Shown here piece after piece: positions 1-64,000 of a stretch of DNA of 64,000 nucleotides. The stretch is from an uncultured Acidobacteriota bacterium (GTDB lineage: Bacteria > Acidobacteriota > Thermoanaerobaculia > Multivoradales > UBA5704), in NCBI GenBank assembly GCA_963770895.1, contig CAVYRF010000002.1, positions 4,000,001 to 4,064,000 of the forward strand, written 5' to 3'. The position numbers were made by a program, and so were the translations under genes. Below the pieces are notes generated by a model. That model was not told the DNA's origin, did not search any database, and worked only from the letters and a program-made list of their open reading frames with translations. Positions within the stretch are counted from its first letter, which is position 1. Each line of letters begins with the position of its first letter.

Positions 1-827
1 CGCGTCTGGCGGCGTCGGGCGTCGCGGTGCAGATCGGCCGCGCGGCGCGCGCCGCCTGGGCGCCGTTGTATAGCGCCTACGTGTGGCTGGTCTACCTGGG
101 GGTGGTCCTGCCGCTGTGGGTGGCGGTGGCGACGGTGCCCGGCGTGCGCCGCCGCCGCTCGCTGGTGCGCGGCGCGGCGCGCCTGATGCTGCGCGCCGCC
201 GGTCTTCCCTTCGCGGTGAGCGGCCTGGATCACCTGGCCGCCGTCCGCGCCGCCCGCACCGTCCGCGCCGCCGCGCCGTCGCCAGCCGGCCGGCCGGTGG
301 GGTGCCTGCTGGCGGTGAACCATGCCAGCTACCTGGACGCCGCGACGCTGCCGGCGCTGCTGCCGCCCGACTTTGCCTGGGTGGCCAAGCGCGAGCTGGA
401 GGACCGCTGGGTGACGCGGGTGATGATGCGCCGCCTGGACGCCCTGCTGGTCGAGCGCTTCGAGCGCGCGCAGAGCGCGGCGGAGACACCGCGCGCGGCG
501 GCGGCCCTGGCCGGCGGCGAGTCGCTGATCATCTTTCCCGAGGGCACCTTCACCCGCGAACCGGGCTTGCGCCCGTTCCGGCTGGGCGCCTTCGTGGCGG
601 CGGCCCAGACCGGGGCGCCGATCGTGCCGGCGATCCTGCGCGGCACCCGCTCGGCGTTGCGCGACGGCGGGGTGATCTTTCGCCGCGGCCCGCTGGCGCT
701 CGACATCCTGGCGCCGATCTGGCCGGACGGCGACGACTGGGCGGCGGCCCTGCGGCTGCGCGACCGGGTGCGCGCCGCCATGCTGGCCGCGGGCTCGGAG
801 CCCGACCTGGCCCCGGCGCCGCGATGA
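1..827 (+). CDS. PlsC-type lysophospholipid acyltransferase domain, 5'-partial (probably the C-terminus of a longer protein)
   Basis: NHASYLD (HX4D) and FPEGT motifs; the frame is open back to the window edge. Confidence 0.85.
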   Translation, partial: RLAASGVAVQIGRAARAAWAPLYSAYVWLVYLGVVLPLWVAVATVPGVRRRRSLVRGAARLMLRAAGLPFAVSGLDHLAAVRAARTVRAAAPSPAGRPVGCLLAVNHASYLDAATLPALLPPDFAWVAKRELEDRWVTRVMMRRLDALLVERFERAQSAAETPRAAAALAGGESLIIFPEGTFTREPGLRPFRLGAFVAAAQTGAPIVPAILRGTRSALRDGGVIFRRGPLALDILAPIWPDGDDWAAALRLRDRVRAAMLAAGSEPDLAPAPR

Positions 828-1882
828 GCGCCGCCGGCCGGCCCCCGCGCGGCCGCTATGCGCCGTCGCCGACCGGGCCGATCCACGTCGGCAACGCCCG
901 TTCGGCGCTGGCGGCGTGGCTGTCCGTGCGGCGGCAGGGCGGCACTTTCGTGTGGCGCGAAGAAGACCTGGACCCGCCGCGCGTGGTGCCGGGCATGGCC
1001 GCGGCGCAGCGCGCCGACCTGGCGTGGCTGGGGCTGGATTGGGACGAAGGGCCCGACGCCGGCGGGCCGCACGCTCCCTACCGTCAGTCGCAGTGCGCGG
1101 CGCTCTACGAGGCGGCGCTGGCGCAGCTGGCGCGGGGCGGCCGCCTGTTTCCCTGCCGCCGGTCGCGGCGCGATCTGGCGGCGATCGGCTCGGCGCCGCA
1201 CGGTGCGGAGGCCGCGGCGCCGTATCCCGCCGCCTGGCGGCCGCGCGACCTGGACCCCGACTGGTACGAGCCTTTCCGGGCCGCGCCCCCGCTCCCGTCG
1301 TCGTTGCCGCCGCCGGCCGCCGGCGGGCAGGGCCGGCCGGCATCGCCGTCGCCGCCGGATGCGGCGCTGCGCTTTCAGGTCGCGGCAGGCGAGGTGGCCT
1401 TTGACGACCGCGTGCAGGGCGAGTGCCGGGAGCGCGTCGACCTGGCGGTCGGCGACTTCGTGCTCAAGCGGCGTGATGGCCTGTATGCCTACCAGCTGGC
1501 GGTGGTGGTGGACGACCTGCGCATGGGGATCACCGAGGTGACGCGCGGCGCCGACCTGCTGGCGTCGACGGCGCGCCAGCTGCAGCTGATCGCGGCGCTG
1601 GACGGTGCGCCGCCGCGGTACGCGCACGTGCCGCTGATGGTCGGCCCACGGGGCGAGAAGCTGTCCAAGCGCGATGCCGCGCTGACCCTGGCCGACCTGC
1701 GCGCCGGCGGCGTGGCGCCGGAGCAGCTGACCGGGTACCTGGCCTTCACCCTGGGGCTGCTGCCGGCGCCGCGGGCCTGCCGGCCGGTCGACCTGGTCGC
1801 CGGCTTCGACTGGCGGCGGGTGGGGCGCGGCGACTTTGCCGTCGCGGCCGATTTCGCGCGGCGGCTGCTGGCAGTGGACTGA
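824..1882 (+). CDS. gluQ: Glutamyl-Q tRNA(Asp) synthetase
   Basis: RYAPSPTGPIHVGN (HIGH-like), YQLAVVVDD and KLSKR (KMSKS-like); no anticodon-binding domain; ATGA overlap with the upstream stop. Confidence 0.9.
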   Translation: MSAAGRPPRGRYAPSPTGPIHVGNARSALAAWLSVRRQGGTFVWREEDLDPPRVVPGMAAAQRADLAWLGLDWDEGPDAGGPHAPYRQSQCAALYEAALAQLARGGRLFPCRRSRRDLAAIGSAPHGAEAAAPYPAAWRPRDLDPDWYEPFRAAPPLPSSLPPPAAGGQGRPASPSPPDAALRFQVAAGEVAFDDRVQGECRERVDLAVGDFVLKRRDGLYAYQLAVVVDDLRMGITEVTRGADLLASTARQLQLIAALDGAPPRYAHVPLMVGPRGEKLSKRDAALTLADLRAGGVAPEQLTGYLAFTLGLLPAPRACRPVDLVAGFDWRRVGRGDFAVAADFARRLLAVD

Positions 1883-1904
1883 GCGCTTCGCCGCCACCTA
1901 TAAT
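1875..1904 (+). promoter_or_regulatory. Putative sigma70 promoter of the glycan cluster
   Basis: Perfect TATAAT at 1899-1904 in GC-rich DNA; weak -35 TGGACT at 1875-1880; GTG start at 1916. Confidence 0.5.
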
Positions 1905-1915
1905 CCGCTGCCAGC

Positions 1916-4165
1916 GTGCCATCCCTCCTGACGTCGTTTCGCCACCCAGGCCGCCGAGGAGAGCAGACGCCCAACCCGCCTGCCGCGGGAGTGGAAGCCA
2001 GCCGAGACCGCCTGCTGGCGGCGGTCGGCGATCCACCCGACCTCACCTTCGTGCGCGGTGTCGGCAACCGGGGCGACGATCTGATCTGCGCCGGCACCCG
2101 GCAGGTGCTGGCCGGGCGGGCCTACCGCGAAATCGCCCTGGCGGAGCTGCCCGGCGCCAGCGGCCACACCGTCATCCTGGCCGGCAGCGGCGGCTGGTGC
2201 CGCCCCTACCACGAGCTGATGCCGCAGATGCTGCCGCTCGCCGAACAGCGCTTCGAGCGGGTGATCGTGTTCCCGTCGTCGTTCGACGTGGCCGTGGACG
2301 CCGTGCGCCTGGCCGTGGCGCGCACCCGCGCCACCCTCTTTGCCCGCGAAATGGTGTCGTACGCCGCGCTGCGCGGCGTGTGCGGCGGCAGCGTCGACGT
2401 CGCCGACGACTGCGCCTTTTTCTGCGATCTTGCGGCCTACGCCAGCGCCGGTGCGGGGCGCGGCGTGCTGCGCGCGTTTCGCGACGACGCCGAAGCGCTG
2501 GCGCCGCCGCCCGCCGGCAGCGTCGACATCTCGCTGCGCTGCGCGTCGCTGGACGAATGGCTGTGGACCATCGCCGCGCACGCGGTGGTGCAGACCGACC
2601 GCGCCCACGTGATGATCGCCGCGGCGCGGCTGGGCAAGCGGGTCGAGGTTCGCCCGTCGACCTATCACAAGCTGCCGGCGATCGCCGCCTACTCCCTGGG
2701 AGCCTACGACGTGCGCCCGCTGGCCGAGCTGCCGGCCGCCGCGCCGGTGCCGGCGCCGGCCCTGTCGCCGGGCGATGCCGCGGCTCCCGACGCCGGCGTG
2801 GCGACGGCGGGCACTGTCGCCACGGGCGATGCCGCGGCGGCCGTGCTGGACGCTGTGGACGCTGTGGACGCGGCGGCCGCGGGGGTGGCGCACGTTCGCT
2901 CCCGCCTGCAGGCGCGCGCCCTGGAGTCGCTGGCGCTGCTGGCGCCGCCTGCCGTGCCTGCAATGACGGATGCCGCCGCGCCGCCGCGGCTGACGATCCT
3001 GGTGCTGACCCGCGATCGCGCCGGCCACTGGCCGGTGCTGCTGCGCTCGATCCGCGACTCCGCCCGGCAGCCGTACCGCCTGCTGATCGTCGACAACGCC
3101 TCGCTGCCGGCGGCGCGGTCGGCCTTGCAAGGCCTTTGCGACCAGATGTTCCCGCCGGACCCGCGCGGCGGCGGCCCGGCGGTCGAGATCCGCTGGCTCG
3201 AACGCAACGTCGGTTGCGCCGTGGCGCGCCACCAGGCGATCCAGCAGGTCGCGACCGACTACGTGATGTTTCTGGACGACGACGCCGAGCTGTGCGCCGG
3301 CGCCGCCGACCACCTGGTCGCAGCGCTCGACGCAAATCCCGCGGCGGTCGCGGCGGGTGCCCACCTGGTGCTGCCGGACGGCAGCACGCAGATGTGCGGC
3401 GGCGACTACACCGAGCCGACCGGCGGGGTGCTCCATTTCGAGCCGCTCGGCTACGGCGTGGATTTTGCCGACCCGGCGTTCAGCCCGGCCGGCGCCGCCC
3501 GCGCCTGCCGCTGGCTGGCCGGGGCGGCGGTGGTGTTTCGCCGCTCGGCCCTGGAGCGCGACCCGATCGACCAGGCGATGGACGCCTACTACGAGGACAC
3601 CGAGTGGTGCTACCGGGTCGGGCGCACCCGGCCCGAGGCCGTGTTCCTGAGCGTGCCGGCGGCGCTGGTGCTGCACCACCAGGAGCCCAAGGGGCCGCAG
3701 GGATTGGGCGCCGACGAGCTGCGGCGGTGGTTGCCGTACCTGGTGGCGATCGGCCATTTCTACCGGGTGCACGGCGTGCTGCTCGACGGGATCTTCGTGT
3801 TCGCGCCGCCGCTCGCCGCCGGCGGCCGGCGCGACGTCGCCGCCGCCCGCCTGCTGCTCGAGCTGCTCGCCGCCCGCGGCCCCGACTGGGTGGCGCAGGA
3901 ATGGCTGAGCGGCGGCCTGGCGCCCCTCTTCCAGGCCGGGCCGCTGGCGCTCCTGCCCCTGGCCGAGCTGGCGGCGCTGCGCCGCGAGCTGGCGGCGGAG
4001 CGCGCCGCCGCGGCGGCGGAGCGCGACCGGTTGGTCGCCGGTCTGGACGACGCGCACCGGCAGCTGGTGACCATCCATAGCTCGCGATTGTGGAAGCTGG
4101 CCGATCTCTACTGGCACGTGCGCCGCGCCGCGGCGCGTCTTGCCGGCCGCGGGCGCGACACGTGA
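1916..4165 (+). CDS. Polysaccharide pyruvyltransferase-like domain fused to a GT2 glycosyltransferase, with C-terminal coiled coil
   Basis: GNRGD and TDRAHVMIAA motifs in the N-terminal part; IVDNAS, FLDDD and YYEDTEWCYR GT2 motifs; heptad-like tail ending SSRLWKL. Confidence 0.75.
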   Translation: MPSLLTSFRHPGRRGEQTPNPPAAGVEASRDRLLAAVGDPPDLTFVRGVGNRGDDLICAGTRQVLAGRAYREIALAELPGASGHTVILAGSGGWCRPYHELMPQMLPLAEQRFERVIVFPSSFDVAVDAVRLAVARTRATLFAREMVSYAALRGVCGGSVDVADDCAFFCDLAAYASAGAGRGVLRAFRDDAEALAPPPAGSVDISLRCASLDEWLWTIAAHAVVQTDRAHVMIAAARLGKRVEVRPSTYHKLPAIAAYSLGAYDVRPLAELPAAAPVPAPALSPGDAAAPDAGVATAGTVATGDAAAAVLDAVDAVDAAAAGVAHVRSRLQARALESLALLAPPAVPAMTDAAAPPRLTILVLTRDRAGHWPVLLRSIRDSARQPYRLLIVDNASLPAARSALQGLCDQMFPPDPRGGGPAVEIRWLERNVGCAVARHQAIQQVATDYVMFLDDDAELCAGAADHLVAALDANPAAVAAGAHLVLPDGSTQMCGGDYTEPTGGVLHFEPLGYGVDFADPAFSPAGAARACRWLAGAAVVFRRSALERDPIDQAMDAYYEDTEWCYRVGRTRPEAVFLSVPAALVLHHQEPKGPQGLGADELRRWLPYLVAIGHFYRVHGVLLDGIFVFAPPLAAGGRRDVAAARLLLELLAARGPDWVAQEWLSGGLAPLFQAGPLALLPLAELAALRRELAAERAAAAAERDRLVAGLDDAHRQLVTIHSSRLWKLADLYWHVRRAAARLAGRGRDT

Positions 4166-4181
4166 GCGGAGCCGCGGCGAG

Positions 4182-5405
4182 ATGATCCAGGCGATCGACC
4201 TCACCGAGGAGGAGCTGGCGCCGTGGCGCCACCTCATCCCCGGACCCGACCCCGAGCTGCTGCCGCCGCCGCCCGGCCAGGGCAGCCCCGGCCGCATTCT
4301 GCCGGTTGCCGAAACGCGGCTCGACGGCAACGAGCTTCGCTACGTCACCGAATGCATCCAGTCCGGCTGGATCTCCTCGGCCGGCCGCTTTGTCGGCGAC
4401 TTCGAGCAGCGCTTTGCCGAGGCCATGGGCTGCCGCTACGGCGTCGCCTGTTCCAACGGCACCACGGCGCTGCACCTGGCGCTGGCGACGCTGGGGGTGG
4501 GCGCCGGCGACCAGGTGATCGTGCCCGCCTTCACCATGATCGCCACCGCCAACGCGGTCAGCTACACCGGCGCGGCGCCGGTGCTGGTGGACGCCGAGCC
4601 CACGACCGGCAACCTGGACGTGGCGCAGGTCGAGGCGTTGATCACGCCGCGCACGCGCGCCATCGTGGTGGTGCACACCTACGGCCATCCGGTCGACATG
4701 GACCCGCTGCTGGCGGTGGCGCGCCGGCACGGCCTGCCGGTGATCGAGGACGCGGCCGAGGCGCACGGTGCCGTCTACCGCGGCCGCCCGGTCGGCGCTC
4801 TCGGCACCGCCGCCACCTTTTCGTTCTACGGCAACAAGATCATCACCACCGGCGAAGGCGGCATGGTCACCACCAACGACGCCGAGCTGGCGCGCGTGGC
4901 GCGGTGCCTGCGCGATCACGCGTTTTCCGCCGAGCGGCACTTCTGGCACCAGTACCTGGGCTTCAACTACCGCATGACCAGCCTGCAGGCGGCGGTCGGC
5001 CTGGCGCAGACCGAACGCTTGCCACAGCTGGTCGCGGCGCGGCGGCGCAACGCCGAGCGCTATCGCGAGCTGCTGGGTCCGGTGCGCGGGCTCTGCCTGC
5101 CGGACGAGCGTGCCGACGTCACCAATGTTTTCTGGATGTATGGCGTGCGGGTCGGGGACGCCTTCGGCTGCTCGCGCGACGAGCTGCGCCGCCGGCTGGC
5201 CTGCAAGGGGATCGAGACGCGCACCTTCTTTGTCCCGATCCACCTGCAGCCGATCTATTTCCGCCGTTTCCAGGGCCAGGGCTCGTACCCGGTGGCCGAG
5301 GAGCTGTGCCGCACCGGCCTCTATCTGCCGTCGGGCCCGACCCTGACGGACGGCGAGATCCGCTACGTCGCCGAACAGGTCGCCGCTGCCGCCGGCGGCG
5401 ATTGA
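4182..5405 (+). CDS. DegT/DnrJ/EryC1/StrS PLP aminotransferase (perosamine synthase-like)
   Basis: SNGTTALHLAL, IEDAAEAHG, FSFYGNKIITTGEGGM, GFNYRM. Confidence 0.92.
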   Translation: MIQAIDLTEEELAPWRHLIPGPDPELLPPPPGQGSPGRILPVAETRLDGNELRYVTECIQSGWISSAGRFVGDFEQRFAEAMGCRYGVACSNGTTALHLALATLGVGAGDQVIVPAFTMIATANAVSYTGAAPVLVDAEPTTGNLDVAQVEALITPRTRAIVVVHTYGHPVDMDPLLAVARRHGLPVIEDAAEAHGAVYRGRPVGALGTAATFSFYGNKIITTGEGGMVTTNDAELARVARCLRDHAFSAERHFWHQYLGFNYRMTSLQAAVGLAQTERLPQLVAARRRNAERYRELLGPVRGLCLPDERADVTNVFWMYGVRVGDAFGCSRDELRRRLACKGIETRTFFVPIHLQPIYFRRFQGQGSYPVAEELCRTGLYLPSGPTLTDGEIRYVAEQVAAAAGGD

Positions 5406-5415
5406 GGCAGGCGCG

Positions 5416-6720
5416 GTGCTCGTGGAGCAGGACCTGGCGGCGGGCGGTGGCGGCGGGCGGCTCGCGGCAGCCGGCGGGCAGGGCCGCGCCGTGCTGTTCG
5501 TCGCCGGCCGCGACCCGCGCGACGAGGTGAGCGGCGGCCACTCCGCGTACGTGCGCGCCTATGCCCGCGCCGCGCGGCTCGCCGGCTACGAGCCGCACCT
5601 CTTCTGCGCCGCGCGCGACAGCCGGGTCGAGCCGGCGGCGTTCGGCACGGTCCACCGGGTGGCGTCGCCGGTGCGTCCGTTTCGCCAGGTTGTGGCCGGT
5701 CTTCACGCCCCCTGGCTGTGCCGCGCCATGACCCGCTTCGCTGCCGGCTGCCCCGGTCCGGTGCTGCTCCACGGCTTCGGCGTCTGGAGCCACGTCGCCG
5801 TTTTGGCGGTGCAGCGCCTGGCGGCGATGGGGATCGGCGCCGTGGCGGTGGCCAGCTCCTATACGACCTACGAAGAGGAGGCGCGCGCCGGAGTGCGGAC
5901 GGCGCGTTCCTACGGGCTGCGGCGGCGCCTGGGGGCGCGCGCCGAGCACCTGTGGATTCGCCTGGTGGCCGAGCGCTGGGAGCGGCGCGGCTACCTGCAA
6001 GCGCGCCGGCTGGTGCTCAATTACGAGTCGGTGCGGCGGATGGTCCAGGCCAAGTACGGCACGGCGGTGCGCTGCGAGCTGCTGCCCTACACGTGCGAGA
6101 GCGCTTTTGGCGAGGCGCCGCCGGCGGCGAGCGTCGGGGAACCGCCCGCGATCGCCGCGCTGGCGCCGGGCGACGCGCCGCTCATCGTCGCCGTGTCGCG
6201 CCACCTGCCGCGCAAGGGGCTGGACGTGCTGCTCCAGGCGCTGGCGCGGCTGCGCGCCGGCGGCGTGCGGTTGCGGGCCTGCCTGGTGGGCGGCGGGCCG
6301 CTGGTCGACCATCACCGCCGCCTGGCCGCCAGCCTGGGTCTGGAGGGGTCGGTCGTCTGCACCGGCGTTGTCGCCGCGGTCGAACCCTACCTGGCGAGCG
6401 CCGCGATCTTCGTGCTGCCCTCCCGCGAGGAGCAGAGCGGCTCGCTGGCGCTGATCGAAGCGTTGCGCGGCGGCCTGGCGGTGGTGGCGTCAGGGGTCGA
6501 CGGCATCCTGGAAGACCTCACCGACGGCGACGACGCCCTGCTGGTGCCGCCGGGCGATCCGGCGGCGCTGGCCGCCGCTCTGGGCCGCCTGCTGGACGAT
6601 CGGCAGCTGCGCTGCAGCCTGGCCCGGCGCGGGCGCGAGACGTTCGCGGCGCGCTTTGCGGCGCCGGTCGTGGCCGGGGCGCTGCGCCGCCTCTACGAAG
6701 ACCTGGGGGTGGCGCCGTGA
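5416..6720 (+). CDS. GT4 glycosyltransferase
   Basis: RKGLDVLL, FVLPSREEQSGSLALIEA (EX7E), LVPPGDP. Confidence 0.85.
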   Translation: MLVEQDLAAGGGGGRLAAAGGQGRAVLFVAGRDPRDEVSGGHSAYVRAYARAARLAGYEPHLFCAARDSRVEPAAFGTVHRVASPVRPFRQVVAGLHAPWLCRAMTRFAAGCPGPVLLHGFGVWSHVAVLAVQRLAAMGIGAVAVASSYTTYEEEARAGVRTARSYGLRRRLGARAEHLWIRLVAERWERRGYLQARRLVLNYESVRRMVQAKYGTAVRCELLPYTCESAFGEAPPAASVGEPPAIAALAPGDAPLIVAVSRHLPRKGLDVLLQALARLRAGGVRLRACLVGGGPLVDHHRRLAASLGLEGSVVCTGVVAAVEPYLASAAIFVLPSREEQSGSLALIEALRGGLAVVASGVDGILEDLTDGDDALLVPPGDPAALAAALGRLLDDRQLRCSLARRGRETFAARFAAPVVAGALRRLYEDLGVAP

Positions 6721-8087
6721 CGCCCACGGGGCGGCGCGCCGCGGCCCTGGCCGTCGCCGCCTTGGTGATCTACAACGCCAACCTGCGGCGCATCGGCGAG
6801 GGCGACAGCCGGCCGGCGAGCCTGCTGCCGTTCGCCCTGTGGCACAGCGGCAGCCTGACCCTGGACGCGGTGGCGGCGCCGGCCTCCGCCGTCGAGCCCA
6901 ACCCGCACTACCGGGTGGCCTATTGGCAGTGGCGCTCGCCCGCGGGGCACCTGCTGTCGATGTACCCGATCGTCACGCCGGCGCTGGTGGCGCCGCTCTA
7001 CGCACCGGCTGCCGCGGTGCTGTGGCTGCGGGACTGGGACGACCGGCGGGTGGCGGCGATGGCGCCGGTGATGGAGAAGCTGGCCGCCTCGCTGGTCGCC
7101 GCGCTTTCGGTCGGCCTGTTCTATCGCCTGCTGGCGGGGCGGCTGGCGGCGCGCGACGCGACGTTGCTCACCGTCGCCTACGCCCTGGGCACCGGCACCT
7201 GGCCGATCAGCAGCCAGGCGCTGTGGCAGCACGGCGCCGGCGAGCTGCTGGCAGTGATCGCTCTGCTCGGTATCGAAAAGGTCGCCGCCGGCGCGGAGGG
7301 CCGCCGGCGGGAGGGCAGTGGGGCGCCGGTGGCGGGGGCGGTGGCGGAGATGGGGAAGGATGCGGGCACCCGCGGCGCGCTGGTCGCCGGCCTGGCGTGC
7401 GGGCTGATGGTCGCCAACCGGCCGCCGGATGGATTTCTGGCGCTGGCGCTGCTGGGCGGGCTGGCGGCGGTGGCATCGCGGCGGGCGGCGCTGGCGGCGG
7501 TGGCGATGCTGGCGGCGGTGGCGCCGGTGGCCTGGTACAACCTGCACTTTTTCGGGCGGCTGGCCGGCGGTTACGCCATCATGGGGCTGGCCGGTCCGCA
7601 TTCGTTCTATCGCCACCCGCTTGGCGCCGGAGTCCTGGGACTGCTGGTCAGCCCGGCCAAGGGGCTGCTGCTGTTTTCGCCGTTCCTGGCCTTTGTGCCC
7701 CTGGCGGCGTGGAGCGCGCCCCGGCGGTGGCTCGCCGCCTGGGTGGCGGCCGGAGTGGGCGGCCAGGTGCTGTTCTATGCCGTGACCGACTGGCGCGGCG
7801 GCGCCTGCTACGGGCCGCGGTTTCTGACCGACGCGATGCCGCTGGCGGTCTGGCTGCTGGCGCCGGCGCTGCCGCTGATGTCGGCGCGGGCGCGCGCCCT
7901 GCTGGTGGCCGCGGTGGCGGCGAGCGTCGTGGTGCAGGCGGTGGGCGCCTTCTGCTATCCGAGCGGCCGCAGCGACGACCGCTACTTCCCGGCCTCGTTG
8001 CCGCATGGAATCATCCCGGCTGCCGTCTGGTCGCCCGCCAACTATGCTCCGTGGGTCGAAGCCCGCGGCGGTCTGTGGCGCCCCTGA
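6717..8087 (+). CDS. Multi-pass membrane protein, putative GT-C glycosyltransferase
   Basis: Many hydrophobic helices; SQALWQH and YGPRFL motifs; GTGA overlap with the GT4 gene. Confidence 0.6.
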   Translation: MTPTGRRAAALAVAALVIYNANLRRIGEGDSRPASLLPFALWHSGSLTLDAVAAPASAVEPNPHYRVAYWQWRSPAGHLLSMYPIVTPALVAPLYAPAAAVLWLRDWDDRRVAAMAPVMEKLAASLVAALSVGLFYRLLAGRLAARDATLLTVAYALGTGTWPISSQALWQHGAGELLAVIALLGIEKVAAGAEGRRREGSGAPVAGAVAEMGKDAGTRGALVAGLACGLMVANRPPDGFLALALLGGLAAVASRRAALAAVAMLAAVAPVAWYNLHFFGRLAGGYAIMGLAGPHSFYRHPLGAGVLGLLVSPAKGLLLFSPFLAFVPLAAWSAPRRWLAAWVAAGVGGQVLFYAVTDWRGGACYGPRFLTDAMPLAVWLLAPALPLMSARARALLVAAVAASVVVQAVGAFCYPSGRSDDRYFPASLPHGIIPAAVWSPANYAPWVEARGGLWRP

Positions 8088-8144
8088 TCGCGGGCCGCGG
8101 GAACCAGCGCCGGCCGCAACCGCAACCGAGAGAAGCAGAGCACC

Positions 8145-9734
8145 GTGGAACGACCCCCGAGCCCCCATCCCGATGACACCGCCACGCGCCGGTCCGCGGC
8201 GGCAGCCAGCCGCGCGGCAAGGGCGCTCGATTGGGCCGCGTGGGTGCTGCCCGCCTGCCTGGCGGCGGCGATCGCCTGCGGCTTTTGGGGATTTTCGTAC
8301 GACGACAACTTCATCACCTACCGCTACGCCCGCAACGTCGCCGAGCATGGGGAGCTGGCCTACAACCTCGGTCAAAGGGTGCTGGGCACCAGCGCGCCCG
8401 GCTACGCCCTGCTGCTGGGCGGTCTGACCCGCCTGAGCGGCGACCAGGCCTGGGCAGGCCCTCCCGCCTGGGGGACGCTCGGCGCCGTCGCAGCGCTCTG
8501 CATCGCAACCTTGGTGCTGTGGCAGCTGTTGCGTGCGGCGCCGCGCGGCCAGCGGTGCGGCGCGACGTTGCTGTTCGCGCTCTTTGCCGGCACGCTGCAG
8601 TGGAACGTTGAGATGCTGGGCGGCGAGGCCCTGCCGGTGTTGGCGCTGGTGATGGCCGGCGCGTACCTGGCGCTGCACGATCGGCCGGCGCTGGGCGGCG
8701 TCCTGCTGTCCCTGGCCGCGATTCTGCGCCTGGACGCGGCGCTGGCCGCCTGCTGCGTCGGCGCGGTCCTGCTGGGGCGCGACCGCCGCCTGCCGGTCAA
8801 GTTCGCAGCCGCCGCCATGGTTCCCGCCGCCGGCTTCCTGGCGTGGCTGTTTGCCGCCTTCGGCACGGTGATCCCCCACACCATGGCGGTCAAGCGATCC
8901 GAGCTGCTCGCCGGCGCCCGGTATACCCTGGGCGAATGGCAATGGCTGCGCCGCTGCCTGCCGGACGGGGGTGCCGCCTGGTTGCTGTTGCTGGCGCTGG
9001 CTGCGCTGGCGGTCGTCCTGGCCGGGGCATGGGCAGGGGGCGCGGGTGCCGCGAAGGCGGGTGGGTGGACCCCGGTGGCGGCCTCCGATCGTCTGACGGC
9101 GCAGGTGCTGGGCGTCTGGGTGGCGCTGCATGAGGTGGCGTATCACCTGCTGGGAGTCCCCTTCGCGCCCTGGTACCAGGTCTACCTGGTCAATGCGCTG
9201 CTGGCGCTGGCGGCGGTGGGGATCGCGCGGGTCGCGGCGCGAATCGGCGCCGTCCTGCCGCTGCCCGCGCCGGCACGCATCGCCGTTGCGGTGGCGGCGG
9301 CCCTGCTGATCGCCGCGCCGCTGGCCCCCGGCCGCTACGTCGCCGCGCACTGCGGCACGCCGCCCGACCCGCGCTATGCCGGCTATACGGCCGCCGGCGA
9401 CTACCTGCGCACCCACGCCGCGGGAACGCCCAGTGCCGCCGCAGTCGAGATCGGCTTTTTTGGCTACGCTTCGCGCGCCCGCATCCTGGACCTGGTCGGC
9501 CTGGTCAGCCCCCAGTCGCTGGCCGCGCGCGCCGCGGGACGCCTGCCGCGCCTGGTCGAGCAGGAGCGGCCGGACTACCTGCTGGACGCCACCCTGTTCC
9601 ACCAGCAGTACCTGGATCCCGGCGCCGATCCCGTTCTGGCCGCGGAGTACGGCGAAGTCGCCAGGTTCCCGGACGGGCGCGGCGCCGGGCTGGCCATCCG
9701 CCTGCTACGGCTCCGGCCGGACCGCGGCCCATGA
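8145..9734 (+). CDS. Multi-pass membrane protein, putative GT-C glycosyltransferase
   Basis: DDNFITYRYARN first-loop motif, multiple TM helices, C-terminal IG..GY...ILDLVGL domain. Confidence 0.65.
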   Translation: MERPPSPHPDDTATRRSAAAASRAARALDWAAWVLPACLAAAIACGFWGFSYDDNFITYRYARNVAEHGELAYNLGQRVLGTSAPGYALLLGGLTRLSGDQAWAGPPAWGTLGAVAALCIATLVLWQLLRAAPRGQRCGATLLFALFAGTLQWNVEMLGGEALPVLALVMAGAYLALHDRPALGGVLLSLAAILRLDAALAACCVGAVLLGRDRRLPVKFAAAAMVPAAGFLAWLFAAFGTVIPHTMAVKRSELLAGARYTLGEWQWLRRCLPDGGAAWLLLLALAALAVVLAGAWAGGAGAAKAGGWTPVAASDRLTAQVLGVWVALHEVAYHLLGVPFAPWYQVYLVNALLALAAVGIARVAARIGAVLPLPAPARIAVAVAAALLIAAPLAPGRYVAAHCGTPPDPRYAGYTAAGDYLRTHAAGTPSAAAVEIGFFGYASRARILDLVGLVSPQSLAARAAGRLPRLVEQERPDYLLDATLFHQQYLDPGADPVLAAEYGEVARFPDGRGAGLAIRLLRLRPDRGP

Positions 9735-12700
9735 GGAGAGCGCCACCCGAAAGCCAATCGAGTCACTCCAGGTATTGGGCACGTTTCTGCTGCGGAAAGC
9801 GCAGCGCACGCGCTTCGCATTGTCCAGAAATGCCCCACCGCGCAGGACGCGGGGAGCTGTTGCCTTGGCGTCCAAATCCTCCCGCGCGTCGGCGTCCAGG
9901 TACGGATAGGGAGACCATGGCCGCGGGATCACTCCCGCCAAGCTCCGTGTCCACTCCCAGACGTTGCCGCACATCTCCTCGCAGCCGAAGGGGCTCGCTC
10001 CGCCATGGAAGCTGCCCACCGCGCTCCTCTCGAAGAGTCCGGTGGCGCTGAAGTTCGCTCGATTGGGATCCGGTTCACCTCCCCATGGGTACATCCGGCG
10101 GTCGTTGCCGCGCGCCGCCTTTTCCCACTCTGCCTCGGAGGGAAGGCTCGGGCGGATACGTCCTGCAGCCAGATCGGCTCCAAACGCGCCCAGGCATCCT
10201 TGCTGCCGCTGCAGCTCCTGCCCCAGCTCTCGCAGGCGCTCTTCCAGCCACCGCGAATAGGCAAGCGCATCACCCCAGCTGACGCGCACCACCGGGTGGT
10301 TTTCGGGACCATCCAGGCTGCCGAGGTCTGCTGGTCGATAGCCGCGGTCCCGCACGAACACTCGGAACTGTCCGACCGTCACCGGAAAACGTGCCATCCA
10401 GAAGAGGGGCAGTTTGACCTCGTGACACGGCATCTCTCGGTCCGCGGCCTGTGGATCGTCTTGCTTGTTGCTGCCCATACCGAAAAACCCCTCAGGAATT
10501 GGCACAAACCCGAGGAACGGCTCCTGCGACAGGCTCCACCGCGAAGCGTCGAAGCGCGGGTCCCCGATCGCGGCCAGCGCCGTCCCGGCCGCGCAACGCT
10601 CCCGGACTGGAAAGGACTCGGACTGGAGCAGGTGGAGGAGCCACCGCCGCAGCCGCTCGAGCTTGTTGCGGCGTGCCTTTTTGGGCGCCTGCGGAAGGTG
10701 CGCCGACTCCGCGACCAGCTGACCGGCGAGCAGGGCACCCCAATCATCGGCGGGTCCGCACTGGGGCTCCCCTGGTTCTCTCCGGCAGAGCGCATCCGCC
10801 AGATACCAGGCACTTGCTACGGCGCCGCGTGCTGCCTTGGCTCCCGCCAGCAGCACCGCCTCGCGCCAGCGCAGGGGATCCTCGCGACCCAGCCGCGCGG
10901 CCTCGCCCGGAAAGCCCTCTCCGGTGAGGTGACAAGCCGCCAGATACTCCTGAAACACCCGGTGTGCGAACGTATAGATCCCCTGGCTCCGCTCAACCAG
11001 CAGGCCGGCACGGTCCCGCAGGTAGGCCACGAGTTGCAGAGCATCCGCTCCGGGTTTGTGACTCACGCGAAAGAGACGGCCGAGCAGTCGACCCTCATCT
11101 ACGTCGCCGGTGCCTGAGAGCTCCGGTTGGGCACGCTGCGCTTCGAAGGCGAGCTCTTCGAGGACCTGTCGCACCTTCTGGCGATCCGCCTCGAGCCACT
11201 CGGACAAGCTCGGCTGCGGTAGCACCGGTTTGCCACTTTCGTCGAGCTCCATCCTCTGCCGTTCCCTGGTATTGAGGATGAGCTCGACCGCTTCAGAGTA
11301 GAGCTCTTCCCGCCGTTCAGGGAGGCTGCCACCGCGAGACATCTGGAGGCTCGCCATCAGTTTCAGCAGCAGTGGCGCCTCGGCAAGGGCGAGCAAACGG
11401 TCGCTGCGGGAGATGTCCCGTCGCAGCAGCTCGGCACGTCCCTCGGCGTCCTCCCTGTGGAACCTTCCAAGCGCTGTCACCTGTTGATACCAGAGTCCGA
11501 TAAACCGATCGATCTGCCACAGGCTGAACGGCGCCAGTACTGCCTCCTCGAAACCTGAGAGACGAGACGGTTCTTGATAGGCATAGGTCCGGCTGGTCAC
11601 CAGCACTCGGCTCTCTCCCAGAGCCTGGCAGAAATCCTCGACGACGCGGCGAACCTGCTCGCGAAGCCGATCCCCCTCCGGGACCTCGTCCAGCCCATCC
11701 AAGAGCAGCAGGCCTCTTCCGGTCAGCAGGGCGTTACGGACCAGCGAAAATGCCTCCCGAAGTCCGGCGGCGGCCAATTCACGCTCGATAAACCCCCACA
11801 AGATCATCGCCGTCGGCCGGTCACCCGATCTCGCCAGCCCTCGCGCCGCGAGGTCATGCAGCGAAATCCGCACCGGCAGGAGGCCGCCGTGATCCCAGGG
11901 CTGTGGCACCTCAGTGCGACTCCCGCGGTCCGTAGGCAGCGGCTCGGAGAGCAGCCGCAAATTGATCTCCGGCCGCCCCAGCGCCTCGCCGGACAAGCAC
12001 AGAGCCACGAAGTTGACGAATGTGGTCTTGCCGCTGCCAGGCTCGCCGAGAAGCACCAGGCGTTTGTGGGTGTTAAGTTGCCCCAATGCCGAGAGCCGGC
12101 CTCTCGGCTTGCCCGCGCGATCGCCTTTCTCCAGCGGAGATCGGGTCATCAGGGCGGTATAGACGGCGTGGAGATGCAAGCGGATCTCGCGGTCGGGATT
12201 CGCTACCACGGGTTCGAAGGTCGGGCCCAGGAAACCCGTCTGTTCGATGAGACGGTTCAGGTAGCCGGTCAACGCCGCGGCTTCGTCCAGCCTCTGCGAC
12301 GAGTTGGCCGACTGCACCACCTGTTCGCCGGCGAGCCCACCTGTGGCCGGTCGTGCCGAGTGGATCTGCTGCTGCAGCAGGTTGGTGACGACCATCGTCG
12401 CAAGCTTCTGCGGTTCCCGGAAAAAGCCCACGGCCTCCTCGCGCTGGACCCGCTCCCTGAAGCGGCGCTGCCGCTCCCTTGCTTCTGCAGAATCGAACAT
12501 GTTGTGCGGCAGCATAAAATCCTCTTCCGCCAAAAACATGCACCGCCGCTTCCCGGTCTTCGTTGCCTCCTCGTACTCGACTTCCGTGTAAGACAGCTCA
12601 CTGCCTTCCGGCCGGCTGCCATGCAGGACGCCGACCAGCCCTACGTAGACGTCACAGCTCGCCACTCGCGACCTGCACACGTCTACGGGTTGGCCTCCGG

Positions 12701-12824
12701 CAGGGAAATCTTCCATGCTCTCGCAGTGATGCCCAGCCTTCGAGATCGCTTCCCGGACCGCGTCGCGGTGCGCCTGAAGGTCTTTCGCCGTCGAGCTCAA
12801 GAACACGGTGGTATAGTTCGCCAT
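9705..12824 (-). CDS. DUF4062 - NACHT NTPase - FGE-sulfatase/CLec-fold protein (NLR-like)
   Basis: VFLSST..DL...R and SYTEVEY (DUF4062); GEPGSGKTT Walker A and LLLLDGLDEV Walker B; LPSEAEWEKAARG, GNVWEW, RVLRGG and GFRV (FGE-like). Confidence 0.88.
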   Translation of the reverse strand: MANYTTVFLSSTAKDLQAHRDAVREAISKAGHHCESMEDFPAGGQPVDVCRSRVASCDVYVGLVGVLHGSRPEGSELSYTEVEYEEATKTGKRRCMFLAEEDFMLPHNMFDSAEARERQRRFRERVQREEAVGFFREPQKLATMVVTNLLQQQIHSARPATGGLAGEQVVQSANSSQRLDEAAALTGYLNRLIEQTGFLGPTFEPVVANPDREIRLHLHAVYTALMTRSPLEKGDRAGKPRGRLSALGQLNTHKRLVLLGEPGSGKTTFVNFVALCLSGEALGRPEINLRLLSEPLPTDRGSRTEVPQPWDHGGLLPVRISLHDLAARGLARSGDRPTAMILWGFIERELAAAGLREAFSLVRNALLTGRGLLLLDGLDEVPEGDRLREQVRRVVEDFCQALGESRVLVTSRTYAYQEPSRLSGFEEAVLAPFSLWQIDRFIGLWYQQVTALGRFHREDAEGRAELLRRDISRSDRLLALAEAPLLLKLMASLQMSRGGSLPERREELYSEAVELILNTRERQRMELDESGKPVLPQPSLSEWLEADRQKVRQVLEELAFEAQRAQPELSGTGDVDEGRLLGRLFRVSHKPGADALQLVAYLRDRAGLLVERSQGIYTFAHRVFQEYLAACHLTGEGFPGEAARLGREDPLRWREAVLLAGAKAARGAVASAWYLADALCRREPGEPQCGPADDWGALLAGQLVAESAHLPQAPKKARRNKLERLRRWLLHLLQSESFPVRERCAAGTALAAIGDPRFDASRWSLSQEPFLGFVPIPEGFFGMGSNKQDDPQAADREMPCHEVKLPLFWMARFPVTVGQFRVFVRDRGYRPADLGSLDGPENHPVVRVSWGDALAYSRWLEERLRELGQELQRQQGCLGAFGADLAAGRIRPSLPSEAEWEKAARGNDRRMYPWGGEPDPNRANFSATGLFERSAVGSFHGGASPFGCEEMCGNVWEWTRSLAGVIPRPWSPYPYLDADAREDLDAKATAPRVLRGGAFLDNAKRVRCAFRSRNVPNTWSDSIGFRVALSSWAAVRPEP

Positions 12825-13103
12825 CGGCAACCTCTCGTTTCACGAGATTGTAGCAAGTGAATACTCGCCGAGACGCCTCGCCCGCTTGCCCGCCTTCTGG
12901 CCTGGCTTGCCATGGAGTCCGTTTGCTTCCCTGCCGCCAGGGTATGATAGTGGTCTGGGCCGTCTGGACGTGCAGGTGCTGACAGCTTTGCCGGCCAGAC
13001 TTGCGGTCGGAGGACTCAGCCGTTGACAGGACAGCCTCCAACATTGTCGGCGGGGCGACAGGGCGCCGTGCAAGTGCTTCCGGGCACGGTCGAGCAGCAG
13101 GCC

Positions 13104-15755
13104 ATGATCGCGGCGAACAAGCCATCCCATGACAGCGAGGCTGCGGTTTGCTGCCTGCACCACCTGTTCGAAGCGGCCGTGCGAAGCTGTCCGGATGGGG
13201 TGGCGGTCATTGCCGATGGTGTCGAGGTGCGGTACCGCGACCTCGACGGCCGCGCTGATCGGCTATGTCACCTGCTGCGTAGAAGCGGCGTTCGCGCCGA
13301 ATCCACGGTCGCGATCTGCTGCGAACGCTCGCTCGACATGGTCGTCGCCGTGCTGGGCGTTCTCAAGGCCGGCGGGGCTTACGTCGGTCTCGATCCGGAA
13401 CTGCCGACGGCGCGTCTCGAGCTGATGCTCGAGGACAGCAAGCCGATGGCGCTCATAACGCAGGAGCACACAAGGCATCGCCTGCATGGATTCCGCGGCG
13501 CGACCATCTGCATCGATCTCGAAGAGGGCGTGATCGACGGGGAAATGCCGCCGTTCATGCCGCCGGTCTCCGTCAGCGCCGGTAACCTCGCATACCTGGT
13601 CTACACCTCCGGTTCCACAGGCCGTCCGAAGGCGGTCATCGGAACGCACGGCAGCGCAGCGTCCTATCTGCGATTCATCGTTCACGCCTACGGGCTGCGG
13701 GCAGGCGACCGCGTTCTGCAACTCGCGTCGCTCAGTTTCGATGCCGCCGTCAGAGACCTGCTTGGCCCCCTGGCGGCGGGGGCGAGCCTGGTCCTGATGG
13801 AACCAGGGAAAGCCAAAGATCCCGTCGCACTCATCTCCGCCATCGAAGAACATCAGGTTACCTGTCTCCTCAGCATCGTGCCGAGCATGTTTCGGATACT
13901 GCTCGCGACGTCCTGCGCGAGCATCTCGCGTACAGCACCAACCCTGCGCCTGGTGCTCGTCAGCGGTGAACGCTTCTTCGTCGCTGACGCTCTGCGGGCG
14001 CGCCGCGCCCTTGGCCCGGCACTCGAGATCGTCAATCAATACGGACCCACCGAGTGCACCATGACTTCGAGCTTCTATCGCGTTACCGAGGCGGATGACC
14101 ATGTCCCGGAGGCCCCGATTGGCGGCCCTGTACCCGGTTGCCGCCTCAGCGTCCTCGTGGACTGGCAGCCGGTGCGGCTGGGCGTGCCGGGAGAGCTCTA
14201 CATCGGCGGCACTGGCGTCAGCCGCGGCTACTACGGGCATCCAGACCTTACGGCCGAGCGGTTCCTCCCTGACCCCTTCGCGCCGTCTCCTGGTGAGCGC
14301 ATGTATGCCACCGGCGATCTGGTGTGCTGCCTGCCGAACGGCGCACTCAGTTTTCTTGGCCGCATCGATGCGCAGGTCAAGTTGCACGGCCATCGCATCG
14401 AGCCCATCGAAGTCGAGATGGAGCTATGCCGTCATCCGAGTGTGCTGCAGGCAGCGGTAGCAGTAAGGGAAGACAGGCTGGGGGATCAGCGGCTCGTCGC
14501 CTATGTCGTGCCTCGCGCCGGAGAGCCACCGGTCGCCGAATTGCGCGAGAGCTTGGAGCAGAAGCTCCCTGCATGCATGGTGCCCACCATATTCGTGACC
14601 CTGGCGAAGCTGCCGGTGACCGCCAATGGCAAGCTCGATAGGCATTCCCTGCCAGCGCCCGAAGAGACAGTAGAAAAGATATGCACCGCATCAGCCATGC
14701 CGCGCAGTCCGCTCGAGCAGCAGGTAGCGCAGATCTGGCAAGAGGTTCTCGGCGTCGCGCCGATTGGCGTCCACGACGGGTTCTTCGACCTGGGAGGCGA
14801 CTCCATCCTGGCCATGCTGCTGATGGCTCGCATACAGGAGCGCTTTGGTAAAGCCTTGCCGCAGGACGAGCTTTTTCAAAATGGCACGATCGCCGGTCTG
14901 GCAAAGGCCCTGGACACGGGCACCAGCTCTCCATCTTTAGTAAAGCCCCTTAGAGTGGCCGGCAAGCACCCTCCCTTCTTTTTGATGCATCCTGCCGGAG
15001 GCACCGTGTTCCGGTACGAGCAACTGCTGCACCATATGGACCCAGAGCAGCCGGTGTTCGGCCTCCAAGCGCGAGGCGTGGACGACGACGGAGATCCGTG
15101 TATGCGGGTCGACGAGATGGCACAGCTGTACCTGGATGCCATCTTTGCCGTTCAGCGCCGCGGACCCTACCGGCTCGCCGGCTGGTCATTCGGCGGCTAC
15201 GTCGCTTTTGAGATGGCATGCCGTCTGGAGCGGCAAGGCGAAAAGGTGGATGTTCTCGCATTGATCGATACTCATGCCCCTGGCTATCGCCGGGAGCGAG
15301 AGGACGGGGAGGTCAGGAATCTCGTTCGGTTGGGTCAGCGGCTTGGTCTCGACCTGATTGCGCAGGAACTGAGAGATCTTGGCCCTGAGCAACTGTTGCC
15401 TCACGTCGCGAAGATGGCAGAGAAGGTCGGCCTGCCAGCCAGGGAGCATGCTCTCAAGTCCGTAGCTCGTTTGATGCAGGTTTACAGGTCGAATACCAAG
15501 GCGGCGCAGGAGTACATCCCCAGCGGTACGTATTCTGGCCGCATCAACTTGCTCAGCGCCGCCGAGGGGTTGCCGGCGGCCGAGGCGCGGCCGGTGTCGG
15601 ACGTTGCCGGCCAGGGTTGGAATCGCTTCACTGCCAAGCAAGTTGAGGTTCAGGTGGTCCCGGGAAAGCACTCCACGATCATCGATGGACCTCAGGCAGC
15701 CTATGTCGCAGAAGTGTTGAACCAAATTTTGGCAGACACCCGTGGCGGACCTTGA
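13104..15755 (+). CDS. Stand-alone NRPS, A-T-TE
   Basis: YTSGSTGRPK, YGPTE and TGD (A domain); FFDLGGDSI (T domain); GWSFGG (TE); start codon uncertain. Confidence 0.92.
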   Translation: MIAANKPSHDSEAAVCCLHHLFEAAVRSCPDGVAVIADGVEVRYRDLDGRADRLCHLLRRSGVRAESTVAICCERSLDMVVAVLGVLKAGGAYVGLDPELPTARLELMLEDSKPMALITQEHTRHRLHGFRGATICIDLEEGVIDGEMPPFMPPVSVSAGNLAYLVYTSGSTGRPKAVIGTHGSAASYLRFIVHAYGLRAGDRVLQLASLSFDAAVRDLLGPLAAGASLVLMEPGKAKDPVALISAIEEHQVTCLLSIVPSMFRILLATSCASISRTAPTLRLVLVSGERFFVADALRARRALGPALEIVNQYGPTECTMTSSFYRVTEADDHVPEAPIGGPVPGCRLSVLVDWQPVRLGVPGELYIGGTGVSRGYYGHPDLTAERFLPDPFAPSPGERMYATGDLVCCLPNGALSFLGRIDAQVKLHGHRIEPIEVEMELCRHPSVLQAAVAVREDRLGDQRLVAYVVPRAGEPPVAELRESLEQKLPACMVPTIFVTLAKLPVTANGKLDRHSLPAPEETVEKICTASAMPRSPLEQQVAQIWQEVLGVAPIGVHDGFFDLGGDSILAMLLMARIQERFGKALPQDELFQNGTIAGLAKALDTGTSSPSLVKPLRVAGKHPPFFLMHPAGGTVFRYEQLLHHMDPEQPVFGLQARGVDDDGDPCMRVDEMAQLYLDAIFAVQRRGPYRLAGWSFGGYVAFEMACRLERQGEKVDVLALIDTHAPGYRREREDGEVRNLVRLGQRLGLDLIAQELRDLGPEQLLPHVAKMAEKVGLPAREHALKSVARLMQVYRSNTKAAQEYIPSGTYSGRINLLSAAEGLPAAEARPVSDVAGQGWNRFTAKQVEVQVVPGKHSTIIDGPQAAYVAEVLNQILADTRGGP

Positions 15756-16728
15756 CAGGATGCTCGTCGATGACCCTGCTCAGCGGGCCGCCTTGCCCGC
15801 CGTGGTGGAGGAATGCGTTGCCGCGGTCGACGGACCTGCCAGGTTTCTCGAGATGTACCGTCGGCGGGAAGACCAGATCGAGGAGCAGCTTCTTGTCCAG
15901 GGTGCCATACTCTTTCGCGGCTTCTCGATCGATCAAGACGGGAGTTTCGAGCGGCTGATGCGTTCATTGCCTGGACGGCTGTTGGACTACGTCGACGGAA
16001 ACTCGCCGCGGAAAATGCTGGCCCAGGGGGTCTATACTTCCACCGAATATCCTTCGCAATATTTCATATCGTTGCACAACGAGCTGTCGTATGCTGCGGC
16101 TTGGCCCACGCGTCTCTATTTTTGCTGTGTTGTCGAGCCACAAGACGGCGGCGAGACGCCGCTGGCAGACAGCAGGCGGATTCTCGCGCGACTCGATCAG
16201 GGCCTGGTGGAGACGTTTGTCACCAAGAAAGTGAAGTACATCCGGAATCTACACGGCGGCCGGGGCTTCGGACCATCGTGGCAGACCACCTTCGCGACCG
16301 GCGATCGCCAGGCTGTGGAGCGGCTCTGTCGCGACACCGGCAGCGAGCTGGAGTGGAACGGAGACGGCAGCTTGACGCTGTCCAGCGTGCGCCCTGCGAT
16401 CGCCGCTCATCCTAAGACGGGCGAGTTGGTGTGGTTCAACCAAGCGGACCAGTTTCACCCCTCTACCCACCCCAAGCAGATCTACGACGCCATGATGCTG
16501 CTGTACGAGGGCCGAGAGAACCGGCTGCCCCAATACGTGCGATTCGGCGACGACAGCCCCATTCCTCGTGAGATGCTGGATGCCGTTCGGGCCGCGGTCA
16601 AGGCCGAGACTCACACCTTTCGGTGGCGCAAGGGCGATCTGCTGATGCTTGACAACATGCTCATCAGCCACGGCCGGGCGCCATTCAAGGGACCTCGTAA
16701 AATCCTCGTCTCGATGACCGACTACTAG
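15742..16728 (+). CDS. TauD/TfdA-family Fe(II)/2-oxoglutarate dioxygenase, SyrP-like
   Basis: VYTSTEYP, HNELSY (HxE), GGETPLAD, WFNQA, DNMLISHGR; overlaps the NRPS stop. Confidence 0.88.
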   Translation: MADLDRMLVDDPAQRAALPAVVEECVAAVDGPARFLEMYRRREDQIEEQLLVQGAILFRGFSIDQDGSFERLMRSLPGRLLDYVDGNSPRKMLAQGVYTSTEYPSQYFISLHNELSYAAAWPTRLYFCCVVEPQDGGETPLADSRRILARLDQGLVETFVTKKVKYIRNLHGGRGFGPSWQTTFATGDRQAVERLCRDTGSELEWNGDGSLTLSSVRPAIAAHPKTGELVWFNQADQFHPSTHPKQIYDAMMLLYEGRENRLPQYVRFGDDSPIPREMLDAVRAAVKAETHTFRWRKGDLLMLDNMLISHGRAPFKGPRKILVSMTDY

Positions 16729-17011
16729 TGGGCGGGCGGCGCCGAAACGAAGCGGACGCACGGACGAGGCGGGAGGGCAGCGACTGGATGGTCAGGAGCG
16801 GCATCAGGTTTGCTTCGCTCGCGATGCAAATCACGATGCGACTGGTCCTGGGCATCAGGCGCCCGCTATGTGGAGCAGGGTCACCAGAAGGGAAACGTCG
16901 TCGTTACGGTCACCCACGAAGGTGCGTGAGCGGCAACCTGCCAGGATGCCGGAGGTCGGGAGTCGGGGCGGCGGGCGACAATGCGAACACGATCCGGAGA
17001 GGAGTGGTTTC

Positions 17012-18790
17012 ATGCTGACGCTGCGATCCAAGGCCATGACTCCCCGCCGCCGCGAGCGGTGCGGACGCTTGGTGTTGGTTTCCTTGTTGTTCCTCGCCGC
17101 CGGGCCTGCCGCCGGACCCTTGAGGCTCGCGGCCTCGCCCGCCGCCGCTGCGGTTTTGTCTCCGGCGCCGGATGCGGCGTCTCTTGCGGCCGCGCTCGAT
17201 GCCATGCTGGCCGCTACGTTTCCGGCCGACCGGCCGGGCGCCGCGGTGCTGGTCAAGCGAGGCGACGAGGTGCTGCTGCGCAAGGGGTACGGCATGGCCA
17301 ACCTGGAGCTGGGGGTCGCGCTCCAGCCGGACAGCGTGTTCGAGATCGGGTCGATCACGAAGCAGTTCACCGCCGCCGGCATTCTGCTGCTCGCCGAACG
17401 CGGCCAGCTGCGCCTCGACGACGACATCACCCGCTACCTGACGGACTTCCCCACGCACGGCAAGAAGATCACGATCCAGCACCTGCTCACCCACACATCC
17501 GGCATCGTCGACTACACCCACCTGCCGGAGTGGGCGGCGCACGTCCGCGACGACCTGCCGCCCGCGTCGGTTGCCGCTCTCTTCAAGGACAGGGCGCTCG
17601 ATTTTTCTCCCGGGGAGCGGTGGGCTTACGACAACTCGGGATATTTCCTGCTCGGCATGGTGATCGAGAAGGTGGCCGGCAAGACCTACGGACAGTTCCT
17701 GATGGACGAGATCTTCCGGCCGCTGGGCATGAAAAGCACCCGCTACGGCAGCAACGTCGATCTCATTCTCCACCGCGCCTACGGCTATGAAAAAGCGGGC
17801 GACCGGTTCGTCAACGCCGAGTATTACAGCATGACCCAGCCCTTCGCCGCCGGCGCCCTGGTCTCGAGCGTCGACGACCTCGCGATCTGGGACCGGGCGC
17901 TCTATGGCGAGTCGCTGCTCAAGAAGGCCACGCTGCAGCAGATGTTCACCCCAGGCCGGCTGAGCTCCGGCGTCTCGACCCGCTACGCCAACGGCTGGGC
18001 CTTCGGCAGCCTCGGCGAGCACGCCGTGGTGTGGCACAACGGCAGCATCCCCGGTTTCGCGACGGCACTGCTGCGCGTTCCCGACCCGCGCTTGCTCGTG
18101 GTCGTGCTGTCCAATGACGCGAGCCACCAGCCGTCGCCCGACGCCTTGGCGAGGCGCCTCGCTTCCCGCGTGCTGGGCGTGCCGGACCGGCCGCCCGCCT
18201 TGGCGGGCGGCGCGCTCGACGCCGCGGACCTGGACGGGTATGCCGGCGTCTACGTCGACCAGGACCAGGTGAAGCGGATGGTGTCACGCGACGGCGGCCG
18301 CCTGTTCGCACAGCGCCAGGGCGGCGAGAAGTTCGAGCTGCTGCCGGCCGCGCGCGATCGCTTCGTCTACCAGGACAATTCCGCCGGGCTGACCTTCCAG
18401 CGCGACGTCCAGGGACGCGTCAGCGGCGCGCTGTTCGACCCCGGCGTTGGCCCCGAGCTGGCGCTGCGCAGGAGCGCCGAGGCCCCGCCCGCCGAGCGCC
18501 AGGCCATCGCGGTTTCGGCGGCGCTGGCGGCGCTCTTCGACGGCTACGCCGGCGCCTATGAGCTCGCTCCCGGCTTCGTGCTCACCATCACTCGCGACGG
18601 CGACCACCTCTTCGCCCAGGCCACCGGCCAGTCCAGGTTCGAGATCTTCCCCGCGTCGGAGACCCGTTTTTTCCTCAAGGTCGTCGACGCCGAGATCGAG
18701 TTCACGCCCGCTCCCACGGCCGGCGGCCGCTCGCCGCGGCTGGTGCTGCACCAGGGAGGCCGGGACATGCCAGGAGAGCGGACCCGCTGA
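17012..18790 (+). CDS. Secreted serine hydrolase, beta-lactamase/AmpC family, with DUF3471-like C-terminal domains
   Basis: Signal peptide; SITK (SxxK), YDN (YxN), HNG; LLTHTSG. Confidence 0.88.
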   Translation: MLTLRSKAMTPRRRERCGRLVLVSLLFLAAGPAAGPLRLAASPAAAAVLSPAPDAASLAAALDAMLAATFPADRPGAAVLVKRGDEVLLRKGYGMANLELGVALQPDSVFEIGSITKQFTAAGILLLAERGQLRLDDDITRYLTDFPTHGKKITIQHLLTHTSGIVDYTHLPEWAAHVRDDLPPASVAALFKDRALDFSPGERWAYDNSGYFLLGMVIEKVAGKTYGQFLMDEIFRPLGMKSTRYGSNVDLILHRAYGYEKAGDRFVNAEYYSMTQPFAAGALVSSVDDLAIWDRALYGESLLKKATLQQMFTPGRLSSGVSTRYANGWAFGSLGEHAVVWHNGSIPGFATALLRVPDPRLLVVVLSNDASHQPSPDALARRLASRVLGVPDRPPALAGGALDAADLDGYAGVYVDQDQVKRMVSRDGGRLFAQRQGGEKFELLPAARDRFVYQDNSAGLTFQRDVQGRVSGALFDPGVGPELALRRSAEAPPAERQAIAVSAALAALFDGYAGAYELAPGFVLTITRDGDHLFAQATGQSRFEIFPASETRFFLKVVDAEIEFTPAPTAGGRSPRLVLHQGGRDMPGERTR

Positions 18791-18902
18791 CCGCAGATTC
18801 CAGTGCTGTCTGGATTCCGCGAAGGTGGGCCATACACCGCCGTGCCACGTTCGGGAAGGCCGGGCGCACTGGCATTTGCAACCACTTGGGAGCGAGGTGC
18901 CG

Positions 18903-20972
18903 ATGTTGAGTCTGTGGGATGACAAGGACGCTGGTGGGTATCGCGGCGAGCTGGCGCAGCGGGTCTATACCTCGCGGTTGCTGGGCCGCGACCCGTCGCT
19001 GGTGCTGCATGGGGGCGGCAACACCTCGGTCAAGGTGCGACAGACGGACGTGTTTGGCGCGGAGCAGGAGATCCTGTACGTCAAGGGGAGCGGCTGGGAC
19101 CTGGTGACGATCGAGGAGGCGGGCTTTGCGCCGCTGCGTCTGGCGCCGGTGCGGCGGCTGGCCGAGCTGCCGGCGCTGTCGGACCCGCAGATGGTCAACG
19201 AGCTGGTGACCCGCTCGGTGCGCGCCGGGGCGCCGGCGCCGTCGGTCGAGGCGATTCTGCACGCGATCCTGCCGCCGCGGTTTGTGGATCACACCCACGC
19301 CGACGCGGTGGTGACGATCACCAACACCGCCGACGGCGCGGCGCGGGTGCGGGAGATTTACGGCGAGTCGGTGCTGATCGTCCCCTACGTGATGCCGGGC
19401 TTCGCGCTGGCCCGCGCGGTCTACCTGCAGCTGGCGGCGCTGGGCGCGCTGGCGGGCCTGCCGCCGTCGCTCCAGGGCATGGTGCTGCTCAACCATGGCA
19501 TCTTTTCGTTCGCCGACAGCGCCCGCGAGTCGTACGAGCGCATGATCCAGCTGGTCGATCGCGCCGAAGCCTATCTGCGGGCGCGCGGCGCCTGGTCCCT
19601 CGGGGACGGCGCTGGCGGCGCCGGTGGCGCCGCCGCCGCCCAGCCGGCGACCGCACCGGCGCCGTCATCGCCACCGCCACCGCCACCGCCACCGCCGGCC
19701 AACGACTTTGCTGTCGCCGTCGCGACGCTGCGGCGGGACCTTTCCGCCGTCGCCGGGCGGCCGCTGGTCGTCACCTCGCGACGCGACGCGCGCAGCCTGC
19801 GGTTCACCGGCCGGCAGGATCTGCCGCGGATCGCGCTCGCCGGGCCGGCCACCCCGGACCACGTGCTGCGCACCAAGCGCCTGCCGCTTTTGGGACGCGA
19901 CGTGGCGGCCTATGCCGCCGCCTACCAGCTCTACTACCAGGAGCAGGCGCCGCGGCCGGCGGCGGCCGGCGCGCCGACCACCATGCTGGACGCGGCGCCG
20001 CGCATCGTGCTCGACCGCGACCTGGGTCTGCTGGCCGCCGGGCGCACGCCGGCCGAGGCGGCCATCGCCGCCGAGATCTACCAGCACACCATGGACGTGA
20101 TCGAGCGTGCCGACCGCCTGGGCGGCTACCGGGCGCTGCCGGCGGGCGACCTGTTCGACGTCGAGTATTGGGACCTGGAACAGGCCAAGCTGCGGCGGGC
20201 CGGCGACCCTCCTGCCTTTGCCGGCGAGGTGGCGCTGGTCACCGGTGCCGCCTCGGGGATCGGCAAGGCCTGCGTCCAGGCGCTGCTGGCGCGCGGCGCG
20301 GCGGTGGTCGCCCTGGACCTGGACCCGCGCGTGACCGACCTGTTTGCCTCGCCGGCCGCGATCGGCGTGTGCTGCGACGTGACCGCCGAAGCCCAGGTCG
20401 CCGCGGCTCTCGCCGTCGGGGTGGCGGCCTTTGGCGGGCTCGACGTGGCGATTCTGAACGCCGGCGTGTTCCCGGACAGCTGCGCCATCGCAGGGCTTTC
20501 CCAGGACGCGTGGCGGCGGGTGATGGCGGTCAACCTGGACGCGAACCTCACCCTGATGCGGCTCTGCCACCCGCTGTTGCGCCTGGCGCCGCGCGGCGGC
20601 AGGGTGGCGGTGGTGGGCTCGAAGAACGTGCCGGCGCCTGGACGCGGCGTGGCCGCCTATTCGGCTTCCAAGGCGGCGTTGCAGCAGCTGGCTCGCGTCG
20701 CCGCGCTGGAATGGGGCGGCGACGGCATCCGGGTCAACATCGTGCACCCCAACGCGGTATTCGACACCGCCATCTGGACCGCGGACCGCCTGGCCGCCCG
20801 CGCCGCGGCCTACCACCTCGACGTGGAGGCGTATCGCACGTCGAACGTCCTGGGCATCGAGGTGCGCAGCAGCGACGTCGCCGAGGTGGCCGTCGAGCTG
20901 TGCGGCTCGCGCTTTTCGCGCACCACCGGCGCCCAGGTGCCGGTGGACGGCGGCAACGAGCGGGTGATCTGA
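18903..20972 (+). CDS. Bifunctional class II aldolase / short-chain dehydrogenase (rhamnulose-1-phosphate aldolase-like)
   Basis: GGGNTSVK, PSVE, HTH, NHG; TGAASGIG, NAG, YSASK. Confidence 0.88.
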   Translation: MLSLWDDKDAGGYRGELAQRVYTSRLLGRDPSLVLHGGGNTSVKVRQTDVFGAEQEILYVKGSGWDLVTIEEAGFAPLRLAPVRRLAELPALSDPQMVNELVTRSVRAGAPAPSVEAILHAILPPRFVDHTHADAVVTITNTADGAARVREIYGESVLIVPYVMPGFALARAVYLQLAALGALAGLPPSLQGMVLLNHGIFSFADSARESYERMIQLVDRAEAYLRARGAWSLGDGAGGAGGAAAAQPATAPAPSSPPPPPPPPPANDFAVAVATLRRDLSAVAGRPLVVTSRRDARSLRFTGRQDLPRIALAGPATPDHVLRTKRLPLLGRDVAAYAAAYQLYYQEQAPRPAAAGAPTTMLDAAPRIVLDRDLGLLAAGRTPAEAAIAAEIYQHTMDVIERADRLGGYRALPAGDLFDVEYWDLEQAKLRRAGDPPAFAGEVALVTGAASGIGKACVQALLARGAAVVALDLDPRVTDLFASPAAIGVCCDVTAEAQVAAALAVGVAAFGGLDVAILNAGVFPDSCAIAGLSQDAWRRVMAVNLDANLTLMRLCHPLLRLAPRGGRVAVVGSKNVPAPGRGVAAYSASKAALQQLARVAALEWGGDGIRVNIVHPNAVFDTAIWTADRLAARAAAYHLDVEAYRTSNVLGIEVRSSDVAEVAVELCGSRFSRTTGAQVPVDGGNERVI

Positions 20973-21031
20973 AGGATTCGGGGCGCGGCTGCCGGGGCTG
21001 CTCGGGGTGGCGGCGAGCCGCCGCCGGGCGC

Positions 21032-21220
21032 TCAGCGCTTGAAACGCCGGGGATTGGTGTAGGCCAGGGCCGCCAGCGCCGCCACCTGGGCGAGCGGAAT
21101 CAAGACCAGGTAGGCCAGGTCGTCGCGCGTCAGGAGCGTGCCGGAGGCGATGCGGTGGCAGAGCAGCAGGCCGAGCAGCAGCACCACGGTGAGCAGCAGC
21201 CAGACGGCGAGCCACCTCAT
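21032..21220 (-). CDS. Small two-TM membrane protein
   Basis: 62 aa with two hydrophobic stretches and a basic tail; starts 30 bp after the upstream stop. Confidence 0.55.
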   Translation of the reverse strand: MRWLAVWLLLTVVLLLGLLLCHRIASGTLLTRDDLAYLVLIPLAQVAALAALAYTNPRRFKR

Positions 21221-21249
21221 GGCTGGTCCCGCCGGCGCGGCCGCCGTGG

Positions 21250-22395
21250 TCAGTGGAGCGCGACCTCGGGGCGGATCCTGTGCTCCACGACTTCCAGCGG
21301 TTGGTCGCCCTCGTTGACCAGGGCGTACCAGGTGCCCTGCGGCACGGTCAGCAGGTCGCGCCCGGCGACCGCAAGGCCGGGGGCGGTCGGGCGCGCCAGC
21401 TCGGCGGCGCTGCCCAGCAGCACGCGGCCGCTGCCGGAGCGCACGTAGAGCGAGGCGGCGCAGCGGGGATCGGATTGCGGCGCCGTTTCGCCGCGCGGCT
21501 GGATGCTGTACTGCGCCGCATCCACGAAACCGGTGGCCAAAACGGTGCGGGTGCCGCCCTGGATGGCGTGGGCCGGCAGGTGCCGAGAAGACGCCGCCGC
21601 ATCGGCCGCAGGGGTGGCGTGCCGGCGCTCCAGATCTGCGAGGCCGGCGGCCACCACCCGGCTGGACGGCGGGTTGCGCAGGCCGGCCAGACGCTGGTGC
21701 ACCCAGGGCTTGGCGAAGGTGGCGGGGATCGGCCGCCCCTCGTTCTGGTCGTGCAACCGGTCCACCATGTCGGTCGAGATGGTGGCGAACTCTTCCAGCG
21801 TGCAGCCGACGACGGTGTGCACGATGTTGAGCTGGTCCAGGATGAAGACGTCGCCGGGATGCGCCGGGATGCGGTGGCGCTCGTAGGCGGCGTCGGGCTG
21901 GCCCGCCAGCCAGTCGGCAAAGCGGCCGCGGTCGTAGTCGCGCCGCCAGTCGTCGTAGCTGCTGAGGTAGACGAAGCCGCCGGGATGCGCGTCCAGGATG
22001 TGGAAGACCTCGGTCTTGTGGGTGAGGTGGCGCTGGAAGCTGAACCCTTCGTCTGGATTCTGCAGGAAGATGGAGTAGCCGAGCGGGCTGCTGGCCTTGA
22101 CGGCGTAGCTCTTGTACTTCATCAGCAGGCCGACCTGCAGCTGGAAGGCGGCGACGGCGCGGGCGGTCTCGCCCGACACCTCGCCGGCCAGCTCGCGGCG
22201 CAAGACCGCCTTGAGCAGGGCTTCGTAGCGCTCCAGCACGGCGATCGGCAGATCGCTCGCCAGGTACCCGGCAAGCGCCGGCAGCAGCCGCAGACCGTGC
22301 TCCGCCAGACGCGCCTGTGTCGGCAGGTCGGCGGCGGCTTCCGCCTGTCCCAGGGTGCGCAGCTCGCGGTCGATGTCGTACGCCGTCACGGTCAT
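21250..22395 (-). CDS. Bicupin protein, divergent type I phosphomannose isomerase-like
   Basis: SFQRH, KTEVFHIL, PGDVF...VH and RLHD parallel the PMI-I pattern QxH / KxE / PGD..VH / RLYD; second cupin at the C-terminus. Confidence 0.6.
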   Translation of the reverse strand: MTVTAYDIDRELRTLGQAEAAADLPTQARLAEHGLRLLPALAGYLASDLPIAVLERYEALLKAVLRRELAGEVSGETARAVAAFQLQVGLLMKYKSYAVKASSPLGYSIFLQNPDEGFSFQRHLTHKTEVFHILDAHPGGFVYLSSYDDWRRDYDRGRFADWLAGQPDAAYERHRIPAHPGDVFILDQLNIVHTVVGCTLEEFATISTDMVDRLHDQNEGRPIPATFAKPWVHQRLAGLRNPPSSRVVAAGLADLERRHATPAADAAASSRHLPAHAIQGGTRTVLATGFVDAAQYSIQPRGETAPQSDPRCAASLYVRSGSGRVLLGSAAELARPTAPGLAVAGRDLLTVPQGTWYALVNEGDQPLEVVEHRIRPEVALH

Positions 22396-24677
22396 GGCTT
22401 GGCGGGGTGGGCGACGCCCATTTCGTCGAGCAGCGGCTGGGCGGCGGCGCCGTGCGTCGCGGAGAGCATCCACAGCAGGTAGCGGATGTCGACGCTGATG
22501 TTGCGCGCGACGTCCGGGTTGAAACCGAAGTCGTTGGCGACGTTTTCCCACACGCGGTCGAAGTTGACGCCCACCAGCTGGCCGCGGCCGTTGAGCACCG
22601 GGCTGCCCGAGTTGCCGCCGGTGGTGTCGGCGTCGGCCAGAAAGCAGACCGGCACGTCGTGGAGAGCGGGATCGGCCCACGGGCTGGACGGCCCCTGCGC
22701 CGCGGCCGTCAGGATCGCCGGCGGCGTGTCGAACGGCTCTTCGCCGGTGCTCTTTGCGACCATCCCGGCCAGGCGGGTCTGCGGCGTCATCCATACGCCG
22801 TCGCGCGGGCTGTAGCCCTGGACGTGGGCGAAGGAGACGCGCAGGGTGCCGTTGGCGTCGGGGGCGAGCGGCTTGCCGGCCTGCGCCGCTACGGCCTTGC
22901 GCCAGGCCGGACGCAGGCGGGAGACGGCGCCGCCGAAGCGATGGTCTTCCTCCTCGTCCTGCTGGATCGCGGTCGCCAGGCCGGCCGCGAGATCGATCAG
23001 CGGATCGTGGCGGGCGAGCAGCTGCGGCTCGGTCTCTCCCAGCATCTTCGTCCGCTCCGCCAGGTCGCCGACGCGGCTGCCCGCGATCAGCTGGGCGGCC
23101 CGCGCCTGCAGCGCCGCGGCGTCGAAGCGGGGCGGCGGCGCACCCGCGGCGGCGCCTCCGGTCCGGTCGGCGGCGGTGGGTGCGTCGGCGGTTGTCGCGG
23201 CGGCGGGCGGCAGGCCGGCCAGGACGGCCTCGACCGCCGGCACGCCTGCGGGTTCGGGCATGGCGGCGAAGCGGGCCAGCAGGTCGGCAAGGAGCTGGGC
23301 TTCGACCGGCGGGTAGATGCGGGACTGGTCGCGCCGCAGGCCTTCTTCGAAGCGGTCGCGATTGCGGTCCATGTAGGGCGCCTCGCGCTCCAGGTCCGGT
23401 TTGAGCGTTTCGCGCGCGTGGCGCACCACCGTGATGGCGAGGTCGAGCGGCTTGGGGCCCGAGCGCATCACGTTGAGCAGGAAGTTGCGGTCCCAGGTGG
23501 CGTTGCGCAGCTCGACCAGCTGGGTCAGCTCGCCGTGGGCGGCGGTGCCGGCGCTCGCCAGCGGGTCCTGTGGGCGGGCGGCCGCCCAATCGAGCACCGC
23601 ACGTTCGGCCGCTTCCTTCTTGTCCAGGATGTTGCCGCGGCGCAACCCGTCGATCTGGCCGCGCGAATTCTTTTCGGTGTTGGACAGCGACTTGATGCGA
23701 TCGGCAAGGGCGATGCGGGCTGTCGCGTTGGTGCGCGCCGCCGCCTCTTCGAGGTCCAGCCAGGTGCGGGTCACCTGGGCGAGGTGCGGATAGAAGCGGA
23801 CGGCGCGCTCGCGCACCTCGGCGGCGGTGAGCGAACGGAAGGTGACGCCGGGATAGCCTGGCACCATGACGAACTCGCCGGGGGCTGCGCCCTGGGCGGC
23901 GACGGGAAAGAAGTGCGCCGGCGTGAGCGGCCGGTTGGTCTGGGCATACGGCGCCGGCGCGCCGTCCGGTGCGGCGTACACCCGCAGCAGCGCGAAGTCG
24001 CCGCTGTGGCGCGGCCAGCTCCAGTTGTCGATCTCACCGCCGAAGTCGCCGACCGCGCGCGGCGGCGCATAGACCAGGCGCACGTCGGGGTATTCGATGC
24101 TCTCGCTCAGCACGTAGCGCACGCCGCCGTCGAAGGCCGCCACTTCGCAGCGCCGGTTCTGCCGGCGCTCGCATTCGGCCACCAGGTCCTTCTTTTTGCG
24201 ATCGATGGCGCGGTAGCGTGCCAGGTCGTCGGCACCGGCAGCGGCAGCCGCGGCTTCGACCAGCTGGGACACGTCGGTCGTCGTATGCGGCAGCGTCGCG
24301 CGCACGTTCGAGCCGGACAGCTCGTCTTGGTGCCGCGAGGCCAGGAAGCCGCTGGTGATCAGGTCGCGCTCGGGCGTCGAGTGCTGCTGCAGGATGGAAA
24401 ACGCGCAGTGGTGGTTGGTGATCATCAGCCCCTGGGCGGAGATGAAGCTGGCCGAGCAGCCGTTGATCTTGACCGCCGCCTCCAGCAGACCGGCGCCTTG
24501 CTGCGCCGACCACAGCTGCTGTGGCTGGATCTGCAGGCCGAGCGAGCGCAGCCATGCCGGATCCAGCTCCAGCACCTGGTCGGGAGTCCATTTGCCTTCG
24601 ACGCCGGCGGCGCTCGCACCCCACGCCAACCAGCCGATTGCCAGTGCCATCAAGCACTTGCCTTTCCCATTTGGCAT
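22392..24677 (-). CDS. S46 family dipeptidyl peptidase
   Basis: Signal peptide, EGKW, TNHHC, DNWSWPRHSGDF, TTGGNSGSPV. Confidence 0.92.
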   Translation of the reverse strand: MPNGKGKCLMALAIGWLAWGASAAGVEGKWTPDQVLELDPAWLRSLGLQIQPQQLWSAQQGAGLLEAAVKINGCSASFISAQGLMITNHHCAFSILQQHSTPERDLITSGFLASRHQDELSGSNVRATLPHTTTDVSQLVEAAAAAAGADDLARYRAIDRKKKDLVAECERRQNRRCEVAAFDGGVRYVLSESIEYPDVRLVYAPPRAVGDFGGEIDNWSWPRHSGDFALLRVYAAPDGAPAPYAQTNRPLTPAHFFPVAAQGAAPGEFVMVPGYPGVTFRSLTAAEVRERAVRFYPHLAQVTRTWLDLEEAAARTNATARIALADRIKSLSNTEKNSRGQIDGLRRGNILDKKEAAERAVLDWAAARPQDPLASAGTAAHGELTQLVELRNATWDRNFLLNVMRSGPKPLDLAITVVRHARETLKPDLEREAPYMDRNRDRFEEGLRRDQSRIYPPVEAQLLADLLARFAAMPEPAGVPAVEAVLAGLPPAAATTADAPTAADRTGGAAAGAPPPRFDAAALQARAAQLIAGSRVGDLAERTKMLGETEPQLLARHDPLIDLAAGLATAIQQDEEEDHRFGGAVSRLRPAWRKAVAAQAGKPLAPDANGTLRVSFAHVQGYSPRDGVWMTPQTRLAGMVAKSTGEEPFDTPPAILTAAAQGPSSPWADPALHDVPVCFLADADTTGGNSGSPVLNGRGQLVGVNFDRVWENVANDFGFNPDVARNISVDIRYLLWMLSATHGAAAQPLLDEMGVAHPAKP

Positions 24678-24768
24678 CGCATGCTCCCCGGTCCCCGGTT
24701 GAGGCGGCGATTCTAACCGACGCCGGGCATGTCGGGAGGGCCGGCCGGGCACAGCCGGCACAACCCAG

Positions 24769-27700
24769 CTACATCCGCGGCCGGTCGCGGCGGCGCGCCA
24801 GCAACGCCAGGCGCGCCACGGCGGCGGCGGCCAGGGCCAGGGCCAGGGCGGCCAGGCCGATGGGTGCAAGCGCCGGCACTTCGGCGATCGGCTGTCCGAT
24901 GGCGAAGGTGGTCGGCCCGCCGCCGTCGGGCGCGGCGGTCGGCAGCGTCGTGGTGTCGGTGCCGCTGCGCGCCGGATCGTAGGCGATGGTTGCCTGGTTG
25001 CTGACCAGCGAGCCGGCGACGGCGCCGCCGGCGGCGGTGGCGATGGTGGCGGCGATGGTGATGGTGACGGTGCCCCCCGCCGGCACGCCGCCGTTCCAGC
25101 GCACGGTGTTGCCGGCGGTCGTCACGGTGCCCAGGCTGGCGGTGGCGGCGACCAGGGTGAGCGGCGGCGGCAGCGTGTCCACCAGCTCGTCGCCGGGGTC
25201 GTCGAAGGTGGCGCCGGTGCCGCTGTTGGTCAGCGTGATGGTGTAGGTGACCGTGCCGCCGGGCTGGAGGTCGCCGCCGGTCACCGCCTTGATGGCGGTG
25301 AGGTGGGCGGCGAGCTGGGCGGGCGGGCGGCAGGCGGCCGGCGTGACCAGCAGCGAGAACGCCCGGATGCTGCCGGTGTCCTCGGGGTCGTGATCGACGG
25401 CGACGAGCTGCCACACTCCGTTGGGGTCCTCGCCCGCCAGGGCGGCCAGCGGGTTGTCGGGCAGCCAGCTGCCGGTGAACGGCGCCTGCGAGCTGTCGGC
25501 GGTCTGGATCGACGGCCCCGAGCTGGCGTCGTCGAGCACCACCTGGCAGAAGTTGTGGCCGTTCAGGTCGATCTGGTCGACGACGTGCACCCGCGTGCCG
25601 CGCGGCGACACCAGGTCGAAGCTGAGGTCGTTGACGAACGGGTGGTCGACGCCGACGGTGGTGGCGCCGATGGCGGTGGTGCAGGCCGCGCCGTCGATCC
25701 GGAAGACCAGCTTGGCGGTGTCGGCGCTCACGCCGCTCACCGTCAGCGACGCGATCGCCGGGGGGCCCGCGACGATGCTGCCGTCGCCGGCAAAGGTGGC
25801 GTCCGGGATTGGCACCACCGGCCCGCCGTAGCTGAAGGTGAGAGGCGCGGCCGGAGTGCCGGTGGTCAGGGCGAAGTTGAAGACGACGGGGGGCGCGCCG
25901 CCGGCGTAGGTCACGGTCAGGGTGAAATCGATGCGCTGGCCGCACGCCAGGCTATAGGGTGTGAACAGGAAAGGCTGCACGTTGGCGGCGCTGCCGCCGG
26001 CGGCGATGTCGGGATAGGGAGAGGCGGCGCTGGTCAGGCCGACGCCGGGGGTGCTGGTGGCGAGCGTGGCGGCGACCGCCTGCGCCGCCGCGCCGCCCAG
26101 GTTGGCGAGCGTGACGCTCAACCGGTAGTCGTCGCCGATGCCGATGCCGGGGTTGCCATCCGGCGTCACCTCGGTCGCGACCACCGGCCCCAGCGCCAGC
26201 GTGGGCCGCGGCTGGGCGCCGGCGGCCTGCAGCGACTGCTCGGTCATGACGATGCCGGCGCCGGTGTCGCGGTCGACGCCGGGGGCCTGGATGTCGATCG
26301 CGGAGCTGGTCAGGGCGGCGCGGACCTGGGCGGGGGTGAGGCCCGGCAGCGCCGCCGCCAGCAGGCCGGCGATGGCGGCGGCGTGCGGCGCCGCGGCCGA
26401 CGTGCCGTAGAAGCGGGCGTAGCTGGCGACGTCGGTGGACACCCCGTCGGCGGCGGTCAGGTCGGGCTTCTGCCGCACCACGCCGCCGGTCGAGGAGAAG
26501 TCGCCGGGGGGCGCGCCGGGCAGCAGGTTGCCATTGCCGTCGAAGAACACCCGGCGCGGGCCGTCGCAGGTGTACGGCTCGGCCAGCTGCGACGCGGTGA
26601 ACGGGCCGGGGTAGGGGCCGGCCGGATAGCCCGGCCCGGCGGCCGCCGACGACGGCGCCGCCGCCACGGCGATGGCGGGCGCCGCCGCGGCGTGGCCGCG
26701 GATGCAGCCGGCGGTCGCCAGCGCCAGGGTGCCGCGGAACGCCTGCAGGTCGAGCAGCCGCCCGGCGCCCGAAAACTGCGCCACGACCAGCCGGTCGCCG
26801 GCCGCGATCGGCGACGAAATCATCTCGAACGGGTCCTGGGTGCAGGTCTGGGAGTTGGTCGAGGCGTCGAGCACCGTGGTCAGGCCGGCATCCAGCAGGT
26901 ACAGGTCGTAGTCGTTGCACGACTGGCCCGCCGGGTCGTCCCACTGCAACACCGCATAGCGGGCGGCGGCGGTGGCGGCGTCGGATTGACCGCCGTCGCC
27001 AAAGTCGTTGACCGTGCCGGCGCCGGCGCCCAGCACCGGGTCCAGGTTGCCGTTGGGCTTGAAGTCGCCCTCCCAGGTGCCCGAGGTGCCGGCGTCCAGG
27101 TTGCCTTCGTTGCCGGCGGCGGAAAAGTAGAGAGCGCCCGCGGCGCTCGCCTGGATCACCGCCTGGGCGATGGCGGTGTCCTGAAACACCGCCTCGTCGG
27201 GATACGCCAGGTCGTCCACCAGGATGTTGCAGCCGGCGGCCTGCAGGTTGACGATGTTCTGGGCGAAGCTGGCGTCGCCGGCGCCGGCGGTGGCAAAGCC
27301 CAGCTGGGCGCCCGGCGCCAGGTCGTGCACGATCTCCAGCAGCGCCGTGCCCTCGTCGCCCTGCCCGCTCTGGCCCGGCAGCACGGCGACCGCCGGCGGC
27401 AGGTCGCCGCTGGCCTGCAGCGCCGCCAGCGAATCGATGCCGTCGGACAGCACGCAGATCTTGACGCCGCTGCCGTCGACGCCGAACTGCAACCGCGCCG
27501 GCGCCGCCAGGTGGGTGGCGTCCCCTTCCGAATCGACATGGGACAGGTTGGGGCGGCTGGCCGGCCGCACGAAGCGCACCGCCGGGTTGGCCGCCAGCGC
27601 TTCGATCGCGGCGAGCGGCAGGCGCGCGCGGATCGCCGCGTAGCGCAGCTGCGCCCCGGCGATGCGGCCGCCCAGGCCGCGCACCGCGGCGACAACCCCC

Positions 27701-28095
27701 TTGGCGGTCGCCCGCGAGGTGGCCTGGATGTCCACCAGCACGCCACCCTCCGCGTCGAGCGCCAAAGCCGCCAGCGGCCGCAGCTGCGGCACCGCGGCAA
27801 GCCGCGCGTCGCCGCGCTCGGCCATCAGCCCATAGATCAGGTGCGAATCCATCTTGCGCTGCGCCGGCGTCCGCGCCCGCTTTTCGGCGGCCAGCGCCTG
27901 CATCTGGGCGACCGCGCTGGCGGCCAGGCGAGGCTGTGCCGCCGGCGGGGCGCCCGCGGCAGCGGCAAGGGCGCCGCTGGCCCCAATGCCGCTCAAAGCG
28001 GCAAGAGCAAGCACGGCGCGAAGCCGGGAGGCGCGGCCAGGGTATGAAGAGATCAATCCGCCGGCAATGTAGCGAACCCTCGCCCGGACCGTCAA
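24769..28095 (-). CDS. Secreted S8/S53-like protease with P-domain, DUF11-like domain and IPTL-CTERM-like sorting tail
   Basis: VLSDG, DEGTA, AAGNEG, GTSAAAPH; HPFVNDL..DL.SP P-domain; VPAL + TM + RRR tail; start codon uncertain. Confidence 0.82.
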   Translation of the reverse strand: MTVRARVRYIAGGLISSYPGRASRLRAVLALAALSGIGASGALAAAAGAPPAAQPRLAASAVAQMQALAAEKRARTPAQRKMDSHLIYGLMAERGDARLAAVPQLRPLAALALDAEGGVLVDIQATSRATAKGVVAAVRGLGGRIAGAQLRYAAIRARLPLAAIEALAANPAVRFVRPASRPNLSHVDSEGDATHLAAPARLQFGVDGSGVKICVLSDGIDSLAALQASGDLPPAVAVLPGQSGQGDEGTALLEIVHDLAPGAQLGFATAGAGDASFAQNIVNLQAAGCNILVDDLAYPDEAVFQDTAIAQAVIQASAAGALYFSAAGNEGNLDAGTSGTWEGDFKPNGNLDPVLGAGAGTVNDFGDGGQSDAATAAARYAVLQWDDPAGQSCNDYDLYLLDAGLTTVLDASTNSQTCTQDPFEMISSPIAAGDRLVVAQFSGAGRLLDLQAFRGTLALATAGCIRGHAAAAPAIAVAAAPSSAAAGPGYPAGPYPGPFTASQLAEPYTCDGPRRVFFDGNGNLLPGAPPGDFSSTGGVVRQKPDLTAADGVSTDVASYARFYGTSAAAPHAAAIAGLLAAALPGLTPAQVRAALTSSAIDIQAPGVDRDTGAGIVMTEQSLQAAGAQPRPTLALGPVVATEVTPDGNPGIGIGDDYRLSVTLANLGGAAAQAVAATLATSTPGVGLTSAASPYPDIAAGGSAANVQPFLFTPYSLACGQRIDFTLTVTYAGGAPPVVFNFALTTGTPAAPLTFSYGGPVVPIPDATFAGDGSIVAGPPAIASLTVSGVSADTAKLVFRIDGAACTTAIGATTVGVDHPFVNDLSFDLVSPRGTRVHVVDQIDLNGHNFCQVVLDDASSGPSIQTADSSQAPFTGSWLPDNPLAALAGEDPNGVWQLVAVDHDPEDTGSIRAFSLLVTPAACRPPAQLAAHLTAIKAVTGGDLQPGGTVTYTITLTNSGTGATFDDPGDELVDTLPPPLTLVAATASLGTVTTAGNTVRWNGGVPAGGTVTITIAATIATAAGGAVAGSLVSNQATIAYDPARSGTDTTTLPTAAPDGGGPTTFAIGQPIAEVPALAPIGLAALALALAAAAVARLALLARRRDRPRM

Positions 28096-28350
28096 GGCGA
28101 GGGGGCTGGAAAAGGCTTTGGCCTCACCTGGCGGCCGCTGCTAGCAATACCACTGGCCGCAGTCCGTCGGGCGCCCGGCAATTCCTGTGGCCACGCCCAC
28201 ACGTGCCGGCGCCCGTCGCAGACCTTGGGAGTAAGCCCTGCGCCGGTGTCCCCCGCGGCAACGTCTGGCAAGCTGTTTCGAATCGAGAAAGGAGGACACC
28301 GGCGAAAGACGCGGTGCGGAATACGCCCTCAGCGGAAGGTCAGGTACGAC

Positions 28351-28694
28351 CTATCGTCCGAGCACGATGTCAATGCCGGGAGCACGAGGTCCAGCTGACG
28401 GTGTGCCAGCTTACCGGAACGTTCGGTTAGCTGCCCCTTGTCGAGGGCGACAATCAGCGAGACGTTTGCGACGGAGTCTGGCGACAGGCCCGTAGCTTTG
28501 GCGTTCAGCGGCACGTTGCCGGGAGCGTCTGCCCACTTCAAGTTGCTCGTCAGAGGCACCTATACAACTGTGCCGAGCCGGCTTCGATTCAGCGCATCGC
28601 ACTGGACGACGACGACCGGTCGCCGAAAACCAGGGCCTGACCCGGTCGGCTCCCCAAGGTCAGCCCACCAGACGTCACCCTGGCTGATCACCAC
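28351..28694 (-). pseudogene. mazF: MazF/PemK toxin pseudogene
   Basis: QGDVWWADL..P.GS.PGFRRPVVVVQ...VPLTSN; in-frame TAG at 28560-28562; an apparent 1-bp deletion near 28380 (restoring it gives LSGIDIVLGR-stop). Confidence 0.82.
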
Positions 28695-28769
28695 TCGATC
28701 TGTGCACGGCAGCTGACAATGCCCATCTGACCGCGCCCGCTGGTGACTATGCGCTACTGATTTCAAATG

Positions 28770-28798
28770 TTGACATCTGTTACTTGTTCGCGTAGCCT
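28770..28798 (+). promoter_or_regulatory. sigma70 promoter of the AKR-TetR pair
   Basis: TTGACA(28770-28775)-N17-TAGCCT(28793-28798); short palindrome ATGT-TG-ACAT over the -35; AAGGAG RBS before ATG 28864. Confidence 0.65.
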
Positions 28799-28863
28799 TG
28801 GCTTCATGGCAGCTTTCGCGGCCACATCTCGCCGGTCCAGGCCGGCGGCAAGGAGCAGAGACG

Positions 28864-29757
28864 ATGAGTGAAGCCAAGCTCGGAGGCCGGTTCACCTTCC
28901 CCGGCACCTCATTGACGGTTCAGCGGATGGGCTACGGCGCAATGCAGCTGGCTGGCCCTGGCGTGTGGGGGCCACCCAAGGATCCGGAGGGCGCCGTAGC
29001 CGTCCTCCGCGAGGCCGTGGCGGCCGGCGTAAACCATATCGATACGTCTGACTTCTATGGCCCCCACGTCACCAACCGGCTCATCCGGCAGGCTTTGCAT
29101 CCTTACCCGGAGGGGTTGGTGATCGTCACCAAGCTCGGAGCCCGCCGGCCCCCCGACCAGTCCTGGCAGCCAGCCATCTCGCCCGCAGAGCTGACCGCCG
29201 CCGTCCACGATAACCTCCGCAACCTGGGCTTGGAGGCGCTCGACGTCGTCAACTACCGCGCGATGGGGTCGGGCCAAGGCCCCGCGGAGGGGTCGATCGC
29301 CACGGAGATGACGGTGATGGCCGACCTGCGGCGCCAGGGGCTGATCCGACACGTCGGCCTGAGCAACGCCACGGCAGCCCAGGTAGCGGAGGCGCGGACG
29401 ATCACCGACATCGTTTGCGTGCAGAACCACTACAACCTGGCCCACCGCCACGACGACGGCCTGATCGACGACCTGGCCCGGCACGGCATCGCGTACGTGC
29501 CGTTCTTCCCGCTCGGCGGCTTCACGCCGTTGCAGTCGTCCAGTCTGTCGGAGGTCGCTGGCCGCCTGGAGGCCACGCCGATGCAGGTCGCGCTGGCTTG
29601 GCTGCTGCACCGTTCGCCCAACATCCTGTTGATTCCAGGCACGTCCTCGATCGCACACCTGCACCAGAACCTGGCTGCCGCGACGTTGACGCTGTCGGCG
29701 GAGACCCTGGCAACTCTGGACGGCATCGCCACCCCGGCGGCGGCAGCGAACCATTGA
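28864..29757 (+). CDS. Aldo/keto reductase (YdbC-like)
   Basis: MGYGAMQL, IDTSDFYG, IVTK, VGLSN, VQNHYN, LIPGTSSIAHL. Confidence 0.92.
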   Translation: MSEAKLGGRFTFPGTSLTVQRMGYGAMQLAGPGVWGPPKDPEGAVAVLREAVAAGVNHIDTSDFYGPHVTNRLIRQALHPYPEGLVIVTKLGARRPPDQSWQPAISPAELTAAVHDNLRNLGLEALDVVNYRAMGSGQGPAEGSIATEMTVMADLRRQGLIRHVGLSNATAAQVAEARTITDIVCVQNHYNLAHRHDDGLIDDLARHGIAYVPFFPLGGFTPLQSSSLSEVAGRLEATPMQVALAWLLHRSPNILLIPGTSSIAHLHQNLAAATLTLSAETLATLDGIATPAAAANH

Positions 29758-29778
29758 CGGCAGGTTCCCTGATCTGCA

Positions 29779-30381
29779 ATGCGCCCCGCTGACGCGCCTC
29801 TCACCCGCGATCGGATCCTGGCCACGGCCGAAGACGTCATCCGGCGCTTCGGCCCGGCCAAGGCGACCGTGGTGGACGTGGCCCGAGCGCTGGGAGTCAG
29901 CCACTCGGCCGTCTACCGTCACGTGGCGACCAAGGCCGAGCTGCGTGACCTGGTCGTCGGCCGCTGGCTGGAGGCGACCATGCCTCCGCTGCGGGCCATC
30001 GCCGCCCTGCCCGGCTCGGCCCCACGGCGGCTGCGCCAGCTGGTCGACACCCTGATCGCAATCAAGCGTCGCCGGGCCGACGACGACCCGGAGATCTTCG
30101 CCACCTATCTGACGCTGGCGGTCCATACCCAGTCCGTCGTCGCCGCCCACGTCGACGAGTTGGTCGGCCTGGCAGCGAGTGTCATCCGCTCGGGCGCGAA
30201 GGAAGGCACTTTCCGCGCCGTCGACCCCGTGGCCGCCGGTCGATCGGTACTGCTCGCCACGTCGCGGTTTCACCACCCCGCCCACGCTGCAGAGTGGCGC
30301 GACCCCGCCATCGACGCGAGGTACAACGACCTGTGGCAGCTGCTGATGGATGGACTGTGCGTGGCGAAGAGCCCCGGTTAG
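29779..30381 (+). CDS. TetR-family transcriptional regulator
   Basis: HTH TVVDVARALGVSHSAVYRH. Confidence 0.92.
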   Translation: MRPADAPLTRDRILATAEDVIRRFGPAKATVVDVARALGVSHSAVYRHVATKAELRDLVVGRWLEATMPPLRAIAALPGSAPRRLRQLVDTLIAIKRRRADDDPEIFATYLTLAVHTQSVVAAHVDELVGLAASVIRSGAKEGTFRAVDPVAAGRSVLLATSRFHHPAHAAEWRDPAIDARYNDLWQLLMDGLCVAKSPG

Positions 30382-30445
30382 AAGGGCCGCCCGAGACGCG
30401 CGACATGCGGCGGATGATGGCGGTGTTGGCGCAGAGCCGTGGCGG

Positions 30446-30877
30446 CTAGCGCTCTCTCGTGCCGACCGCCTCGTTCACCAGCGTCCAATGCGCACCTTTG
30501 TCAGCCGATATTTCGAGCCGCGCCAGGTGTTTGTCGGCGGAGACGAAGGTATAGATCTCGCGCGCATCGGCCATGCCGCCACTCCGTCTGGGAATTTCAA
30601 AGGGCCTGGTCCAGACATTTCCATCGACATGCACGACCCCTTCGTGTGGCCCGCCTTCGAGAAACACGCCCGTATGTTTGAAAGTCTTGTCGACGTCGCT
30701 GTAATAGAAGATGGAGAGGTCGGTGGTGACGCGGCCGTCCTCGGGATCGGGCCGCAGACCCAGATAGTCGCAGACCATGAAGGCGCCGTGGGGAAGCACG
30801 GAACATTTCGCGTCGTAGTCTTCCGCTCTGGCATGGCCAAACTGCGTCTCTTTGGTCTCGATGTGTAGTGGCGGCAA
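30446..30877 (-). CDS. Hypothetical beta-rich protein (DUF1579-like), possibly 5'-truncated
   Basis: C-terminal EISADKGAHW pattern; TTG start without RBS, directly after a hairpin. Confidence 0.4.
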   Translation of the reverse strand: MPPLHIETKETQFGHARAEDYDAKCSVLPHGAFMVCDYLGLRPDPEDGRVTTDLSIFYYSDVDKTFKHTGVFLEGGPHEGVVHVDGNVWTRPFEIPRRSGGMADAREIYTFVSADKHLARLEISADKGAHWTLVNEAVGTRER

Positions 30878-30892
30878 GCAGCCGGGCGCGGG

Positions 30893-30927
30893 CGCCCGAG
30901 TCCGGGGTGTGAATCCGGACTCGGGCG
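30893..30927 (-). terminator. Hairpin downstream of the TonB-dependent receptor gene
   Basis: 13-bp perfect inverted repeat CGCCCGAGTCCGG / CCGGACTCGGGCG with a 9-nt loop; no strong U tract. Confidence 0.55.
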
Positions 30928-30964
30928 TTGGCTTCAGGGGTGGCAGGGGTGCCGGCTGGCCGGG

Positions 30965-33421
30965 TCAGAAGGTGTAGGTGACGTGGCCGGAGTATTCGCG
31001 CGGCGGGATGACGTGGGTGCCGCCGAAGGTGGACATGAAGTTGTAGAGGCCTTCCTTGTCGAAGGCGTTCAGCAGGTCGAACTGCACGTCGAGCGGCACG
31101 CCGTACTGCTTGAGGCGGGCGCCCAGGGAGAAGTCCCAGATGGTGCGCGACTTGACGCGCTGGGGGTTGGAGTCGAAGTTGATGTAGGGGAGCGCGTAGG
31201 CGGTGTCGGCGCCGCCGGCCAGGACGTCGGCGGGGGAGCCGGCATCGGTGACCAGGCCGGAGTCGAAGCGCTGGGTGACGCCGGCCCAATAGCCGGTCTG
31301 CGGGATGTCCCAGATGATGCCCAGCTGCTCCTGGATGTTCTGGTCGTGATCGATGACGAAGGGTCCCTGGTTGATGACGTCCACTTCGTCGGAGCTGAGG
31401 AACAGGCCGCCTTCAAACGGCGGCACGTAGATGGCGCGGACGTGGCCGACCGAGACGTAGCTGTGCAGGCCGTTCCAGGTGGCGGTGTCGAAGCGGACGT
31501 TCCAGCCGGACAGCTCGCCGCGCGCGAAGTTGAGCGGGAAGACGATGCCCGTGTTGAAGAACTGGTCCTGGTCGGCGGCGTTCTTGACCTGCCGCTTCCA
31601 GTAGGACACGTCCATGCGCAGCCATTTGCCGAGCCCCTGCTGAATGCCGTAGTTGTAGGCGTCGTGGCGCTCCGAGACGTTGAACAGGTTGCCGCCGCCC
31701 AGGTTGTGGTCCTGCTGCACGTCGGGCGGCGTGATCGCCGCCGCGGCGGCCGAGGACGACAGCAGGATGTTTTCGTATTCGGGGGTGATGAACATGCGAT
31801 CGAACGAGGCGCGCAGCACGGTCTTGGTGGTGGCGATGTAGTACGCCGCGCCCAGCCGCGGCTCCAGGTCGTCCTCGGTGAGGAAGAGGTGGTTGTTGTC
31901 GTAGCGCAGGCCGGCGTTGACGGTCAGGTTGCCCCAGTGCAGGGTGTCCTCGACGTAGGCGGCCTCGTAGGCGCCGGTCTTGGCGCCGTTGAACTCGAAC
32001 GGGTGGCCGCCGCGGGTGCCGTCATAGGGGACCAGGTTGGGGTTGTAACCGTCCGAGCCCGGCGCGTTGAGCGTCGGGTCGGTGATCAGGAACGAAAACT
32101 GCTCGTTGATCGGGAAGCGCTTGGCCTGGGCGCCGGCCTTGATCTCGTTGTTGGCGATGTCCTTGGTGAGCGAAAAGTTGAAGCCCTGGTTGTCCAGCGA
32201 GCGGTTTTGCGCCGCCAGGACCGGCGTGTCGTTGGGCGAGGAGAGCAGCTGCAGGTTGTTGTCGCGGGCATAGACCTGGGCTTCTCCCACCATGTCGCTG
32301 CCGAAGATGTGCAGGTAGTCGGCGTTGACGTTCCAATCGCGGGTGTGGACGCGTTCGTCCTGGCCGGCGGCCTCTTGCGAGGGGAGGTTGGTGACGTCGC
32401 GATCGGTCTGGCCGCCGTTGGTGGTGAGGCGGAAGGAGTCCTGCCCCTGGCCGTTGCCGGGCAGCAGGTCGTAGCGCAAGAAGCCGCGCAGGGTGTCGCC
32501 GTGATTGTTGAAGTTGTCGAACGTCACCGGGTCCAGGAAGCGGTTCGACTCCGAGCCGTCAAGGTTGAGGTACAGCCCCTGCTGCTTGCCGCCGTAGCCC
32601 AGGCCCAGGTCGGCGTCGTAGGTGTCGAAGCTGGCGGCGCCGGCGTTGACGTCGCCTTTGAACCCGTGCTGGCCCAGGGCGGAATGGGTGACCAGGTTGA
32701 TGACGCCGTACGCCTTTTCACCGTATTCCGCCGGCACGCCGCCGGTGGTGATCTCGATCCCCTGCAGGATCGCCGGGTTGAGGGAGTTCGAAAAGGTGAT
32801 GCCGACCTGGTCGCCGATCGGCTGGCCGTCGATCACCAGCAGCTGTTGCGAGTGGCCGCCCTGGAAGTGATAGCGGCCGTTTTCGTCCATGCTGAAGCCG
32901 GGCGCCGAAGTGACGATCGATTCGAAGGCGCGCGAGGGGACGACGGAGGGCATGCGCTGGATGAGCGACGAATCGATATCGGTGTGGGTCGTCACCTCGT
33001 CGCGCTCCAGCGCCACGGATTCCTTTTGCGCCGTCACGGTGGTGGTTTCGGCAAACGCCGCGGTGAGGCGCAGGTCGCGCTCGACGGGGAGGTTGCCGCG
33101 CACGTCCACGTCGACGTGGGTCTCCTTGAAGCCTTCGAGGAAGGCCGTCAGGTGATAGGGGTTGTTGGGGACGTTGTACAGAGTGAAGGAGCCGTCGGCG
33201 CCCGACACGGCCTGCTGCGAATAGCCGGTCAGGTCGTTGCTCAGCGAAACGGTGACGCCGGGGAGCGGTGAGTTGTCGGGGCCGAAGACATGGCCGCGAA
33301 CCTGGCCGGCCATGGCGGCGACCGGTGCGGCAAAGGATAGGACCAGCAGGCAGACGGCGGCGACGAAGCGTGCGGCAATCGGGCGCCGCGCGCCGGCGGC
33401 GACCGTGAACGGATCAAGCAT
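30965..33421 (-). CDS. TonB-dependent receptor with N-terminal carboxypeptidase-regulatory-like domain
   Basis: Signal peptide; plug motifs IDGQPI and GGVPAEYG...GVINL; GLRYD; terminal TYTF; GGAGG RBS. Confidence 0.9.
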   Translation of the reverse strand: MLDPFTVAAGARRPIAARFVAAVCLLVLSFAAPVAAMAGQVRGHVFGPDNSPLPGVTVSLSNDLTGYSQQAVSGADGSFTLYNVPNNPYHLTAFLEGFKETHVDVDVRGNLPVERDLRLTAAFAETTTVTAQKESVALERDEVTTHTDIDSSLIQRMPSVVPSRAFESIVTSAPGFSMDENGRYHFQGGHSQQLLVIDGQPIGDQVGITFSNSLNPAILQGIEITTGGVPAEYGEKAYGVINLVTHSALGQHGFKGDVNAGAASFDTYDADLGLGYGGKQQGLYLNLDGSESNRFLDPVTFDNFNNHGDTLRGFLRYDLLPGNGQGQDSFRLTTNGGQTDRDVTNLPSQEAAGQDERVHTRDWNVNADYLHIFGSDMVGEAQVYARDNNLQLLSSPNDTPVLAAQNRSLDNQGFNFSLTKDIANNEIKAGAQAKRFPINEQFSFLITDPTLNAPGSDGYNPNLVPYDGTRGGHPFEFNGAKTGAYEAAYVEDTLHWGNLTVNAGLRYDNNHLFLTEDDLEPRLGAAYYIATTKTVLRASFDRMFITPEYENILLSSSAAAAAITPPDVQQDHNLGGGNLFNVSERHDAYNYGIQQGLGKWLRMDVSYWKRQVKNAADQDQFFNTGIVFPLNFARGELSGWNVRFDTATWNGLHSYVSVGHVRAIYVPPFEGGLFLSSDEVDVINQGPFVIDHDQNIQEQLGIIWDIPQTGYWAGVTQRFDSGLVTDAGSPADVLAGGADTAYALPYINFDSNPQRVKSRTIWDFSLGARLKQYGVPLDVQFDLLNAFDKEGLYNFMSTFGGTHVIPPREYSGHVTYTF

Positions 33422-33631
33422 GAGACCTCCAAGGGCGGTGCGCGTCCGCGTCGGCGCGGGCCTGCCGCGGCGGCGAACACGTCGTGCAGCGTGGCTCGCA
33501 TGGCTCCGCGCGTCACGCCGAATGCGCGACGGCGCGGCCGCGCACGCGCCGGATACGCCATCGGGCGTACAGGCGGGCGCTGGGGTCCGGCAGTTGTCCG
33601 GACAGCCGCTGAAATGGGAAGAGCCGGGAGG

Positions 33632-34060
33632 TCAGGCGAAAGGCGGGGCGCGCGCGCCGTCAGGACGCAGCGAGCGCAGCAGCGGCGAAGCCGCGACGGC
33701 GGGAGGCAGCGAGTGGTCGGCCAGCCCGATCGAAAGCGCCGCGCCGCGCCCCGGCTGGGCGCCGAAACCGTTCAAGCGATTCAGGCAGACGGCGCAGATC
33801 GGGCGCTGCACCGGCGTCGCGTTTTCGGCGTGCGCCGGCTGCACGGGGTGGCTGGCACCCTGGAAAAACGTTTCGTCATGGTGGCCGGCGAGTGCCGCAA
33901 GCGGTTCCGACGCCTCGTTGGCCGGGTGGATCTCCAGCCCGCCGCCGAGCACCGTCGCCGCCAGCAGCGCCGCAACGGCCGCCTGGGCGATCACCCAGGC
34001 GCGGCCGCCGCGTCCGCGGCGTCGCAAGGTCCCGGCACCGCCGGGAAGCATCTCCATCAT
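33632..34060 (-). CDS. DUF2946-like leader protein (signal/TM, His-rich, CxxC, C-terminal RAPP)
   Basis: Hydrophobic N-terminus, HHDE, CAVC, ends GARAPPFA-stop; directly upstream of and co-directional with the receptor. Confidence 0.78.
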   Translation of the reverse strand: MMEMLPGGAGTLRRRGRGGRAWVIAQAAVAALLAATVLGGGLEIHPANEASEPLAALAGHHDETFFQGASHPVQPAHAENATPVQRPICAVCLNRLNGFGAQPGRGAALSIGLADHSLPPAVAASPLLRSLRPDGARAPPFA

Positions 34061-34069
34061 GGCGCCGAG

Positions 34070-34078
34070 ATGCTAACA
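34070..34078 (-). promoter_or_regulatory. Extended -10 element (TGnTAGCAT) of the leader ORF, near-leaderless transcript
   Basis: Minus strand TGTTAGCAT ends 9 nt before ATG 34060; no SD. Confidence 0.45.
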
Positions 34079-34145
34079 GAAACCCGCCGGTGACGAAAAT
34101 CTATCTGCGCCGCTCGTGGCGCCGGTCGTCCAACTTTGCCGTAGG

Positions 34146-36443
34146 ATGATGGGAATGCTTGTCAAAGGCTTGCTTGGCGGACGGGGTGCCGCGCCGGCGC
34201 GGGGAGCGGTGCTGGGGCGGCGGCTCGTCCTCGCGCTGGGGGTCGGGCTCGGTCTGAGCGGCCCCATGGCTGTTGCGGCGACGGCGGCCAGCGCCGCGGC
34301 GGCCGGCAGCGCGGCAGCGGGGGCAGAGCGCGCGGTTGCGGCGCAGTTTCCGGCCGGCCGGCTGCCGGTGATCGCGCCGCAGGGCCTGGCGCAGATTGCC
34401 GGTCTGCTGGCGGAGAAGGCGCGGCGCACGCCGGCCCAGGCGAAGCTCGATTCGCACCTGCTGTACGCGGTCAGGGCGGCGCGCGGCGAAGCGCCGGCGG
34501 CGGGGGTCGATCTGCGGCGGGCGATGGCGGCGACGGTCGGGGTCGATGCGCGGCAGCGGGTGGCGGTGGAGGTGCGAGGCGAGGTGGGCGGCGCGCTGCT
34601 CGGGGCGCTGGCGGGGCTGGGGGCCGAAAGTGTTGTGGCGCACGCTGAGCTCGGTTCGCTGCGGGCGAGCCTGCCGCTGGCGCGGCTGGAAGAAGCGGCG
34701 GCGCTGCCGGGGGTGCGGTTCATCGGGCCGCTGCCGCAGCGATCGGCGGCCGCCGGCCCGGATGGGAGCGGCGACGTCGCCCATGCGGCGAACCTGGTGC
34801 GGGTGGATGCAGGCATCGCCGGCGCCGGCGTCAGGGTGGGGGTGATCTCGACCGGGGTCACCTCGCTCGCGGCGCAGCAGGCCGCGGGATCGCTGCCGGG
34901 CAACGTGACGGTGCTGCCCGGCCTGGCCGGCAGCGGTGACGAGGGGACGGCGGTCCTGGAGGTGATCTACACCCTGGCGCCGGCGGCGCAGCTCTACTTT
35001 GCGACCAGCGGCGCCACCGACGCCGACATGGCGGCGGCGATCGCGGCGCTGCAGGCGGCTGGCTGCCAGATCATCGTCGACGACATCACTTTCTACGACG
35101 AGCCGGCGTTTCAGGATGGCCCCATCGCGCAAGCGGTGGATGCCTTCACCAACGGCGGCGGCCTGTACGTGTCGTCGGCGGGCAACGACGGCAACCTGGA
35201 CAGCGGCACGGCGGGCGTCTGGGAGGGCGATTTTGTCGCCGCCACGGCGTCGATCGCGGCGGTCAGCGCCAGCGACACCGGGGTTTTGCACAGCTTCGGC
35301 GCCGCCGACCATGCGACGCTGGTCGCGGGCACCAAGGCCTGGACCACGCTCGAATGGTCGGATCCCCTGGGCGCCTCCGCCAACGACTACGACCTGTTCC
35401 TGCTGAGCGGCGACCTGACGACGGTGATCGACTACTCGACCAACGTCCAGAACGGCACCCAGGACCCGTACGAGCACGTCGGCACCACCAGCGCCGGCGA
35501 GGCGCTGGTCGTCGTGCAGCACAACGGCGCGGCGCGCTACCTGCGGCTGGCCGCCAACCTGGGCCGGCTGAGCCCCGCCACCGCCGGCGCCACGGCGGGC
35601 CACAACGGCGGCGCCGCCACGGTGTCGGTCGCGGCGGTCAACGTCACGTATGCCGGCGGCGGGGCGTTCGCCGCGGCCGATGCCGCGCCGATCGCCAGCT
35701 ACAGCTCCGACGGGCCGCGCCGCCTCTTTTTCACCCCGGCGGGGGCGGCGATCACGCCCGGCAACTTCCTGGCGGCCAGCGGCGGCGGCAGCGTCCTGCC
35801 CAAGGTGGACCTGACTGCGGCCACCTGCGTGCCGACCACCGTCACCGGCTACGCCCAGCTCTGCGGCACCTCGGCCGCCGCACCGCACGTGGCGGCGATC
35901 GGCGCGCTGGCCTTGTCGCTGCCCAGCCACCCCTCGCCCGCCCAGGTGCGGGTGGCCCTGGAGCAGTCGGCGCTCGACATGGGCGCCGCCGGCTTCGACC
36001 GCGACTGGGGTCACGGCATCGCCATGGCCGACGCCACCATCGGCTACCTGGCCGCGCCGCCGGCGGTGCGCTTCTACACCGTCACCCCCTGCCGCGCGGT
36101 CGATACCCGCACCGCGGCCGGCCCGCTGGGCGGCCCGGCGCTGCAAGCGAACGCGGTGCGAGCGTTCACCCTGACCGGCGCCTGCGGCATCCCCGCCGGC
36201 GCCAAGGCCGTCGCCGCCAACGTCACGGTCGTGGTGCCCGGCGCCGCCGGCGACCTGCGCTTCTATGCCGGCGACGACAGCGTGGCGCCGCTCGCGAGCA
36301 CCATCAACTTTGGCGCCGGCGCCCTGCTGGCCAACAACGCCATGCTGCAGCTGGCCCACGACGGCAGCGGCACCGTCAACGTGCAATCCGATGCCACCGC
36401 GCCGGTCGATCTGCTGATCGACGTCAACGGCTACTACCAGTAG
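34146..36443 (+). CDS. Secreted S8/S53-like protease paralog with C-terminal PCRxxDTR beta-domain
   Basis: EKARRTPAQAKLDSHL prodomain shared with 24769-28095; DEGTA, SAGNDG, GTSAAAPH; tail FYTVTPCRAVDTR...IDVNGYYQ. Confidence 0.82.
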   Translation: MMGMLVKGLLGGRGAAPARGAVLGRRLVLALGVGLGLSGPMAVAATAASAAAAGSAAAGAERAVAAQFPAGRLPVIAPQGLAQIAGLLAEKARRTPAQAKLDSHLLYAVRAARGEAPAAGVDLRRAMAATVGVDARQRVAVEVRGEVGGALLGALAGLGAESVVAHAELGSLRASLPLARLEEAAALPGVRFIGPLPQRSAAAGPDGSGDVAHAANLVRVDAGIAGAGVRVGVISTGVTSLAAQQAAGSLPGNVTVLPGLAGSGDEGTAVLEVIYTLAPAAQLYFATSGATDADMAAAIAALQAAGCQIIVDDITFYDEPAFQDGPIAQAVDAFTNGGGLYVSSAGNDGNLDSGTAGVWEGDFVAATASIAAVSASDTGVLHSFGAADHATLVAGTKAWTTLEWSDPLGASANDYDLFLLSGDLTTVIDYSTNVQNGTQDPYEHVGTTSAGEALVVVQHNGAARYLRLAANLGRLSPATAGATAGHNGGAATVSVAAVNVTYAGGGAFAAADAAPIASYSSDGPRRLFFTPAGAAITPGNFLAASGGGSVLPKVDLTAATCVPTTVTGYAQLCGTSAAAPHVAAIGALALSLPSHPSPAQVRVALEQSALDMGAAGFDRDWGHGIAMADATIGYLAAPPAVRFYTVTPCRAVDTRTAAGPLGGPALQANAVRAFTLTGACGIPAGAKAVAANVTVVVPGAAGDLRFYAGDDSVAPLASTINFGAGALLANNAMLQLAHDGSGTVNVQSDATAPVDLLIDVNGYYQ

Positions 36444-36607
36444 CGCCGGCAGCGCGCCGCAGCGTTGCCGGTTGGCGCCAGCCCCGCCGCCGCTCCCGGC
36501 GCGGGGCGCGCGCGATCGGCCATCGCCATGTGCAACACGATCGATAAGCTTCCTCGACCGGCGGACCCTCCATAGACTTGCATGAGACTCTTTTGGAGGG
36601 ATCTATT

Positions 36608-38320
36608 ATGAGCAAACGTAGGAACGAGGCCGGCGCGTCGAGCTCCATCGGCTTTCCCAGCTCGAGCGTCGCCACCTTGGGGCTATGGGCGTACCTGATC
36701 GTTTTCGGCGGCGGCTGCCTGGCCTTGTATTATCAGAGAATCCATTACATCCCGGAGCTGCATTGGGAAGATGCTCTGAGCGAGCTGTTTGTCCTGTCGA
36801 TCCTGGGCGGCTGCGTCTGGATCTTGTTCGGGCTGCTTCTGTTTCTGCCGGGTGCGATCTGGTCGCGAGAGCTGATATGGGATAACACGCTCCGCGACGT
36901 GCTGTGCTTCAACGGTGACGAGAAGGCCAGGGAGCCCTGCCTGTCCAGCATCTGGAGGAGCGTCGGGATGCCGTTCGCGGTGTACATGGGCTGCGCTCAC
37001 CTCGGCCTCATTTTGGGCAGGATCTGGCTGTGCGTCGCCTGCCCGGTGGGATTCGTGCTCGCCCTCTGGCTCTGCCTGCGCGAAATGCGCGCCGACCTTG
37101 GCTACCCGCGCACCCACCCCAAAAGGTGGCCCTGGCTGCTGACTGCCTGGCGCGACCCTGACGCCTCTCCGCAGCTTGCGGCCGGGTACGCCACAGCCGG
37201 CGACACGCAGGCGGTGGAGCTCACCGAGGCGACGGGCGCCCCGGCAGGCCAGGAGCCCACGGTTGACAAAACAGCGCCGCCCCACTCGCGGTTGTCGAAA
37301 TATTTGTTTTGGTTCGGTATCTCGATGGCGCTCGGTTCGATGTCGTTGTTGATCGACTTTGCCCTGAGCGGGAGGCAGAGCATGCGTGATTGGAAGCTCG
37401 CCCTCATCTGCACTGCTGTGATCATTTGCGCCAATCTTGGCGTCGCGCTGCGCTTTAAATCGCATCCACCGTCCGCCGTCGGCATCAGCGTCGTGGCCGG
37501 CCTGGCGTTGCTGGTGGTTGGGGAGGCAATCGAAGACAGGAACAGCATGTTGTGCCGGACCATGGAGGCCTTCGGCGTCGGCGACGACACCAAGGTTTCT
37601 TTTACGGTGAAGGCAGGGTATCGCGACGTGCTGTGCGGGTTACAAATCCCCTTTCACCAGGTGGGCGGGCCGCAAGGAGCGCTGGTCATCCGCAACGCCG
37701 CGATGCTGTCGCGGCTCGGCGTCAATTACTTTGCGCGCGCCGGTGACCGGCAGTTCCAGCTGCCGAAGACGGAGGTCCTGTCATGGTCCGCGATGACCGA
37801 TTCCACCGTCGCCCTGCGGCGGCGACACCGCGACGCCGATATCGCTATCCAATCTGGCCGGGTCTTTGCCGACAAGATCGTATTTGCGAATGAAGCCGCC
37901 GAGGTCACGACGGATAACTCCCAGGTGCAGCTCCTGGCGCGATGGGAGTCCGACGTGATGCCGGAGCTGGTACATCTTGAAGTCTGCGGCGACCAGAGGT
38001 GCTTGTACCTGGCGCCGGCATCAGGGAATGAGGAACTTCAACCGGCCTTGGATAGCTGTGTCTCAGGCGCGGGCAAGCCGCCGGCCACTGCCACGGCTGC
38101 GACGACGGCCACGGCTGCGGCCACGGCCACGGCCGAGACCGCGAATCTGTACAGCGCCGGCTTCCCTATAAAAAGGGAGGTCGTTCCATGCAAGGCGGTC
38201 TGGAACGGGCACCTTGGCGCATGGCAGGTCGCCTCTATCGGTGGTCTCGCTCCAGGGGAATATGGTCTGTGGAACCCGAGAAGTGGCGACTTCGCGGCAT
38301 TTGCGGTGGGCGCTCCGTGA
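36608..38320 (+). CDS. Hypothetical multi-TM membrane protein with C-terminal soluble domain
   Basis: GGAGG RBS; about 7 hydrophobic segments; lower-GC codon usage. Confidence 0.6.
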   Translation: MSKRRNEAGASSSIGFPSSSVATLGLWAYLIVFGGGCLALYYQRIHYIPELHWEDALSELFVLSILGGCVWILFGLLLFLPGAIWSRELIWDNTLRDVLCFNGDEKAREPCLSSIWRSVGMPFAVYMGCAHLGLILGRIWLCVACPVGFVLALWLCLREMRADLGYPRTHPKRWPWLLTAWRDPDASPQLAAGYATAGDTQAVELTEATGAPAGQEPTVDKTAPPHSRLSKYLFWFGISMALGSMSLLIDFALSGRQSMRDWKLALICTAVIICANLGVALRFKSHPPSAVGISVVAGLALLVVGEAIEDRNSMLCRTMEAFGVGDDTKVSFTVKAGYRDVLCGLQIPFHQVGGPQGALVIRNAAMLSRLGVNYFARAGDRQFQLPKTEVLSWSAMTDSTVALRRRHRDADIAIQSGRVFADKIVFANEAAEVTTDNSQVQLLARWESDVMPELVHLEVCGDQRCLYLAPASGNEELQPALDSCVSGAGKPPATATAATTATAAATATAETANLYSAGFPIKREVVPCKAVWNGHLGAWQVASIGGLAPGEYGLWNPRSGDFAAFAVGAP

Positions 38321-38519
38321 ACTGACCGGCCAATCGCCATTAGCTCAGCCTCGCCGAGCGCACTCCCTCGCCGCACGCCGCCAGCATCACCAAACCGTCG
38401 CTCGTGCGCCAGGGGGCGGTGCCAGGGGCGCGCACCACCGCCGTACGGCTGGGAAGCAGGCCAGCTTTCCGCTACGATGCAGGCGGGGTGGGAGCGCGAG
38501 GCGGGGGCGGCGCGATGCG

Positions 38520-38876
38520 ATGGCGGCGGAGATCCTGCGCCAGGGGGCTGAAAGAGTGATTAGGCACATTGCCACGAGTTCGTCTCTCGACTTTGACCTG
38601 GATCGGCTCAACGAATTTTGCCGGCGTTGGAGCGTCACTGAGCTGGCGCTCTTCGGCTCCGTTCTGCGCGCCGATTTTGGACCCGAGAGTGACGTGGATG
38701 TCCTGGTCACCTTTGCGGCTGATTCGCCCTGGACCCTGTGGGACCTCTCCAGGATGCGGATCGACCTGGAATCCATCTTTGGCCGGGCGATAGATCTGGT
38801 CGAAAAAAAGGCATTGCGCAATCCGTATCGGAGGCGGGCCATCCTCGCTGATCATCAGGTCCTCTATGCATCCTGA
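38520..38876 (+). CDS. mntA: MNT nucleotidyltransferase antitoxin
   Basis: GSVLRADFGPESDVD = GSX10DXD; start codon uncertain (38520 or 38556). Confidence 0.85.
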   Translation: MAAEILRQGAERVIRHIATSSSLDFDLDRLNEFCRRWSVTELALFGSVLRADFGPESDVDVLVTFAADSPWTLWDLSRMRIDLESIFGRAIDLVEKKALRNPYRRRAILADHQVLYAS

Positions 38877-39213
38877 TCGAGATCGGGCATGCCTCTGGGA
38901 CATGCTGAAGGCTGCCCAGGGACTTGCGTCTTCATTGCGCGGGCTGACCTTCGCGCAGTATGCCAGCGACGAAAACCTTCGTATGGCGACGGAACGCAGG
39001 ATCGAAATCATTGGCAAAGCGGCGCGCCGCATCTCCACGGAGCGTAAGGAATCTCATCCAGAGATCCCTTGGCGCCTGATCGTCGATCAGCGCAACGTGC
39101 TGATTCACGCCTATGACGAGATCGACAACGAGCGGATCTGGGCGTTGGCAGAGAAAGACATCCCGCGCTTGGCACAGCAACTCACAGCGCTTGTCCCACC
39201 TGACGAGGTGTGA
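38866..39213 (+). CDS. hepT: HEPN (DUF86) RNase toxin
   Basis: RNVLIHAY = RX4HXY; HPEIPW; overlaps the MNT gene. Confidence 0.88.
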   Translation: MHPDRDRACLWDMLKAAQGLASSLRGLTFAQYASDENLRMATERRIEIIGKAARRISTERKESHPEIPWRLIVDQRNVLIHAYDEIDNERIWALAEKDIPRLAQQLTALVPPDEV

Positions 39214-39399
39214 TGTTGGGCGTTCCTTGCCGCCACGCATAGACACGTGGTGTCCTCGATCGAGCAACTACGCCGTGGATGGGGGGCGTAGGCGGCGGCG
39301 AGCCGGGGATGTTGGTGTTTCTGGATCGGCTGGGAAGATGCCGGCTTTCGAGCTACGATCAGGGCCGGCCGGGTGCGAGTGGGCCAGGCCTGGGCAATC

Positions 39400-39837
39400 A
39401 TGGAATCTCGGACGCATTTGGCGATCGATCGCAGGCTTTGCGGCGTGCCTTTGGTGGTGCCGGGGGCGGCGGTGGGGATGGCTTGGGTGGGGCTGACGAC
39501 GGTTGCTGAGATGGCGGCGGATGGGCTTGGGTTGGTGCATGGCGGCTTCGTGTTCGGGCTGGCGGACTATGCGGCGATGCTGGCGGTCAACGATCCGTTG
39601 GTGGTGTTGGGGAGTGCCGAGGTGCGGTTCCTGCGGCCGGTCGTGGTGGGGGAGCGGCTGGTCGCGGAGGCGCGGCGGGAGGGGGAGGCGGGGCGGCGCA
39701 GCAAGGTGGTGGTGGAGGTGCGGCGAGCGCCGGATGATCGCGGCGATCCACGGAGCGCGGACGGGGAGGTGGTGATGCGCGGGGAATTCGTCTGCTTCAC
39801 GCTGGAACGGCACGTGCTGCAGACGGAGCCGGCATGA
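39400..39837 (+). CDS. PaaI-family hotdog thioesterase
   Basis: [22 protein letters not shown]. Confidence 0.85.
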
Positions 39838-41801
39838 ACGGCGGCGAGCAGATCGCCGCGGTGCTGGCGCGGCAGGGCGTGCGTTTCCTGTTCACCCTGT
39901 GCGGCGGGCATATCTCGCCGATCCTGGTGGGGGCCAAGCAGTTGGGGATCCGCGTCGTGGACGTGCGCGACGAGGTGGCGGCGGTGTTCGCGGCGGATGC
40001 GGTGGCGCGCCTGACCGGGGTGCCGGGGGTGGCGGCGGTGACCGCCGGGCCGGGTGTGACCAACACGGTGACGGCGCTCAAGAACGCGCAGATGGCGCAG
40101 TCGCCGGTGGTGCTGCTGGGCGGCGCGGCGGCGACCTTGCTCAAGGGGCGCGGCGCGCTGCAGGACATCGAGCAGATGCCGCTGATCCGGCCGCACGTCA
40201 AGTGGGCGGCGAGCGCCCGCGCGGTGCGCGAGCTGGCGCCGCTGCTCGAAGAGGCGTTCCGCCAGGCGCGCGCCGGGGTGCCGGGGCCGGTGTTCCTGGA
40301 ATGCCCGATCGACCTGTTGTACCCCGAAACGTTGGTGCGGCAGATGTACGGCGCGTCCGCCGGCGACGGTGCCGCGGGCGAGGCAGGCGAAAGTGCGGCC
40401 AAGGACGGCGGCGGCGGACTGGCCGGCTGGGCGCTGCGTTTCTACCTGCGCCGCCACCTGGCGCGGCTGTTCCGGCCGGGGCGGGCGATCGCTGCGGGCG
40501 CCATCGCATCCGGCGCCGTGCCCGGTGCGCGAGCGAGCGCGGGCGATGGCGTCCAGGGCGTCACCGGGCGGGAGCAGGCGCCGTCGCGCGGGCAGGTGCG
40601 GCGGGCGGCGGCTCTCCTGGCGCGGAGCGAGCGGCCGGTGCTGGTGGTGGGGAGCCAGGCGGTGCTGGATACGGCGGCGGTGGGGGAGCTGGCGGCGGCC
40701 ATCGCGGCGATCGGCGTGCCCTGCTACCTGGCGGGTGGCGCGCGCGGGTTGCTGGGCGCCAGCCATCCGTTGCAGCTGCGCCACCGCCGCAAGGAGGCGC
40801 TGCGCCAGGCCGACGTGGTGCTGCTGGCCGGCATCCCCAACGATTTCCGGCTCGACTACGGGCGCCACGTCAACCGGCGGGCCGACCTGGTGATGATCAG
40901 CCGCAAGGCGGACGATCTGAGCCAGAACCGTCGCCCGCGCCTGGCGGTGCACGCCGATCCGGGCCGCTTTCTGCGCGACCTGGCCGCGTACGGCCGGCGC
41001 GCCGGCGGCGGCCCTGCCGGGGAGGGGCTGGCTGCCCTGCCCGGCGTGGCAGCTTCTGCAGTGCCGGCGGCGCCGCTGGCGGAGGGGACCGATACGGCGC
41101 CGACCGGTTCGACCTCGGCAGGGAACCGTGAGGCGGGGCCAGGCAGGTGGGCGTCGTGGCTCGGCGCTCTGCGCGGCCGTGACGACGACCGCGAGCGGGA
41201 GATCGCGGCGCAGGCGGCGGCCGCGGTCAGCGGCGGGCTGGTCAATCCGCTGCACCTTTGCCGCGAGATCGAGTCGCTGCTGGCTCCCGACAGCGTGATC
41301 GTGGCCGACGGCGGGGATTTTGTGGGCACCGCGGCGTACGTGCTGCGGCCGCGGGCGCCGCTGTCGTGGCTGGATCCCGGCGTGTTCGGCACCTTGGGGG
41401 TGGGGGGCGGCTTTGCGCTCGGCGCCAAGCTGTGCCGGCCGGGTGCGGACGTGTGGATCGTCTATGGTGACGGCTCGGCCGCCTACAGCCTGGCGGAGAT
41501 CGACACCATGGCGCGCCACGGCCTGGCGGTGATCGCGGTGGTGGGCAACGACGCGGGATGGGCGCAGATCGCCCGCGAGCAGGTGGAGATGCTGCACGAC
41601 GACGTGGGCACCGTGCTGGCGCGTACCGACTACCATCGGGTGGCCGCCGGGTACGGCGGCATGGGTCTGCGCATCGCCCGCCCCGAAGACGTCCGCCCGG
41701 TCCTGGAAGAAGCGCTGCGGCTGGCCCGCGCCGGCTCGCCGGTCCTGGTCAACGCCCTGATCGGGCGCACCGAGTTCCGCAAGGGCTCGATCTCGATCTG
41801 A
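39834..41801 (+). CDS. ThDP-dependent enzyme, ILVBL / 2-hydroxyacyl-CoA lyase 2-like
   Basis: [41 protein letters not shown]...GND; ATGA-coupled to the thioesterase. Confidence 0.85.
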
Positions 41802-41827
41802 GCCAGCCGGGTGGCGGGCCTGAACCC

Positions 41828-43624
41828 ATGAACGTGGGCGCCCGGCCGCGGGCGGCGCTGCCGGTGGCCGCGATGCTGGCGGCGCTGGCGGCGGTCGCGT
41901 CGGTCGTTGCCGGCGTCGTGCTGCGCCTGTGGGGATTGGCGGATCAGGTCCTGGGCGGCGACGAGCTGCACGCGGTGCGGGTGGCGCTGGCACAGCCGCT
42001 GTCGGCGGTGCTCACGACCTACCAGCTGGCGGACGCGTGCATCCCGCTGACGGCGCTCGATCGCTGGCTGCTTGACCACGGAGTTGCCCTGAGCGAAATG
42101 TGGCTGCGCCTGCCGGTGCTGACGTGCGGCCTGGCGGCGCTGGCGGCCATCCCGGCGCTCGCCCGCCGTTACCTGGAGCCCGCCGCCCGGCCGATCCTGT
42201 GGGCGCTGGTGGCGACGTCGCCGCTGCTCGTCCTGTACAGCCGCATCGCCCGCTCGTACATGCCGGCGACCCTGCTCAGCTTTGCCGCCGTCATGGCGTT
42301 CGGCCGCTGGTGGATGGATGCCGGCGCCAATACCGCAAGTCCCGCCGACGCCGCCAGTGCCGCCAGTGCCGCCGATGCCGCCGCAGCCGGCGCGCGCGGT
42401 AGCCGTGTCGCGCTGGCGTGCTACGCGGCGCTGGGGGCGCTGGCCGTTTGGTTCCACCTGGGGACCGCTCCTATCGTCGCGGCGCCGTTGGTCGTTGCGG
42501 CCAGCCAGATGAGTCTGGCTGCGCTGCGCGGTTGGCGAAGCGAGGGGGGACGTTTGGCGCCGGGGCGCCCTTCCCGATGGCGCGAGTTGGCGGCGGCGGC
42601 CGCGGGTCTGGCGTCGGGTTGGGCTTTGTTTCTGGTGCCGGCGGCCCCATCGCTTGCCCGCCTGGTGGCCGCCAAGAGCCAGGCGCAGCGGATACCGGCC
42701 GCGGTGTGGGGCGACGTGCTGCGGTTGCAGGCGGGATGCGGCGGGCGTTTGCCGGCGGCGCTTTTCTGGCTGAGCGCGGCGGTGGGGGCGGTCACCCTGG
42801 TGCGCCGGTGGCAGCGGTGCGGCATCTACCTGGTGGCGCTGGCGCTCGCCCAGGTGCTGGGCATCCGGGTGTTGTCGCCGCTGGGACTGGCGCGCGCGCA
42901 GGTGCTCGATCGCTACCTGCTGCCGGTGCTGCCGATCGTGCTGGTGTGGGTGGCGACGGGCCTGGCGCGGCCCTGGTGGCCGCGGCAGTCGGCGTTCGGG
43001 CGGCGCGGCCAGCGATGGGCCGCGGCCGGGCTGCTGCTGGTGTGGGTGAGCGCGGGGCCGTTCGGCGACGCCGATTTTCGGAGCAGCTCGTTCATGCACC
43101 ACAACGACATGGTGGCGTTCGCCCTGCCGCGCGCGGTGGCGCCGCCGGGCGCGGTGCCGCGCCCCTACCTGGCCCTGGGGGGGCCGCCGGGCACGGCGGT
43201 GATCGAGCTGCCCTGGCCGCCGGTGTGGGACTTTGGCCGCTCGTTCTACGTCTATCAGGAAGTGCACGGCCTGCGCGTCCTGGTGGCCGCTCCGGGCGGC
43301 GCCCTTCTCGCGGGCCGCCTCCGCTGGCGCAACCAGGTGGAGGCAGCGCCGGCCGCGCTCCTGGGCAGCGGCGCGCGCTATGTCGTGGTGCATCGCCACC
43401 TGGCGGTGGAGGAGAACCGCCTGACCCTGCCGGCGGGGCCGCCGGCGCCGCGCCACATGCCCGCCGCCGCAGCCGCGGCGCTGGCGGCGGCGGGGAATGC
43501 TGCAGACTCGCTCCTCGCTAGCGCCTGGGGGCCGCCAGCCTACGCCGACGCCGACGTCGCCGTGTGGGACCTGGCAAAGTTGCGCCGCGGTGGCGCGGGC
43601 GGCGCGCCGCTCAACGGCCGTTGA
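41828..43624 (+). CDS. Multi-pass membrane protein, putative GT-C (PMT/ArnT-like) glycosyltransferase
   Basis: DE motif after TM1 (GGDELH), YSRIARSY, RYLLP; many TM helices. Confidence 0.6.
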   Translation: MNVGARPRAALPVAAMLAALAAVASVVAGVVLRLWGLADQVLGGDELHAVRVALAQPLSAVLTTYQLADACIPLTALDRWLLDHGVALSEMWLRLPVLTCGLAALAAIPALARRYLEPAARPILWALVATSPLLVLYSRIARSYMPATLLSFAAVMAFGRWWMDAGANTASPADAASAASAADAAAAGARGSRVALACYAALGALAVWFHLGTAPIVAAPLVVAASQMSLAALRGWRSEGGRLAPGRPSRWRELAAAAAGLASGWALFLVPAAPSLARLVAAKSQAQRIPAAVWGDVLRLQAGCGGRLPAALFWLSAAVGAVTLVRRWQRCGIYLVALALAQVLGIRVLSPLGLARAQVLDRYLLPVLPIVLVWVATGLARPWWPRQSAFGRRGQRWAAAGLLLVWVSAGPFGDADFRSSSFMHHNDMVAFALPRAVAPPGAVPRPYLALGGPPGTAVIELPWPPVWDFGRSFYVYQEVHGLRVLVAAPGGALLAGRLRWRNQVEAAPAALLGSGARYVVVHRHLAVEENRLTLPAGPPAPRHMPAAAAAALAAAGNAADSLLASAWGPPAYADADVAVWDLAKLRRGGAGGAPLNGR

Positions 43625-44119
43625 GCGCCACCGCGCTGGCCGCCCGGCGCCGGCGCCGGCCGATCTGCCGGGAAGGCGAGCTGGCCGTCGGTCGCCTTTG
43701 GGCAGCTTGCGGCACCATGAGTACGGCTATTGCGGGATAAAGGGTAACTACCGCCTCTGGCAGCGCCGCGCGCGCCGGCCTGCCGGGAAGACTTGGACCA
43801 GGGGTCGTCCCGGGCGCGGGCGGTTTCCCGGTTCGGGCTGGTGCAGGTGGTCGCAGGTGGTCGTTCGTTTTGGCAACCCTGCCCGACGGGTTCCGCGAAG
43901 CATGGACGGTGGAGTTGGCAAGAGCGGTCGTGGGAAACCAAAAAATGGTTCGGTTCGCCTTGGCCGCCGCCTTTGTGGGCTGGTGGCGGCTTTGGCGCAG
44001 CGCTGGCCGTGCCGGCGATGGCGCGGGCGGCGGCCGGGCTTCTGGTCCCGGTGGTGGCGGGTGCTGGCTCGGGCGGGCTACGGTATGATCGGCGGCCGAA
44101 TACGACAGGAGGATCGGGA

Positions 44120-46336
44120 ATGCACACGCGCACGTCGCCGACGGATGTTGGTCTCAGGAAGAGGCGGCTGGCGCCGCTGGCGTTGCCGGCCTGGCCGGCG
44201 CTGCTGGCTCTGGTGGTCGGCGCTGGCCTGGCGGCTCCGCCTGCGGTCCAGGCGGCTCCGGTTGCGGCGGCGGGTTCGGCTGCAGCCCCGACGGGGGAGG
44301 CCTCGGCCAGCCATCCCTTTGCTGCGATCGACATGCTGTCGATGCTGCGGGTTTCGCAGCCGCAGGCGTCGCCGCGCGGCGATTGGGTGGCGTTCGTGGT
44401 GCAGCGTCCCGATTTTGCCGCCAACAGCAACCATACGGACCTGTGGATCGTGGGCGGCGACGGCAGCGGCGAGCGTGCGCTGACGACGGATGGCGCGGGC
44501 TACGACAATCCGCGCTGGGCGGCCGACGGCAGCGCCTTGTACTTCCTTTCCAGGCGATCGGGGAACAGTCAGATCTGGCGGCTGGCCGCGGCGCAGGCGG
44601 GCCAGGCGGCGCCGCAGTTCGAGCAGGTGACGCGGCTGCCGGTGGAGGTGACCAGCTTCCAGCTGACGCCCGACGCGGCGCACGCGGTGGTGAGCGCCGA
44701 CGTGTTTCCCGACTGCCCGAACCTGGGGTGTACGCACGACCGGCTGGAGACGGTGGCGAAGAGCACGGTCAAGGCGCGGTTCTTCCCCGACGGGACCGGC
44801 TTTGTCCGCCATTGGGACACGTGGGAAGACGGCACCCGCTCGCACCTGTTCGCCGTGGCCCTGGGCGACGGCGGGGCGGCGCCGATCGACCTGATGCATG
44901 GCATGCAGGGTGACGCACCGTCGAAGCCCGAGGGCGGCCCCGAGGAGTACGCGGTGTCTCCCGACGGCCGGACGGTGGTGTTCGCGGTGCGTCTGGCCGG
45001 GCGCGGCGAGCCGTGGTCCACCAACTTCGACCTGTACAGCGTGCCGCTCGACGGTTCGCAGGCGCCGCGCGACCTGACCGCGACCAATCCGGCCTGGGAC
45101 AGCTTCCCGGTGTTCTCGCCGGATGGCAGGACGCTGGCCTATGGGGCGCAGACGCGTCCCGCCGACGAGGCGGACCGCTTTCACCTGGTGCTGCGCGACC
45201 TGGCGAGCGGCCAGGAGCGCAGGATCGCGGAGGAGTGGGACCGGTCGGTCGGGCCGCTGCTGTTCTCGGCCGACGGCCGGACGCTGTTCACCACCACGAG
45301 CGACATGGGGCAGAACCCGGTGTTCGCCATCGACGTGGCGACCGGGCACGTGCGCAAGCTGCCGCTGGCCGGCCACGTCGCCGCGCCGGGGCTGGCCGGC
45401 AGCAACCGCCTGGTGGTGACCATGGACGACCTGCGCCACCCGGCCGAGGTGTACACGCTCGGCACCGACGGGTCGGCGCCGGTGCAGATCACCCACCTCA
45501 ACCGGCAGCGCCTGGCGACGGTGCGGATGGGCGACTTCGAGCAGTTCCACTTTGCCGGCGCCGGCGGCGAGACCGTGTATGGCTGGGTGGTCAAGCCAGC
45601 CGACCTTGCGCCCGGCAAGCGGTATCCGACGGTTTTGATCATCCACGGCGGCCCCGAGTCCGCGATGGACAACCATTTTCACTACCGCTGGAACCCCGAG
45701 GTGTATGCCGGGGCCGGCTACGGCGTGGTGTTCATCGATTTTCACGGCACGCCGGGGTACGGCCAGGCGTTCGTCGACTCGATCGCCCACGATTGGGGCG
45801 GCAAACCGTTCGTCGATCTGCAGCTGGGGCTGGCGGCGGCGGTCGCGCGCTATCCCTGGATGGACGGCGAGCGGGCCTGCGACCTGGGGGCCTCGTTCGG
45901 CGGTTTCATGACCAATTGGATCGAAGGCAACTGGCCCGACCGCTTCCGCTGCGCGGTGACCCACGACGGTGTGTTCGATCAGCGCATGATGTATTACGCG
46001 ACCGAGGAGCTGTGGTTCCCGGAGTATGAAGAGGGCGCGCCGGAGTTTCAGGCGCCCGAGGCCTACGAGAAGTGGAACCCGGTGCGTTTTGTCGACCGCT
46101 GGAAGACGCCGATGCTGGTCGTCCACAGCGACCTGGACTTCCGCATCCCGCTCAGCCAGGGCCTGGGCGCCTATACCGCGCTGCGGCGGCGCGGCGTGCC
46201 CAGCGAGTTCCTGGAGTTTCCCAACGAGAACCACTGGGTGCTGAAGCCGGCCGACAGCTTGCTGTGGCACCAGACCGTGCTGTCGTGGCTGGCGCGGTGG
46301 CTCAACCCGCCGACCGGCACGCCCGTCGCGCAGTGA
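44120..46336 (+). CDS. Secreted S9 peptidase (DPP5/acylaminoacyl peptidase-like)
   Basis: beta-propeller repeats FSPDG; IHGGPE, GASFGG, DFRI, ENHWV; AGGAGG RBS. Confidence 0.92.
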   Translation: MHTRTSPTDVGLRKRRLAPLALPAWPALLALVVGAGLAAPPAVQAAPVAAAGSAAAPTGEASASHPFAAIDMLSMLRVSQPQASPRGDWVAFVVQRPDFAANSNHTDLWIVGGDGSGERALTTDGAGYDNPRWAADGSALYFLSRRSGNSQIWRLAAAQAGQAAPQFEQVTRLPVEVTSFQLTPDAAHAVVSADVFPDCPNLGCTHDRLETVAKSTVKARFFPDGTGFVRHWDTWEDGTRSHLFAVALGDGGAAPIDLMHGMQGDAPSKPEGGPEEYAVSPDGRTVVFAVRLAGRGEPWSTNFDLYSVPLDGSQAPRDLTATNPAWDSFPVFSPDGRTLAYGAQTRPADEADRFHLVLRDLASGQERRIAEEWDRSVGPLLFSADGRTLFTTTSDMGQNPVFAIDVATGHVRKLPLAGHVAAPGLAGSNRLVVTMDDLRHPAEVYTLGTDGSAPVQITHLNRQRLATVRMGDFEQFHFAGAGGETVYGWVVKPADLAPGKRYPTVLIIHGGPESAMDNHFHYRWNPEVYAGAGYGVVFIDFHGTPGYGQAFVDSIAHDWGGKPFVDLQLGLAAAVARYPWMDGERACDLGASFGGFMTNWIEGNWPDRFRCAVTHDGVFDQRMMYYATEELWFPEYEEGAPEFQAPEAYEKWNPVRFVDRWKTPMLVVHSDLDFRIPLSQGLGAYTALRRRGVPSEFLEFPNENHWVLKPADSLLWHQTVLSWLARWLNPPTGTPVAQ

Positions 46337-46398
46337 TTGCCGTCGTGCACTCGTAGACCTTGAAGGTGCGCGGTCGCGGCGTCCTGGGGGCGTCGGGG

Positions 46399-46610
46399 CC
46401 GCGCACCTGACCTCCCCGCTGCACACGCCGCGCACCTGGCCTCCCTGGTGCACACCTGGCCTCCTGCGCCGCATACCTGGCCTCCCTGCCGCAGCCCTGG
46501 CCTCGCTGCCGCAGTCCTGGCCTCGCTGCCGCGCATCTGGCCTCGCTGCCGCGGCCCTGCGCCTCGCTGCCGCGCATCTGGCCTCCCTGCCGCGCATCTG
46601 GCCTCCCCTG
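46399..46610. repeat. 20-bp tandem minisatellite, about 10 degenerate copies
   Basis: Units such as CCGCAGTCCTGGCCTCGCTG, CCGCGCATCTGGCCTCGCTG and CCGCGCATCTGGCCTCCCTG head to tail. Confidence 0.85.
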
Positions 46611-46863
46611 CGCCTCCCTCGCCGCCTCTCTCGCTGCCTCCCTGCCGGCGCTGTTTGCCCCTGCTTTGGCCTTCGCTGAGGCCGGCGATCCCTTGTCGTG
46701 GTTGGGGTTGCGATTTCTTGATGGTCTTTGTCTTCAAAACCCGCCCTGCGGCAACTCTTCTTGTATAGGTGCCCCCAATAGGATGACGGGCCATCAAGGC
46801 ATCGCTATACGGGCATTAGAGCGATCAATCGGCAAGGACGGCACAGCAAGGAGAACTCGCTTT

Positions 46864-48930
46864 ATGGTTCCATTCCCCATCTCAATGCCCGGCGCTCTTC
46901 GGCTTCGCAGTGTGCAGCCTCTGATCGATTGGGACGGCTCCTGCAGCCTGGTGTACGACGTAGAGCGGGCGGCGGTGTTCGAGGTGCCGGCCGAGCTGCA
47001 GCTGCACATCGCGCCGGCGCTGGAAACGGGCGACCTGGACGAAGACCTGCTGGGATGGTTGGCCGGCGAAGATCTGCTGACCGCCGAAGGTTGGGGGGAC
47101 TGGAGCGTCTGGAGCGGCGCGGGCGCGGCGGGAGCCGATTGCGACTTCGGCGCGACGGGCGCCGCCGGTGGATTTGGCGTCTATCGTGGCGCGCACGACG
47201 ACGACGGACCGGCCGGGCGCACCGACTCGGCGGCCGGCCTGGTGGCGTTTCCGGGGATCGCGTGGCAGGCGGCCCTGCCGGTGGAAGGCGCCTTCGCCGG
47301 CGCGGGGCACCTTGGGGACGAGGCCCACGGCTGGATCAGCCAGGCCGGCGAGGGCGCCGCGCTCGACGCCCTGGAGACGCTCTTCAAACGCGCGCTGGGG
47401 GCGTCGCGCCTCAAGCTGCACTTCGATTGGGCGGGGACCGTGCCGGCCGGCGGCCTGCTCGACAAGATCGTGAGCGAGGCACGCCGCCGGGCGGTGGTGT
47501 CGCGCCAGGAGATCACTTTCGAAATCGCCGTCGACCCGGGCCAGGTCAGTGCCCAGGTTGCCCGCCGTCTGGCCGATCTGCCGGTGCACGTGCGCCTGCG
47601 GTGTGGGGAGTGCGATTCGGCCGCGCTCGCCGGCACGCCCAACGAAAACCGGCCTTGGCTGCTCGCCGAGCCGGCGGTGCAGCTGCTGCTGGAGGCGCAC
47701 GCGCAGGGGCCGCTCGCTCCCATGGCTCCGATGGCTCCGATGGCTCCGATGGCTCCAATGGCTCCCCTTGGCACCATGTCGCGGCTCGCGGCGCGGCCCG
47801 CCGAGCCGGCGCCGCTGACCGTGCAGTGCGTCCTGCACGGTGCGGCGCGGTTGATCGAGCTGTGGCGCTGGGCCAAGGGCCTGGGCCTGAGCAGCCTGGA
47901 CGTGATCCGCCTCGACGATTCGGATGCCGTCGGCTCCGGTGCCGGCGCTGGCGCCGGCATCGCCGCCACGGCCTCGGCGCCCGCGCAGGCCACGCACGCC
48001 GCGCCCGCCCCAGTCACCGCGGGCTCGCTCGTCGGCGGCGGCAGGGCAGAGTGCGCGGGCGCGGGCGCAGCGATGGCCGCGTTGCCGGTTGCGCCGGCCT
48101 CGTTCGTGGAGGCGCCAGGCGCGGGACTGCAAGGCAGCGGGGCCGGGCATCCGGTGGCGCCGGCGTCGCTGCCGCCGGCGGGCCTGGGCAGCGAGCTGTC
48201 CGAGCTGGCGGAGCTGACCTCGCGGCTGGCCTCGCGTGCCCGTGACTCGCGCCTGTACTGTCAGGACCTGGAAGCGATCTACGAAGAGACCTGCAACGAG
48301 CTGGTGGCGGGCCGCCTGCCGATCGACTTCCAGCCGCTCACCCGCATCGTTCGCCGCCTGATGCGCGGCGAGCTGCCGCGGCCGCTGGCCGGCGGCGCGG
48401 ACGACGGCGAAGCCTCGCCGGGGCTGGCCATGCGCTTTGGCGGCATCGAAACCCTGGATCCGCGCCAGCTGCCCGAGCTATGGTGGCTGCGCCTGGGCGA
48501 CCTGACGCAAGCCAACGTCGCCACCGTCGCGGGGGGAGCGCGCCTTGCGGACCTTGCAGGCGGTGCAAACGGTGATGGCGGCGCCGGCGCCCGCGCGGCG
48601 GCGGAAGCGAGCGAGCCGGAATCGGCAGTCCCCTGTGTCAGCTGCTGGGCGCGCCAGGTCTGCAACCACAGCGTCTATGTCGCTTCGCCGCTCGGCAGCG
48701 AAGACCCGCGCTCGCCGTCGCGCGAGCACTGCGACATCTGGTGCGCCGAAGTCGAAGCTGCGCTGCGCCTGTTCCATCGGCTCACCCAGATCGATCAGAC
48801 CACCCAGCTGCTGCAGTTCATCGAAGGCGACGGCGGCGGCGCGCACTCCTTCCACCCGCTGCACTCGCAGCAATCGACCATGCCCCAGCCCTTCAGCTAC
48901 ATGGATCTGCGCAGCATGAAGCCCTCGTAG
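46864..48930 (+). CDS. Degenerate radical SAM/SPASM-like protein (RRE-like N-terminus, no CxxxCxxC)
   Basis: AAGGAG RBS; barrel strand/helix pattern of SPASM maturases; C-terminal CVSCWARQVC...HCDIW. Confidence 0.65.
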   Translation: MVPFPISMPGALRLRSVQPLIDWDGSCSLVYDVERAAVFEVPAELQLHIAPALETGDLDEDLLGWLAGEDLLTAEGWGDWSVWSGAGAAGADCDFGATGAAGGFGVYRGAHDDDGPAGRTDSAAGLVAFPGIAWQAALPVEGAFAGAGHLGDEAHGWISQAGEGAALDALETLFKRALGASRLKLHFDWAGTVPAGGLLDKIVSEARRRAVVSRQEITFEIAVDPGQVSAQVARRLADLPVHVRLRCGECDSAALAGTPNENRPWLLAEPAVQLLLEAHAQGPLAPMAPMAPMAPMAPMAPLGTMSRLAARPAEPAPLTVQCVLHGAARLIELWRWAKGLGLSSLDVIRLDDSDAVGSGAGAGAGIAATASAPAQATHAAPAPVTAGSLVGGGRAECAGAGAAMAALPVAPASFVEAPGAGLQGSGAGHPVAPASLPPAGLGSELSELAELTSRLASRARDSRLYCQDLEAIYEETCNELVAGRLPIDFQPLTRIVRRLMRGELPRPLAGGADDGEASPGLAMRFGGIETLDPRQLPELWWLRLGDLTQANVATVAGGARLADLAGGANGDGGAGARAAAEASEPESAVPCVSCWARQVCNHSVYVASPLGSEDPRSPSREHCDIWCAEVEAALRLFHRLTQIDQTTQLLQFIEGDGGGAHSFHPLHSQQSTMPQPFSYMDLRSMKPS

Positions 48931-48970
48931 CCCAGCTCGCGGCTTGTCCTGCAGAATTCACCAGCGGATG

Positions 48971-48990
48971 GCGCCGCCATTCGGCGGCGC
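48971..48990 (+). terminator. Hairpin after the SPASM-like gene
   Basis: GCGCCGCC-ATTC-GGCGGCGC 8-bp stem. Confidence 0.4.
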
Positions 48991-49127
48991 GGGCCAGGCG
49001 TGCCGACGCAGCATCGTCGAAACGGTAGCGATGAGGAGGCGGCCGGGGCGGTCGCCTGTCTCGCGGTCGCGAAGGGAGGCGCACCGGCGCCCCCCAACTT
49101 GCAGGCGATGGGATACCGCCTAGATGC

Positions 49128-49158
49128 GGGCTGCGTGAGCCGGCGGCTCACGCAGCCC
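49128..49158. terminator. Perfect 14-bp hairpin between convergent genes
   Basis: GGGCTGCGTGAGCC-GGC-GGCTCACGCAGCCC. Confidence 0.6.
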
Positions 49159-49229
49159 TTGGGTTGAGTGGGAGCGAGACGAGGGGTGCGTCGAGGCGCA
49201 ACGGGGGTTGGCGGCGCCGATATAGTGTG

Positions 49230-50114
49230 TCAATCCTTGCCGACGAAGACGCGCTGCATGTTCAGGTAGAGGCCGCTGGTCGGCAGCGTGCCGCTGATGG
49301 AGGCGCTGGCGGGCTCGATGTTGGCGGATACGTAGCCGGTCGCGGAGGCGATGCCGGTGCAGAAGCTGGGGTCGGCGGTGAGGATGTTGGTGGCGCCGTA
49401 GGCGGTGATGGGCGGGGCTGCCGCGAAGACCGGCTGGGTGGTGTTGCTGGCGGTGTACACCGCGATTTCGAACGAGCAGCTGCCATAGGCGCCCAGAACG
49501 GGATACATCTCGAAGTAATACTCGGTGTTGGGTTGGATGGTGACGCCGTTGCCCAGCACGTTGTTGGCGGCGTTCAGCTGCAGTTGCCCCTGCACCACCG
49601 AGGAGAGGTTTTCGTTGGTCCCCCAGTACGCCCAGACCGAGCTGTCGTAAGTGGCCAGGAAAAAGCCATATTCCCGGCCTCCGTTGTAGCACTGGTTGGT
49701 GTTGAAAAAGACCGACTGGAACAGGTTGCCGGTCAGGTTGTTCAACGGGTAGGGCGTGTTGAACGTTCCCAGGAATCCCACGCCGGTGACCCCGGTGCCC
49801 TGATTGCTTTCGATGAACGCCACCGGGAAGTTGGTGGTGTTGCCGCAGTTGACCGCGCCGCCAGTGCCGGGCAGCTGGGTCTGGGGCATGGACAGGGTGT
49901 TGGCGGTCGGCAGGATCCCGGCCAGGTCGGTGTTGAGGATGGGCGACTGGCTGCTGCCGGCATCGTAGTAGTTGCCGCTGGCCATGTTCGATTCGTTGGT
50001 CAGGTTCAGGATGTCGGTCCAGACCGGCGGATATTGCTGAGCGTTGGCAAGGTTTGCCGCCGCCAGCAACGCCAGCGCCACGGTCGAAAAAGCGATCGTT
50101 CGAGTCCGTTTCAT
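49230..50114 (-). CDS. Secreted hypothetical protein, Asn/Thr/Gly-rich and probably beta-rich
   Basis: Signal peptide MKRTR...ANA-Q; GAGG RBS; strong GC3 codon bias; 4 Cys. Confidence 0.78.
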   Translation of the reverse strand: MKRTRTIAFSTVALALLAAANLANAQQYPPVWTDILNLTNESNMASGNYYDAGSSQSPILNTDLAGILPTANTLSMPQTQLPGTGGAVNCGNTTNFPVAFIESNQGTGVTGVGFLGTFNTPYPLNNLTGNLFQSVFFNTNQCYNGGREYGFFLATYDSSVWAYWGTNENLSSVVQGQLQLNAANNVLGNGVTIQPNTEYYFEMYPVLGAYGSCSFEIAVYTASNTTQPVFAAAPPITAYGATNILTADPSFCTGIASATGYVSANIEPASASISGTLPTSGLYLNMQRVFVGKD

Positions 50115-50152
50115 GATGTCTTTCCTCAGCGTTTGTTGCATGGGCCTTCTGC

Positions 50153-50223
50153 GATAGCATTCCATATTTTGAATACTATCTATTGCGAAATTGCATTATG
50201 TGGCATGACCGAATCTATGTCAA
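50153..50223 (-). promoter_or_regulatory. sigma70 promoter plus palindromic operator
   Basis: Minus strand TTGACA(50223-50218)-N17-CATAAT(50200-50195); inverted repeat GATAGCATTC-N8-GAATACTATC at 50153-50180. Confidence 0.7.
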
Positions 50224-50417
50224 GCCAAACCGGGGCAGCCGAGGCGGGGGCCAAACCGAGGGTGTGGGATGCATCCGCTACCGGCCTTTGGAATCCGCGC
50301 GACGGATGGACTGCGGGGGCGTTGGCGGGGTAGGGGGTTCTGGTAGACTTCGGCGGCGGGTGTCCGCCTGGTGGGTGGGGTGGGACGTCTGCTTACCTTT
50401 CTGGCCCTCGATACGGC

Positions 50418-52250
50418 GTGCTGCTCGAAATCCACGTGCGCAATCTGGCGGTGTTGGCCGAGGCGTCGGTGACGTTCGGTCCGGGGTTCAACGTGCTTTC
50501 GGGGGAGACGGGGGCGGGCAAGTCGATCGTGGTGGATTCGCTGTTCCTGCTGGCGGGGGCGCGGGCCAGCGGCGATCTGATCCGGGCGGGGGCGGAGGCG
50601 CTGACGGTGTCGGGGGTGTTCCGGCCGGGGGGGGCGGGGTGGCGGCGGGTGCTGGACGCGGCGGCGATCGAGATCGAAGGGGACGAAGTGCTGGTGCGGC
50701 GGGAGATCGGGCGCAACGGCCGCAACCGGGTGTTCGTCAACGATCAGCCGACGACGCTGCGGCTGCTGGCGGACCTGGCGCCGCACCTGCTGCGCATTCA
50801 TGGACAGCGCGACGAGCTTGACCTGCTGGCGGCGGAGCAGCAGCGGGAGTGGCTGGACGCGGGGGGTGGGGCGGAGGGGGACGGGCTGCTGGCGCGGGTG
50901 GGCGAAGCGTTCGCGCGCCACGCCCGGCTGGTGGAGCGCATCGAGCGCCTGAGCGGCGACGAGCGGCTGCGGCGGGAGCGGATCGAGCTGCTGCGGTTTC
51001 AGGCCGGCGAGATCGATGAAGCCAAGGGGCGGGCGGGCGAAGACGACGAGCTGCGGCAGGAGCGCGAAGTGCTGCGGCATGCCGAGGCGATCGCCGCGGC
51101 CGTGGGCGGCGCGCAGGCGCTGCTGTCCGAAGAGGAGGGCGCGGCGGTGGAGCGGGTGGCGCGCGCGCATTCGCTGCTGGCCGGGGTGGCGTCGTGGGAG
51201 CCGCAGGCGGCGGCCTGGGCTGCCGAAGTGGAGGAGGTCCGCATCCGCCTGGCGGAGGTGGCGACCGGCCTGGCGCGGCGCCTGGACGGGTTGGAGGCGG
51301 ACCCGGTGCGGCTGGATGCGGTGGAGGCGCGGCTGGCCCTGCTCGAAAGGCTGTGTCGCCGGCACGGCGGCGACCTGGCGCAGGTGCTGGCGCGGCGGGC
51401 TGAGATGGAGATCGAGCTGGCGGAGCTGGAGGGCGATGCCGACAACCTCGAGCAGCTGGCTGGCGAGGCGGCGGCGGCGCTCGCGGACTATCGCCAGGCG
51501 GCCCTGGCGCTGTCGGCGGCGCGGCAGGGGTGGGGCCAGGCGCTGGCGGGCCGCATCGAAGAGGAGCTGCAGGACCTGGCGCTGGGCCGGGCGCGGCTGG
51601 CGGTGCGCCTGGACCGGCGGCGCCGGGCCGAAAGCGAGCTGGTGCTGGACGGCGAGCCGGTCGACTACGGCCCGCATGGCATCGACCAGGTGACCTTCCT
51701 GTTCGCTCCCAATCCCGGCGAGGAGCCGCGTGCGCTGGCGCGCATCGCCTCGGGGGGAGAGCTGTCGCGGCTGCACCTGGCTCTGCAGCTGGCCGCCGGC
51801 GCCGGCCCGCGGCGGGCGGCGGGGGACTTGGGGGCGACCGTCCAGGAGCGGGAGGACGTGGCGCCGACCTTGGTGTTCGACGAGGTGGACAGCGGCATCG
51901 GCGGCGCCGAGGCGGCGGCGCTGGGGCGCAAGCTGCAACGGCTGGCCGCGGCCCGGCAGATCCTGGCCGTGACCCACCTGCCGCAGGTGGCGAGCCGCGC
52001 GGACCTCCATTTTCGCGTGCGCAAGACGGTGGCGGAGGGGCGGACCAACGTGCTGGTGGACCCGCTGGGCGGGCCGCGGCGGGTCGAAGAGGTGGCGCGC
52101 ATGCTGGGCGGGGAGTCGCTGACGCCGCTGTCGCTGTCGCACGCCGAAGAGCTGATCGCGGCGGCGGCCCGCGGCGCCGCCCAGCCGCCGGACCAGCCGC
52201 CGGCGCGGGCTGCCAGGCCGGCGGGCGGTCGGCGTCCGGCGGCGCCATGA
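50418..52250 (+). CDS. recN: DNA repair protein RecN
   Basis: GETGAGKS, ASGGELSR, FDEVDSG, VTHLPQVA. Confidence 0.95.
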   Translation: MLLEIHVRNLAVLAEASVTFGPGFNVLSGETGAGKSIVVDSLFLLAGARASGDLIRAGAEALTVSGVFRPGGAGWRRVLDAAAIEIEGDEVLVRREIGRNGRNRVFVNDQPTTLRLLADLAPHLLRIHGQRDELDLLAAEQQREWLDAGGGAEGDGLLARVGEAFARHARLVERIERLSGDERLRRERIELLRFQAGEIDEAKGRAGEDDELRQEREVLRHAEAIAAAVGGAQALLSEEEGAAVERVARAHSLLAGVASWEPQAAAWAAEVEEVRIRLAEVATGLARRLDGLEADPVRLDAVEARLALLERLCRRHGGDLAQVLARRAEMEIELAELEGDADNLEQLAGEAAAALADYRQAALALSAARQGWGQALAGRIEEELQDLALGRARLAVRLDRRRRAESELVLDGEPVDYGPHGIDQVTFLFAPNPGEEPRALARIASGGELSRLHLALQLAAGAGPRRAAGDLGATVQEREDVAPTLVFDEVDSGIGGAEAAALGRKLQRLAAARQILAVTHLPQVASRADLHFRVRKTVAEGRTNVLVDPLGGPRRVEEVARMLGGESLTPLSLSHAEELIAAAARGAAQPPDQPPARAARPAGGRRPAAP

Positions 52251-52287
52251 GCGGCGGACGTCGCGGGCGCCGGCGGCGGCACCCGCG

Positions 52288-52995
52288 GTGACGCCTGCGG
52301 CGGGGGCGGTCTGGCGCTGGCAGTTCGGCTCGCCGGTCGGGCCGCTCGCGGCGCTGCTGGCGGCGGGCGGGGTGGTGGCGATCCCCACGGAATCCAGCTA
52401 CGGATTGGCGGCGGTTCCTACCAGCGCGGCCGGCGTCGAGGCGATCTACCGGGTGAAGGGGCGCGAGCGCGGCAAGGCGCTGCCGGTGGTCGTGGCGGGG
52501 CTGGCGCAGCTGGCTGGCTTGGGGATCGCGCCCGACCTGCCTATACTCATGCGCCTGTCGGCGTTCTGGCCCGGCCCGCTCACGGTGGTGGTGCCGCTGG
52601 CCGCCGGCAGCGGTGCGGCCGCGCCTCCGGCGGCGGCCGGCGGCACCAGCCTGGCGGTCCGTATCCCCGGTCATGCACGGCTGCTGGAGCTGCTGGAGCA
52701 GCTGGGGCACGGGCTTACCGCGACCAGCGCCAACCGCAGCGGTGGCGAGCCGATTCTGGACCCGGGCGAGGTGGCGGCGCTGCTGGGCGCGTCGCTGGGA
52801 GCAGCGGCGGCCGCGGGGGCTGGGACGGCAGGCGCGGCGGTGGTGGACGGCGGCATTCTGGCCGGCGGGCCGCCCTCGACGATGGTGGTCGCGGTGGCGG
52901 CGCCGGATGCGCCGGACGGCTGGGGCGTCAAGGTGCTGCGCGCCGGCAGTGTTCCGGTCGAGCGGTTGCGCGAGCAGGTGCGCGTACTCGCGTAA
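52288..52995 (+). CDS. tsaC: L-threonylcarbamoyladenylate synthase (YrdC/Sua5)
   Basis: PTESSYGL, KGR...K.L, WPGPLT, TSANRSG. Confidence 0.88.
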   Translation: MTPAAGAVWRWQFGSPVGPLAALLAAGGVVAIPTESSYGLAAVPTSAAGVEAIYRVKGRERGKALPVVVAGLAQLAGLGIAPDLPILMRLSAFWPGPLTVVVPLAAGSGAAAPPAAAGGTSLAVRIPGHARLLELLEQLGHGLTATSANRSGGEPILDPGEVAALLGASLGAAAAAGAGTAGAAVVDGGILAGGPPSTMVVAVAAPDAPDGWGVKVLRAGSVPVERLREQVRVLA

Positions 52996-53027
52996 GCGCC
53001 GGGAACAGTGCGCGGCACTCGGAGGTT

Positions 53028-55079
53028 GTGGTGACAGATATGCGGCACGGAACACAGACCCAAGGCACCCGCCGAAGCTCCCCGCTCTCCCCCTTGCTGG
53101 CGCTCACCGCGCTGCTGCCGCTGCTGGCGGTCCTGGGCCTGGCGCCGCGGCCGGCGCGCGCCGCCGACGCCGCCAGCGCCTCCAGGACACTGCCGACGAT
53201 CGATATCGACGAGGTGAAAGTGGGCCAGCGCGGCTACGGCCTGTCGGTGTTTTCCGGCGGCGAGCCGCAGCGCTTCGAAGTCGAAGTGATCGGCGTGATG
53301 CGCAACACCAGCCCGGACATGAGCTACATCCTGGCGCGGCTGTCGGGGCGCGGCCTGGAGTCGAGCGGGGTGGCGGCGGGCATGAGCGGCAGCCCGGTGT
53401 TCCTCGACGGGCGCCTGGCCGGCGCGGTGGCGTTCGGCTGGCCTTTTTCGAAAGAGGCGATGTGCGGCGTGACGCCGATCGCGGTGATGCGCCGCCTGAC
53501 GACGCTGGGGTCGCCGGTGCCGACGTCGGCGCCGCCGCCGGTGCCGCTGGCCGACCTGCTGGCCGGCCGCGTGCCCGCCGACCTGCTGGCCCGCCAGATG
53601 GCGCGCCTGCACCTCAGCCAGGGCGGCCTCCCCGAGGGAGCGCTGTCGGGGGTCGAATGGTCGAGCGTCGGGTTCGGCGAGCAGTCGCGCGCCCTTTTGG
53701 GGCAGGCGCTGGGGCGCGTCGCGTCGGCGGGCAGCCTGGGCGCGGCGCCGCTGGGAGCCGCGCCGCCGGCGGCGCGGCCCGAGCTGGTTCCCGGCAGCGC
53801 GGTGGCGGCGGTGCTGGTGGACGGCGACCTGCAGCTGGCCGCGGTCGGCACCGTGACCGATCACCTGGGCGACCGCATCCTCGCCTTCGGCCACGCCTTC
53901 CTGGGCTTCGGCGCGATCCGCGTGCCGATGGCGACGGCGGACGTGATCACCGTGCTGTCCAGCCAGTACAGCTCGTTCAAGATCGCCAACCTGGGCGCCA
54001 CCGTGGGCGCCTTCGAGCAGGACCGTCAGGCTGGCATCGAAGGGCGGCTGGGGGCGCAGGCGACGATGGTGCCGCTGTCGCTGCGCATCGGCGGCGCGCT
54101 GGCCAAGGCCGCCGGCGGCTCGTCCCCGGCTGCCGACGCCGCGTCCTCGGCTGCCGGCGCCGCGCCGGCGCGCCTGTTCCACGTGCGCATCGCCGACGTG
54201 CCCGAGCTGCTGCCGCTGCTCAGCGGCAGCACCCTGGCCGCCGGCCTGGAATCGGCCAGCTTTTCGAGCGGCCCCCAGGACCTGGACCTGACGGCCCGCT
54301 TCCGCATGGCCGGGCACGAAGACCTGGTGGTGCGGCAGAGCTTCGACGGCGAGGGCGCCACCAGCTCGATGGCCAGCTACCTGGTGGCGGTGGCGTCCTA
54401 TCTGGAGCAGAACCCGCTCGAGCAGGTGCACATCCAGGACGTCGACGTCAACATCGAGCAGACGCCGCGCCAGCAGACCGCGACCGTCACCGCCGCCTAT
54501 GCCGACCGCGCCATCGTGCACCCCGGCGATCGCCTGGGCATCCACGTCGAGCTGCAGGCGTACCGCGGCCAGCGCTCCCGCCATTCGTTCGAGCTGCAGC
54601 TGCCGCGCGACCTGCCGCTGGGCCGCTATTCGATGCTGGTCGGCGACGGCCCCAGCGCCGATGCCGCGCGCCTCACCCTGGCGCCGGTCGATCCGGGCAC
54701 CTTCGCCCAGGCCATGGCCCTGCTGCGCTCGCTCCATTCGCGCCGCGACCTTGCCCTGATCGGCTTTTACAGCGGCGCGGGGGTGGCGGTGGCGGGCGAG
54801 GTGCTGCCCATGCTCCCCGGCTCGCTGCGCTCGCTGTGGGCCGCCTCGGCGGCGCCCGGCGCGGCGCCGCTGCACGTCGCCATCGCCCAGGAGCGGCACG
54901 AGACCCTGGAGGTGCCGATCGAAGGCCTGGTGCGGATCGACGTCGACGTGCGGCGGCGCGACGCTCCGCCGGCAGCCGGCGGCGCCGAGCACCAGGGCGC
55001 CGGCGAAGGCGAAGGCGAATCTTCCGTCCAGCTTTACGATTCCGCGATGCCTGCGTCGGGCAGCGAGGGGGTGCAATGA
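53028..55079 (+). CDS. SpoIVB-like S55 peptidase domain protein, secreted
   Basis: Signal peptide; GMSGSPV; GTVT...AFGH. Confidence 0.82.
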   Translation: MVTDMRHGTQTQGTRRSSPLSPLLALTALLPLLAVLGLAPRPARAADAASASRTLPTIDIDEVKVGQRGYGLSVFSGGEPQRFEVEVIGVMRNTSPDMSYILARLSGRGLESSGVAAGMSGSPVFLDGRLAGAVAFGWPFSKEAMCGVTPIAVMRRLTTLGSPVPTSAPPPVPLADLLAGRVPADLLARQMARLHLSQGGLPEGALSGVEWSSVGFGEQSRALLGQALGRVASAGSLGAAPLGAAPPAARPELVPGSAVAAVLVDGDLQLAAVGTVTDHLGDRILAFGHAFLGFGAIRVPMATADVITVLSSQYSSFKIANLGATVGAFEQDRQAGIEGRLGAQATMVPLSLRIGGALAKAAGGSSPAADAASSAAGAAPARLFHVRIADVPELLPLLSGSTLAAGLESASFSSGPQDLDLTARFRMAGHEDLVVRQSFDGEGATSSMASYLVAVASYLEQNPLEQVHIQDVDVNIEQTPRQQTATVTAAYADRAIVHPGDRLGIHVELQAYRGQRSRHSFELQLPRDLPLGRYSMLVGDGPSADAARLTLAPVDPGTFAQAMALLRSLHSRRDLALIGFYSGAGVAVAGEVLPMLPGSLRSLWAASAAPGAAPLHVAIAQERHETLEVPIEGLVRIDVDVRRRDAPPAAGGAEHQGAGEGEGESSVQLYDSAMPASGSEGVQ

Positions 55080-57481
55080 TGCGCAGGATTGCCGGCAGCG
55101 CCGGTCTTGCCGGGTTGGCCGCCCTGGGCTGGTTTGCCGCCCTGGGTACCTTTGGCGCCGTCGCCGCTCGCGCCACGCAGGTCAAGATCTTCGAGACGCG
55201 CGGCGCCGTCTCCTTCCTGGGCGGCAAGCTCTCGGGGGTCAACGTCGACGCCCTGGGACGGATGCGCCTGGCGCCGCGCGCCGAGCACCTGGCGACGCTC
55301 GAAGAGCCGTTTCTGTTCAGCGCCGCCGTGCTGCGCGACCCCGCCGGCCATGGCGCGACGAGCGCGGAAGACAGCTGGGTCGTCGGCACCGGCAACTCCG
55401 GCAAGGTCCTGGCGATCGATCGCCACGGCGCCGTGCGCGAGCTGTTCGCCGCCCCCGAGCCCGAGGTGTTCGCGCTGTGGGCCGATCCCGACGGCACGGT
55501 CTACGCCGGCACCTCGCCGCACGGCAAGGTGTACCGCATCCCCCCCGGCGGCAAGGCCGCACCGTTTTTCGACCCCGGCGAAACCTACATCTGGGCGCTG
55601 GCGCGCGACGCCGCGGGCAAGCTCCTGGTCGCCACCGGCGGCCGCGGCAAGCTCTATCGCGTCGACGACAAGGGGCACGGCGAGGTGGCCTTTACCGCCG
55701 ACGACCTGCACATCCGCTCGCTGGCGCCGCAGCCCGGCGGCGACATCCTGCTGGGCACCGCCGGCAAGGGCCTGATCCTGCGCCTGGACGCCAAGGGGCA
55801 CGCGCGCACCCTCTACCAGGGCGAAGCGCCGGAAGTGGCGGCGTTTGCCACCGCACCCGACGGCGTGACCTACGCGGCGCTGGTGGCCTCCGAAGCCAGC
55901 CTGGTGGATCTCAGCCCCGCCGCGGCCGCCGCCGCGGCCGGTGGCGGCGGGGGAGGCGGCACGGCGCCTGGCGCCGGCGGCGGACTGCCGGCGGCGGGCA
56001 CCGGCGGCGCGCGCCCCGGCGCCAAGCCGGGCAAGCAGCCGGCGGCCGCCGACGCGGGCGAGACGCCCAGCCTGGGCAGCCGCCATCCCGGCGCCACCGG
56101 CCCGCGCAGCGAGCTGCTGCGCATCGCCGCCGACGGGTCGGTGGAATCGCTGTGGACGTTCAACATCGACACCCTGTTTTCCCTGCTGTGGCAGAACGAC
56201 AAGCTGTGGCTGGCAACCGGCGTCGAAGGCAAGCTGTGGAGCTATGCGGGCGGCCAGCTGACGCTGGAAGAGGACCTGGACGACCGCCAGATCGTGACCC
56301 TGCTGCCCGGCGCGGCGGGCCCGGTGTTCGCCACCACCAACGGTTCGTCGCTGTACCGCGTGGTGGCCGCCACCGAGCAGCACGGCGTTTACACCAGCGC
56401 CGCCCTCGACGCCGGTCAGGCGGCGCGCTTCGGCACCTTCCGCTGGCTGGGCGAGGTGCCGGACGGCGCGTCGGTGCGGCTGTCGTTCCGCAGCGGCATG
56501 AGCGCGGTCCCCGACGACACCTGGTCGCCCTGGCTGACGCCGGAGGCCCGCTCCGCGCCGGCCGGCTCCGCGCCCGCGACCAACTGGCCCGAAGGCAAGA
56601 GCACGGCGCGCGTCGCCGGCCCGGCCCTGACCGAGGAGCTGCCGCTGACCGACCTGCCTCGCGCGCGCTACGTGCAGTGGCGCGCCGAGATCACCGCCGG
56701 CGGCCGCCACGGCCGTTCGCCGGTTGTGTACGCCGCCGAGCTGTCGTATCGCCAGGTGAACCTGCGGCCCCGCATCTCCATGCTGGCGGCCCTGGATCCG
56801 GGACAGATCCTGGTGCCGGTGTCGTTCAACCCGACCAACCAGGTGTACGAGCCGCCGCACCCCAACCGCGACGGCATCTTCGTGCCGATCGGCACCCCCG
56901 CCGGCGACGAGGGCGGCGGCGGGCGCACCAAGGTGCTGTGGAAGATGGGCTACCAGACCTTGCGCTGGAGCGCCGCCGATCCCAACGACGACCCGCTGCT
57001 CTTCGACCTGTACTTCCGCCCGGCCGAGGCGGCGGACGACGCCCCCTGGCTGAAGGTGGCGGGCGACGTGGACGACGACCATTTCAGCTTCGACGCCACG
57101 GCGCTGCCCGACGGCTACTACCGGTTCCGCCTGGTCGCCTCGGACCGCCTGGCCAACGACCCGGACGCCGCGCTGTCGGCGGAGCGGATCAGCGAGCCGG
57201 TGGCGATCGACCACTCGCCGCCGGCGCTGGTGGCGGTCGAACGCGAGGGCAAGCGCTGGCGCATCACCCTGCGCGACGCGCTCAGCCCCATCCGCGACGT
57301 GGAATACAGCGTCGATGCCGGACCCTGGAAGCCGGCGCGCGCCGCCGACGGCCTGCTGGACGCCGAAACCGAAACGGTGCTGATCGACGCCGACGACGCC
57401 GCGAACGCCAAGCTGCTGCTGCTGCGGGCGACCGACGCCGCGTACAATGTCGTCACCTTCAATCTCAGCCGGAGCCGGTAA
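55076..57481 (+). CDS. Secreted beta-propeller protein with Ig/FN3-like C-terminal domains
   Basis: Repeated GT..GKVYR blades; ATGA overlap with the S55 gene; LPDGYYRFRLVASD. Confidence 0.72.
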   Translation: MMRRIAGSAGLAGLAALGWFAALGTFGAVAARATQVKIFETRGAVSFLGGKLSGVNVDALGRMRLAPRAEHLATLEEPFLFSAAVLRDPAGHGATSAEDSWVVGTGNSGKVLAIDRHGAVRELFAAPEPEVFALWADPDGTVYAGTSPHGKVYRIPPGGKAAPFFDPGETYIWALARDAAGKLLVATGGRGKLYRVDDKGHGEVAFTADDLHIRSLAPQPGGDILLGTAGKGLILRLDAKGHARTLYQGEAPEVAAFATAPDGVTYAALVASEASLVDLSPAAAAAAAGGGGGGGTAPGAGGGLPAAGTGGARPGAKPGKQPAAADAGETPSLGSRHPGATGPRSELLRIAADGSVESLWTFNIDTLFSLLWQNDKLWLATGVEGKLWSYAGGQLTLEEDLDDRQIVTLLPGAAGPVFATTNGSSLYRVVAATEQHGVYTSAALDAGQAARFGTFRWLGEVPDGASVRLSFRSGMSAVPDDTWSPWLTPEARSAPAGSAPATNWPEGKSTARVAGPALTEELPLTDLPRARYVQWRAEITAGGRHGRSPVVYAAELSYRQVNLRPRISMLAALDPGQILVPVSFNPTNQVYEPPHPNRDGIFVPIGTPAGDEGGGGRTKVLWKMGYQTLRWSAADPNDDPLLFDLYFRPAEAADDAPWLKVAGDVDDDHFSFDATALPDGYYRFRLVASDRLANDPDAALSAERISEPVAIDHSPPALVAVEREGKRWRITLRDALSPIRDVEYSVDAGPWKPARAADGLLDAETETVLIDADDAANAKLLLLRATDAAYNVVTFNLSRSR

Positions 57482-57488
57482 GGGAGCG

Positions 57489-58025
57489 ATGAGCGTGCGC
57501 ATTGCCGTCTATCCGGGATCGTTCGACCCCATCCACAACGGCCACCTCGACCTGATCGAGCGCTGCCGCCCGATGTTCGACCGGCTGGTCATCGCGGTGC
57601 TGAACAACGAGGTGAAGCGGGCGCTGTTCAGCGTCGAGGAGCGGCAGGAGATCATCCGCGAGCTGGTCGGCCACGGCGACGGCTGTGCCGTCGAAAGCTT
57701 TTCCGGCCTGCTGGTCGACTTCATGGACCAGGTGGGCGCCCGCATCGTGGTGCGCGGTCTGCGCGCGGTGACCGATTTCGAATACGAGTTCCAGATGGCG
57801 CTGATGAACCGCCGCCTCAACCCGCGCGTCGAAACCGTTTTCATGGCGCCCAACGAAGAGTACAGTTACCTGTCGAGCCGCCTGGTCAAAGAGGTGTTTT
57901 CCCTGGGCGGCGACCTGACCGGGCTGGTGCCCGACGCCGTGCTGGCGCGCCTGGGAAAGCGCCTGCCGCGGCGCTCCAAGGACGCCGGTGCGGCGCCGCC
58001 CGCGGGCCGGGCGGCCGACCTGTAG
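57489..58025 (+). CDS. coaD: Phosphopantetheine adenylyltransferase
   Basis: YPGSFDPIHNGH, RGLRAVTDFEYE, SSRLVKE. Confidence 0.96.
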   Translation: MSVRIAVYPGSFDPIHNGHLDLIERCRPMFDRLVIAVLNNEVKRALFSVEERQEIIRELVGHGDGCAVESFSGLLVDFMDQVGARIVVRGLRAVTDFEYEFQMALMNRRLNPRVETVFMAPNEEYSYLSSRLVKEVFSLGGDLTGLVPDAVLARLGKRLPRRSKDAGAAPPAGRAADL

Positions 58026-58026
58026 G

Positions 58027-59112
58027 ATGCTGGATTCTCCGTCGCCGCGACGCTCCATGAGCCTCGATCGGTTCCTCCTGCGGATGCCCAAGGTTGAGCT
58101 GCACGTCCACCTGGAGGGGGCGATGCGCCCCTCGGTGCTGATCGAGCTGGCCCGCCGCAACGGCGTCGAGCTGCCCGCGGCGGACGAAGCGGGGCTCAAA
58201 CGCTGGTTCCGCTTCCGCGATTTCGAGCACTTCGTGCAGGTCTACCTGACGTGCTCGCGCTCGCTGCGCGCGCCCGAAGACTTCAAGCTCCTGGCCAGCG
58301 ACTTTCTCGCCGAGCAGGCAATGCAGAACGTCGCCTACAGCGAGGTGCACTTCACAATCTCGACTCACCTCGCCAACGGCGTCAACGGTGGCGAGGTGCT
58401 GGACGCGCTGGCCGAGGCGATCGCCGAAGGGGAGAGCCGCTTCGGCGTCGTCATGCGCCTGATCCCCGACGTGGTGCGCAACGTCGGTCCCGAAGCGGCG
58501 GACAAGACGGTGGAATGGGCGCTGGCCGGGCGCGGCCGCGGTGTCGTGGCGCTGGGCCTTTCGGGCAGCGAAGCGCGCTTCCCCAACGCGCCGTTCCGCC
58601 CCCACTTCGAGGCGGCGCGGGCGGCGGGCCTGCACCGCGTGGCCCACGCCGGCGAGCACGCCGGACCCGATTCGATCCGCTCGGTGATCGAAGTCTGCGG
58701 CGCCGAGCGCATCGGCCACGGCATCCGCGCCTGGGAGGACCCGGCGTTGCTCGACGAGCTGCGCTCCAACCGCATCCCGCTGGAGGTCTGCCCTTCGTCC
58801 AACCTGTGCCTGGGCGTGGTGCCGGACCTGGACCATCACCCCTTCGACCGCCTGTACCGCGCCGGCGTCCACCTGTCGGTCAACTCGGACGACCCGGCGT
58901 TCTTCAATACCAACCTGACGCGCGAGTACCTGCGCCTGGGCCAGACGTTCGGCTACGAGGCCGCCGACCTGGCGGGGCTGGCTCTGGCCGGCCTGCGCCA
59001 GTCGTTTCTGCCGGAGCCGGAGCGCATCGCCATGGAGGCGCGCTTCCAGGCCCAGCTGGCGAGCCTGGGCCACGAGCTGTTCGGCGCCCCCATCCAACCC
59101 GCCATCAATTGA
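58027..59112 (+). CDS. add: Adenosine/adenine deaminase
   Basis: PKVELHVHLEG, HAGE, RIGHG, CPSSN, NSDDP; start codon 58027 or 58057. Confidence 0.9.
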   Translation: MLDSPSPRRSMSLDRFLLRMPKVELHVHLEGAMRPSVLIELARRNGVELPAADEAGLKRWFRFRDFEHFVQVYLTCSRSLRAPEDFKLLASDFLAEQAMQNVAYSEVHFTISTHLANGVNGGEVLDALAEAIAEGESRFGVVMRLIPDVVRNVGPEAADKTVEWALAGRGRGVVALGLSGSEARFPNAPFRPHFEAARAAGLHRVAHAGEHAGPDSIRSVIEVCGAERIGHGIRAWEDPALLDELRSNRIPLEVCPSSNLCLGVVPDLDHHPFDRLYRAGVHLSVNSDDPAFFNTNLTREYLRLGQTFGYEAADLAGLALAGLRQSFLPEPERIAMEARFQAQLASLGHELFGAPIQPAIN

Positions 59113-59223
59113 CGGCGGGCCGCGATTGCGGGATTATTCCCCGCAGATCTCCGTGTTGTAGAGCAGGTTGCAACAGGGTTGAGACATCACGTCAGGACCG
59201 GTGATACCCGGAAAGGCTGCATC

Positions 59224-59940
59224 ATGGTGAATTCTTCTGAGCTGCGGCACCACGCGCCGCGCCGGCACGCCGTCGGAATTCTAATGCTGGCGCTGGCCGC
59301 CTCCACCCTGACCGCGGTCGGCGCGCTGTCGGCGCCGCTGCACAGCGTCGGCACCTTGGTGCCTGGTGCTGTGCAAGCTCTGCGCCAGGTCCAGGGTTTG
59401 TCGCCGCAGGCCCTCGCCGGCGCCCTGGACGCCATGGCCGCCGCCCGCGCCCGCGGCATCGACGGCCGCGACGACGTGCTGACGGTGATCGACTACTCGC
59501 TGCCCTCGACGCAGCCGCGGCTGTGGGTGCTGGACCTGGCGCACGGCACGGTGCTGTTCAGCGAGCTGGTGGCGCACGGCGCGGGCAGCGGCGACAACTA
59601 CGCGGTGCACTTTTCCAACGAGATGAACAGCCGCCAGACCAGCCTGGGCCTGTTCCTCACCGGCACCACCTACGAAGGCGGCAACGGCTACTCGCTGCGC
59701 CTGCAGGGGCTGGACAGCGGCGTCAACGACCTGGCCGCGGAGCGCAACATCGTCATGCACGGCGCCTGGTACGTCAGCGCCGACCACGCCCGCCGCTACG
59801 GCCGGATCGGCCGCAGCTGGGGGTGCCCCGCGCTGCCCCAGGATGTCGCTCCAAGGGTGATCGACACCATCAAGGGCGGCAGCTTCATCTACGCCTACGC
59901 GGTCGCCAACCCGACGTCCGTCCAGCGCACCGTCGACTGA
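59224..59940 (+). CDS. Murein L,D-transpeptidase catalytic-domain protein (YkuD_2)
   Basis: IDYSLPS, VAHG.GSG, IVMHGA.Y, GRSWGCPA. Confidence 0.88.
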   Translation: MVNSSELRHHAPRRHAVGILMLALAASTLTAVGALSAPLHSVGTLVPGAVQALRQVQGLSPQALAGALDAMAAARARGIDGRDDVLTVIDYSLPSTQPRLWVLDLAHGTVLFSELVAHGAGSGDNYAVHFSNEMNSRQTSLGLFLTGTTYEGGNGYSLRLQGLDSGVNDLAAERNIVMHGAWYVSADHARRYGRIGRSWGCPALPQDVAPRVIDTIKGGSFIYAYAVANPTSVQRTVD

Positions 59941-59948
59941 ACCGGCAA

Positions 59949-59990
59949 CCCCTCAGACCCCCAGACCCCCAGACCCCCAGACCCCCCAGA
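59949..59990. repeat. 8-bp tandem repeat (AGACCCCC)n
   Basis: Five C tracts of 4-6 nt, mostly separated by AGA. Confidence 0.8.
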
Positions 59991-60076
59991 TCGTCAAGCC
60001 CGCCTGGCGTCCCGCCGCCGCGCCGGCGCGCCCCCCTGCCGATTGGGAGGTGCCGGCCGGGCGCCGCCGGTACTTT

Positions 60077-60694
60077 TTACATGCTGGGGATCTCTTCGAG
60101 GTGGGGGAGCGGTGCGTCCAGGACGTCGGAAAACAGCGTCAGGACGCGCAGCGTGAGGCCCCACAGCACCTGGCCGCGGCAGCGGATGGCCGGATAGAGC
60201 ATCTGGCGGCCGTCGCGCTGCCAGTGCACGCTGCTGGCGTTGGCCGGGTCCCAGAGCTGGGTCAGCGGCTGCCAGAACGCCTCGGCCACCTCGTCGCTGC
60301 CGGCGAGCGGCGCCAGGGCGGGGCCGAGGTAGTAGACGAACGGCGACAGGATCAGCTGGCGGTCGGCCGGTCCCAGGCGCACCGGCACCTGCGACAGCCC
60401 GCCCAGGTAGTGCCGCGGGCCCAGCGCCAGGCCGACCTCTTCCAGCGTTTCGCGCTCGGCGACCGCCTGCGGGTTGGGGTCGCCGGCGTCGGCGTGCCCG
60501 CCGGGCAGGGCCAGGTGCCCCGACCAGGGATCGCCCAGCCGTTCGGCGCGCCGGATGAGGCACAGCGACAGGTCGTCGTCGGCGCCGGCCAGGACCAGCG
60601 CCACCGAGGCGCCGAGGTGGTGCGGCTGGGGTTCGACCAGGCGCGGCTGATGGCCGGCGAGGGCCTGCCTGATCTGATCGAGAAGGATGCGCAT
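60077..60694 (-). CDS. Nudix hydrolase, CoA pyrophosphatase-like
   Basis: WSGHLALPGG...AERETLEEVGL; LWGLT. Confidence 0.88.
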   Translation of the reverse strand: MRILLDQIRQALAGHQPRLVEPQPHHLGASVALVLAGADDDLSLCLIRRAERLGDPWSGHLALPGGHADAGDPNPQAVAERETLEEVGLALGPRHYLGGLSQVPVRLGPADRQLILSPFVYYLGPALAPLAGSDEVAEAFWQPLTQLWDPANASSVHWQRDGRQMLYPAIRCRGQVLWGLTLRVLTLFSDVLDAPLPHLEEIPSM

Positions 60695-60875
60695 CGCTGC
60701 TCCCGGGCGGCGCGGCCGCCTGCCACGCGGCGTCATTTCCGCCGGAACCGCGCGGATAACTGACGCCAGATCGGAATGCCGCGCCGCGGCGAGGTCCACT
60801 GCCGGTTGCTATATTGCCGCTGTAGTCCCGCTGGATCGTCCACCGCCGTGCGCGGTGGCGACACTCTCATAATCG

Positions 60876-63800
60876 ATGGCCGAGCGGAAGGACGTAATCT
60901 CAGGCGGGCGCGACCTCGGCCTCCAGGAGCCCGAGGCCGGCGCCGAGCAGGCAGGCGGAGTCTCTCCCAGCTCCCCCGCGGAGCGCGCTGCCGCGCTGCC
61001 GGCATGGCTGCGCCGCGAAACGGCGCGGGTGCTGGCGCTGGACCCCGAGGTGCTGGCGCCGGACCGGTCGCTGTTGGCCCACGGCCTGGATTCGCTGGCG
61101 GCGGCCGAGCTGGCGGCGGCGATCGAAGAGAACCTGGGGCTGGCGCTGTCGCCCGCCACCCTGCTGGAAGGCCCCACCCTAGCCGAGCTGGAGGAGGAGC
61201 TGCTGCGGCAGCTGGCGGCGAGCTCCGCCCAGGCGCCGCCGCGGCCGGCGGGCGAGGCCGGCGGCGGCCCGGCGCCGGCGACGCAGGCGAGCGCGGGGGC
61301 CGAGGACGCTCCGCCGCCGCCAGCGGCACCGGCGGCCGCGGCCGCGGCGCGGTACCCGCTGTCGTTCGGCCAGCGGGCGCTGTGGGTGGTCGACCGCATG
61401 GCCGCGGCGGGCAACCCGGCCTACATCATCTCGGGCGCGGCGCGCGTGCTGGGAGAGCTGGAGGGCGGCCGGCTGCACCTGGCGCTGCAGGCCCTGGTGC
61501 TGCGCCACGCGGCGCTGCGCACGCGCTTCGCGGTGGCGGACGGCGAGCCGTACCAGGAGGTCGGCGAGGAGCCGGCCTTCGAGTTCTGCGAAGAGGACGC
61601 CGGGGCGTGGAGCGACCAGGAGCTGCGCGCCCGCCTGGTCGAGGAAGCGCACCGCCCCTTCGACCTGACGCGCGGGACGCTGCTGCGCTTTGCCCTGTTC
61701 CACCGCGGCGGCGAGCACGCCGATCGCAGGGGGGGCGGCGGCGGCGATCCCGTGGTGCTGTTCGCGGTGCACCACATCGTCGCCGACTTCTGGTCGCTGG
61801 GAGTGATGCTGGACGACCTGGGCAAGCTCTACGGCGGCGTCGCGCCGCCGGCGCTGACCAGCTCGTACGGCGACGCGATCTGCGCCCAGGCGGCGCGCCT
61901 GGCGGGCGAGGACGGCCGGCGCCTGGAGTCGTTCTGGCGCCAGGCCCTGGCCGGCAGCCCGTCGGCGCTGGAGCTGCCGACCGACCGGCCGCGGCCGGCG
62001 CGCCAGACCTTCGCCGGCGGCGCGCGCAGCCTGTGGCAGGGGCGGGCGGCGACCGCGGGGCTGCGGGTGGTGGCGCAGGAGGGCGGTGCGACGGCCTTCA
62101 TGACGCTGCTGGCGGCGTACATGGTGCTGCTCCACCGCTACAGCGGCCAGGAGGAGGTGCTGGTCGGGACGCCGACGTCGGGTCGCACGGCGCCCGAGCT
62201 GGCGGGGCTGGTGGGCTACTTCGTCAACCCGGTGGTGCTGCGCGGCGACCTGACCGGCGGGCCGAGCTTCGCCCAGGTGCTGGCGCGCGTTCGCCAGCGC
62301 GCGCTGGCGGCGTTCGCCCACCAGGACTACCCCTTCGCGCTGCTCGCGGAGCGGCTCGAGGTCGAGCGGGACGCCAGCCGGTCGCCGGTGTTCCAGGCGA
62401 TGTTCGTGCTGTACCGCGAGCGCCGCCGCGAAGAGCGCGGCCTGGCCGGCTTTGCGCTGGGCGCCGGCGGCATGGTGCTGGACCTGGGGGCGCTGGCGAT
62501 GGAGTCGCTGGCGCTGCCGCGGCGCACGGCGCAGCTCGACCTCACCCTGCTGATGGCGGAGATCGAGGGCGTCCTGGCCAGCACGCTGCAGTTCAACAGC
62601 GATCTGCTGGACGCGGCGACGGCGGAGCGCATGCTGCGCCAGCTGCAGCACCTGCTGGCGGCGCTGGGTGGCGCGCACGCCCGCGGCCCTGGGCAGCTTG
62701 CGTGGCGCGAGCGGCCGGTCGGCGAGCTGCCGCTGCTGTCCCCCGCCGAGACCCACCAGCTGCTGGAGTGGAACGACGCGCCCCCCGCGGCGCCGGGGGC
62801 CTTCGGTCTGCCGGTGCCGGCGGTGCCGGCGGCGGCAGGGGCTGGGGCGCCGGCGGGCATCCACCAGCTGTTCGAGCGGCAGGCGGCGGCGCGGCCGCGC
62901 GACGTCGCGGTGGCCGGCCAGGGGGTGGCGCTCACCTATGGCGAGCTGGAGCGGCGGGCCAACCGCCTGGCGCGCTACCTGCGCGGGCTGGGAGTGGAAA
63001 ACGAAGTGCGGGTGGGGGTCTGCGTCGAGCGCACGCCGCAGATGGTGGTGGCTCTGCTGGCGATCCTCAAGGCGGGCGGCGCCTATGTGCCGCTCGATCC
63101 GGGCCATCCGGCGGAGCGCCTGGCGCTGGTCCTGGGCGACAGCGCGATGTCGGTGCTGGTCACCGAGGAAGCCTGGCTGCCGCGCCTTGAGTCGCTGGGG
63201 GCGCAGGGCGGAGCGGAGTCGGGAGCGGCGGGCGGCGGCCCCTTCATCGTCTGCCTCGACCGCGAGGCGGAGTGGATCGACGCCGAAGAGGACGCGCCGC
63301 TGGCCCTGGCGGTGGCGCCGCAGCAGCTGGCGTACCTGATCTACACCTCGGGGTCGACCGGCCGGCCCAAGGGGGTCGGCCTGCCGCACGGCGCGGTGGT
63401 CAACTTCCTGGCGACGATGGCCGAGCGCCCCGGCCTGGGCGCCGGCGACGTGCTGCCGGCGCTGACCACGCTGACCTTCGACATCGCCGGCCTGGAGATC
63501 TACCTGCCGCTGGCGGTGGGCGGCCGCGTCGAAGTCATCGGCCGCGACGAGGGCGCCGACGGCGCGCGCCTGGCGGCGCGGCTGCGCGCCGCGGGGGCGA
63601 CGGCGATGCAGGCGACGCCGGCCACGTGGCGGCTGCTGCTCGATTCCGGCTGGCAGGGGCAGGCGGGCCTCAAGGGGCTGTGCGGCGGCGAGGCGCTGCC
63701 CTGGGAGCTGGCGACGGCGCTCGTGGCGCGCGGCGTCGAGCTGTGGAACGTCTACGGCCCGACGGAGACCGCCATCTGGTCGGCGACGACGCGGGTGACC

Positions 63801-64000
63801 GACCCGGCGCCCGGCAGGGTGGTGGGGCTGGGGCGGCCGATCGCGCGCACCCAGCTCCACGTCCTGGGCCGCGGCGGCGAGCCGGTGCCGGCGGGGGTCG
63901 CGGGCGAGCTGCTGATCGGCGGCGCCGGCGTGGCGCGCGGCTATTGGGGCCGCCCGGACCTGACGGCTGAGCGGTTCGTCCCCGACGCCTGGGCCGGCGA
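60876..64000 (+). CDS. NRPS, 3'-partial: ACP/T - C - A (Gly predicted)
   Basis: Absent from the ORF track (no stop in window); GLDSLAAAEL, HHIVADFWS, YTSGSTGRPKG, YGPTE; hand-read code DILQLGVIW(K). Confidence 0.9.
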   Translation, partial: MAERKDVISGGRDLGLQEPEAGAEQAGGVSPSSPAERAAALPAWLRRETARVLALDPEVLAPDRSLLAHGLDSLAAAELAAAIEENLGLALSPATLLEGPTLAELEEELLRQLAASSAQAPPRPAGEAGGGPAPATQASAGAEDAPPPPAAPAAAAAARYPLSFGQRALWVVDRMAAAGNPAYIISGAARVLGELEGGRLHLALQALVLRHAALRTRFAVADGEPYQEVGEEPAFEFCEEDAGAWSDQELRARLVEEAHRPFDLTRGTLLRFALFHRGGEHADRRGGGGGDPVVLFAVHHIVADFWSLGVMLDDLGKLYGGVAPPALTSSYGDAICAQAARLAGEDGRRLESFWRQALAGSPSALELPTDRPRPARQTFAGGARSLWQGRAATAGLRVVAQEGGATAFMTLLAAYMVLLHRYSGQEEVLVGTPTSGRTAPELAGLVGYFVNPVVLRGDLTGGPSFAQVLARVRQRALAAFAHQDYPFALLAERLEVERDASRSPVFQAMFVLYRERRREERGLAGFALGAGGMVLDLGALAMESLALPRRTAQLDLTLLMAEIEGVLASTLQFNSDLLDAATAERMLRQLQHLLAALGGAHARGPGQLAWRERPVGELPLLSPAETHQLLEWNDAPPAAPGAFGLPVPAVPAAAGAGAPAGIHQLFERQAAARPRDVAVAGQGVALTYGELERRANRLARYLRGLGVENEVRVGVCVERTPQMVVALLAILKAGGAYVPLDPGHPAERLALVLGDSAMSVLVTEEAWLPRLESLGAQGGAESGAAGGGPFIVCLDREAEWIDAEEDAPLALAVAPQQLAYLIYTSGSTGRPKGVGLPHGAVVNFLATMAERPGLGAGDVLPALTTLTFDIAGLEIYLPLAVGGRVEVIGRDEGADGARLAARLRAAGATAMQATPATWRLLLDSGWQGQAGLKGLCGGEALPWELATALVARGVELWNVYGPTETAIWSATTRVTDPAPGRVVGLGRPIARTQLHVLGRGGEPVPAGVAGELLIGGAGVARGYWGRPDLTAERFVPDAWAG

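Follow-up and report, generated by a model that had tools for sequence, protein, structure and literature searches.

[quoted passage not shown] Comparison of homologous loci supports this stop-region/SD complementarity as a trait that is conserved across the leader family and much more frequent there than in the genome background. Judged from its sequence, the leader has the arrest-peptide architecture of CruR and CutF (DUF2946) without matching that Pfam model. The evidence tips slightly in favour of an RBS-masking helix of the CutF/SecM type that would be opened by a ribosome stalled at the RAPP motif of the leader, with a C-rich tract possibly acting also as a rut site.

Architecture and distribution of the leader family

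The leader ORF, taken from the ORF list (33632..34060, minus strand, stop included), encodes 142 aa and has 55 homologues; its upstream neighbour gene lies in divergent orientation. A hydrophobic N-terminal segment evident in the translation (residues ~22-41, AWVIAQAAVAALLAATVLGG; 33938..33997, minus strand) is conserved in the homologue alignment and is probably a signal or anchor sequence. Further downstream are a CxxC motif, C89-A-V-C92 (codons at 33785..33796, minus strand), whose two cysteines are invariant in 43/43 aligned homologues, and the arrest-type motif R137-A138-P139-P140 (codons at 33641..33652, minus strand), which is likewise invariant, the invariant positions of the alignment (n = 43) being H45, C89, C92, G100, G135, R137, A138, P139 and P140. 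Between CxxC and RAPP lie 44 residues, and two residues follow RAPP before the stop, the 3' end reading CGC GCC CCG CCU UUC GCC UGA on the minus strand (R137 A138 P139 P140 F141 A142 stop) with the UGA at 33634-33632. The same layout recurs across the family. A CxxC followed by 43-47 residues, R[AGS]PP and 1-7 residues to the end is present in 143 of 148 library representatives; the spacing is 44 residues in 132 of these 143 (range 43-47), and the motif is RAPP in 80, RGPP in 57 and RSPP in 6 of them.

A search of the leader protein against Pfam and NCBIfam gave no match. The DUF2946 model PF11162 (gathering score 23.7 bits) did not match the window leader even at E <= 10, nor did it match the leader locus in a scan of its own genome. 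The model weakly matched 6 of 43 close homologues (best E 0.0068) and, among the 148 library representatives, which were reached by the family profile, it matched 13 at E <= 0.01, of which one passes the threshold (P0193, 26.9 bits). Because of these scores, the leader family is better described as a remote sister group of DUF2946 than as a member by the curated threshold. It is common in Thermoanaerobaculia and is mostly followed by TonB-dependent-type receptor genes, with ZnuA and OEP genes also occurring in this position: 13 of the 22 downstream ORFs picked from 67 non-identical loci encode the same receptor type, one each encodes ZnuA, OEP and a Crp-like protein, and six have no family.

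In the window, the next gene (30965..33421, minus strand) encodes an 818-aa TonB-dependent-type outer-membrane receptor with an N-terminal CarboxypepD_reg domain, as assigned with Pfam (CarboxypepD_reg, 7.6e-14; Plug, 8.5e-5 at 23.5 bits, slightly below the 23.9 cut-off), and was only weakly matched by TIGR01783 (34.7 bits vs a cut-off of 223.5). The leader stop and the receptor start are 210 nt apart; in relatives the distance from leader stop to downstream start is 69-347 nt, and the spacer sequence varies. An ORF at 33241-33561 (minus strand) that overlaps the spacer and the receptor start was set aside; it is Arg/Pro-rich and off-frame and overlaps the receptor signal-peptide region. Scans of 33200-34400 revealed no promoter-like site and a single terminator-like site (34097-34083), which lies upstream of the leader and is no more than was found in shuffles. 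An Rfam scan of 33000-34400 at E <= 1 returned just two chance-level matches, both outside the pairing arms.

Complementarity between the leader stop and the receptor SD

As a sequence-only reading of the window had pointed out, GACCUCC (33633-33627, minus strand), which opens with the GA of the UGA stop, is fully complementary to GGAGGUC (33430-33424, minus strand), the SD arm of the receptor gene. The SD lies 4 nt ahead of the receptor ATG (33421); its arm scores -9.9 kcal/mol against a generic anti-SD motif and is followed by UC and then by this ATG. The distance of about 196 nt between the two arms was also confirmed; this GC-rich spacer (33626-33431, minus strand), which would be closed by the helix, carries internal local hairpins in the centroid structure. 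Counting both strands, the 64-kb window contains the heptamer GACCTCC 13 times, compared with 9.96 +/- 3.1 in shuffles; by chance it is expected ~0.002 times per 22-nt stop window and ~0.02 times in the whole spacer. Shuffled 22-nt stop windows gave an equally good SD duplex in 4/1000 cases, and in 1/500 in a second run, while the last 300 nt of the leader and the spacer contain 429 further 22-nt windows, none of which equalled the stop window in pairing with the SD. The same genome supplied 516 tandem gene pairs as a background, which rests on crude ORF calling; a complementary run of at least 7 was present in 3.9% of them and an equal or better energy in 2.7%.

The complementarity was further measured across the family, as the contiguous run of Watson-Crick and GU pairs that the 22-nt stop window can form with the 9-nt SD core; the 60 homologous loci used are non-identical, have a usable SD and leave 60 nt or more from leader stop to downstream start. 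A run of at least 6 was present in 52/60 loci vs 11.6% of the 516 tandem gene pairs, and a run of at least 7 in 36/60 vs 3.9%, with mean duplex energies of -10.5 and -6.2 kcal/mol, respectively. The sequence-only reading had allowed that a 7-bp match alone could be chance and had argued for function from its position.

Three SD variants occur in the family, each with a matching stop-region sequence. GGAGG(U[C/U]) pairs with UGA-CCUCC, (U)CAGGAGA pairs over 8-11 bp with the tail codons and the stop, UCUCC-UGA, and GGG(G)AGA pairs with UGA-N-CUCU(U)CCCC. Examples of the second variant are L061, with 11 bp between UCUCCUGAUCU and AGAUCAGGAGA, and L077, with 9 bp between GUCUCCUGA and UCAGGAGAC. 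Native stop/SD pairs reached -14.06 vs -11.96 +/- 0.32 for permuted pairs, none of 5000 permutations being as low, and the margin was weak when permutation was confined to one SD variant (-13.61 +/- 0.23; 133/5000 as low); since the loci are related, such p-values overstate the support, and most of the covariation falls between three inherited SD variants, so that independent events are few. The base after GGAGGU, which pairs with the G of UGA, is C or U in 16/16 family loci, compared with 29/75 in the genome background, where G is found in 37/75. In contrast to the family, complementarity was weak (-1.4 to -6.3 kcal/mol) in four of five loci parsed from other Acidobacteriota whose leaders are canonical DUF2946, indicating that an RxPP leader architecture does not automatically bring stop/SD complementarity. 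In one low-depth contig of a close strain (four DNA runs over 33380-33700), both arms were unchanged, while the spacer interior differed by four substitutions and an extra base stood directly 5' of the SD; other parts had no coverage. Because only ~0.3 changes are expected in the arms, this contig is uninformative on their conservation or covariation.

Predicted folding and expected position of an arrested ribosome

When 33400-33660 is folded, the helix is present in the centroid and absent from the MFE structure, and the segment folds no better than its shuffles (z = -0.17). The predicted probability of the helix was 0.77 for an RNA starting at the stop codon, 0.31-0.35 for RNAs starting at 33640, 33660 or 34060, and 0.01-0.08 for those starting at 33700, 33760 or 33900. 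Folding of the window alone thus does not settle the helix, whose modelled probability ranges from 0.01 to 0.78 with the 5' context. The SD had a mean unpaired probability of 0.05-0.20 in every modelled state, that is, it is predicted to be mostly paired throughout, so no clear switch emerges; the outcome of modelling with pair probabilities and ribosome-occlusion constraints changes with the 5' end that is selected and with the choice of +12 or +15 as the limit of the block. Across 26 non-identical loci, the SD-to-stop-window pairing probability was above 0.5 in 12 and below 0.5 in 14. Covariation, which the sequence-only reading had suggested as a check, was looked for with RNAalifold on 14 own-clade loci of these 26. 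This did not return the stop:SD helix, because the pairing register slides by 2 columns between clades, and the complementarity was therefore measured without alignment. The pairing that RNAalifold favours in the 14 loci is an invariant CGGCGCC:GGCGCCG, which is absent from the window.

The ribosome entry channel keeps mRNA single-stranded to about +15, according to structural and toeprint work. With the P- and A-site assignment taken from CruR toeprinting and ApdA/ApdP structures, the P-site codon of a ribosome arrested at RAPP is expected at 33646-33644 (P139) and the A-site codon at 33643-33641, which would place the anti-SD arm of the window at +13 to +19 when counted from the first base of the P-site codon. 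The earlier proposal that the arrested ribosome covers the anti-SD can thus be kept for three of its seven bases, as +15 would correspond to about 33631 and the other four bases would lie outside. In the 60 loci, the 5' arm has a median start of +13 and a median end of +19 from the P-site codon. It begins at or before +15 in 44 of them and beyond +15 in 16, where the core arm would be out of the stalled ribosome's reach. By SD variant, the arm starts at +13 to +19 in the GGAGG and GGGAGA groups and lies at +7/+10 to +13/+18 in the AGGAGA group.

Proposed mechanism and alternative explanations

According to the masking explanation that we slightly favour, the 142-aa ORF would be a regulatory leader of the CruR/CutF type. 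When no ribosome occupies the leader 3' end, the CU-rich segment 33633-33627, which starts inside the stop, would pair with the SD at 33430-33424 and close the 196-nt spacer, keeping receptor translation low. Arrest at RAPP would prevent the helix and keep the SD accessible throughout the arrest (ON), and upon release the ribosome would terminate and leave, allowing the helix to re-form (OFF). By analogy with CruR, release might be triggered by metal binding to the nascent CxxC/His region, and the C-rich tract may double as a rut site through which Rho termination would reinforce the OFF state. The SecM-like logic put forward in the sequence-only reading is retained in outline. The conserved stop/SD complementarity, the near-invariant RAPP, CxxC and spacing, and the precedent of leaders controlling metal genes speak for it. 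On the other side, stalling, the metal signal and the ON/OFF polarity are drawn from analogy with such leaders, folding gives the helix no robust placement and does not predict that the SD is freed in the stalled state, only the first three of the seven arm bases would be covered, and Rho acting at a rut site fits too.

An attenuation that depends on Rho only, as in CruR, would make the tract at the stop a rut site, with the stalled ribosome blocking Rho loading or access to RNA polymerase and the SD complementarity being a by-product of composition; we consider this unlikely, and several observations are consistent with it. The strongest C-over-G excess in the leader-spacer mRNA is found at 33571..33670 (minus strand; C/G 1.9-2.1 in 60-nt windows), a candidate rut region reaching from the arrest site over the stop codon into the spacer, of which it takes in the first ~60 nt. 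Across the family, the median C/G is 2.0 in the stop region vs 1.09 in the remaining spacer, with values above 1.5 in 44/47 loci. Moreover, the same genome encodes rho (716.7 bits, above the cut-off), Rho dependence has been demonstrated in CruR (PMC9426467), and shuffles of the CU-rich stop window pair with the SD as well as the native sequence in 34/60 loci. However, composition explains neither the perfect 8-11 bp complements that include the stop in the AGGAGA group (0-2/500 shuffles) nor the 7 bp of the window (1/500), and it leaves unexplained the shift from G to C or U after GGAGGU (16/16 vs 29/75) and the matching of the three SD variants. Where the downstream start follows the leader stop within only 69-90 nt, there would also be little room to terminate before the next gene.

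The masking helix could also operate with reversed logic, which appears improbable to us. The RAPP-stalled ribosome would then abut the helix, which starts at +13 like a frameshift-stimulating structure, without melting it, remove competing upstream sequence and stabilise the mask, so that stalling means OFF and release means ON, terminating ribosomes sweeping the arm and exposing the SD that the helix brings beside the stop codon. Consistent with this, the predicted helix probability is 0.77 with the RNA held single-stranded to 33634 vs 0.02 unconstrained (311 nt, 33700-33390), the arm starts at +13 to +19 in the GGAGG and GGGAGA groups, and the stall of CutF is described as metal-induced, a polarity that for an importer needs stalling to mean OFF. 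However, in the AGGAGA group the arm would lie largely inside the stalled ribosome, yet the same receptor type follows; an entry channel that is single-stranded to ~+15 would remove 3 of the 7 bp, and the helix probability falls to 0 when the block is set at 33631. Chance or inherited sequence without function, in a GC-rich genome with many SD-complementary 7-mers and among relatives that share by descent, is very improbable, for although about 3-4% of the same-genome tandem gene pairs reach the value of the window, folding is equivocal and the close-strain changes, all outside the arms, are uninformative (~0.3 expected there), a run of at least 6 in 52/60 loci vs 11.6%, ends that stay complementary across sequence variants around a spacer interior free in length (69-347 nt) and sequence, and 0/5000 permutations argue against it.

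Comparison with known arrest-peptide systems

The CruR (Bp2923)-BfrG system of Bordetella pertussis belongs to the DUF2946 family (Roy et al. 2022, PMC9426467). As described there, copper control of the downstream TonB-dependent transporter by CruR requires RAPP and CXXC, and its output has been demonstrated to be Rho-dependent termination. In vitro, CruR is reported to arrest while its two Pro codons occupy the P and A sites (PMC12992588). The first gene encodes ~145 aa with an N-terminal export signal in CruR and 142 aa with an N-terminal hydrophobic segment here, CXXC is at residues 90-93 vs 89-92, RAPP is at 139-142 with 3 further residues vs 137-140 with 2, and the CXXC-RAPP spacing is 45 vs 44 residues (compared against ~45 +/- 1-2). 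A long GC-rich intergenic region (162 bp vs 210 nt), a TonB-dependent transporter as the next gene and a C-over-G-rich tract near the leader end are also shared. In contrast, the window leader has no PF11162 match and comes from another phylum, Acidobacteriota not being mentioned in the survey text of PMC9426467; the abstract and discussion of that paper mention no anti-SD/SD pairing; and the window receptor has a CarboxypepD_reg domain, with no PepSY gene identified downstream.

CutF-CutO of Rhodobacter capsulatus, with a DUF2946-like leader, shares with the window a leader that is exported in CutF and has a probable signal or anchor sequence here, a Cys metal motif, a C-terminal proline arrest motif and an intergenic anti-SD that masks, or in the window would mask, the SD of the next gene, where a stalled ribosome is proposed to open the mask. 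Mutation of the anti-SD in the cutF-cutO stem-loop renders CutF dispensable (Ozturk et al. 2023, PMC9973294). The motifs differ, being CxxxC and PPP in CutF and CxxC and RAPP here, and the mask in CutF is described as a local stem-loop in the cutF-cutO interval; in the window, 196 nt separate the arms, and the stop codon contains the start of the 5' arm. The CutF stall is reported to be induced, not relieved, by metal (PMC9973294; preprint 10.1101/2025.02.05.636593), and its target, turned on by copper-induced stalling, is a detoxifying oxidase. The target in the window is an importer-type receptor, so that a sensor polarity opposite to that of CutF, as in CruR, would be expected.

As is proposed for the window, SecM-SecA and the RAPP arrest peptides ApdA/ApdP arrest a few codons before the stop, and the stalled ribosome unmasks the SD of the gene that follows (Morici et al. 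2024, PMC10951233). What these leaders monitor is Sec/YidC activity, and sec or yidC genes come after them, whereas the window leader has conserved Cys and His and precedes receptor or metal-transport genes. RAPP arrest peptides are reportedly also the subject of another study, by Sakiyama et al. 2021 (PMC7897499). A survey across bacteria has described RAPP/RGPP uORFs upstream of TonB-dependent receptors (EMBO J 2025, PMC12992588). The window family likewise carries RAPP or RGPP, or RSPP, and may already be counted in that survey, which in the text available describes no RNA pairing. Among the 15 listed of 96 papers matched by a literature search, none links DUF2946 or CruR with Acidobacteria.

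Implications

The two experimentally studied DUF2946 leaders differ in output, Rho termination for CruR (PMC9426467) vs an anti-SD stem for CutF (PMC9973294), and have opposite sensor polarity. Rho termination and RBS masking are compatible and not mutually exclusive. At the window locus and in ~60 relatives, a CruR-like leader and target are joined to a putative CutF-like RBS mask, in a phylum and a sequence family that are missed by the Pfam model. Tentatively, and as a possibility that we would not call probable, these elements may be read jointly as a portable sensor-switch cassette centred on Thermoanaerobaculia, with a stop/SD helix, up to 5 copies per genome, importer and efflux targets, and masking and Rho acting on the same tract. 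Its leaders, of ~105-165 aa and below the DUF2946 threshold, would carry CxxC, 44 residues, R[A/G]PP, mostly 2 residues and the stop, and its RNA half would be a helix from the leader's own stop to the SD of the next gene across a variable spacer of 70-350 nt. The targets would be TonB-type receptors and a ZnuA-type binding protein as importers and OEP as an efflux component; if so, paralogues must differ in metal specificity or polarity.

No new principle is revealed by these loci. They provide a comparative handle on which parts of the mechanism are general, on the placement of arrest site, stop and mask, for which three arrangements are available that span +7 to +19 nt relative to the P site, and on whether one C-rich element serves both RBS masking and Rho loading. 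In addition, through these leaders a group of acidobacterial outer-membrane receptors can be recognised as probably metal-regulated.

Complementarity between the leader stop region and the receptor SD

The leader (ORF 34060..33632, minus strand, 142 aa) ends with R137 A138 P139 P140 F141 A142 and UGA (33634-33632). The receptor SD, GGAGGUC (33430-33424, minus strand), separated by UC from the start codon (ATG, 33421) of the 818-aa ORF, is the exact reverse complement of GACCUCC (33633-33627, minus strand), the two arms lying 196 nt apart. A sequence-only reading had reported these coordinates and this pairing, and re-reading of the sequence confirmed both in full. The same reading allowed that a 7-bp match alone could be chance. 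In a crude genome-wide control (516 tandem pairs of ORFs of at least 120 codons passing a GC3 filter, with the downstream start, taken as the best SD, at least 60 nt past the upstream stop), 3.9% of pairs had a 7-base run and 2.7% reached the window's energy. A shuffled stop segment matched the native duplex with the SD in 4/1000 and 1/500 trials. None of 429 other segments from the leader's last 300 nt and the spacer equaled it as an SD partner. Counting both strands, the 64-kb window has 13 copies of GACCTCC (9.96 ± 3.1 in shuffles), so ~0.002 copies are expected in the 22 nt at the stop. Taken alone, the match is unusual, not compelling.

Conservation of the complementarity among related loci

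The pairing was compared across homologous loci, taken from the genomes of relatives and from contigs of public genomes and metagenomes; in each, the leader stop was located and the downstream start was taken as the best SD. Among 83 leader-gene units, 67 were non-identical, and 60 passed two filters, an SD score no weaker than -7 kcal/mol and a distance of 60 nt or more from leader stop to downstream start. A contiguous complement between the 22-nt stop segment (-8..+13) and the 9-nt SD core reached at least 6 bases in 52/60 loci, at least 7 in 36/60 and at least 8 in 16/60, against 11.6%, 3.9% and 1.4% of the 516 background pairs. The complementarity falls into three arrangements: GGAGG(U[C/U]) with UGA-CCUCC (30 loci including the window); (U)CAGGAGA with UCUCC-UGA (16 loci, 8-11 perfect pairs), where the arm is made up of the stop codon and the two codons before it, which always encode (L/F/V)-S; and GGG(G)AGA with UGA-N-CUCU(U)CCCC (11 loci). 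Stop/SD pairs in their native combination scored -14.06 versus -11.96 ± 0.32 when permuted, with 0/5000 permutations as low, as in an earlier permutation of 26 loci (-15.2 versus -13.3 ± 0.49, 0/10000). In addition, the base after GGAGGU is C or U in 16/16 family loci and thereby complements the stop codon's G, whereas at the genome's other sites it is G, the base that extends pairing to the 16S rRNA tail, in 37/75 and C or U in 29/75. The spacer interior varies freely, with 69-347 nt from leader stop to downstream start. Canonical DUF2946 loci of other Acidobacteriota had weak complementarity in 4/5 parsed cases, indicating a trait of this leader family rather than of RxPP leaders as such.

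Three SD variants have matching stop regions; the loci are kin, and the covariation comes down to some three inherited classes with minor extensions. Permutation inside one arrangement left a weak margin (-13.61 ± 0.23, 133/5000), and RNAalifold on 14 loci of the window's own clade did not recover the helix. Counting against the pairing, a shuffled stop segment pairs equally well in 34/60 loci. The stop segment ranked first among SD partners in just 7/26 loci (median share of equally good segments, 6.6%), and its predicted pairing with the SD exceeded 0.5 in 12/26 loci and was 0.05 for the window in the same setting. On balance, the stop/SD pairing probably serves as a functional RBS mask.

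In sister clades of the window, an invariant GGCGCCG ~45 nt upstream of the receptor start is the complement of CGGCGCC in the arrest region's D-G-A codons (columns 6-12 with 352-358 of alignment A2 of loci L003-L037), and a second GGGAG lies ~20 nt upstream of the SD. Neither feature occurs in the window; where present, they might provide a further or alternative mask beneath the stalled ribosome.

Folding and ribosome geometry

Folding of 33400-33660 gave a divided answer: the helix appeared in the centroid of the 261-nt stretch but not in the MFE structure, and the stretch folded no better than shuffles (z = -0.17). Starting the RNA at the stop codon gave a helix probability of 0.77; starting it at 33640, 33660 or the beginning of the leader gave 0.31-0.35, and at 33700, 33760 or 33900, 0.01-0.08. 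The receptor SD was predicted to be mostly paired in every modelled state (mean unpaired 0.05-0.20), with early receptor codons (33407-33411), the spacer (33582-33585) and the leader (33862-33864) as alternative partners. Thus, thermodynamics neither confirms nor excludes the helix. An Rfam scan of the locus gave no family match.

The P site was placed as in CruR toeprints (PMC12992588). With the P-site codon starting at 33646 (minus strand), the U of the stop codon is +12 and the anti-SD arm spans +13 to +19. Structural and toeprint work indicates that a ribosome keeps mRNA single-stranded to ~+15, so 3/7 pairs would be lost and four would be left flush against the 30S subunit. The proposal that a ribosome arrested at RAPP covers the anti-SD therefore stands for three pairs but not for the other four. 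Modelled helix probability was 0 with a block at 33631 and 0.77 with a block at 33634, so that the outcome hinges on ~3 nt. The median arm start in the 60 loci is +13 (range +4 to +21), with 44 starts no later than +15 and 16 past it. The SecM-like reading, in which stalling frees the RBS and release re-sequesters it, is thus supported in part, by the family-wide complementarity, and weakened by equivocal folding and incomplete clearance; we lean slightly towards the full stall-ON/release-OFF model.

The main alternative, which can coexist with the mask, is that Rho acts on the C-rich stop region as in CruR-type termination. The strongest C-over-G excess of the mRNA (C/G ~2.0-2.1) lies at 33670-33571, a tract that takes in the arrest site, the stop codon and the spacer's first 60 nt; the family-wide median C/G is 2.0 in the stop region versus 1.09 in the rest of the spacer, and the window's genome has a rho gene. 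In CruR, a rut site was mapped to a region of such composition, and copper-relieved stalling leads to Rho termination (PMC9426467). A Rho element would account for the CU-richness of the tract but leaves unexplained why the complements are long and exact, why C/U follows GGAGGU and why SD variants are matched.

Relation to known arrest leaders

Control of a masked SD by an arrest leader is established for SecM. It is likewise established for the DUF2946-like CutF (PMC9973294; 10.1101/2025.02.05.636593), where mutation of the anti-SD in the cutF-cutO stem-loop renders CutF dispensable (PMC9973294). The locus probably belongs to this already known kind. Its mask would be a long-range helix, and the family's 5' arm would start inside the stop codon or immediately ahead of it. 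CruR (Bp2923) of Bordetella pertussis has 145 aa, CXXC at 90-93 and RAPP at 139-142 with a spacing of 45, and is followed by a 162-bp GC-rich intergenic region and the TonB-dependent transporter BfrG (PMC9426467); RAPP/RGPP uORFs ahead of TonB-dependent receptors are described as general in Gram-negative bacteria (PMC12992588). The CxxC/R[A/G/S]PP plan of the leader family is the architecture of CruR; the window's leader and target are CruR-like whereas its proposed RNA output is CutF-like. Among the matches listed, no paper joined DUF2946 or CruR with Acidobacteria.

The leader represents an Acidobacteriota sister family under the Pfam threshold: the protein had no Pfam or NCBIfam match, including none to PF11162 (DUF2946). 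Of 55 homologues found, 43 were aligned, 12 being omitted as apparently truncated or of odd length; H45, C89, C92, G100, G135, R137, A138, P139 and P140 were invariant, with a conserved N-terminal hydrophobic stretch and the C-terminus RPDGARAPPxx-stop. The family profile matched 148 proteins among 1.84 billion representatives, and 143 had CxxC, 43-47 residues (44 in 132), R[A/G/S]PP (RAPP/RGPP/RSPP, 80/57/6) and a C-terminal tail of 1-7 residues (2 in 96). PF11162 gave weak full-model matches to 6/43 homologues and 13/148 representatives, one above the cut-off; by sequence, the relation to CruR/DUF2946 is remote. Within the window's taxonomic family, 61/92 genomes matched the profile, the highest count being five copies and the window's own genome having one; record titles name Thermoanaerobaculia. 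Canonical DUF2946 was present in 6/401 sampled Acidobacteriota genomes. Two such canonical leaders (L096 and L098, in genomes G452 and G408 of other Acidobacteriota) carry CC/CPCC motifs and end in RGPP plus five residues, lack stop/SD complementarity, and precede a gene whose N-terminus resembles PepSY_TM (named by eye). The leader cassette appears to duplicate locally: L010 (G017:C488) has two divergent leader-receptor units back to back, and contig G061:C489 has four leader-like matches in ~4 kb.

Downstream and neighbouring genes

In the window's receptor, CarboxypepD_reg matched at 7.6e-14 and the Plug domain was borderline. Among 22 downstream ORFs chosen for diversity from the 67 non-identical loci, 13 were of the same receptor type and six had no family; the other three were a binding protein of ZnuA type, an OEP outer-membrane efflux protein and a Crp-like product (start call possibly wrong). 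Paralogous leaders (CxxC, 44 residues, RAPP, LA, stop) in L018 (G001:C262) and L019 (G003:C5) lie upstream of the gene for a periplasmic metal-binding protein of ZnuA type (PF01297, 7.7e-48), behind which comes an ABC ATPase-like ORF. In L018, UCUUCGA in the stop region is complementary to UCGAAGA between SD and ATG. A single contig, L020 (G013:C531), carries two leader copies at a distance of ~6 kb, of which one lies upstream of an OEP (TolC-like) efflux protein, for which the opposite regulatory polarity would be expected. These ZnuA and OEP contexts and the conserved Cys/His would fit a metal link; by analogy, a metal is about as likely as not to be the signal.

The locus is flanked by very large secreted subtilase-like ORFs of 1108 aa (24769-28095, minus) and 775 aa (34116-36443, plus; Peptidase_S8 1.8e-15), the latter divergent from the leader with ~55 nt left for both promoters. 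A 143-aa ORF (30446-30877, minus), on the receptor strand 88 nt past the receptor stop, may be a third operon gene; neither Pfam nor NCBIfam assigned it to a family, and a signal peptide is not obvious. A TetR-family regulator (29779-30381, plus; TetR_C_27, 1.1e-34) adjoins an aldo/keto-reductase-like ORF (28798-29757, plus; named by eye only). Small gene pairs at 28329-28907 (minus) and 38214-39213 (plus), named from their translations, are presumably toxin-antitoxin-like modules: the 28560-28907 peptide has what we take to be a MazF/PemK-like stretch ('GDVWWADL...PVVVVQ'), and at ~38.4-39.2 kb a presumed nucleotidyltransferase-like ORF and a presumed DUF86/HEPN-like ORF share a few bases.

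Follow-up and report, generated by a model that had tools for sequence, protein, structure and literature searches.

A single-copy core gene of one bacterial family most likely descends from RRE-radical SAM-SPASM peptide maturases and lacks their catalytic motifs

Searches for peptide natural products make intensive use of radical SAM (rSAM)/SPASM maturases as markers. The SCIFF thioether maturase CteB (PDB 5wgg), PapB, QhpD and the nif11 maturase have a three-part architecture that runs from an RRE through an rSAM barrel to a SPASM end. In the SPASM enzyme anSMEcpe, Aux II is ligated by C317, C320, C326 and C348 and Aux I by C255, C261, C276 and C330; the passages of PMC5715301 that deal with these clusters place Aux II closest to the protein surface and describe it, in PqqE and anSMEcpe, as an electron relay that works in both directions with Aux I and the SAM cluster. 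Several rSAM relatives are named pseudo-enzymes, which include TIGR04150 (pseudo_rSAM_GG), TIGR04347 (pseudo_SAM_Halo) and the Bacteroidales pseudo rSAMs (IPR026418). The last of these accompany an rSAM enzyme and a precursor in their RiPP clusters, and the sections of PMC10352776 that describe them assign them no function. RREs are also found as discrete proteins, for example PqqD and lasso B1 proteins such as TbiB1, and the structures of TbiB1, lasso B1 and the PbtF RRE have all been solved with bound leader peptides. The B1 proteins act with the B2 leader peptidase.

Curated pseudo-rSAM families are thus already known, and the gene described here adds a variant. It lies in a stretch of 64,000 nucleotides (the window; contig CAVYRF010000002.1, positions 4,000,001 to 4,064,000) from an uncultured Acidobacteriota bacterium, and its features are collected in Table 1. 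The reading frame encodes 688 amino acids plus a stop codon, is free of internal stops and is preceded by AAGGAGA 9 nt 5' of the ATG, so that the intact frame and ribosome-binding site given in an initial annotation are upheld; the strings quoted there, namely LVYDVERAAVFEV (residues 29-41), ALETLF, LKLHFDWAGTVP, LLDKIVSEAR, ITFEIAVDP and VHVRL, are all located in the translation. A GGAGG-type block occupies the equivalent place in 30 aligned orthologous upstream regions, and the start methionine is common to this frame and its homologs; a longer TTG-started frame from 46666 is unneeded, as the homologs begin at the 46864 methionine. The second low-complexity insert is missing from the 24 other aligned homologs (alignment columns 412-500), and a compact ortholog has only about 456 aa. 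The 688-aa protein matches no Pfam family, which includes PF04055 at its gathering score, and none of 25 members matches PF04055 even at E <= 1. Likewise, neither TIGR04150 nor TIGR04347 hits the genome where this gene lies (E <= 0.01), the PADLOC defence models give nothing, and a phmmer search of the single protein against PDB sequences returned nothing. No longer fused forms of the family were found, which is weak evidence.

Table 1. Features of the gene and its upstream region (positions are those of the window; residues are those of the 688-aa protein).
Feature	Positions	Strand	Basis
Upstream neighbour, Dpp5-like S9 serine peptidase with PD40 propeller	43793..46336	+	Pfam Peptidase_S9 4.4e-55, PD40
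Conserved non-coding motif TTTGTC-N15-GCGGNAAC-N9-12-TAKAGG	46727..46769	+	~95 nt before the start codon
Ribosome-binding site AAGGAGA	46848..46854	+	Read from sequence
Whole gene, degenerate RRE - rSAM barrel - SPASM protein	46864..48930	+	Open frame, homologs, CteB fold match, hhalign
N-terminal RRE-like domain, residues 9-78, three strands then helices	46888..47097	+	Model, structural matches, conservation
Low-complexity linker insert 1, residues 79-150, predicted disordered	47098..47313	+	pLDDT < 50 for 79-150; mostly gaps in homologs
Degenerate rSAM (beta/alpha)6 half-barrel, residues 151-350; cluster loop and SAM motifs absent	47314..47913	+	Six strands; aligned to rSAM barrels
Low-complexity insert 2, residues 351-440, window-specific expansion	47914..48183	+	pLDDT < 50 for 361-430
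Bridging helices, residues 441-505 (RxDL..I.EE....L..G..P..FQPLTRIVRRL)	48184..48378	+	Helices 441-481 and 490-500 in model
Insert 3, residues 506-587	48379..48624	+	Alignment A3; pLDDT < 50
SPASM remnant, residues 588-655, four AuxII-position cysteines	48625..48828	+	Conservation; weak maturase-model matches
C591-x2-C594-x5-C600	48634..48663	+	Translation, homolog pattern
Distal cysteine C623	48730..48732	+	Translation, homolog conservation
C-terminal tail motif M-K-P-S-COOH (family consensus [KR]-x-P-[FSC])	48916..48927	+	Homolog conservation

The descent of the family is visible in profile and structure comparisons. The family profile (A1) aligns by hhalign with that of seven intact relatives (A4) at a probability of 100 and E 3.8e-54 over 437 columns, and it retrieves intact Radical_SAM/SPASM proteins over their full length (P0161 at E 1.2e-65, and also P0176, P0193, P0194, P0210 and P0213). 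The best NCBIfam models of the intact relatives are those of the nif11 maturase, QhpD, PapB and the SCIFF maturase, all below cut-off. The block of bridging helices is common to the family and the intact relatives. An AF2 model (pLDDT 66.5 overall, > 85 in the core blocks) aligns best, by VIA-align, with CteB (residues 14-641 against chain 1-450 of 5wgg_A, Z 17.0 over 342 residues), followed by anSMEcpe (4k36, Z 15.1), TigE (Z 14.2) and ChlB (Z 13.9), the following entry reaching only 9.7. Foldseek returned 0 matches against the PDB at E <= 1e-3 for the whole model, and the exhaustive VIA-align search alone recovered the fold. Taken from these alignments and the model, the RRE-rSAM-SPASM layout, which was claimed at the outset, is to be regarded as genuine and not as a chance resemblance. 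The family and the CteB group are homologous via the intact intermediates, with CX2CX5C and the distal cysteine at matching alignment positions.

Unlike the CteB group, the family lacks CX3CX2C, GGE, TNG and the AuxI ligands. The CX3CX2C motif is missing from the window's protein and from all of the best 120 of 133 homologs (E <= 1e-3) that were studied. In the hhalign alignment and in alignment A3, CNxxCxYC, SGEP, TTNG, YCGAGG and YPC of the intact relatives align to residues of the family that are neither cysteines nor parts of these motifs. For example, SGEP is replaced by W-x-G-x-F-P, in which the glutamate is lost, G191 is kept in 119/121 members and P194 in 121/121, and TTNG is replaced by L-x-L-D. 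Insert 3 stands where the intact relatives hold the two N-terminal AuxI cysteines (YCGAGG ... YPC). The model retains a partial (beta/alpha)6 TIM barrel of six strand-helix units (strands 153-158, 182-187, 216-223, 241-247, 318-324 and 344-350, with helices between), and strand 1 is followed by a loop of only 4 residues. The initial annotation, which read the protein as derived from rSAM/SPASM enzymes, unable to bind the SAM cluster and devoid of CxxxCxxC, GGEP and the AuxI motifs, therefore stands on each of these points. Such a protein would carry out neither SAM cleavage nor peptide modification, and the gene most likely derives from the RRE-rSAM-SPASM peptide maturases that form thioethers (the CteB / PapB / QhpD / nif11-maturase group), its product having lost their catalytic activity.

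Out of the seven-cysteine SPASM pattern (PF13186 / TIGR04085), the family holds only CX2CX5C and the distal cysteine, which remain aligned with those of the intact relatives. C591, C594, C600 and C623 are invariant in 121/121 members, as the proposed conservation of the four would have it, and position 604 (x3 of the pattern), already noted as a change of cysteine to valine, is V604 here and never cysteine (A 55, S 35, T 20, V 6, others). The four correspond to C317, C320, C326 and C348 of anSMEcpe, and their allotment to AuxII, and of the lost one to AuxI, agrees with the ligands listed in that part of PMC5715301. The SPASM remnant weakly matches CteB and, at the C-terminal end of each model, those of QhpD and the nif11 maturase; none of the curated cut-offs of the CteB / PapB / QhpD / nif11 models is reached (E 1e-3 to 0.2, last ~50-60 model positions only). 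Judged by the positions of these residues, the remnant probably holds one surface-near [4Fe-4S] cluster. It would be the sole cluster in the protein, unlike in PqqE and anSMEcpe, and the traffic of electrons with Aux I and with the SAM cluster described for these enzymes (PMC5715301, in the portion cited above) is impossible here.

The gene is near-universal and single-copy in its GTDB family, being found in 89/92 genomes, in 55/56 high-quality genomes and in 11/11 genera; this core status distinguishes it from the accessory members of RiPP clusters. Across 13 close pairs that do not overlap, the whole gene has a pooled dN/dS ratio of 0.275, well below 1; the N-domain has 0.097, the SPASM remnant 0.18, the barrel 0.29 and the linkers 0.40. 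Pairwise values over the whole set (median 0.51, 1431 pairs) were set aside, as most pairs of this GC3-rich gene come close to saturation at synonymous sites. A single branch with 100/100 support divides 31 cluster-less rows from 22 intact rows in the tree, and the cluster-less clade spans proteins down to ~26% identity. The tree indicates that the loss of the cluster is single and old. The presence in 89/92 genomes, the pooled dN/dS and the single, fully supported cluster-less clade mean that the gene is under purifying selection, with no recent decay. Three outcomes that would have spoken against the initial annotation are thus absent: the model has a barrel, the homologs do not keep CxxxCxxC, and the four cysteines are conserved.

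The N-domain is the most constrained part of the protein. Its commonest residue at a position is shared by a mean 0.82 of sequences, and R13, R15, C27, D32, R35, W65 and T73 are found in 121/121 members. It is modelled with strands at 17-21, 27-32 and 37-40 and helices at 49-55 and 60-68, a secondary structure compatible with the winged-helix-like RRE layout. When modelled alone, its best matches are leader-binding RREs at low Z (TbiB1 5.1 over 61 residues, lasso B1 4.5, PbtF RRE 3.8; range 3.1-5.1); Foldseek gave 0 matches against the PDB at E <= 1e-3, and Pfam PqqD (PF05402) has no match in the domain. At the other end of the protein, the penultimate residue is proline in 104/121 full-length members (proline background 6.9%), and lysine or arginine stands at -3 or -4 in 100/121. 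A stand-alone form of ~101 aa, found in genomes G263 and G270 and at locus L050, consists only of the N-domain and a tail with the penultimate proline. Such forms make up 11 separate 90%-identity clusters at 72-93% identity, retain the [KR]-x-P-[FSC] tail, and are encoded directly after the same S9 peptidase gene. The short form may share the strand-strand-strand-helix fold of discrete RRE proteins, at a Z of only 3.1-5.1, and its gene adjoins a peptidase gene. The initial annotation included neither the conserved tail nor the conserved peptidase neighbour.

The only persistent genomic associate of the gene is this Dpp5-like S9 peptidase (NCBIfam Dpp5 6.6e-136, below cut-off), which lies directly upstream on the same strand in 60/62 loci. 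The true start of the peptidase gene is probably further downstream than that of the frame listed in Table 1. The conserved motif in the spacer is kept in 40/43 compared upstream regions; because every frame on either strand shows the similarity, the motif is non-coding. It is a probable promoter or operator of the gene itself. A genome search with TTGTC-N15-GCGGNAAC found its own site and two identical copies elsewhere (3 sites, against 1 for a control pattern), and no regulon is evident from this search with the core pattern. A small precursor ORF in the spacer is ruled out by the same DNA-level similarity, and the absence of an adjacent precursor peptide, as first annotated, holds, the spacer containing no conserved ORF. 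An RNA in the conserved spacer finds no support (RNAalifold 0 pairs, no relevant Rfam match). A downstream methyltransferase is no obligate partner, being adjacent in only 31/52 loci with enough downstream sequence; a clear ortholog of it is missing from the window's genome (best 42% identity over part of the protein). In this lack of a nearby precursor peptide or partner enzyme the family differs from the CteB group, and also from the Bacteroidales pseudo rSAMs as they are described in the relevant sections of PMC10352776.

There is, in our estimate, about an even chance that the gene product is a non-catalytic recognition or adaptor protein, which probably binds its partner rather than modifying it. 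The acidic RRE-like N-domain would clamp a short segment of a partner peptide as an added beta-strand, as RREs do. The indispensable parts would be this domain and the [KR]-x-P-[FSC] C-terminus, a core suggested because the stand-alone form keeps just those two and still follows the S9 gene. The half-barrel and SPASM remnant would serve as a scaffold or accessory module, whose single cluster may tie the stability or activity of the protein to Fe-S or redox status. Among the three roles first proposed (peptide-binding scaffold, Fe-S/redox sensor, partner subunit of an active maturase), the scaffold fits best, its RRE-like N-domain being the most constrained part. Against the adaptor reading, the RRE assignment of the isolated N-domain has a best Z of 5.1 with nothing from Foldseek, and the barrel is also constrained, with family-specific conserved polar residues at its strand ends that would fit a new active site as well.

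A more specific form of the adaptor reading, which we hold only as a long shot, is that a module of RRE and tail from RiPP machinery became a core protein that has no further part in making a natural product. Its task would be to guide, hold or regulate a second protein, and the Dpp5-like S9 peptidase is the most plausible candidate. The gene would then have followed the S9 gene since before two bacterial families split, and the remaining [4Fe-4S] site would act as an iron or redox switch in most lineages. The arrangement would be loosely comparable with the lasso B1/B2 pair; unlike there, the neighbour is a secreted S9 serine peptidase and not a B2 cysteine protease, and precursor and cyclase genes are lacking. 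The peptidase bears a Sec-type signal peptide, no export signal is visible in the 688-aa protein, and a peptidase ortholog occurs in 53/61 genomes of the order, most of which lack the pseudo-rSAM gene. Hence, for the adaptor reading in either form, the adjacency may not mean physical cooperation, because the peptidase is exported and its ortholog is common where the gene is absent.

Several other explanations have to be weighed against the adaptor. An enzyme could have been neofunctionalised, with a new, non-radical active site in the half-barrel, a peptide delivered by the RRE and a purely structural AuxII cluster. This reading, in which E153, H155, W189, E216/E220, R244, C247, C322 and D346, at the strand ends, would be the site residues, is unlikely. 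The constraint on the barrel and the retention of the RRE are in its favour, and the named residues occur in 105-121 of 121 members or are invariant or nearly so (E153 105/121, H155 117/121, W189 112/121, C247 120/121, C322 114/121). Against it, the ~101-aa forms have no barrel at all but are still conserved and found at the same genomic position, and the neighbourhood has no conserved precursor-like gene; the stretch that is conserved upstream is non-coding.

It is quite unlikely that the protein acts in trans as a pseudo-subunit of an active rSAM maturase whose gene lies elsewhere, as has been proposed for the pseudo-rSAMs of Bacteroidales RiPP clusters. In the intact sisters (locus L082), two rSAM genes stand in tandem behind an NHLP-like precursor ORF, the sister being the second of them, and Radical_SAM matches number 31 and SPASM matches 5 in the window's genome. 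However, 0 of the 31 Radical_SAM matches fall inside the window, and when eleven intact rSAM/SPASM proteins were used as queries against the 62 loci, with flanks up to 10 kb, only the gene itself matched, so that another maturase accompanies it at 0/62 loci and the role of partner subunit loses support. Moreover, the window's genome lacks a close intact sister, and NHLP-type precursor models found nothing there, a weak result, as the control matches of one model occurred in 0 genomes and those of the other in 1. The core, single-copy status of the gene also differs from that of accessory RiPP clusters.

A role chiefly as an Fe-S protein, in which the AuxII [4Fe-4S] cluster would sense redox state, oxygen or iron, or make the protein a small electron carrier, with the remainder as its scaffold, is distinctly improbable. 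The invariance of the four cysteines favours it, as do the SPASM remnant being the second most constrained region and Aux II lying nearest the surface in the enzymes covered by the cited part of PMC5715301. But the motif is absent from the sister-clade relatives P0154, P0165 and P0181, partial in P0153 and missing by pattern in P0149, and the N-domain is conserved in these, as it is in the stand-alone forms without the whole SPASM region. Selective retention of AuxII, which the initial annotation took as the key, is weakened by the same sister-clade proteins and by the ~101-aa forms without barrel and SPASM.

Radical chemistry at a non-canonical cluster site, formed by C27, C247 and C322 as in Dph2-type enzymes, is very hard to credit: the three cysteines are widely kept (C27 in 121/121 members, C247 in 120/121, C322 in 114/121), but the SAM-binding motifs are gone, and C27 and the C247 position already exist in some intact sisters (P0161 and P0193 in A3), because of which the two were not gained together with the loss of the cluster. 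Finally, the reading as a functionless relic in slow decay, for which the lack of a Pfam family and the large low-complexity inserts of the window's copy could be cited, is contradicted by the conservation data, namely an intact gene in 89/92 genomes, a dN/dS of 0.275, invariant motifs and a clade that spans down to ~26% identity.

The family is a case of a maturase that has probably lost all radical chemistry and has yet long been kept as a core gene, and in genome annotation it should not be counted as a RiPP maturase. It offers a natural deletion series, from the intact enzyme to the loss of the SAM cluster and AuxI, then of AuxII in some members, and to the RRE and tail only in others. This series points to the RRE and the C-terminal tail as the parts that matter. 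If a partner is found, the adaptor would be a rare RRE outside RiPP biosynthesis and a simple system for an isolated AuxII-type cluster.

The gene under study runs through 688 codons without a stop where the G+C is about 74%; codon-position G+C marks the frame as coding (GC3 0.83), and the strings, coordinates and cysteine positions quoted in the initial annotation all agree with its translation. Pfam gave no match in the protein; for 25 family members, a cut-off relaxed to E <= 1 likewise gave none. The only NCBIfam matches, with E values of 1e-3 and 7e-3, pair residues ~583-645 with the final 60 positions of the QhpD and nif11-peptide maturase models. Most homologs are about 200 residues shorter than this protein, which carries three Ala/Gly/Pro-rich low-complexity inserts (79-150, 351-440, 506-587), which are predicted to be disordered and align to gaps in the other homologs. 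Several in-frame low-complexity expansions, the coding repeat GCTCCGATG among them, are specific to the window genome's copy. A word-indexed search gave 133 homologs at E <= 1e-3. The best 120 of these were studied, and all are "hypothetical proteins" of 437-586 aa lacking precomputed Pfam domains, those with names coming from MAGs labelled Thermoanaerobaculia.

Features of the window and of related genome loci (L###, fetched loci)
Feature	Location	Strand	Remark
Subject gene	window 46864-48930	+	688 aa
AAGGAGA	window 46848-46854		ahead of subject gene
Tandem array of 20-nt unit GCCGCACACCTGGCCTCCCT	window 46398-46647		8.9 copies, 82% matches
Motif TTTGTC-N15-GCGGNAAC-N9-12-TAKAGG	window 46727-46769		upstream of subject gene
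9-nt coding repeat GCTCCGATG	window 47716-47765		5.6 copies; (APM)5 in loop of degenerate barrel
TPP-enzyme gene	window 39834-41801		
Polytopic membrane protein	window 41558-43624	+	weak match to Agl23/PMT_2 glycosyltransferase type
Secreted Asn/Thr/Gly-rich protein	window 49230-50165	-	311 aa, signal peptide
recN	window 50418-52250		
Sua5/YciO/YrdC-family gene	window 52288-52995		
Protein with SpoIVB (S55) peptidase region	window 53028-55079		683 aa
Stand-alone form, ~101 aa	L069 9917-10222	+	between S9 peptidase and class I methyltransferase genes
Stand-alone form, ~101 aa	L070 9882-10187	-	between S9 peptidase and class I methyltransferase genes
Stand-alone form, 119-aa frame	L050 3254-3613	+	N-domain and conserved C-terminal tail
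Spore-photoproduct-lyase-family gene	L008 14619-15659		CIYDCRYC; same strand
Adjacent rSAM/SPASM pair	L082 1128-4352		first gene PapB-like; closest intact relatives second

The family is a derivative of rSAM/SPASM enzymes on two independent grounds, sequence and structure. An exhaustive search with the family profile found 234 proteins at E <= 1e-3, and below the family itself stand full-length matches bearing Pfam Radical_SAM, with or without SPASM. Proteins P0161 (E 1.2e-65), P0176, P0193, P0194, P0210 and P0213 have both CX3CX2C and CX2CX5CX3C, and P0203 has CX3CX2C only. Comparison of the family profile with that of seven intact relatives gave a probability of 100 (E 3.8e-54, 437 aligned columns, 26% identity). 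The best NCBIfam models of the intact relatives (nif11-peptide maturase, QhpD, PapB, SCIFF maturase) all score below cut-off, and these relatives form an unnamed subfamily of the thioether-forming clade. The AF2 model consists of an N-terminal three-stranded domain, six strand-helix units and a C-terminal helical region. In an exhaustive structural search it matched CteB best (Z 17.0, rmsd 5.3 over 342 residues, model 14-641 against chain 1-450), then anSMEcpe (15.1), TigE (14.2) and ChlB (13.9), below which Z drops to 9.7 and many other rSAM enzymes follow. Foldseek alone missed the CteB-type match. In a protein-atlas search, the compact member P0122 adjoins an unnamed 88-member Acidobacteriota cluster, with radical SAM clusters next.

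Every feature for binding and cleaving SAM has been lost in this descent from thioether-type maturases. When the family is aligned with the intact relatives, both directly and by hhalign, CNxxCxYCFE of the latter corresponds to ...DDExHxRI..., HFGSGEPL to LHLDWxGxFP, and LTTNGTL to FELxLDA. YCGAGG and YPC, with the two N-terminal AuxI cysteines, have become non-Cys residues and the fourth Cys of CX2CX5CX3C is A/S/T/V; CX2CX5C and the distal Cys are kept. Among the best 120 of the 133 homologs CX3CX2C occurs in none and CX2CX5C in all, so the first motif is gone from close homologs too. Across these and the window's protein (121 rows), C27, C591, C594, C600 and C623 are each invariant (121/121), C247 is present in 120 and C322 in 114, and no row has Cys at position 604 (the "x3" position). 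According to PMC5715301, anSMEcpe ligates Aux II through C317, C320, C326 and C348 and Aux I through C255, C261, C276 and C330. On that assignment the four kept positions are the AuxII set, in agreement with the initial annotation, and they probably bind a cluster.

A maximum-likelihood tree of 53 proteins parts 31 cluster-less from 22 intact rows by one branch (support 100/100), a split recovered in 100% of 200 bootstrap trees. This single branch, with the root placed among distant intact enzymes, implies one old loss of the cluster site. The cluster-less side splits into the window's family and a second, more divergent clade, with which three examined loci of a second GTDB family (f10) group. 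Within the window's GTDB family the gene is present in 89/92 genomes, 55/56 high-quality ones and 11/11 genera, mostly once per genome; among 200 other genomes of the class, sampled from 20 families, it was found only in the window's family (4/4) and f10 (1/1). The window's genome has a single copy, and no close intact sister was found in it. Purifying selection is strong, and strongest on the N-domain: over 13 non-overlapping close pairs the pooled dN/dS is 0.275. By region, the N-domain stands at 0.097, the SPASM remnant at 0.18, the bridging helices at 0.28, the barrel at 0.29 and the linkers at 0.40. The all-pairs median of 0.51 was set aside because it is inflated by saturation.

Natural deletions shift the emphasis of the first reading, in which selective AuxII retention was central. 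The AuxII motif is invariant in the family (121/121), but in the divergent clade it is absent from P0154, P0165 and P0181 and partial in P0153, and P0149 lacks the pattern. The deficient proteins belong to three or more separate branches, and the N-domain is kept in every one of them. A less likely rival reading, in which the protein is chiefly an Fe-S sensor, draws on the invariance and is set against these losses. In five genomes of the window's family the match is limited to residues 1 to ~85; two of them (G270, G263) have a complete 101-aa gene between the S9 and methyltransferase genes, and a longer stand-alone frame lies in L050. At L070, where the short gene has these two neighbours, the two listed frames share 44 nt. 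In a large protein collection, proteins of this form (99-106 aa) make up 11 separate 90%-identity clusters and share 72-93% identity with the G263 protein.

In the short forms the N-domain is followed by a short linker and a tail whose last residues are ...K-A-P-C, ...L-P-S or similar; related full-length proteins share this ending (...AKAPC in L019 and L021). Since both ends are shared, an internal deletion removed barrel and SPASM; N-domain and tail persist where the rest is deleted. Among the 121 full-length members (the window's and the best 120 of 133), 104 have a penultimate Pro, against a Pro background of 6.9%, and 100 also have K/R at -3 or -4; RMPF and SKPS are the commonest endings, and the window's is MKPS. 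P0138, P0146, P0149, P0150, P0153, P0154 and P0163 of the divergent clade end ...E-[LW]-[KR]-T-C-COOH or D-L-K-V-C, a different motif, comparably placed, with K/R at -3. Two intact sisters end K-H-C-G and K-N-C-I. Modelled alone (pLDDT 72), the N-domain best matches TbiB1, another lasso B1, the PbtF RRE and McbB, and further down the N-terminal domains of CteB and TigE, and PqqD; the Z scores (5.1 to 3.1) are low, as expected for 60 residues. Foldseek with this isolated model gave no match.

Of the 62 fetched loci, 60 have a Dpp5-like S9 serine peptidase with a PD40 propeller as immediate same-strand upstream neighbour (59 by tblastn, 59 by ORF clustering); the two others are L054 and L046, whose contig breaks off within the gene. 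The same order occurs in three f10 loci, whose proteins are only ~26-33% identical to P0122. Beyond the peptidase gene order varies: of the 52 loci that extend far enough downstream, 31 have a class I methyltransferase of 200 aa as the next gene, while RecN comes next in six loci, those of the window's clade. In the window an extra gene for a secreted protein stands before recN, of G+C below its surroundings and without Pfam, NCBIfam or PADLOC match; sister loci have recN within ~150 nt. The block from recN to the SpoIVB-type gene (50418-55079) is syntenic in the window's sub-clade. Farther upstream, the true start of the membrane-protein gene is probably near 41831, since the listed frame overlaps the TPP-enzyme gene.

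The spacer behind the S9 gene is 527 nt in the window, against ~200-300 nt in most other loci, because of the GCCGCACACCTGGCCTCCCT array, which has overlapping 29-, 41- and 61-nt periodicities and is followed by a 12-nt repeat. The GCGGNAAC-containing motif lies ~95-110 nt ahead of the start codon, at the same place in 40/43 orthologous upstream regions. No consensus RNA structure or Rfam match was found for it, and its spacing is unlike that of a standard sigma-70 promoter; an operator or a promoter read by an alternative sigma factor may lie here.

The S9 peptidase is the only partner candidate that the genome offers. Its ortholog is found in 53/61 genomes of the order and 12/12 sampled families, and at four examined loci of families f2, f3 and f7 it stands without such a neighbour, so the peptidase has no need of the subject protein. 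It bears a typical Sec signal peptide, which speaks against a simple complex in the cytoplasm; our own reading of the subject protein's sequence revealed no export signal. The suggestion of a partner subunit of an active maturase gained no support: eleven intact rSAM/SPASM queries matched nothing in the 62 loci except the gene itself. A trans-acting subunit of a distant rSAM enzyme is a less likely rival reading, and the window's genome has 31 Radical_SAM and 5 SPASM matches, none within the window. Among neighbours with CX3CX2C only one is frequent, a spore-photoproduct-lyase-like gene that lies 1.5-6 kb downstream in 16/62 loci and is absent from the window. The intact sisters' context differs: at L082, and similarly at L084 and L085, a 97-aa ORF precedes two rSAM genes in tandem, the sister being the second of them. 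The ORF at L082 weakly matches the NHLP clan and Frankia peptides, and the arrangement has the look of a tandem-maturase type of RiPP cluster, as yet undescribed, in metagenome contigs.

With moderate confidence, the protein is read as a binding or adaptor protein. The RRE-like domain would hold a peptide segment of a partner, the tail would be a second contact or recognition element, and the barrel with its one-cluster SPASM remnant would serve as an accessory scaffold through which Fe-S or redox status might affect stability or activity. A less likely rival, a new enzymatic site in the barrel, would suit the selection on that region and is to be weighed against the short forms, which lack it. 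A non-canonical cluster built from other conserved cysteines, such as the invariant C27, is very unlikely; the SAM-binding motifs are gone. A relic is hard to square with the strong purifying selection.

The protein descends from RRE-rSAM-SPASM maturases and would work like them in part; judged by defining features, it is neither a working radical SAM enzyme nor the bearer of a two-cluster SPASM domain. The observation of an rSAM/SPASM pseudoenzyme is confirmed. Its interpretation is partly supported: the non-catalytic derivative with the AuxII set stands, but the emphasis on AuxII is weakened by the natural deletions. The notion of a pseudo-rSAM protein is already known, and NCBIfam has such models, pseudo_rSAM_GG (TIGR04150) and pseudo_SAM_Halo (TIGR04347), neither of which matches the gene. 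A literature search, with most subscription journals outside its reach, found nothing on the family, which differs from the known pseudo-rSAM families in being orphan, core and S9-linked. It is a real, old and conserved pseudo-rSAM/SPASM family, and it matters in that nature has already dissected the protein down to RRE and tail.
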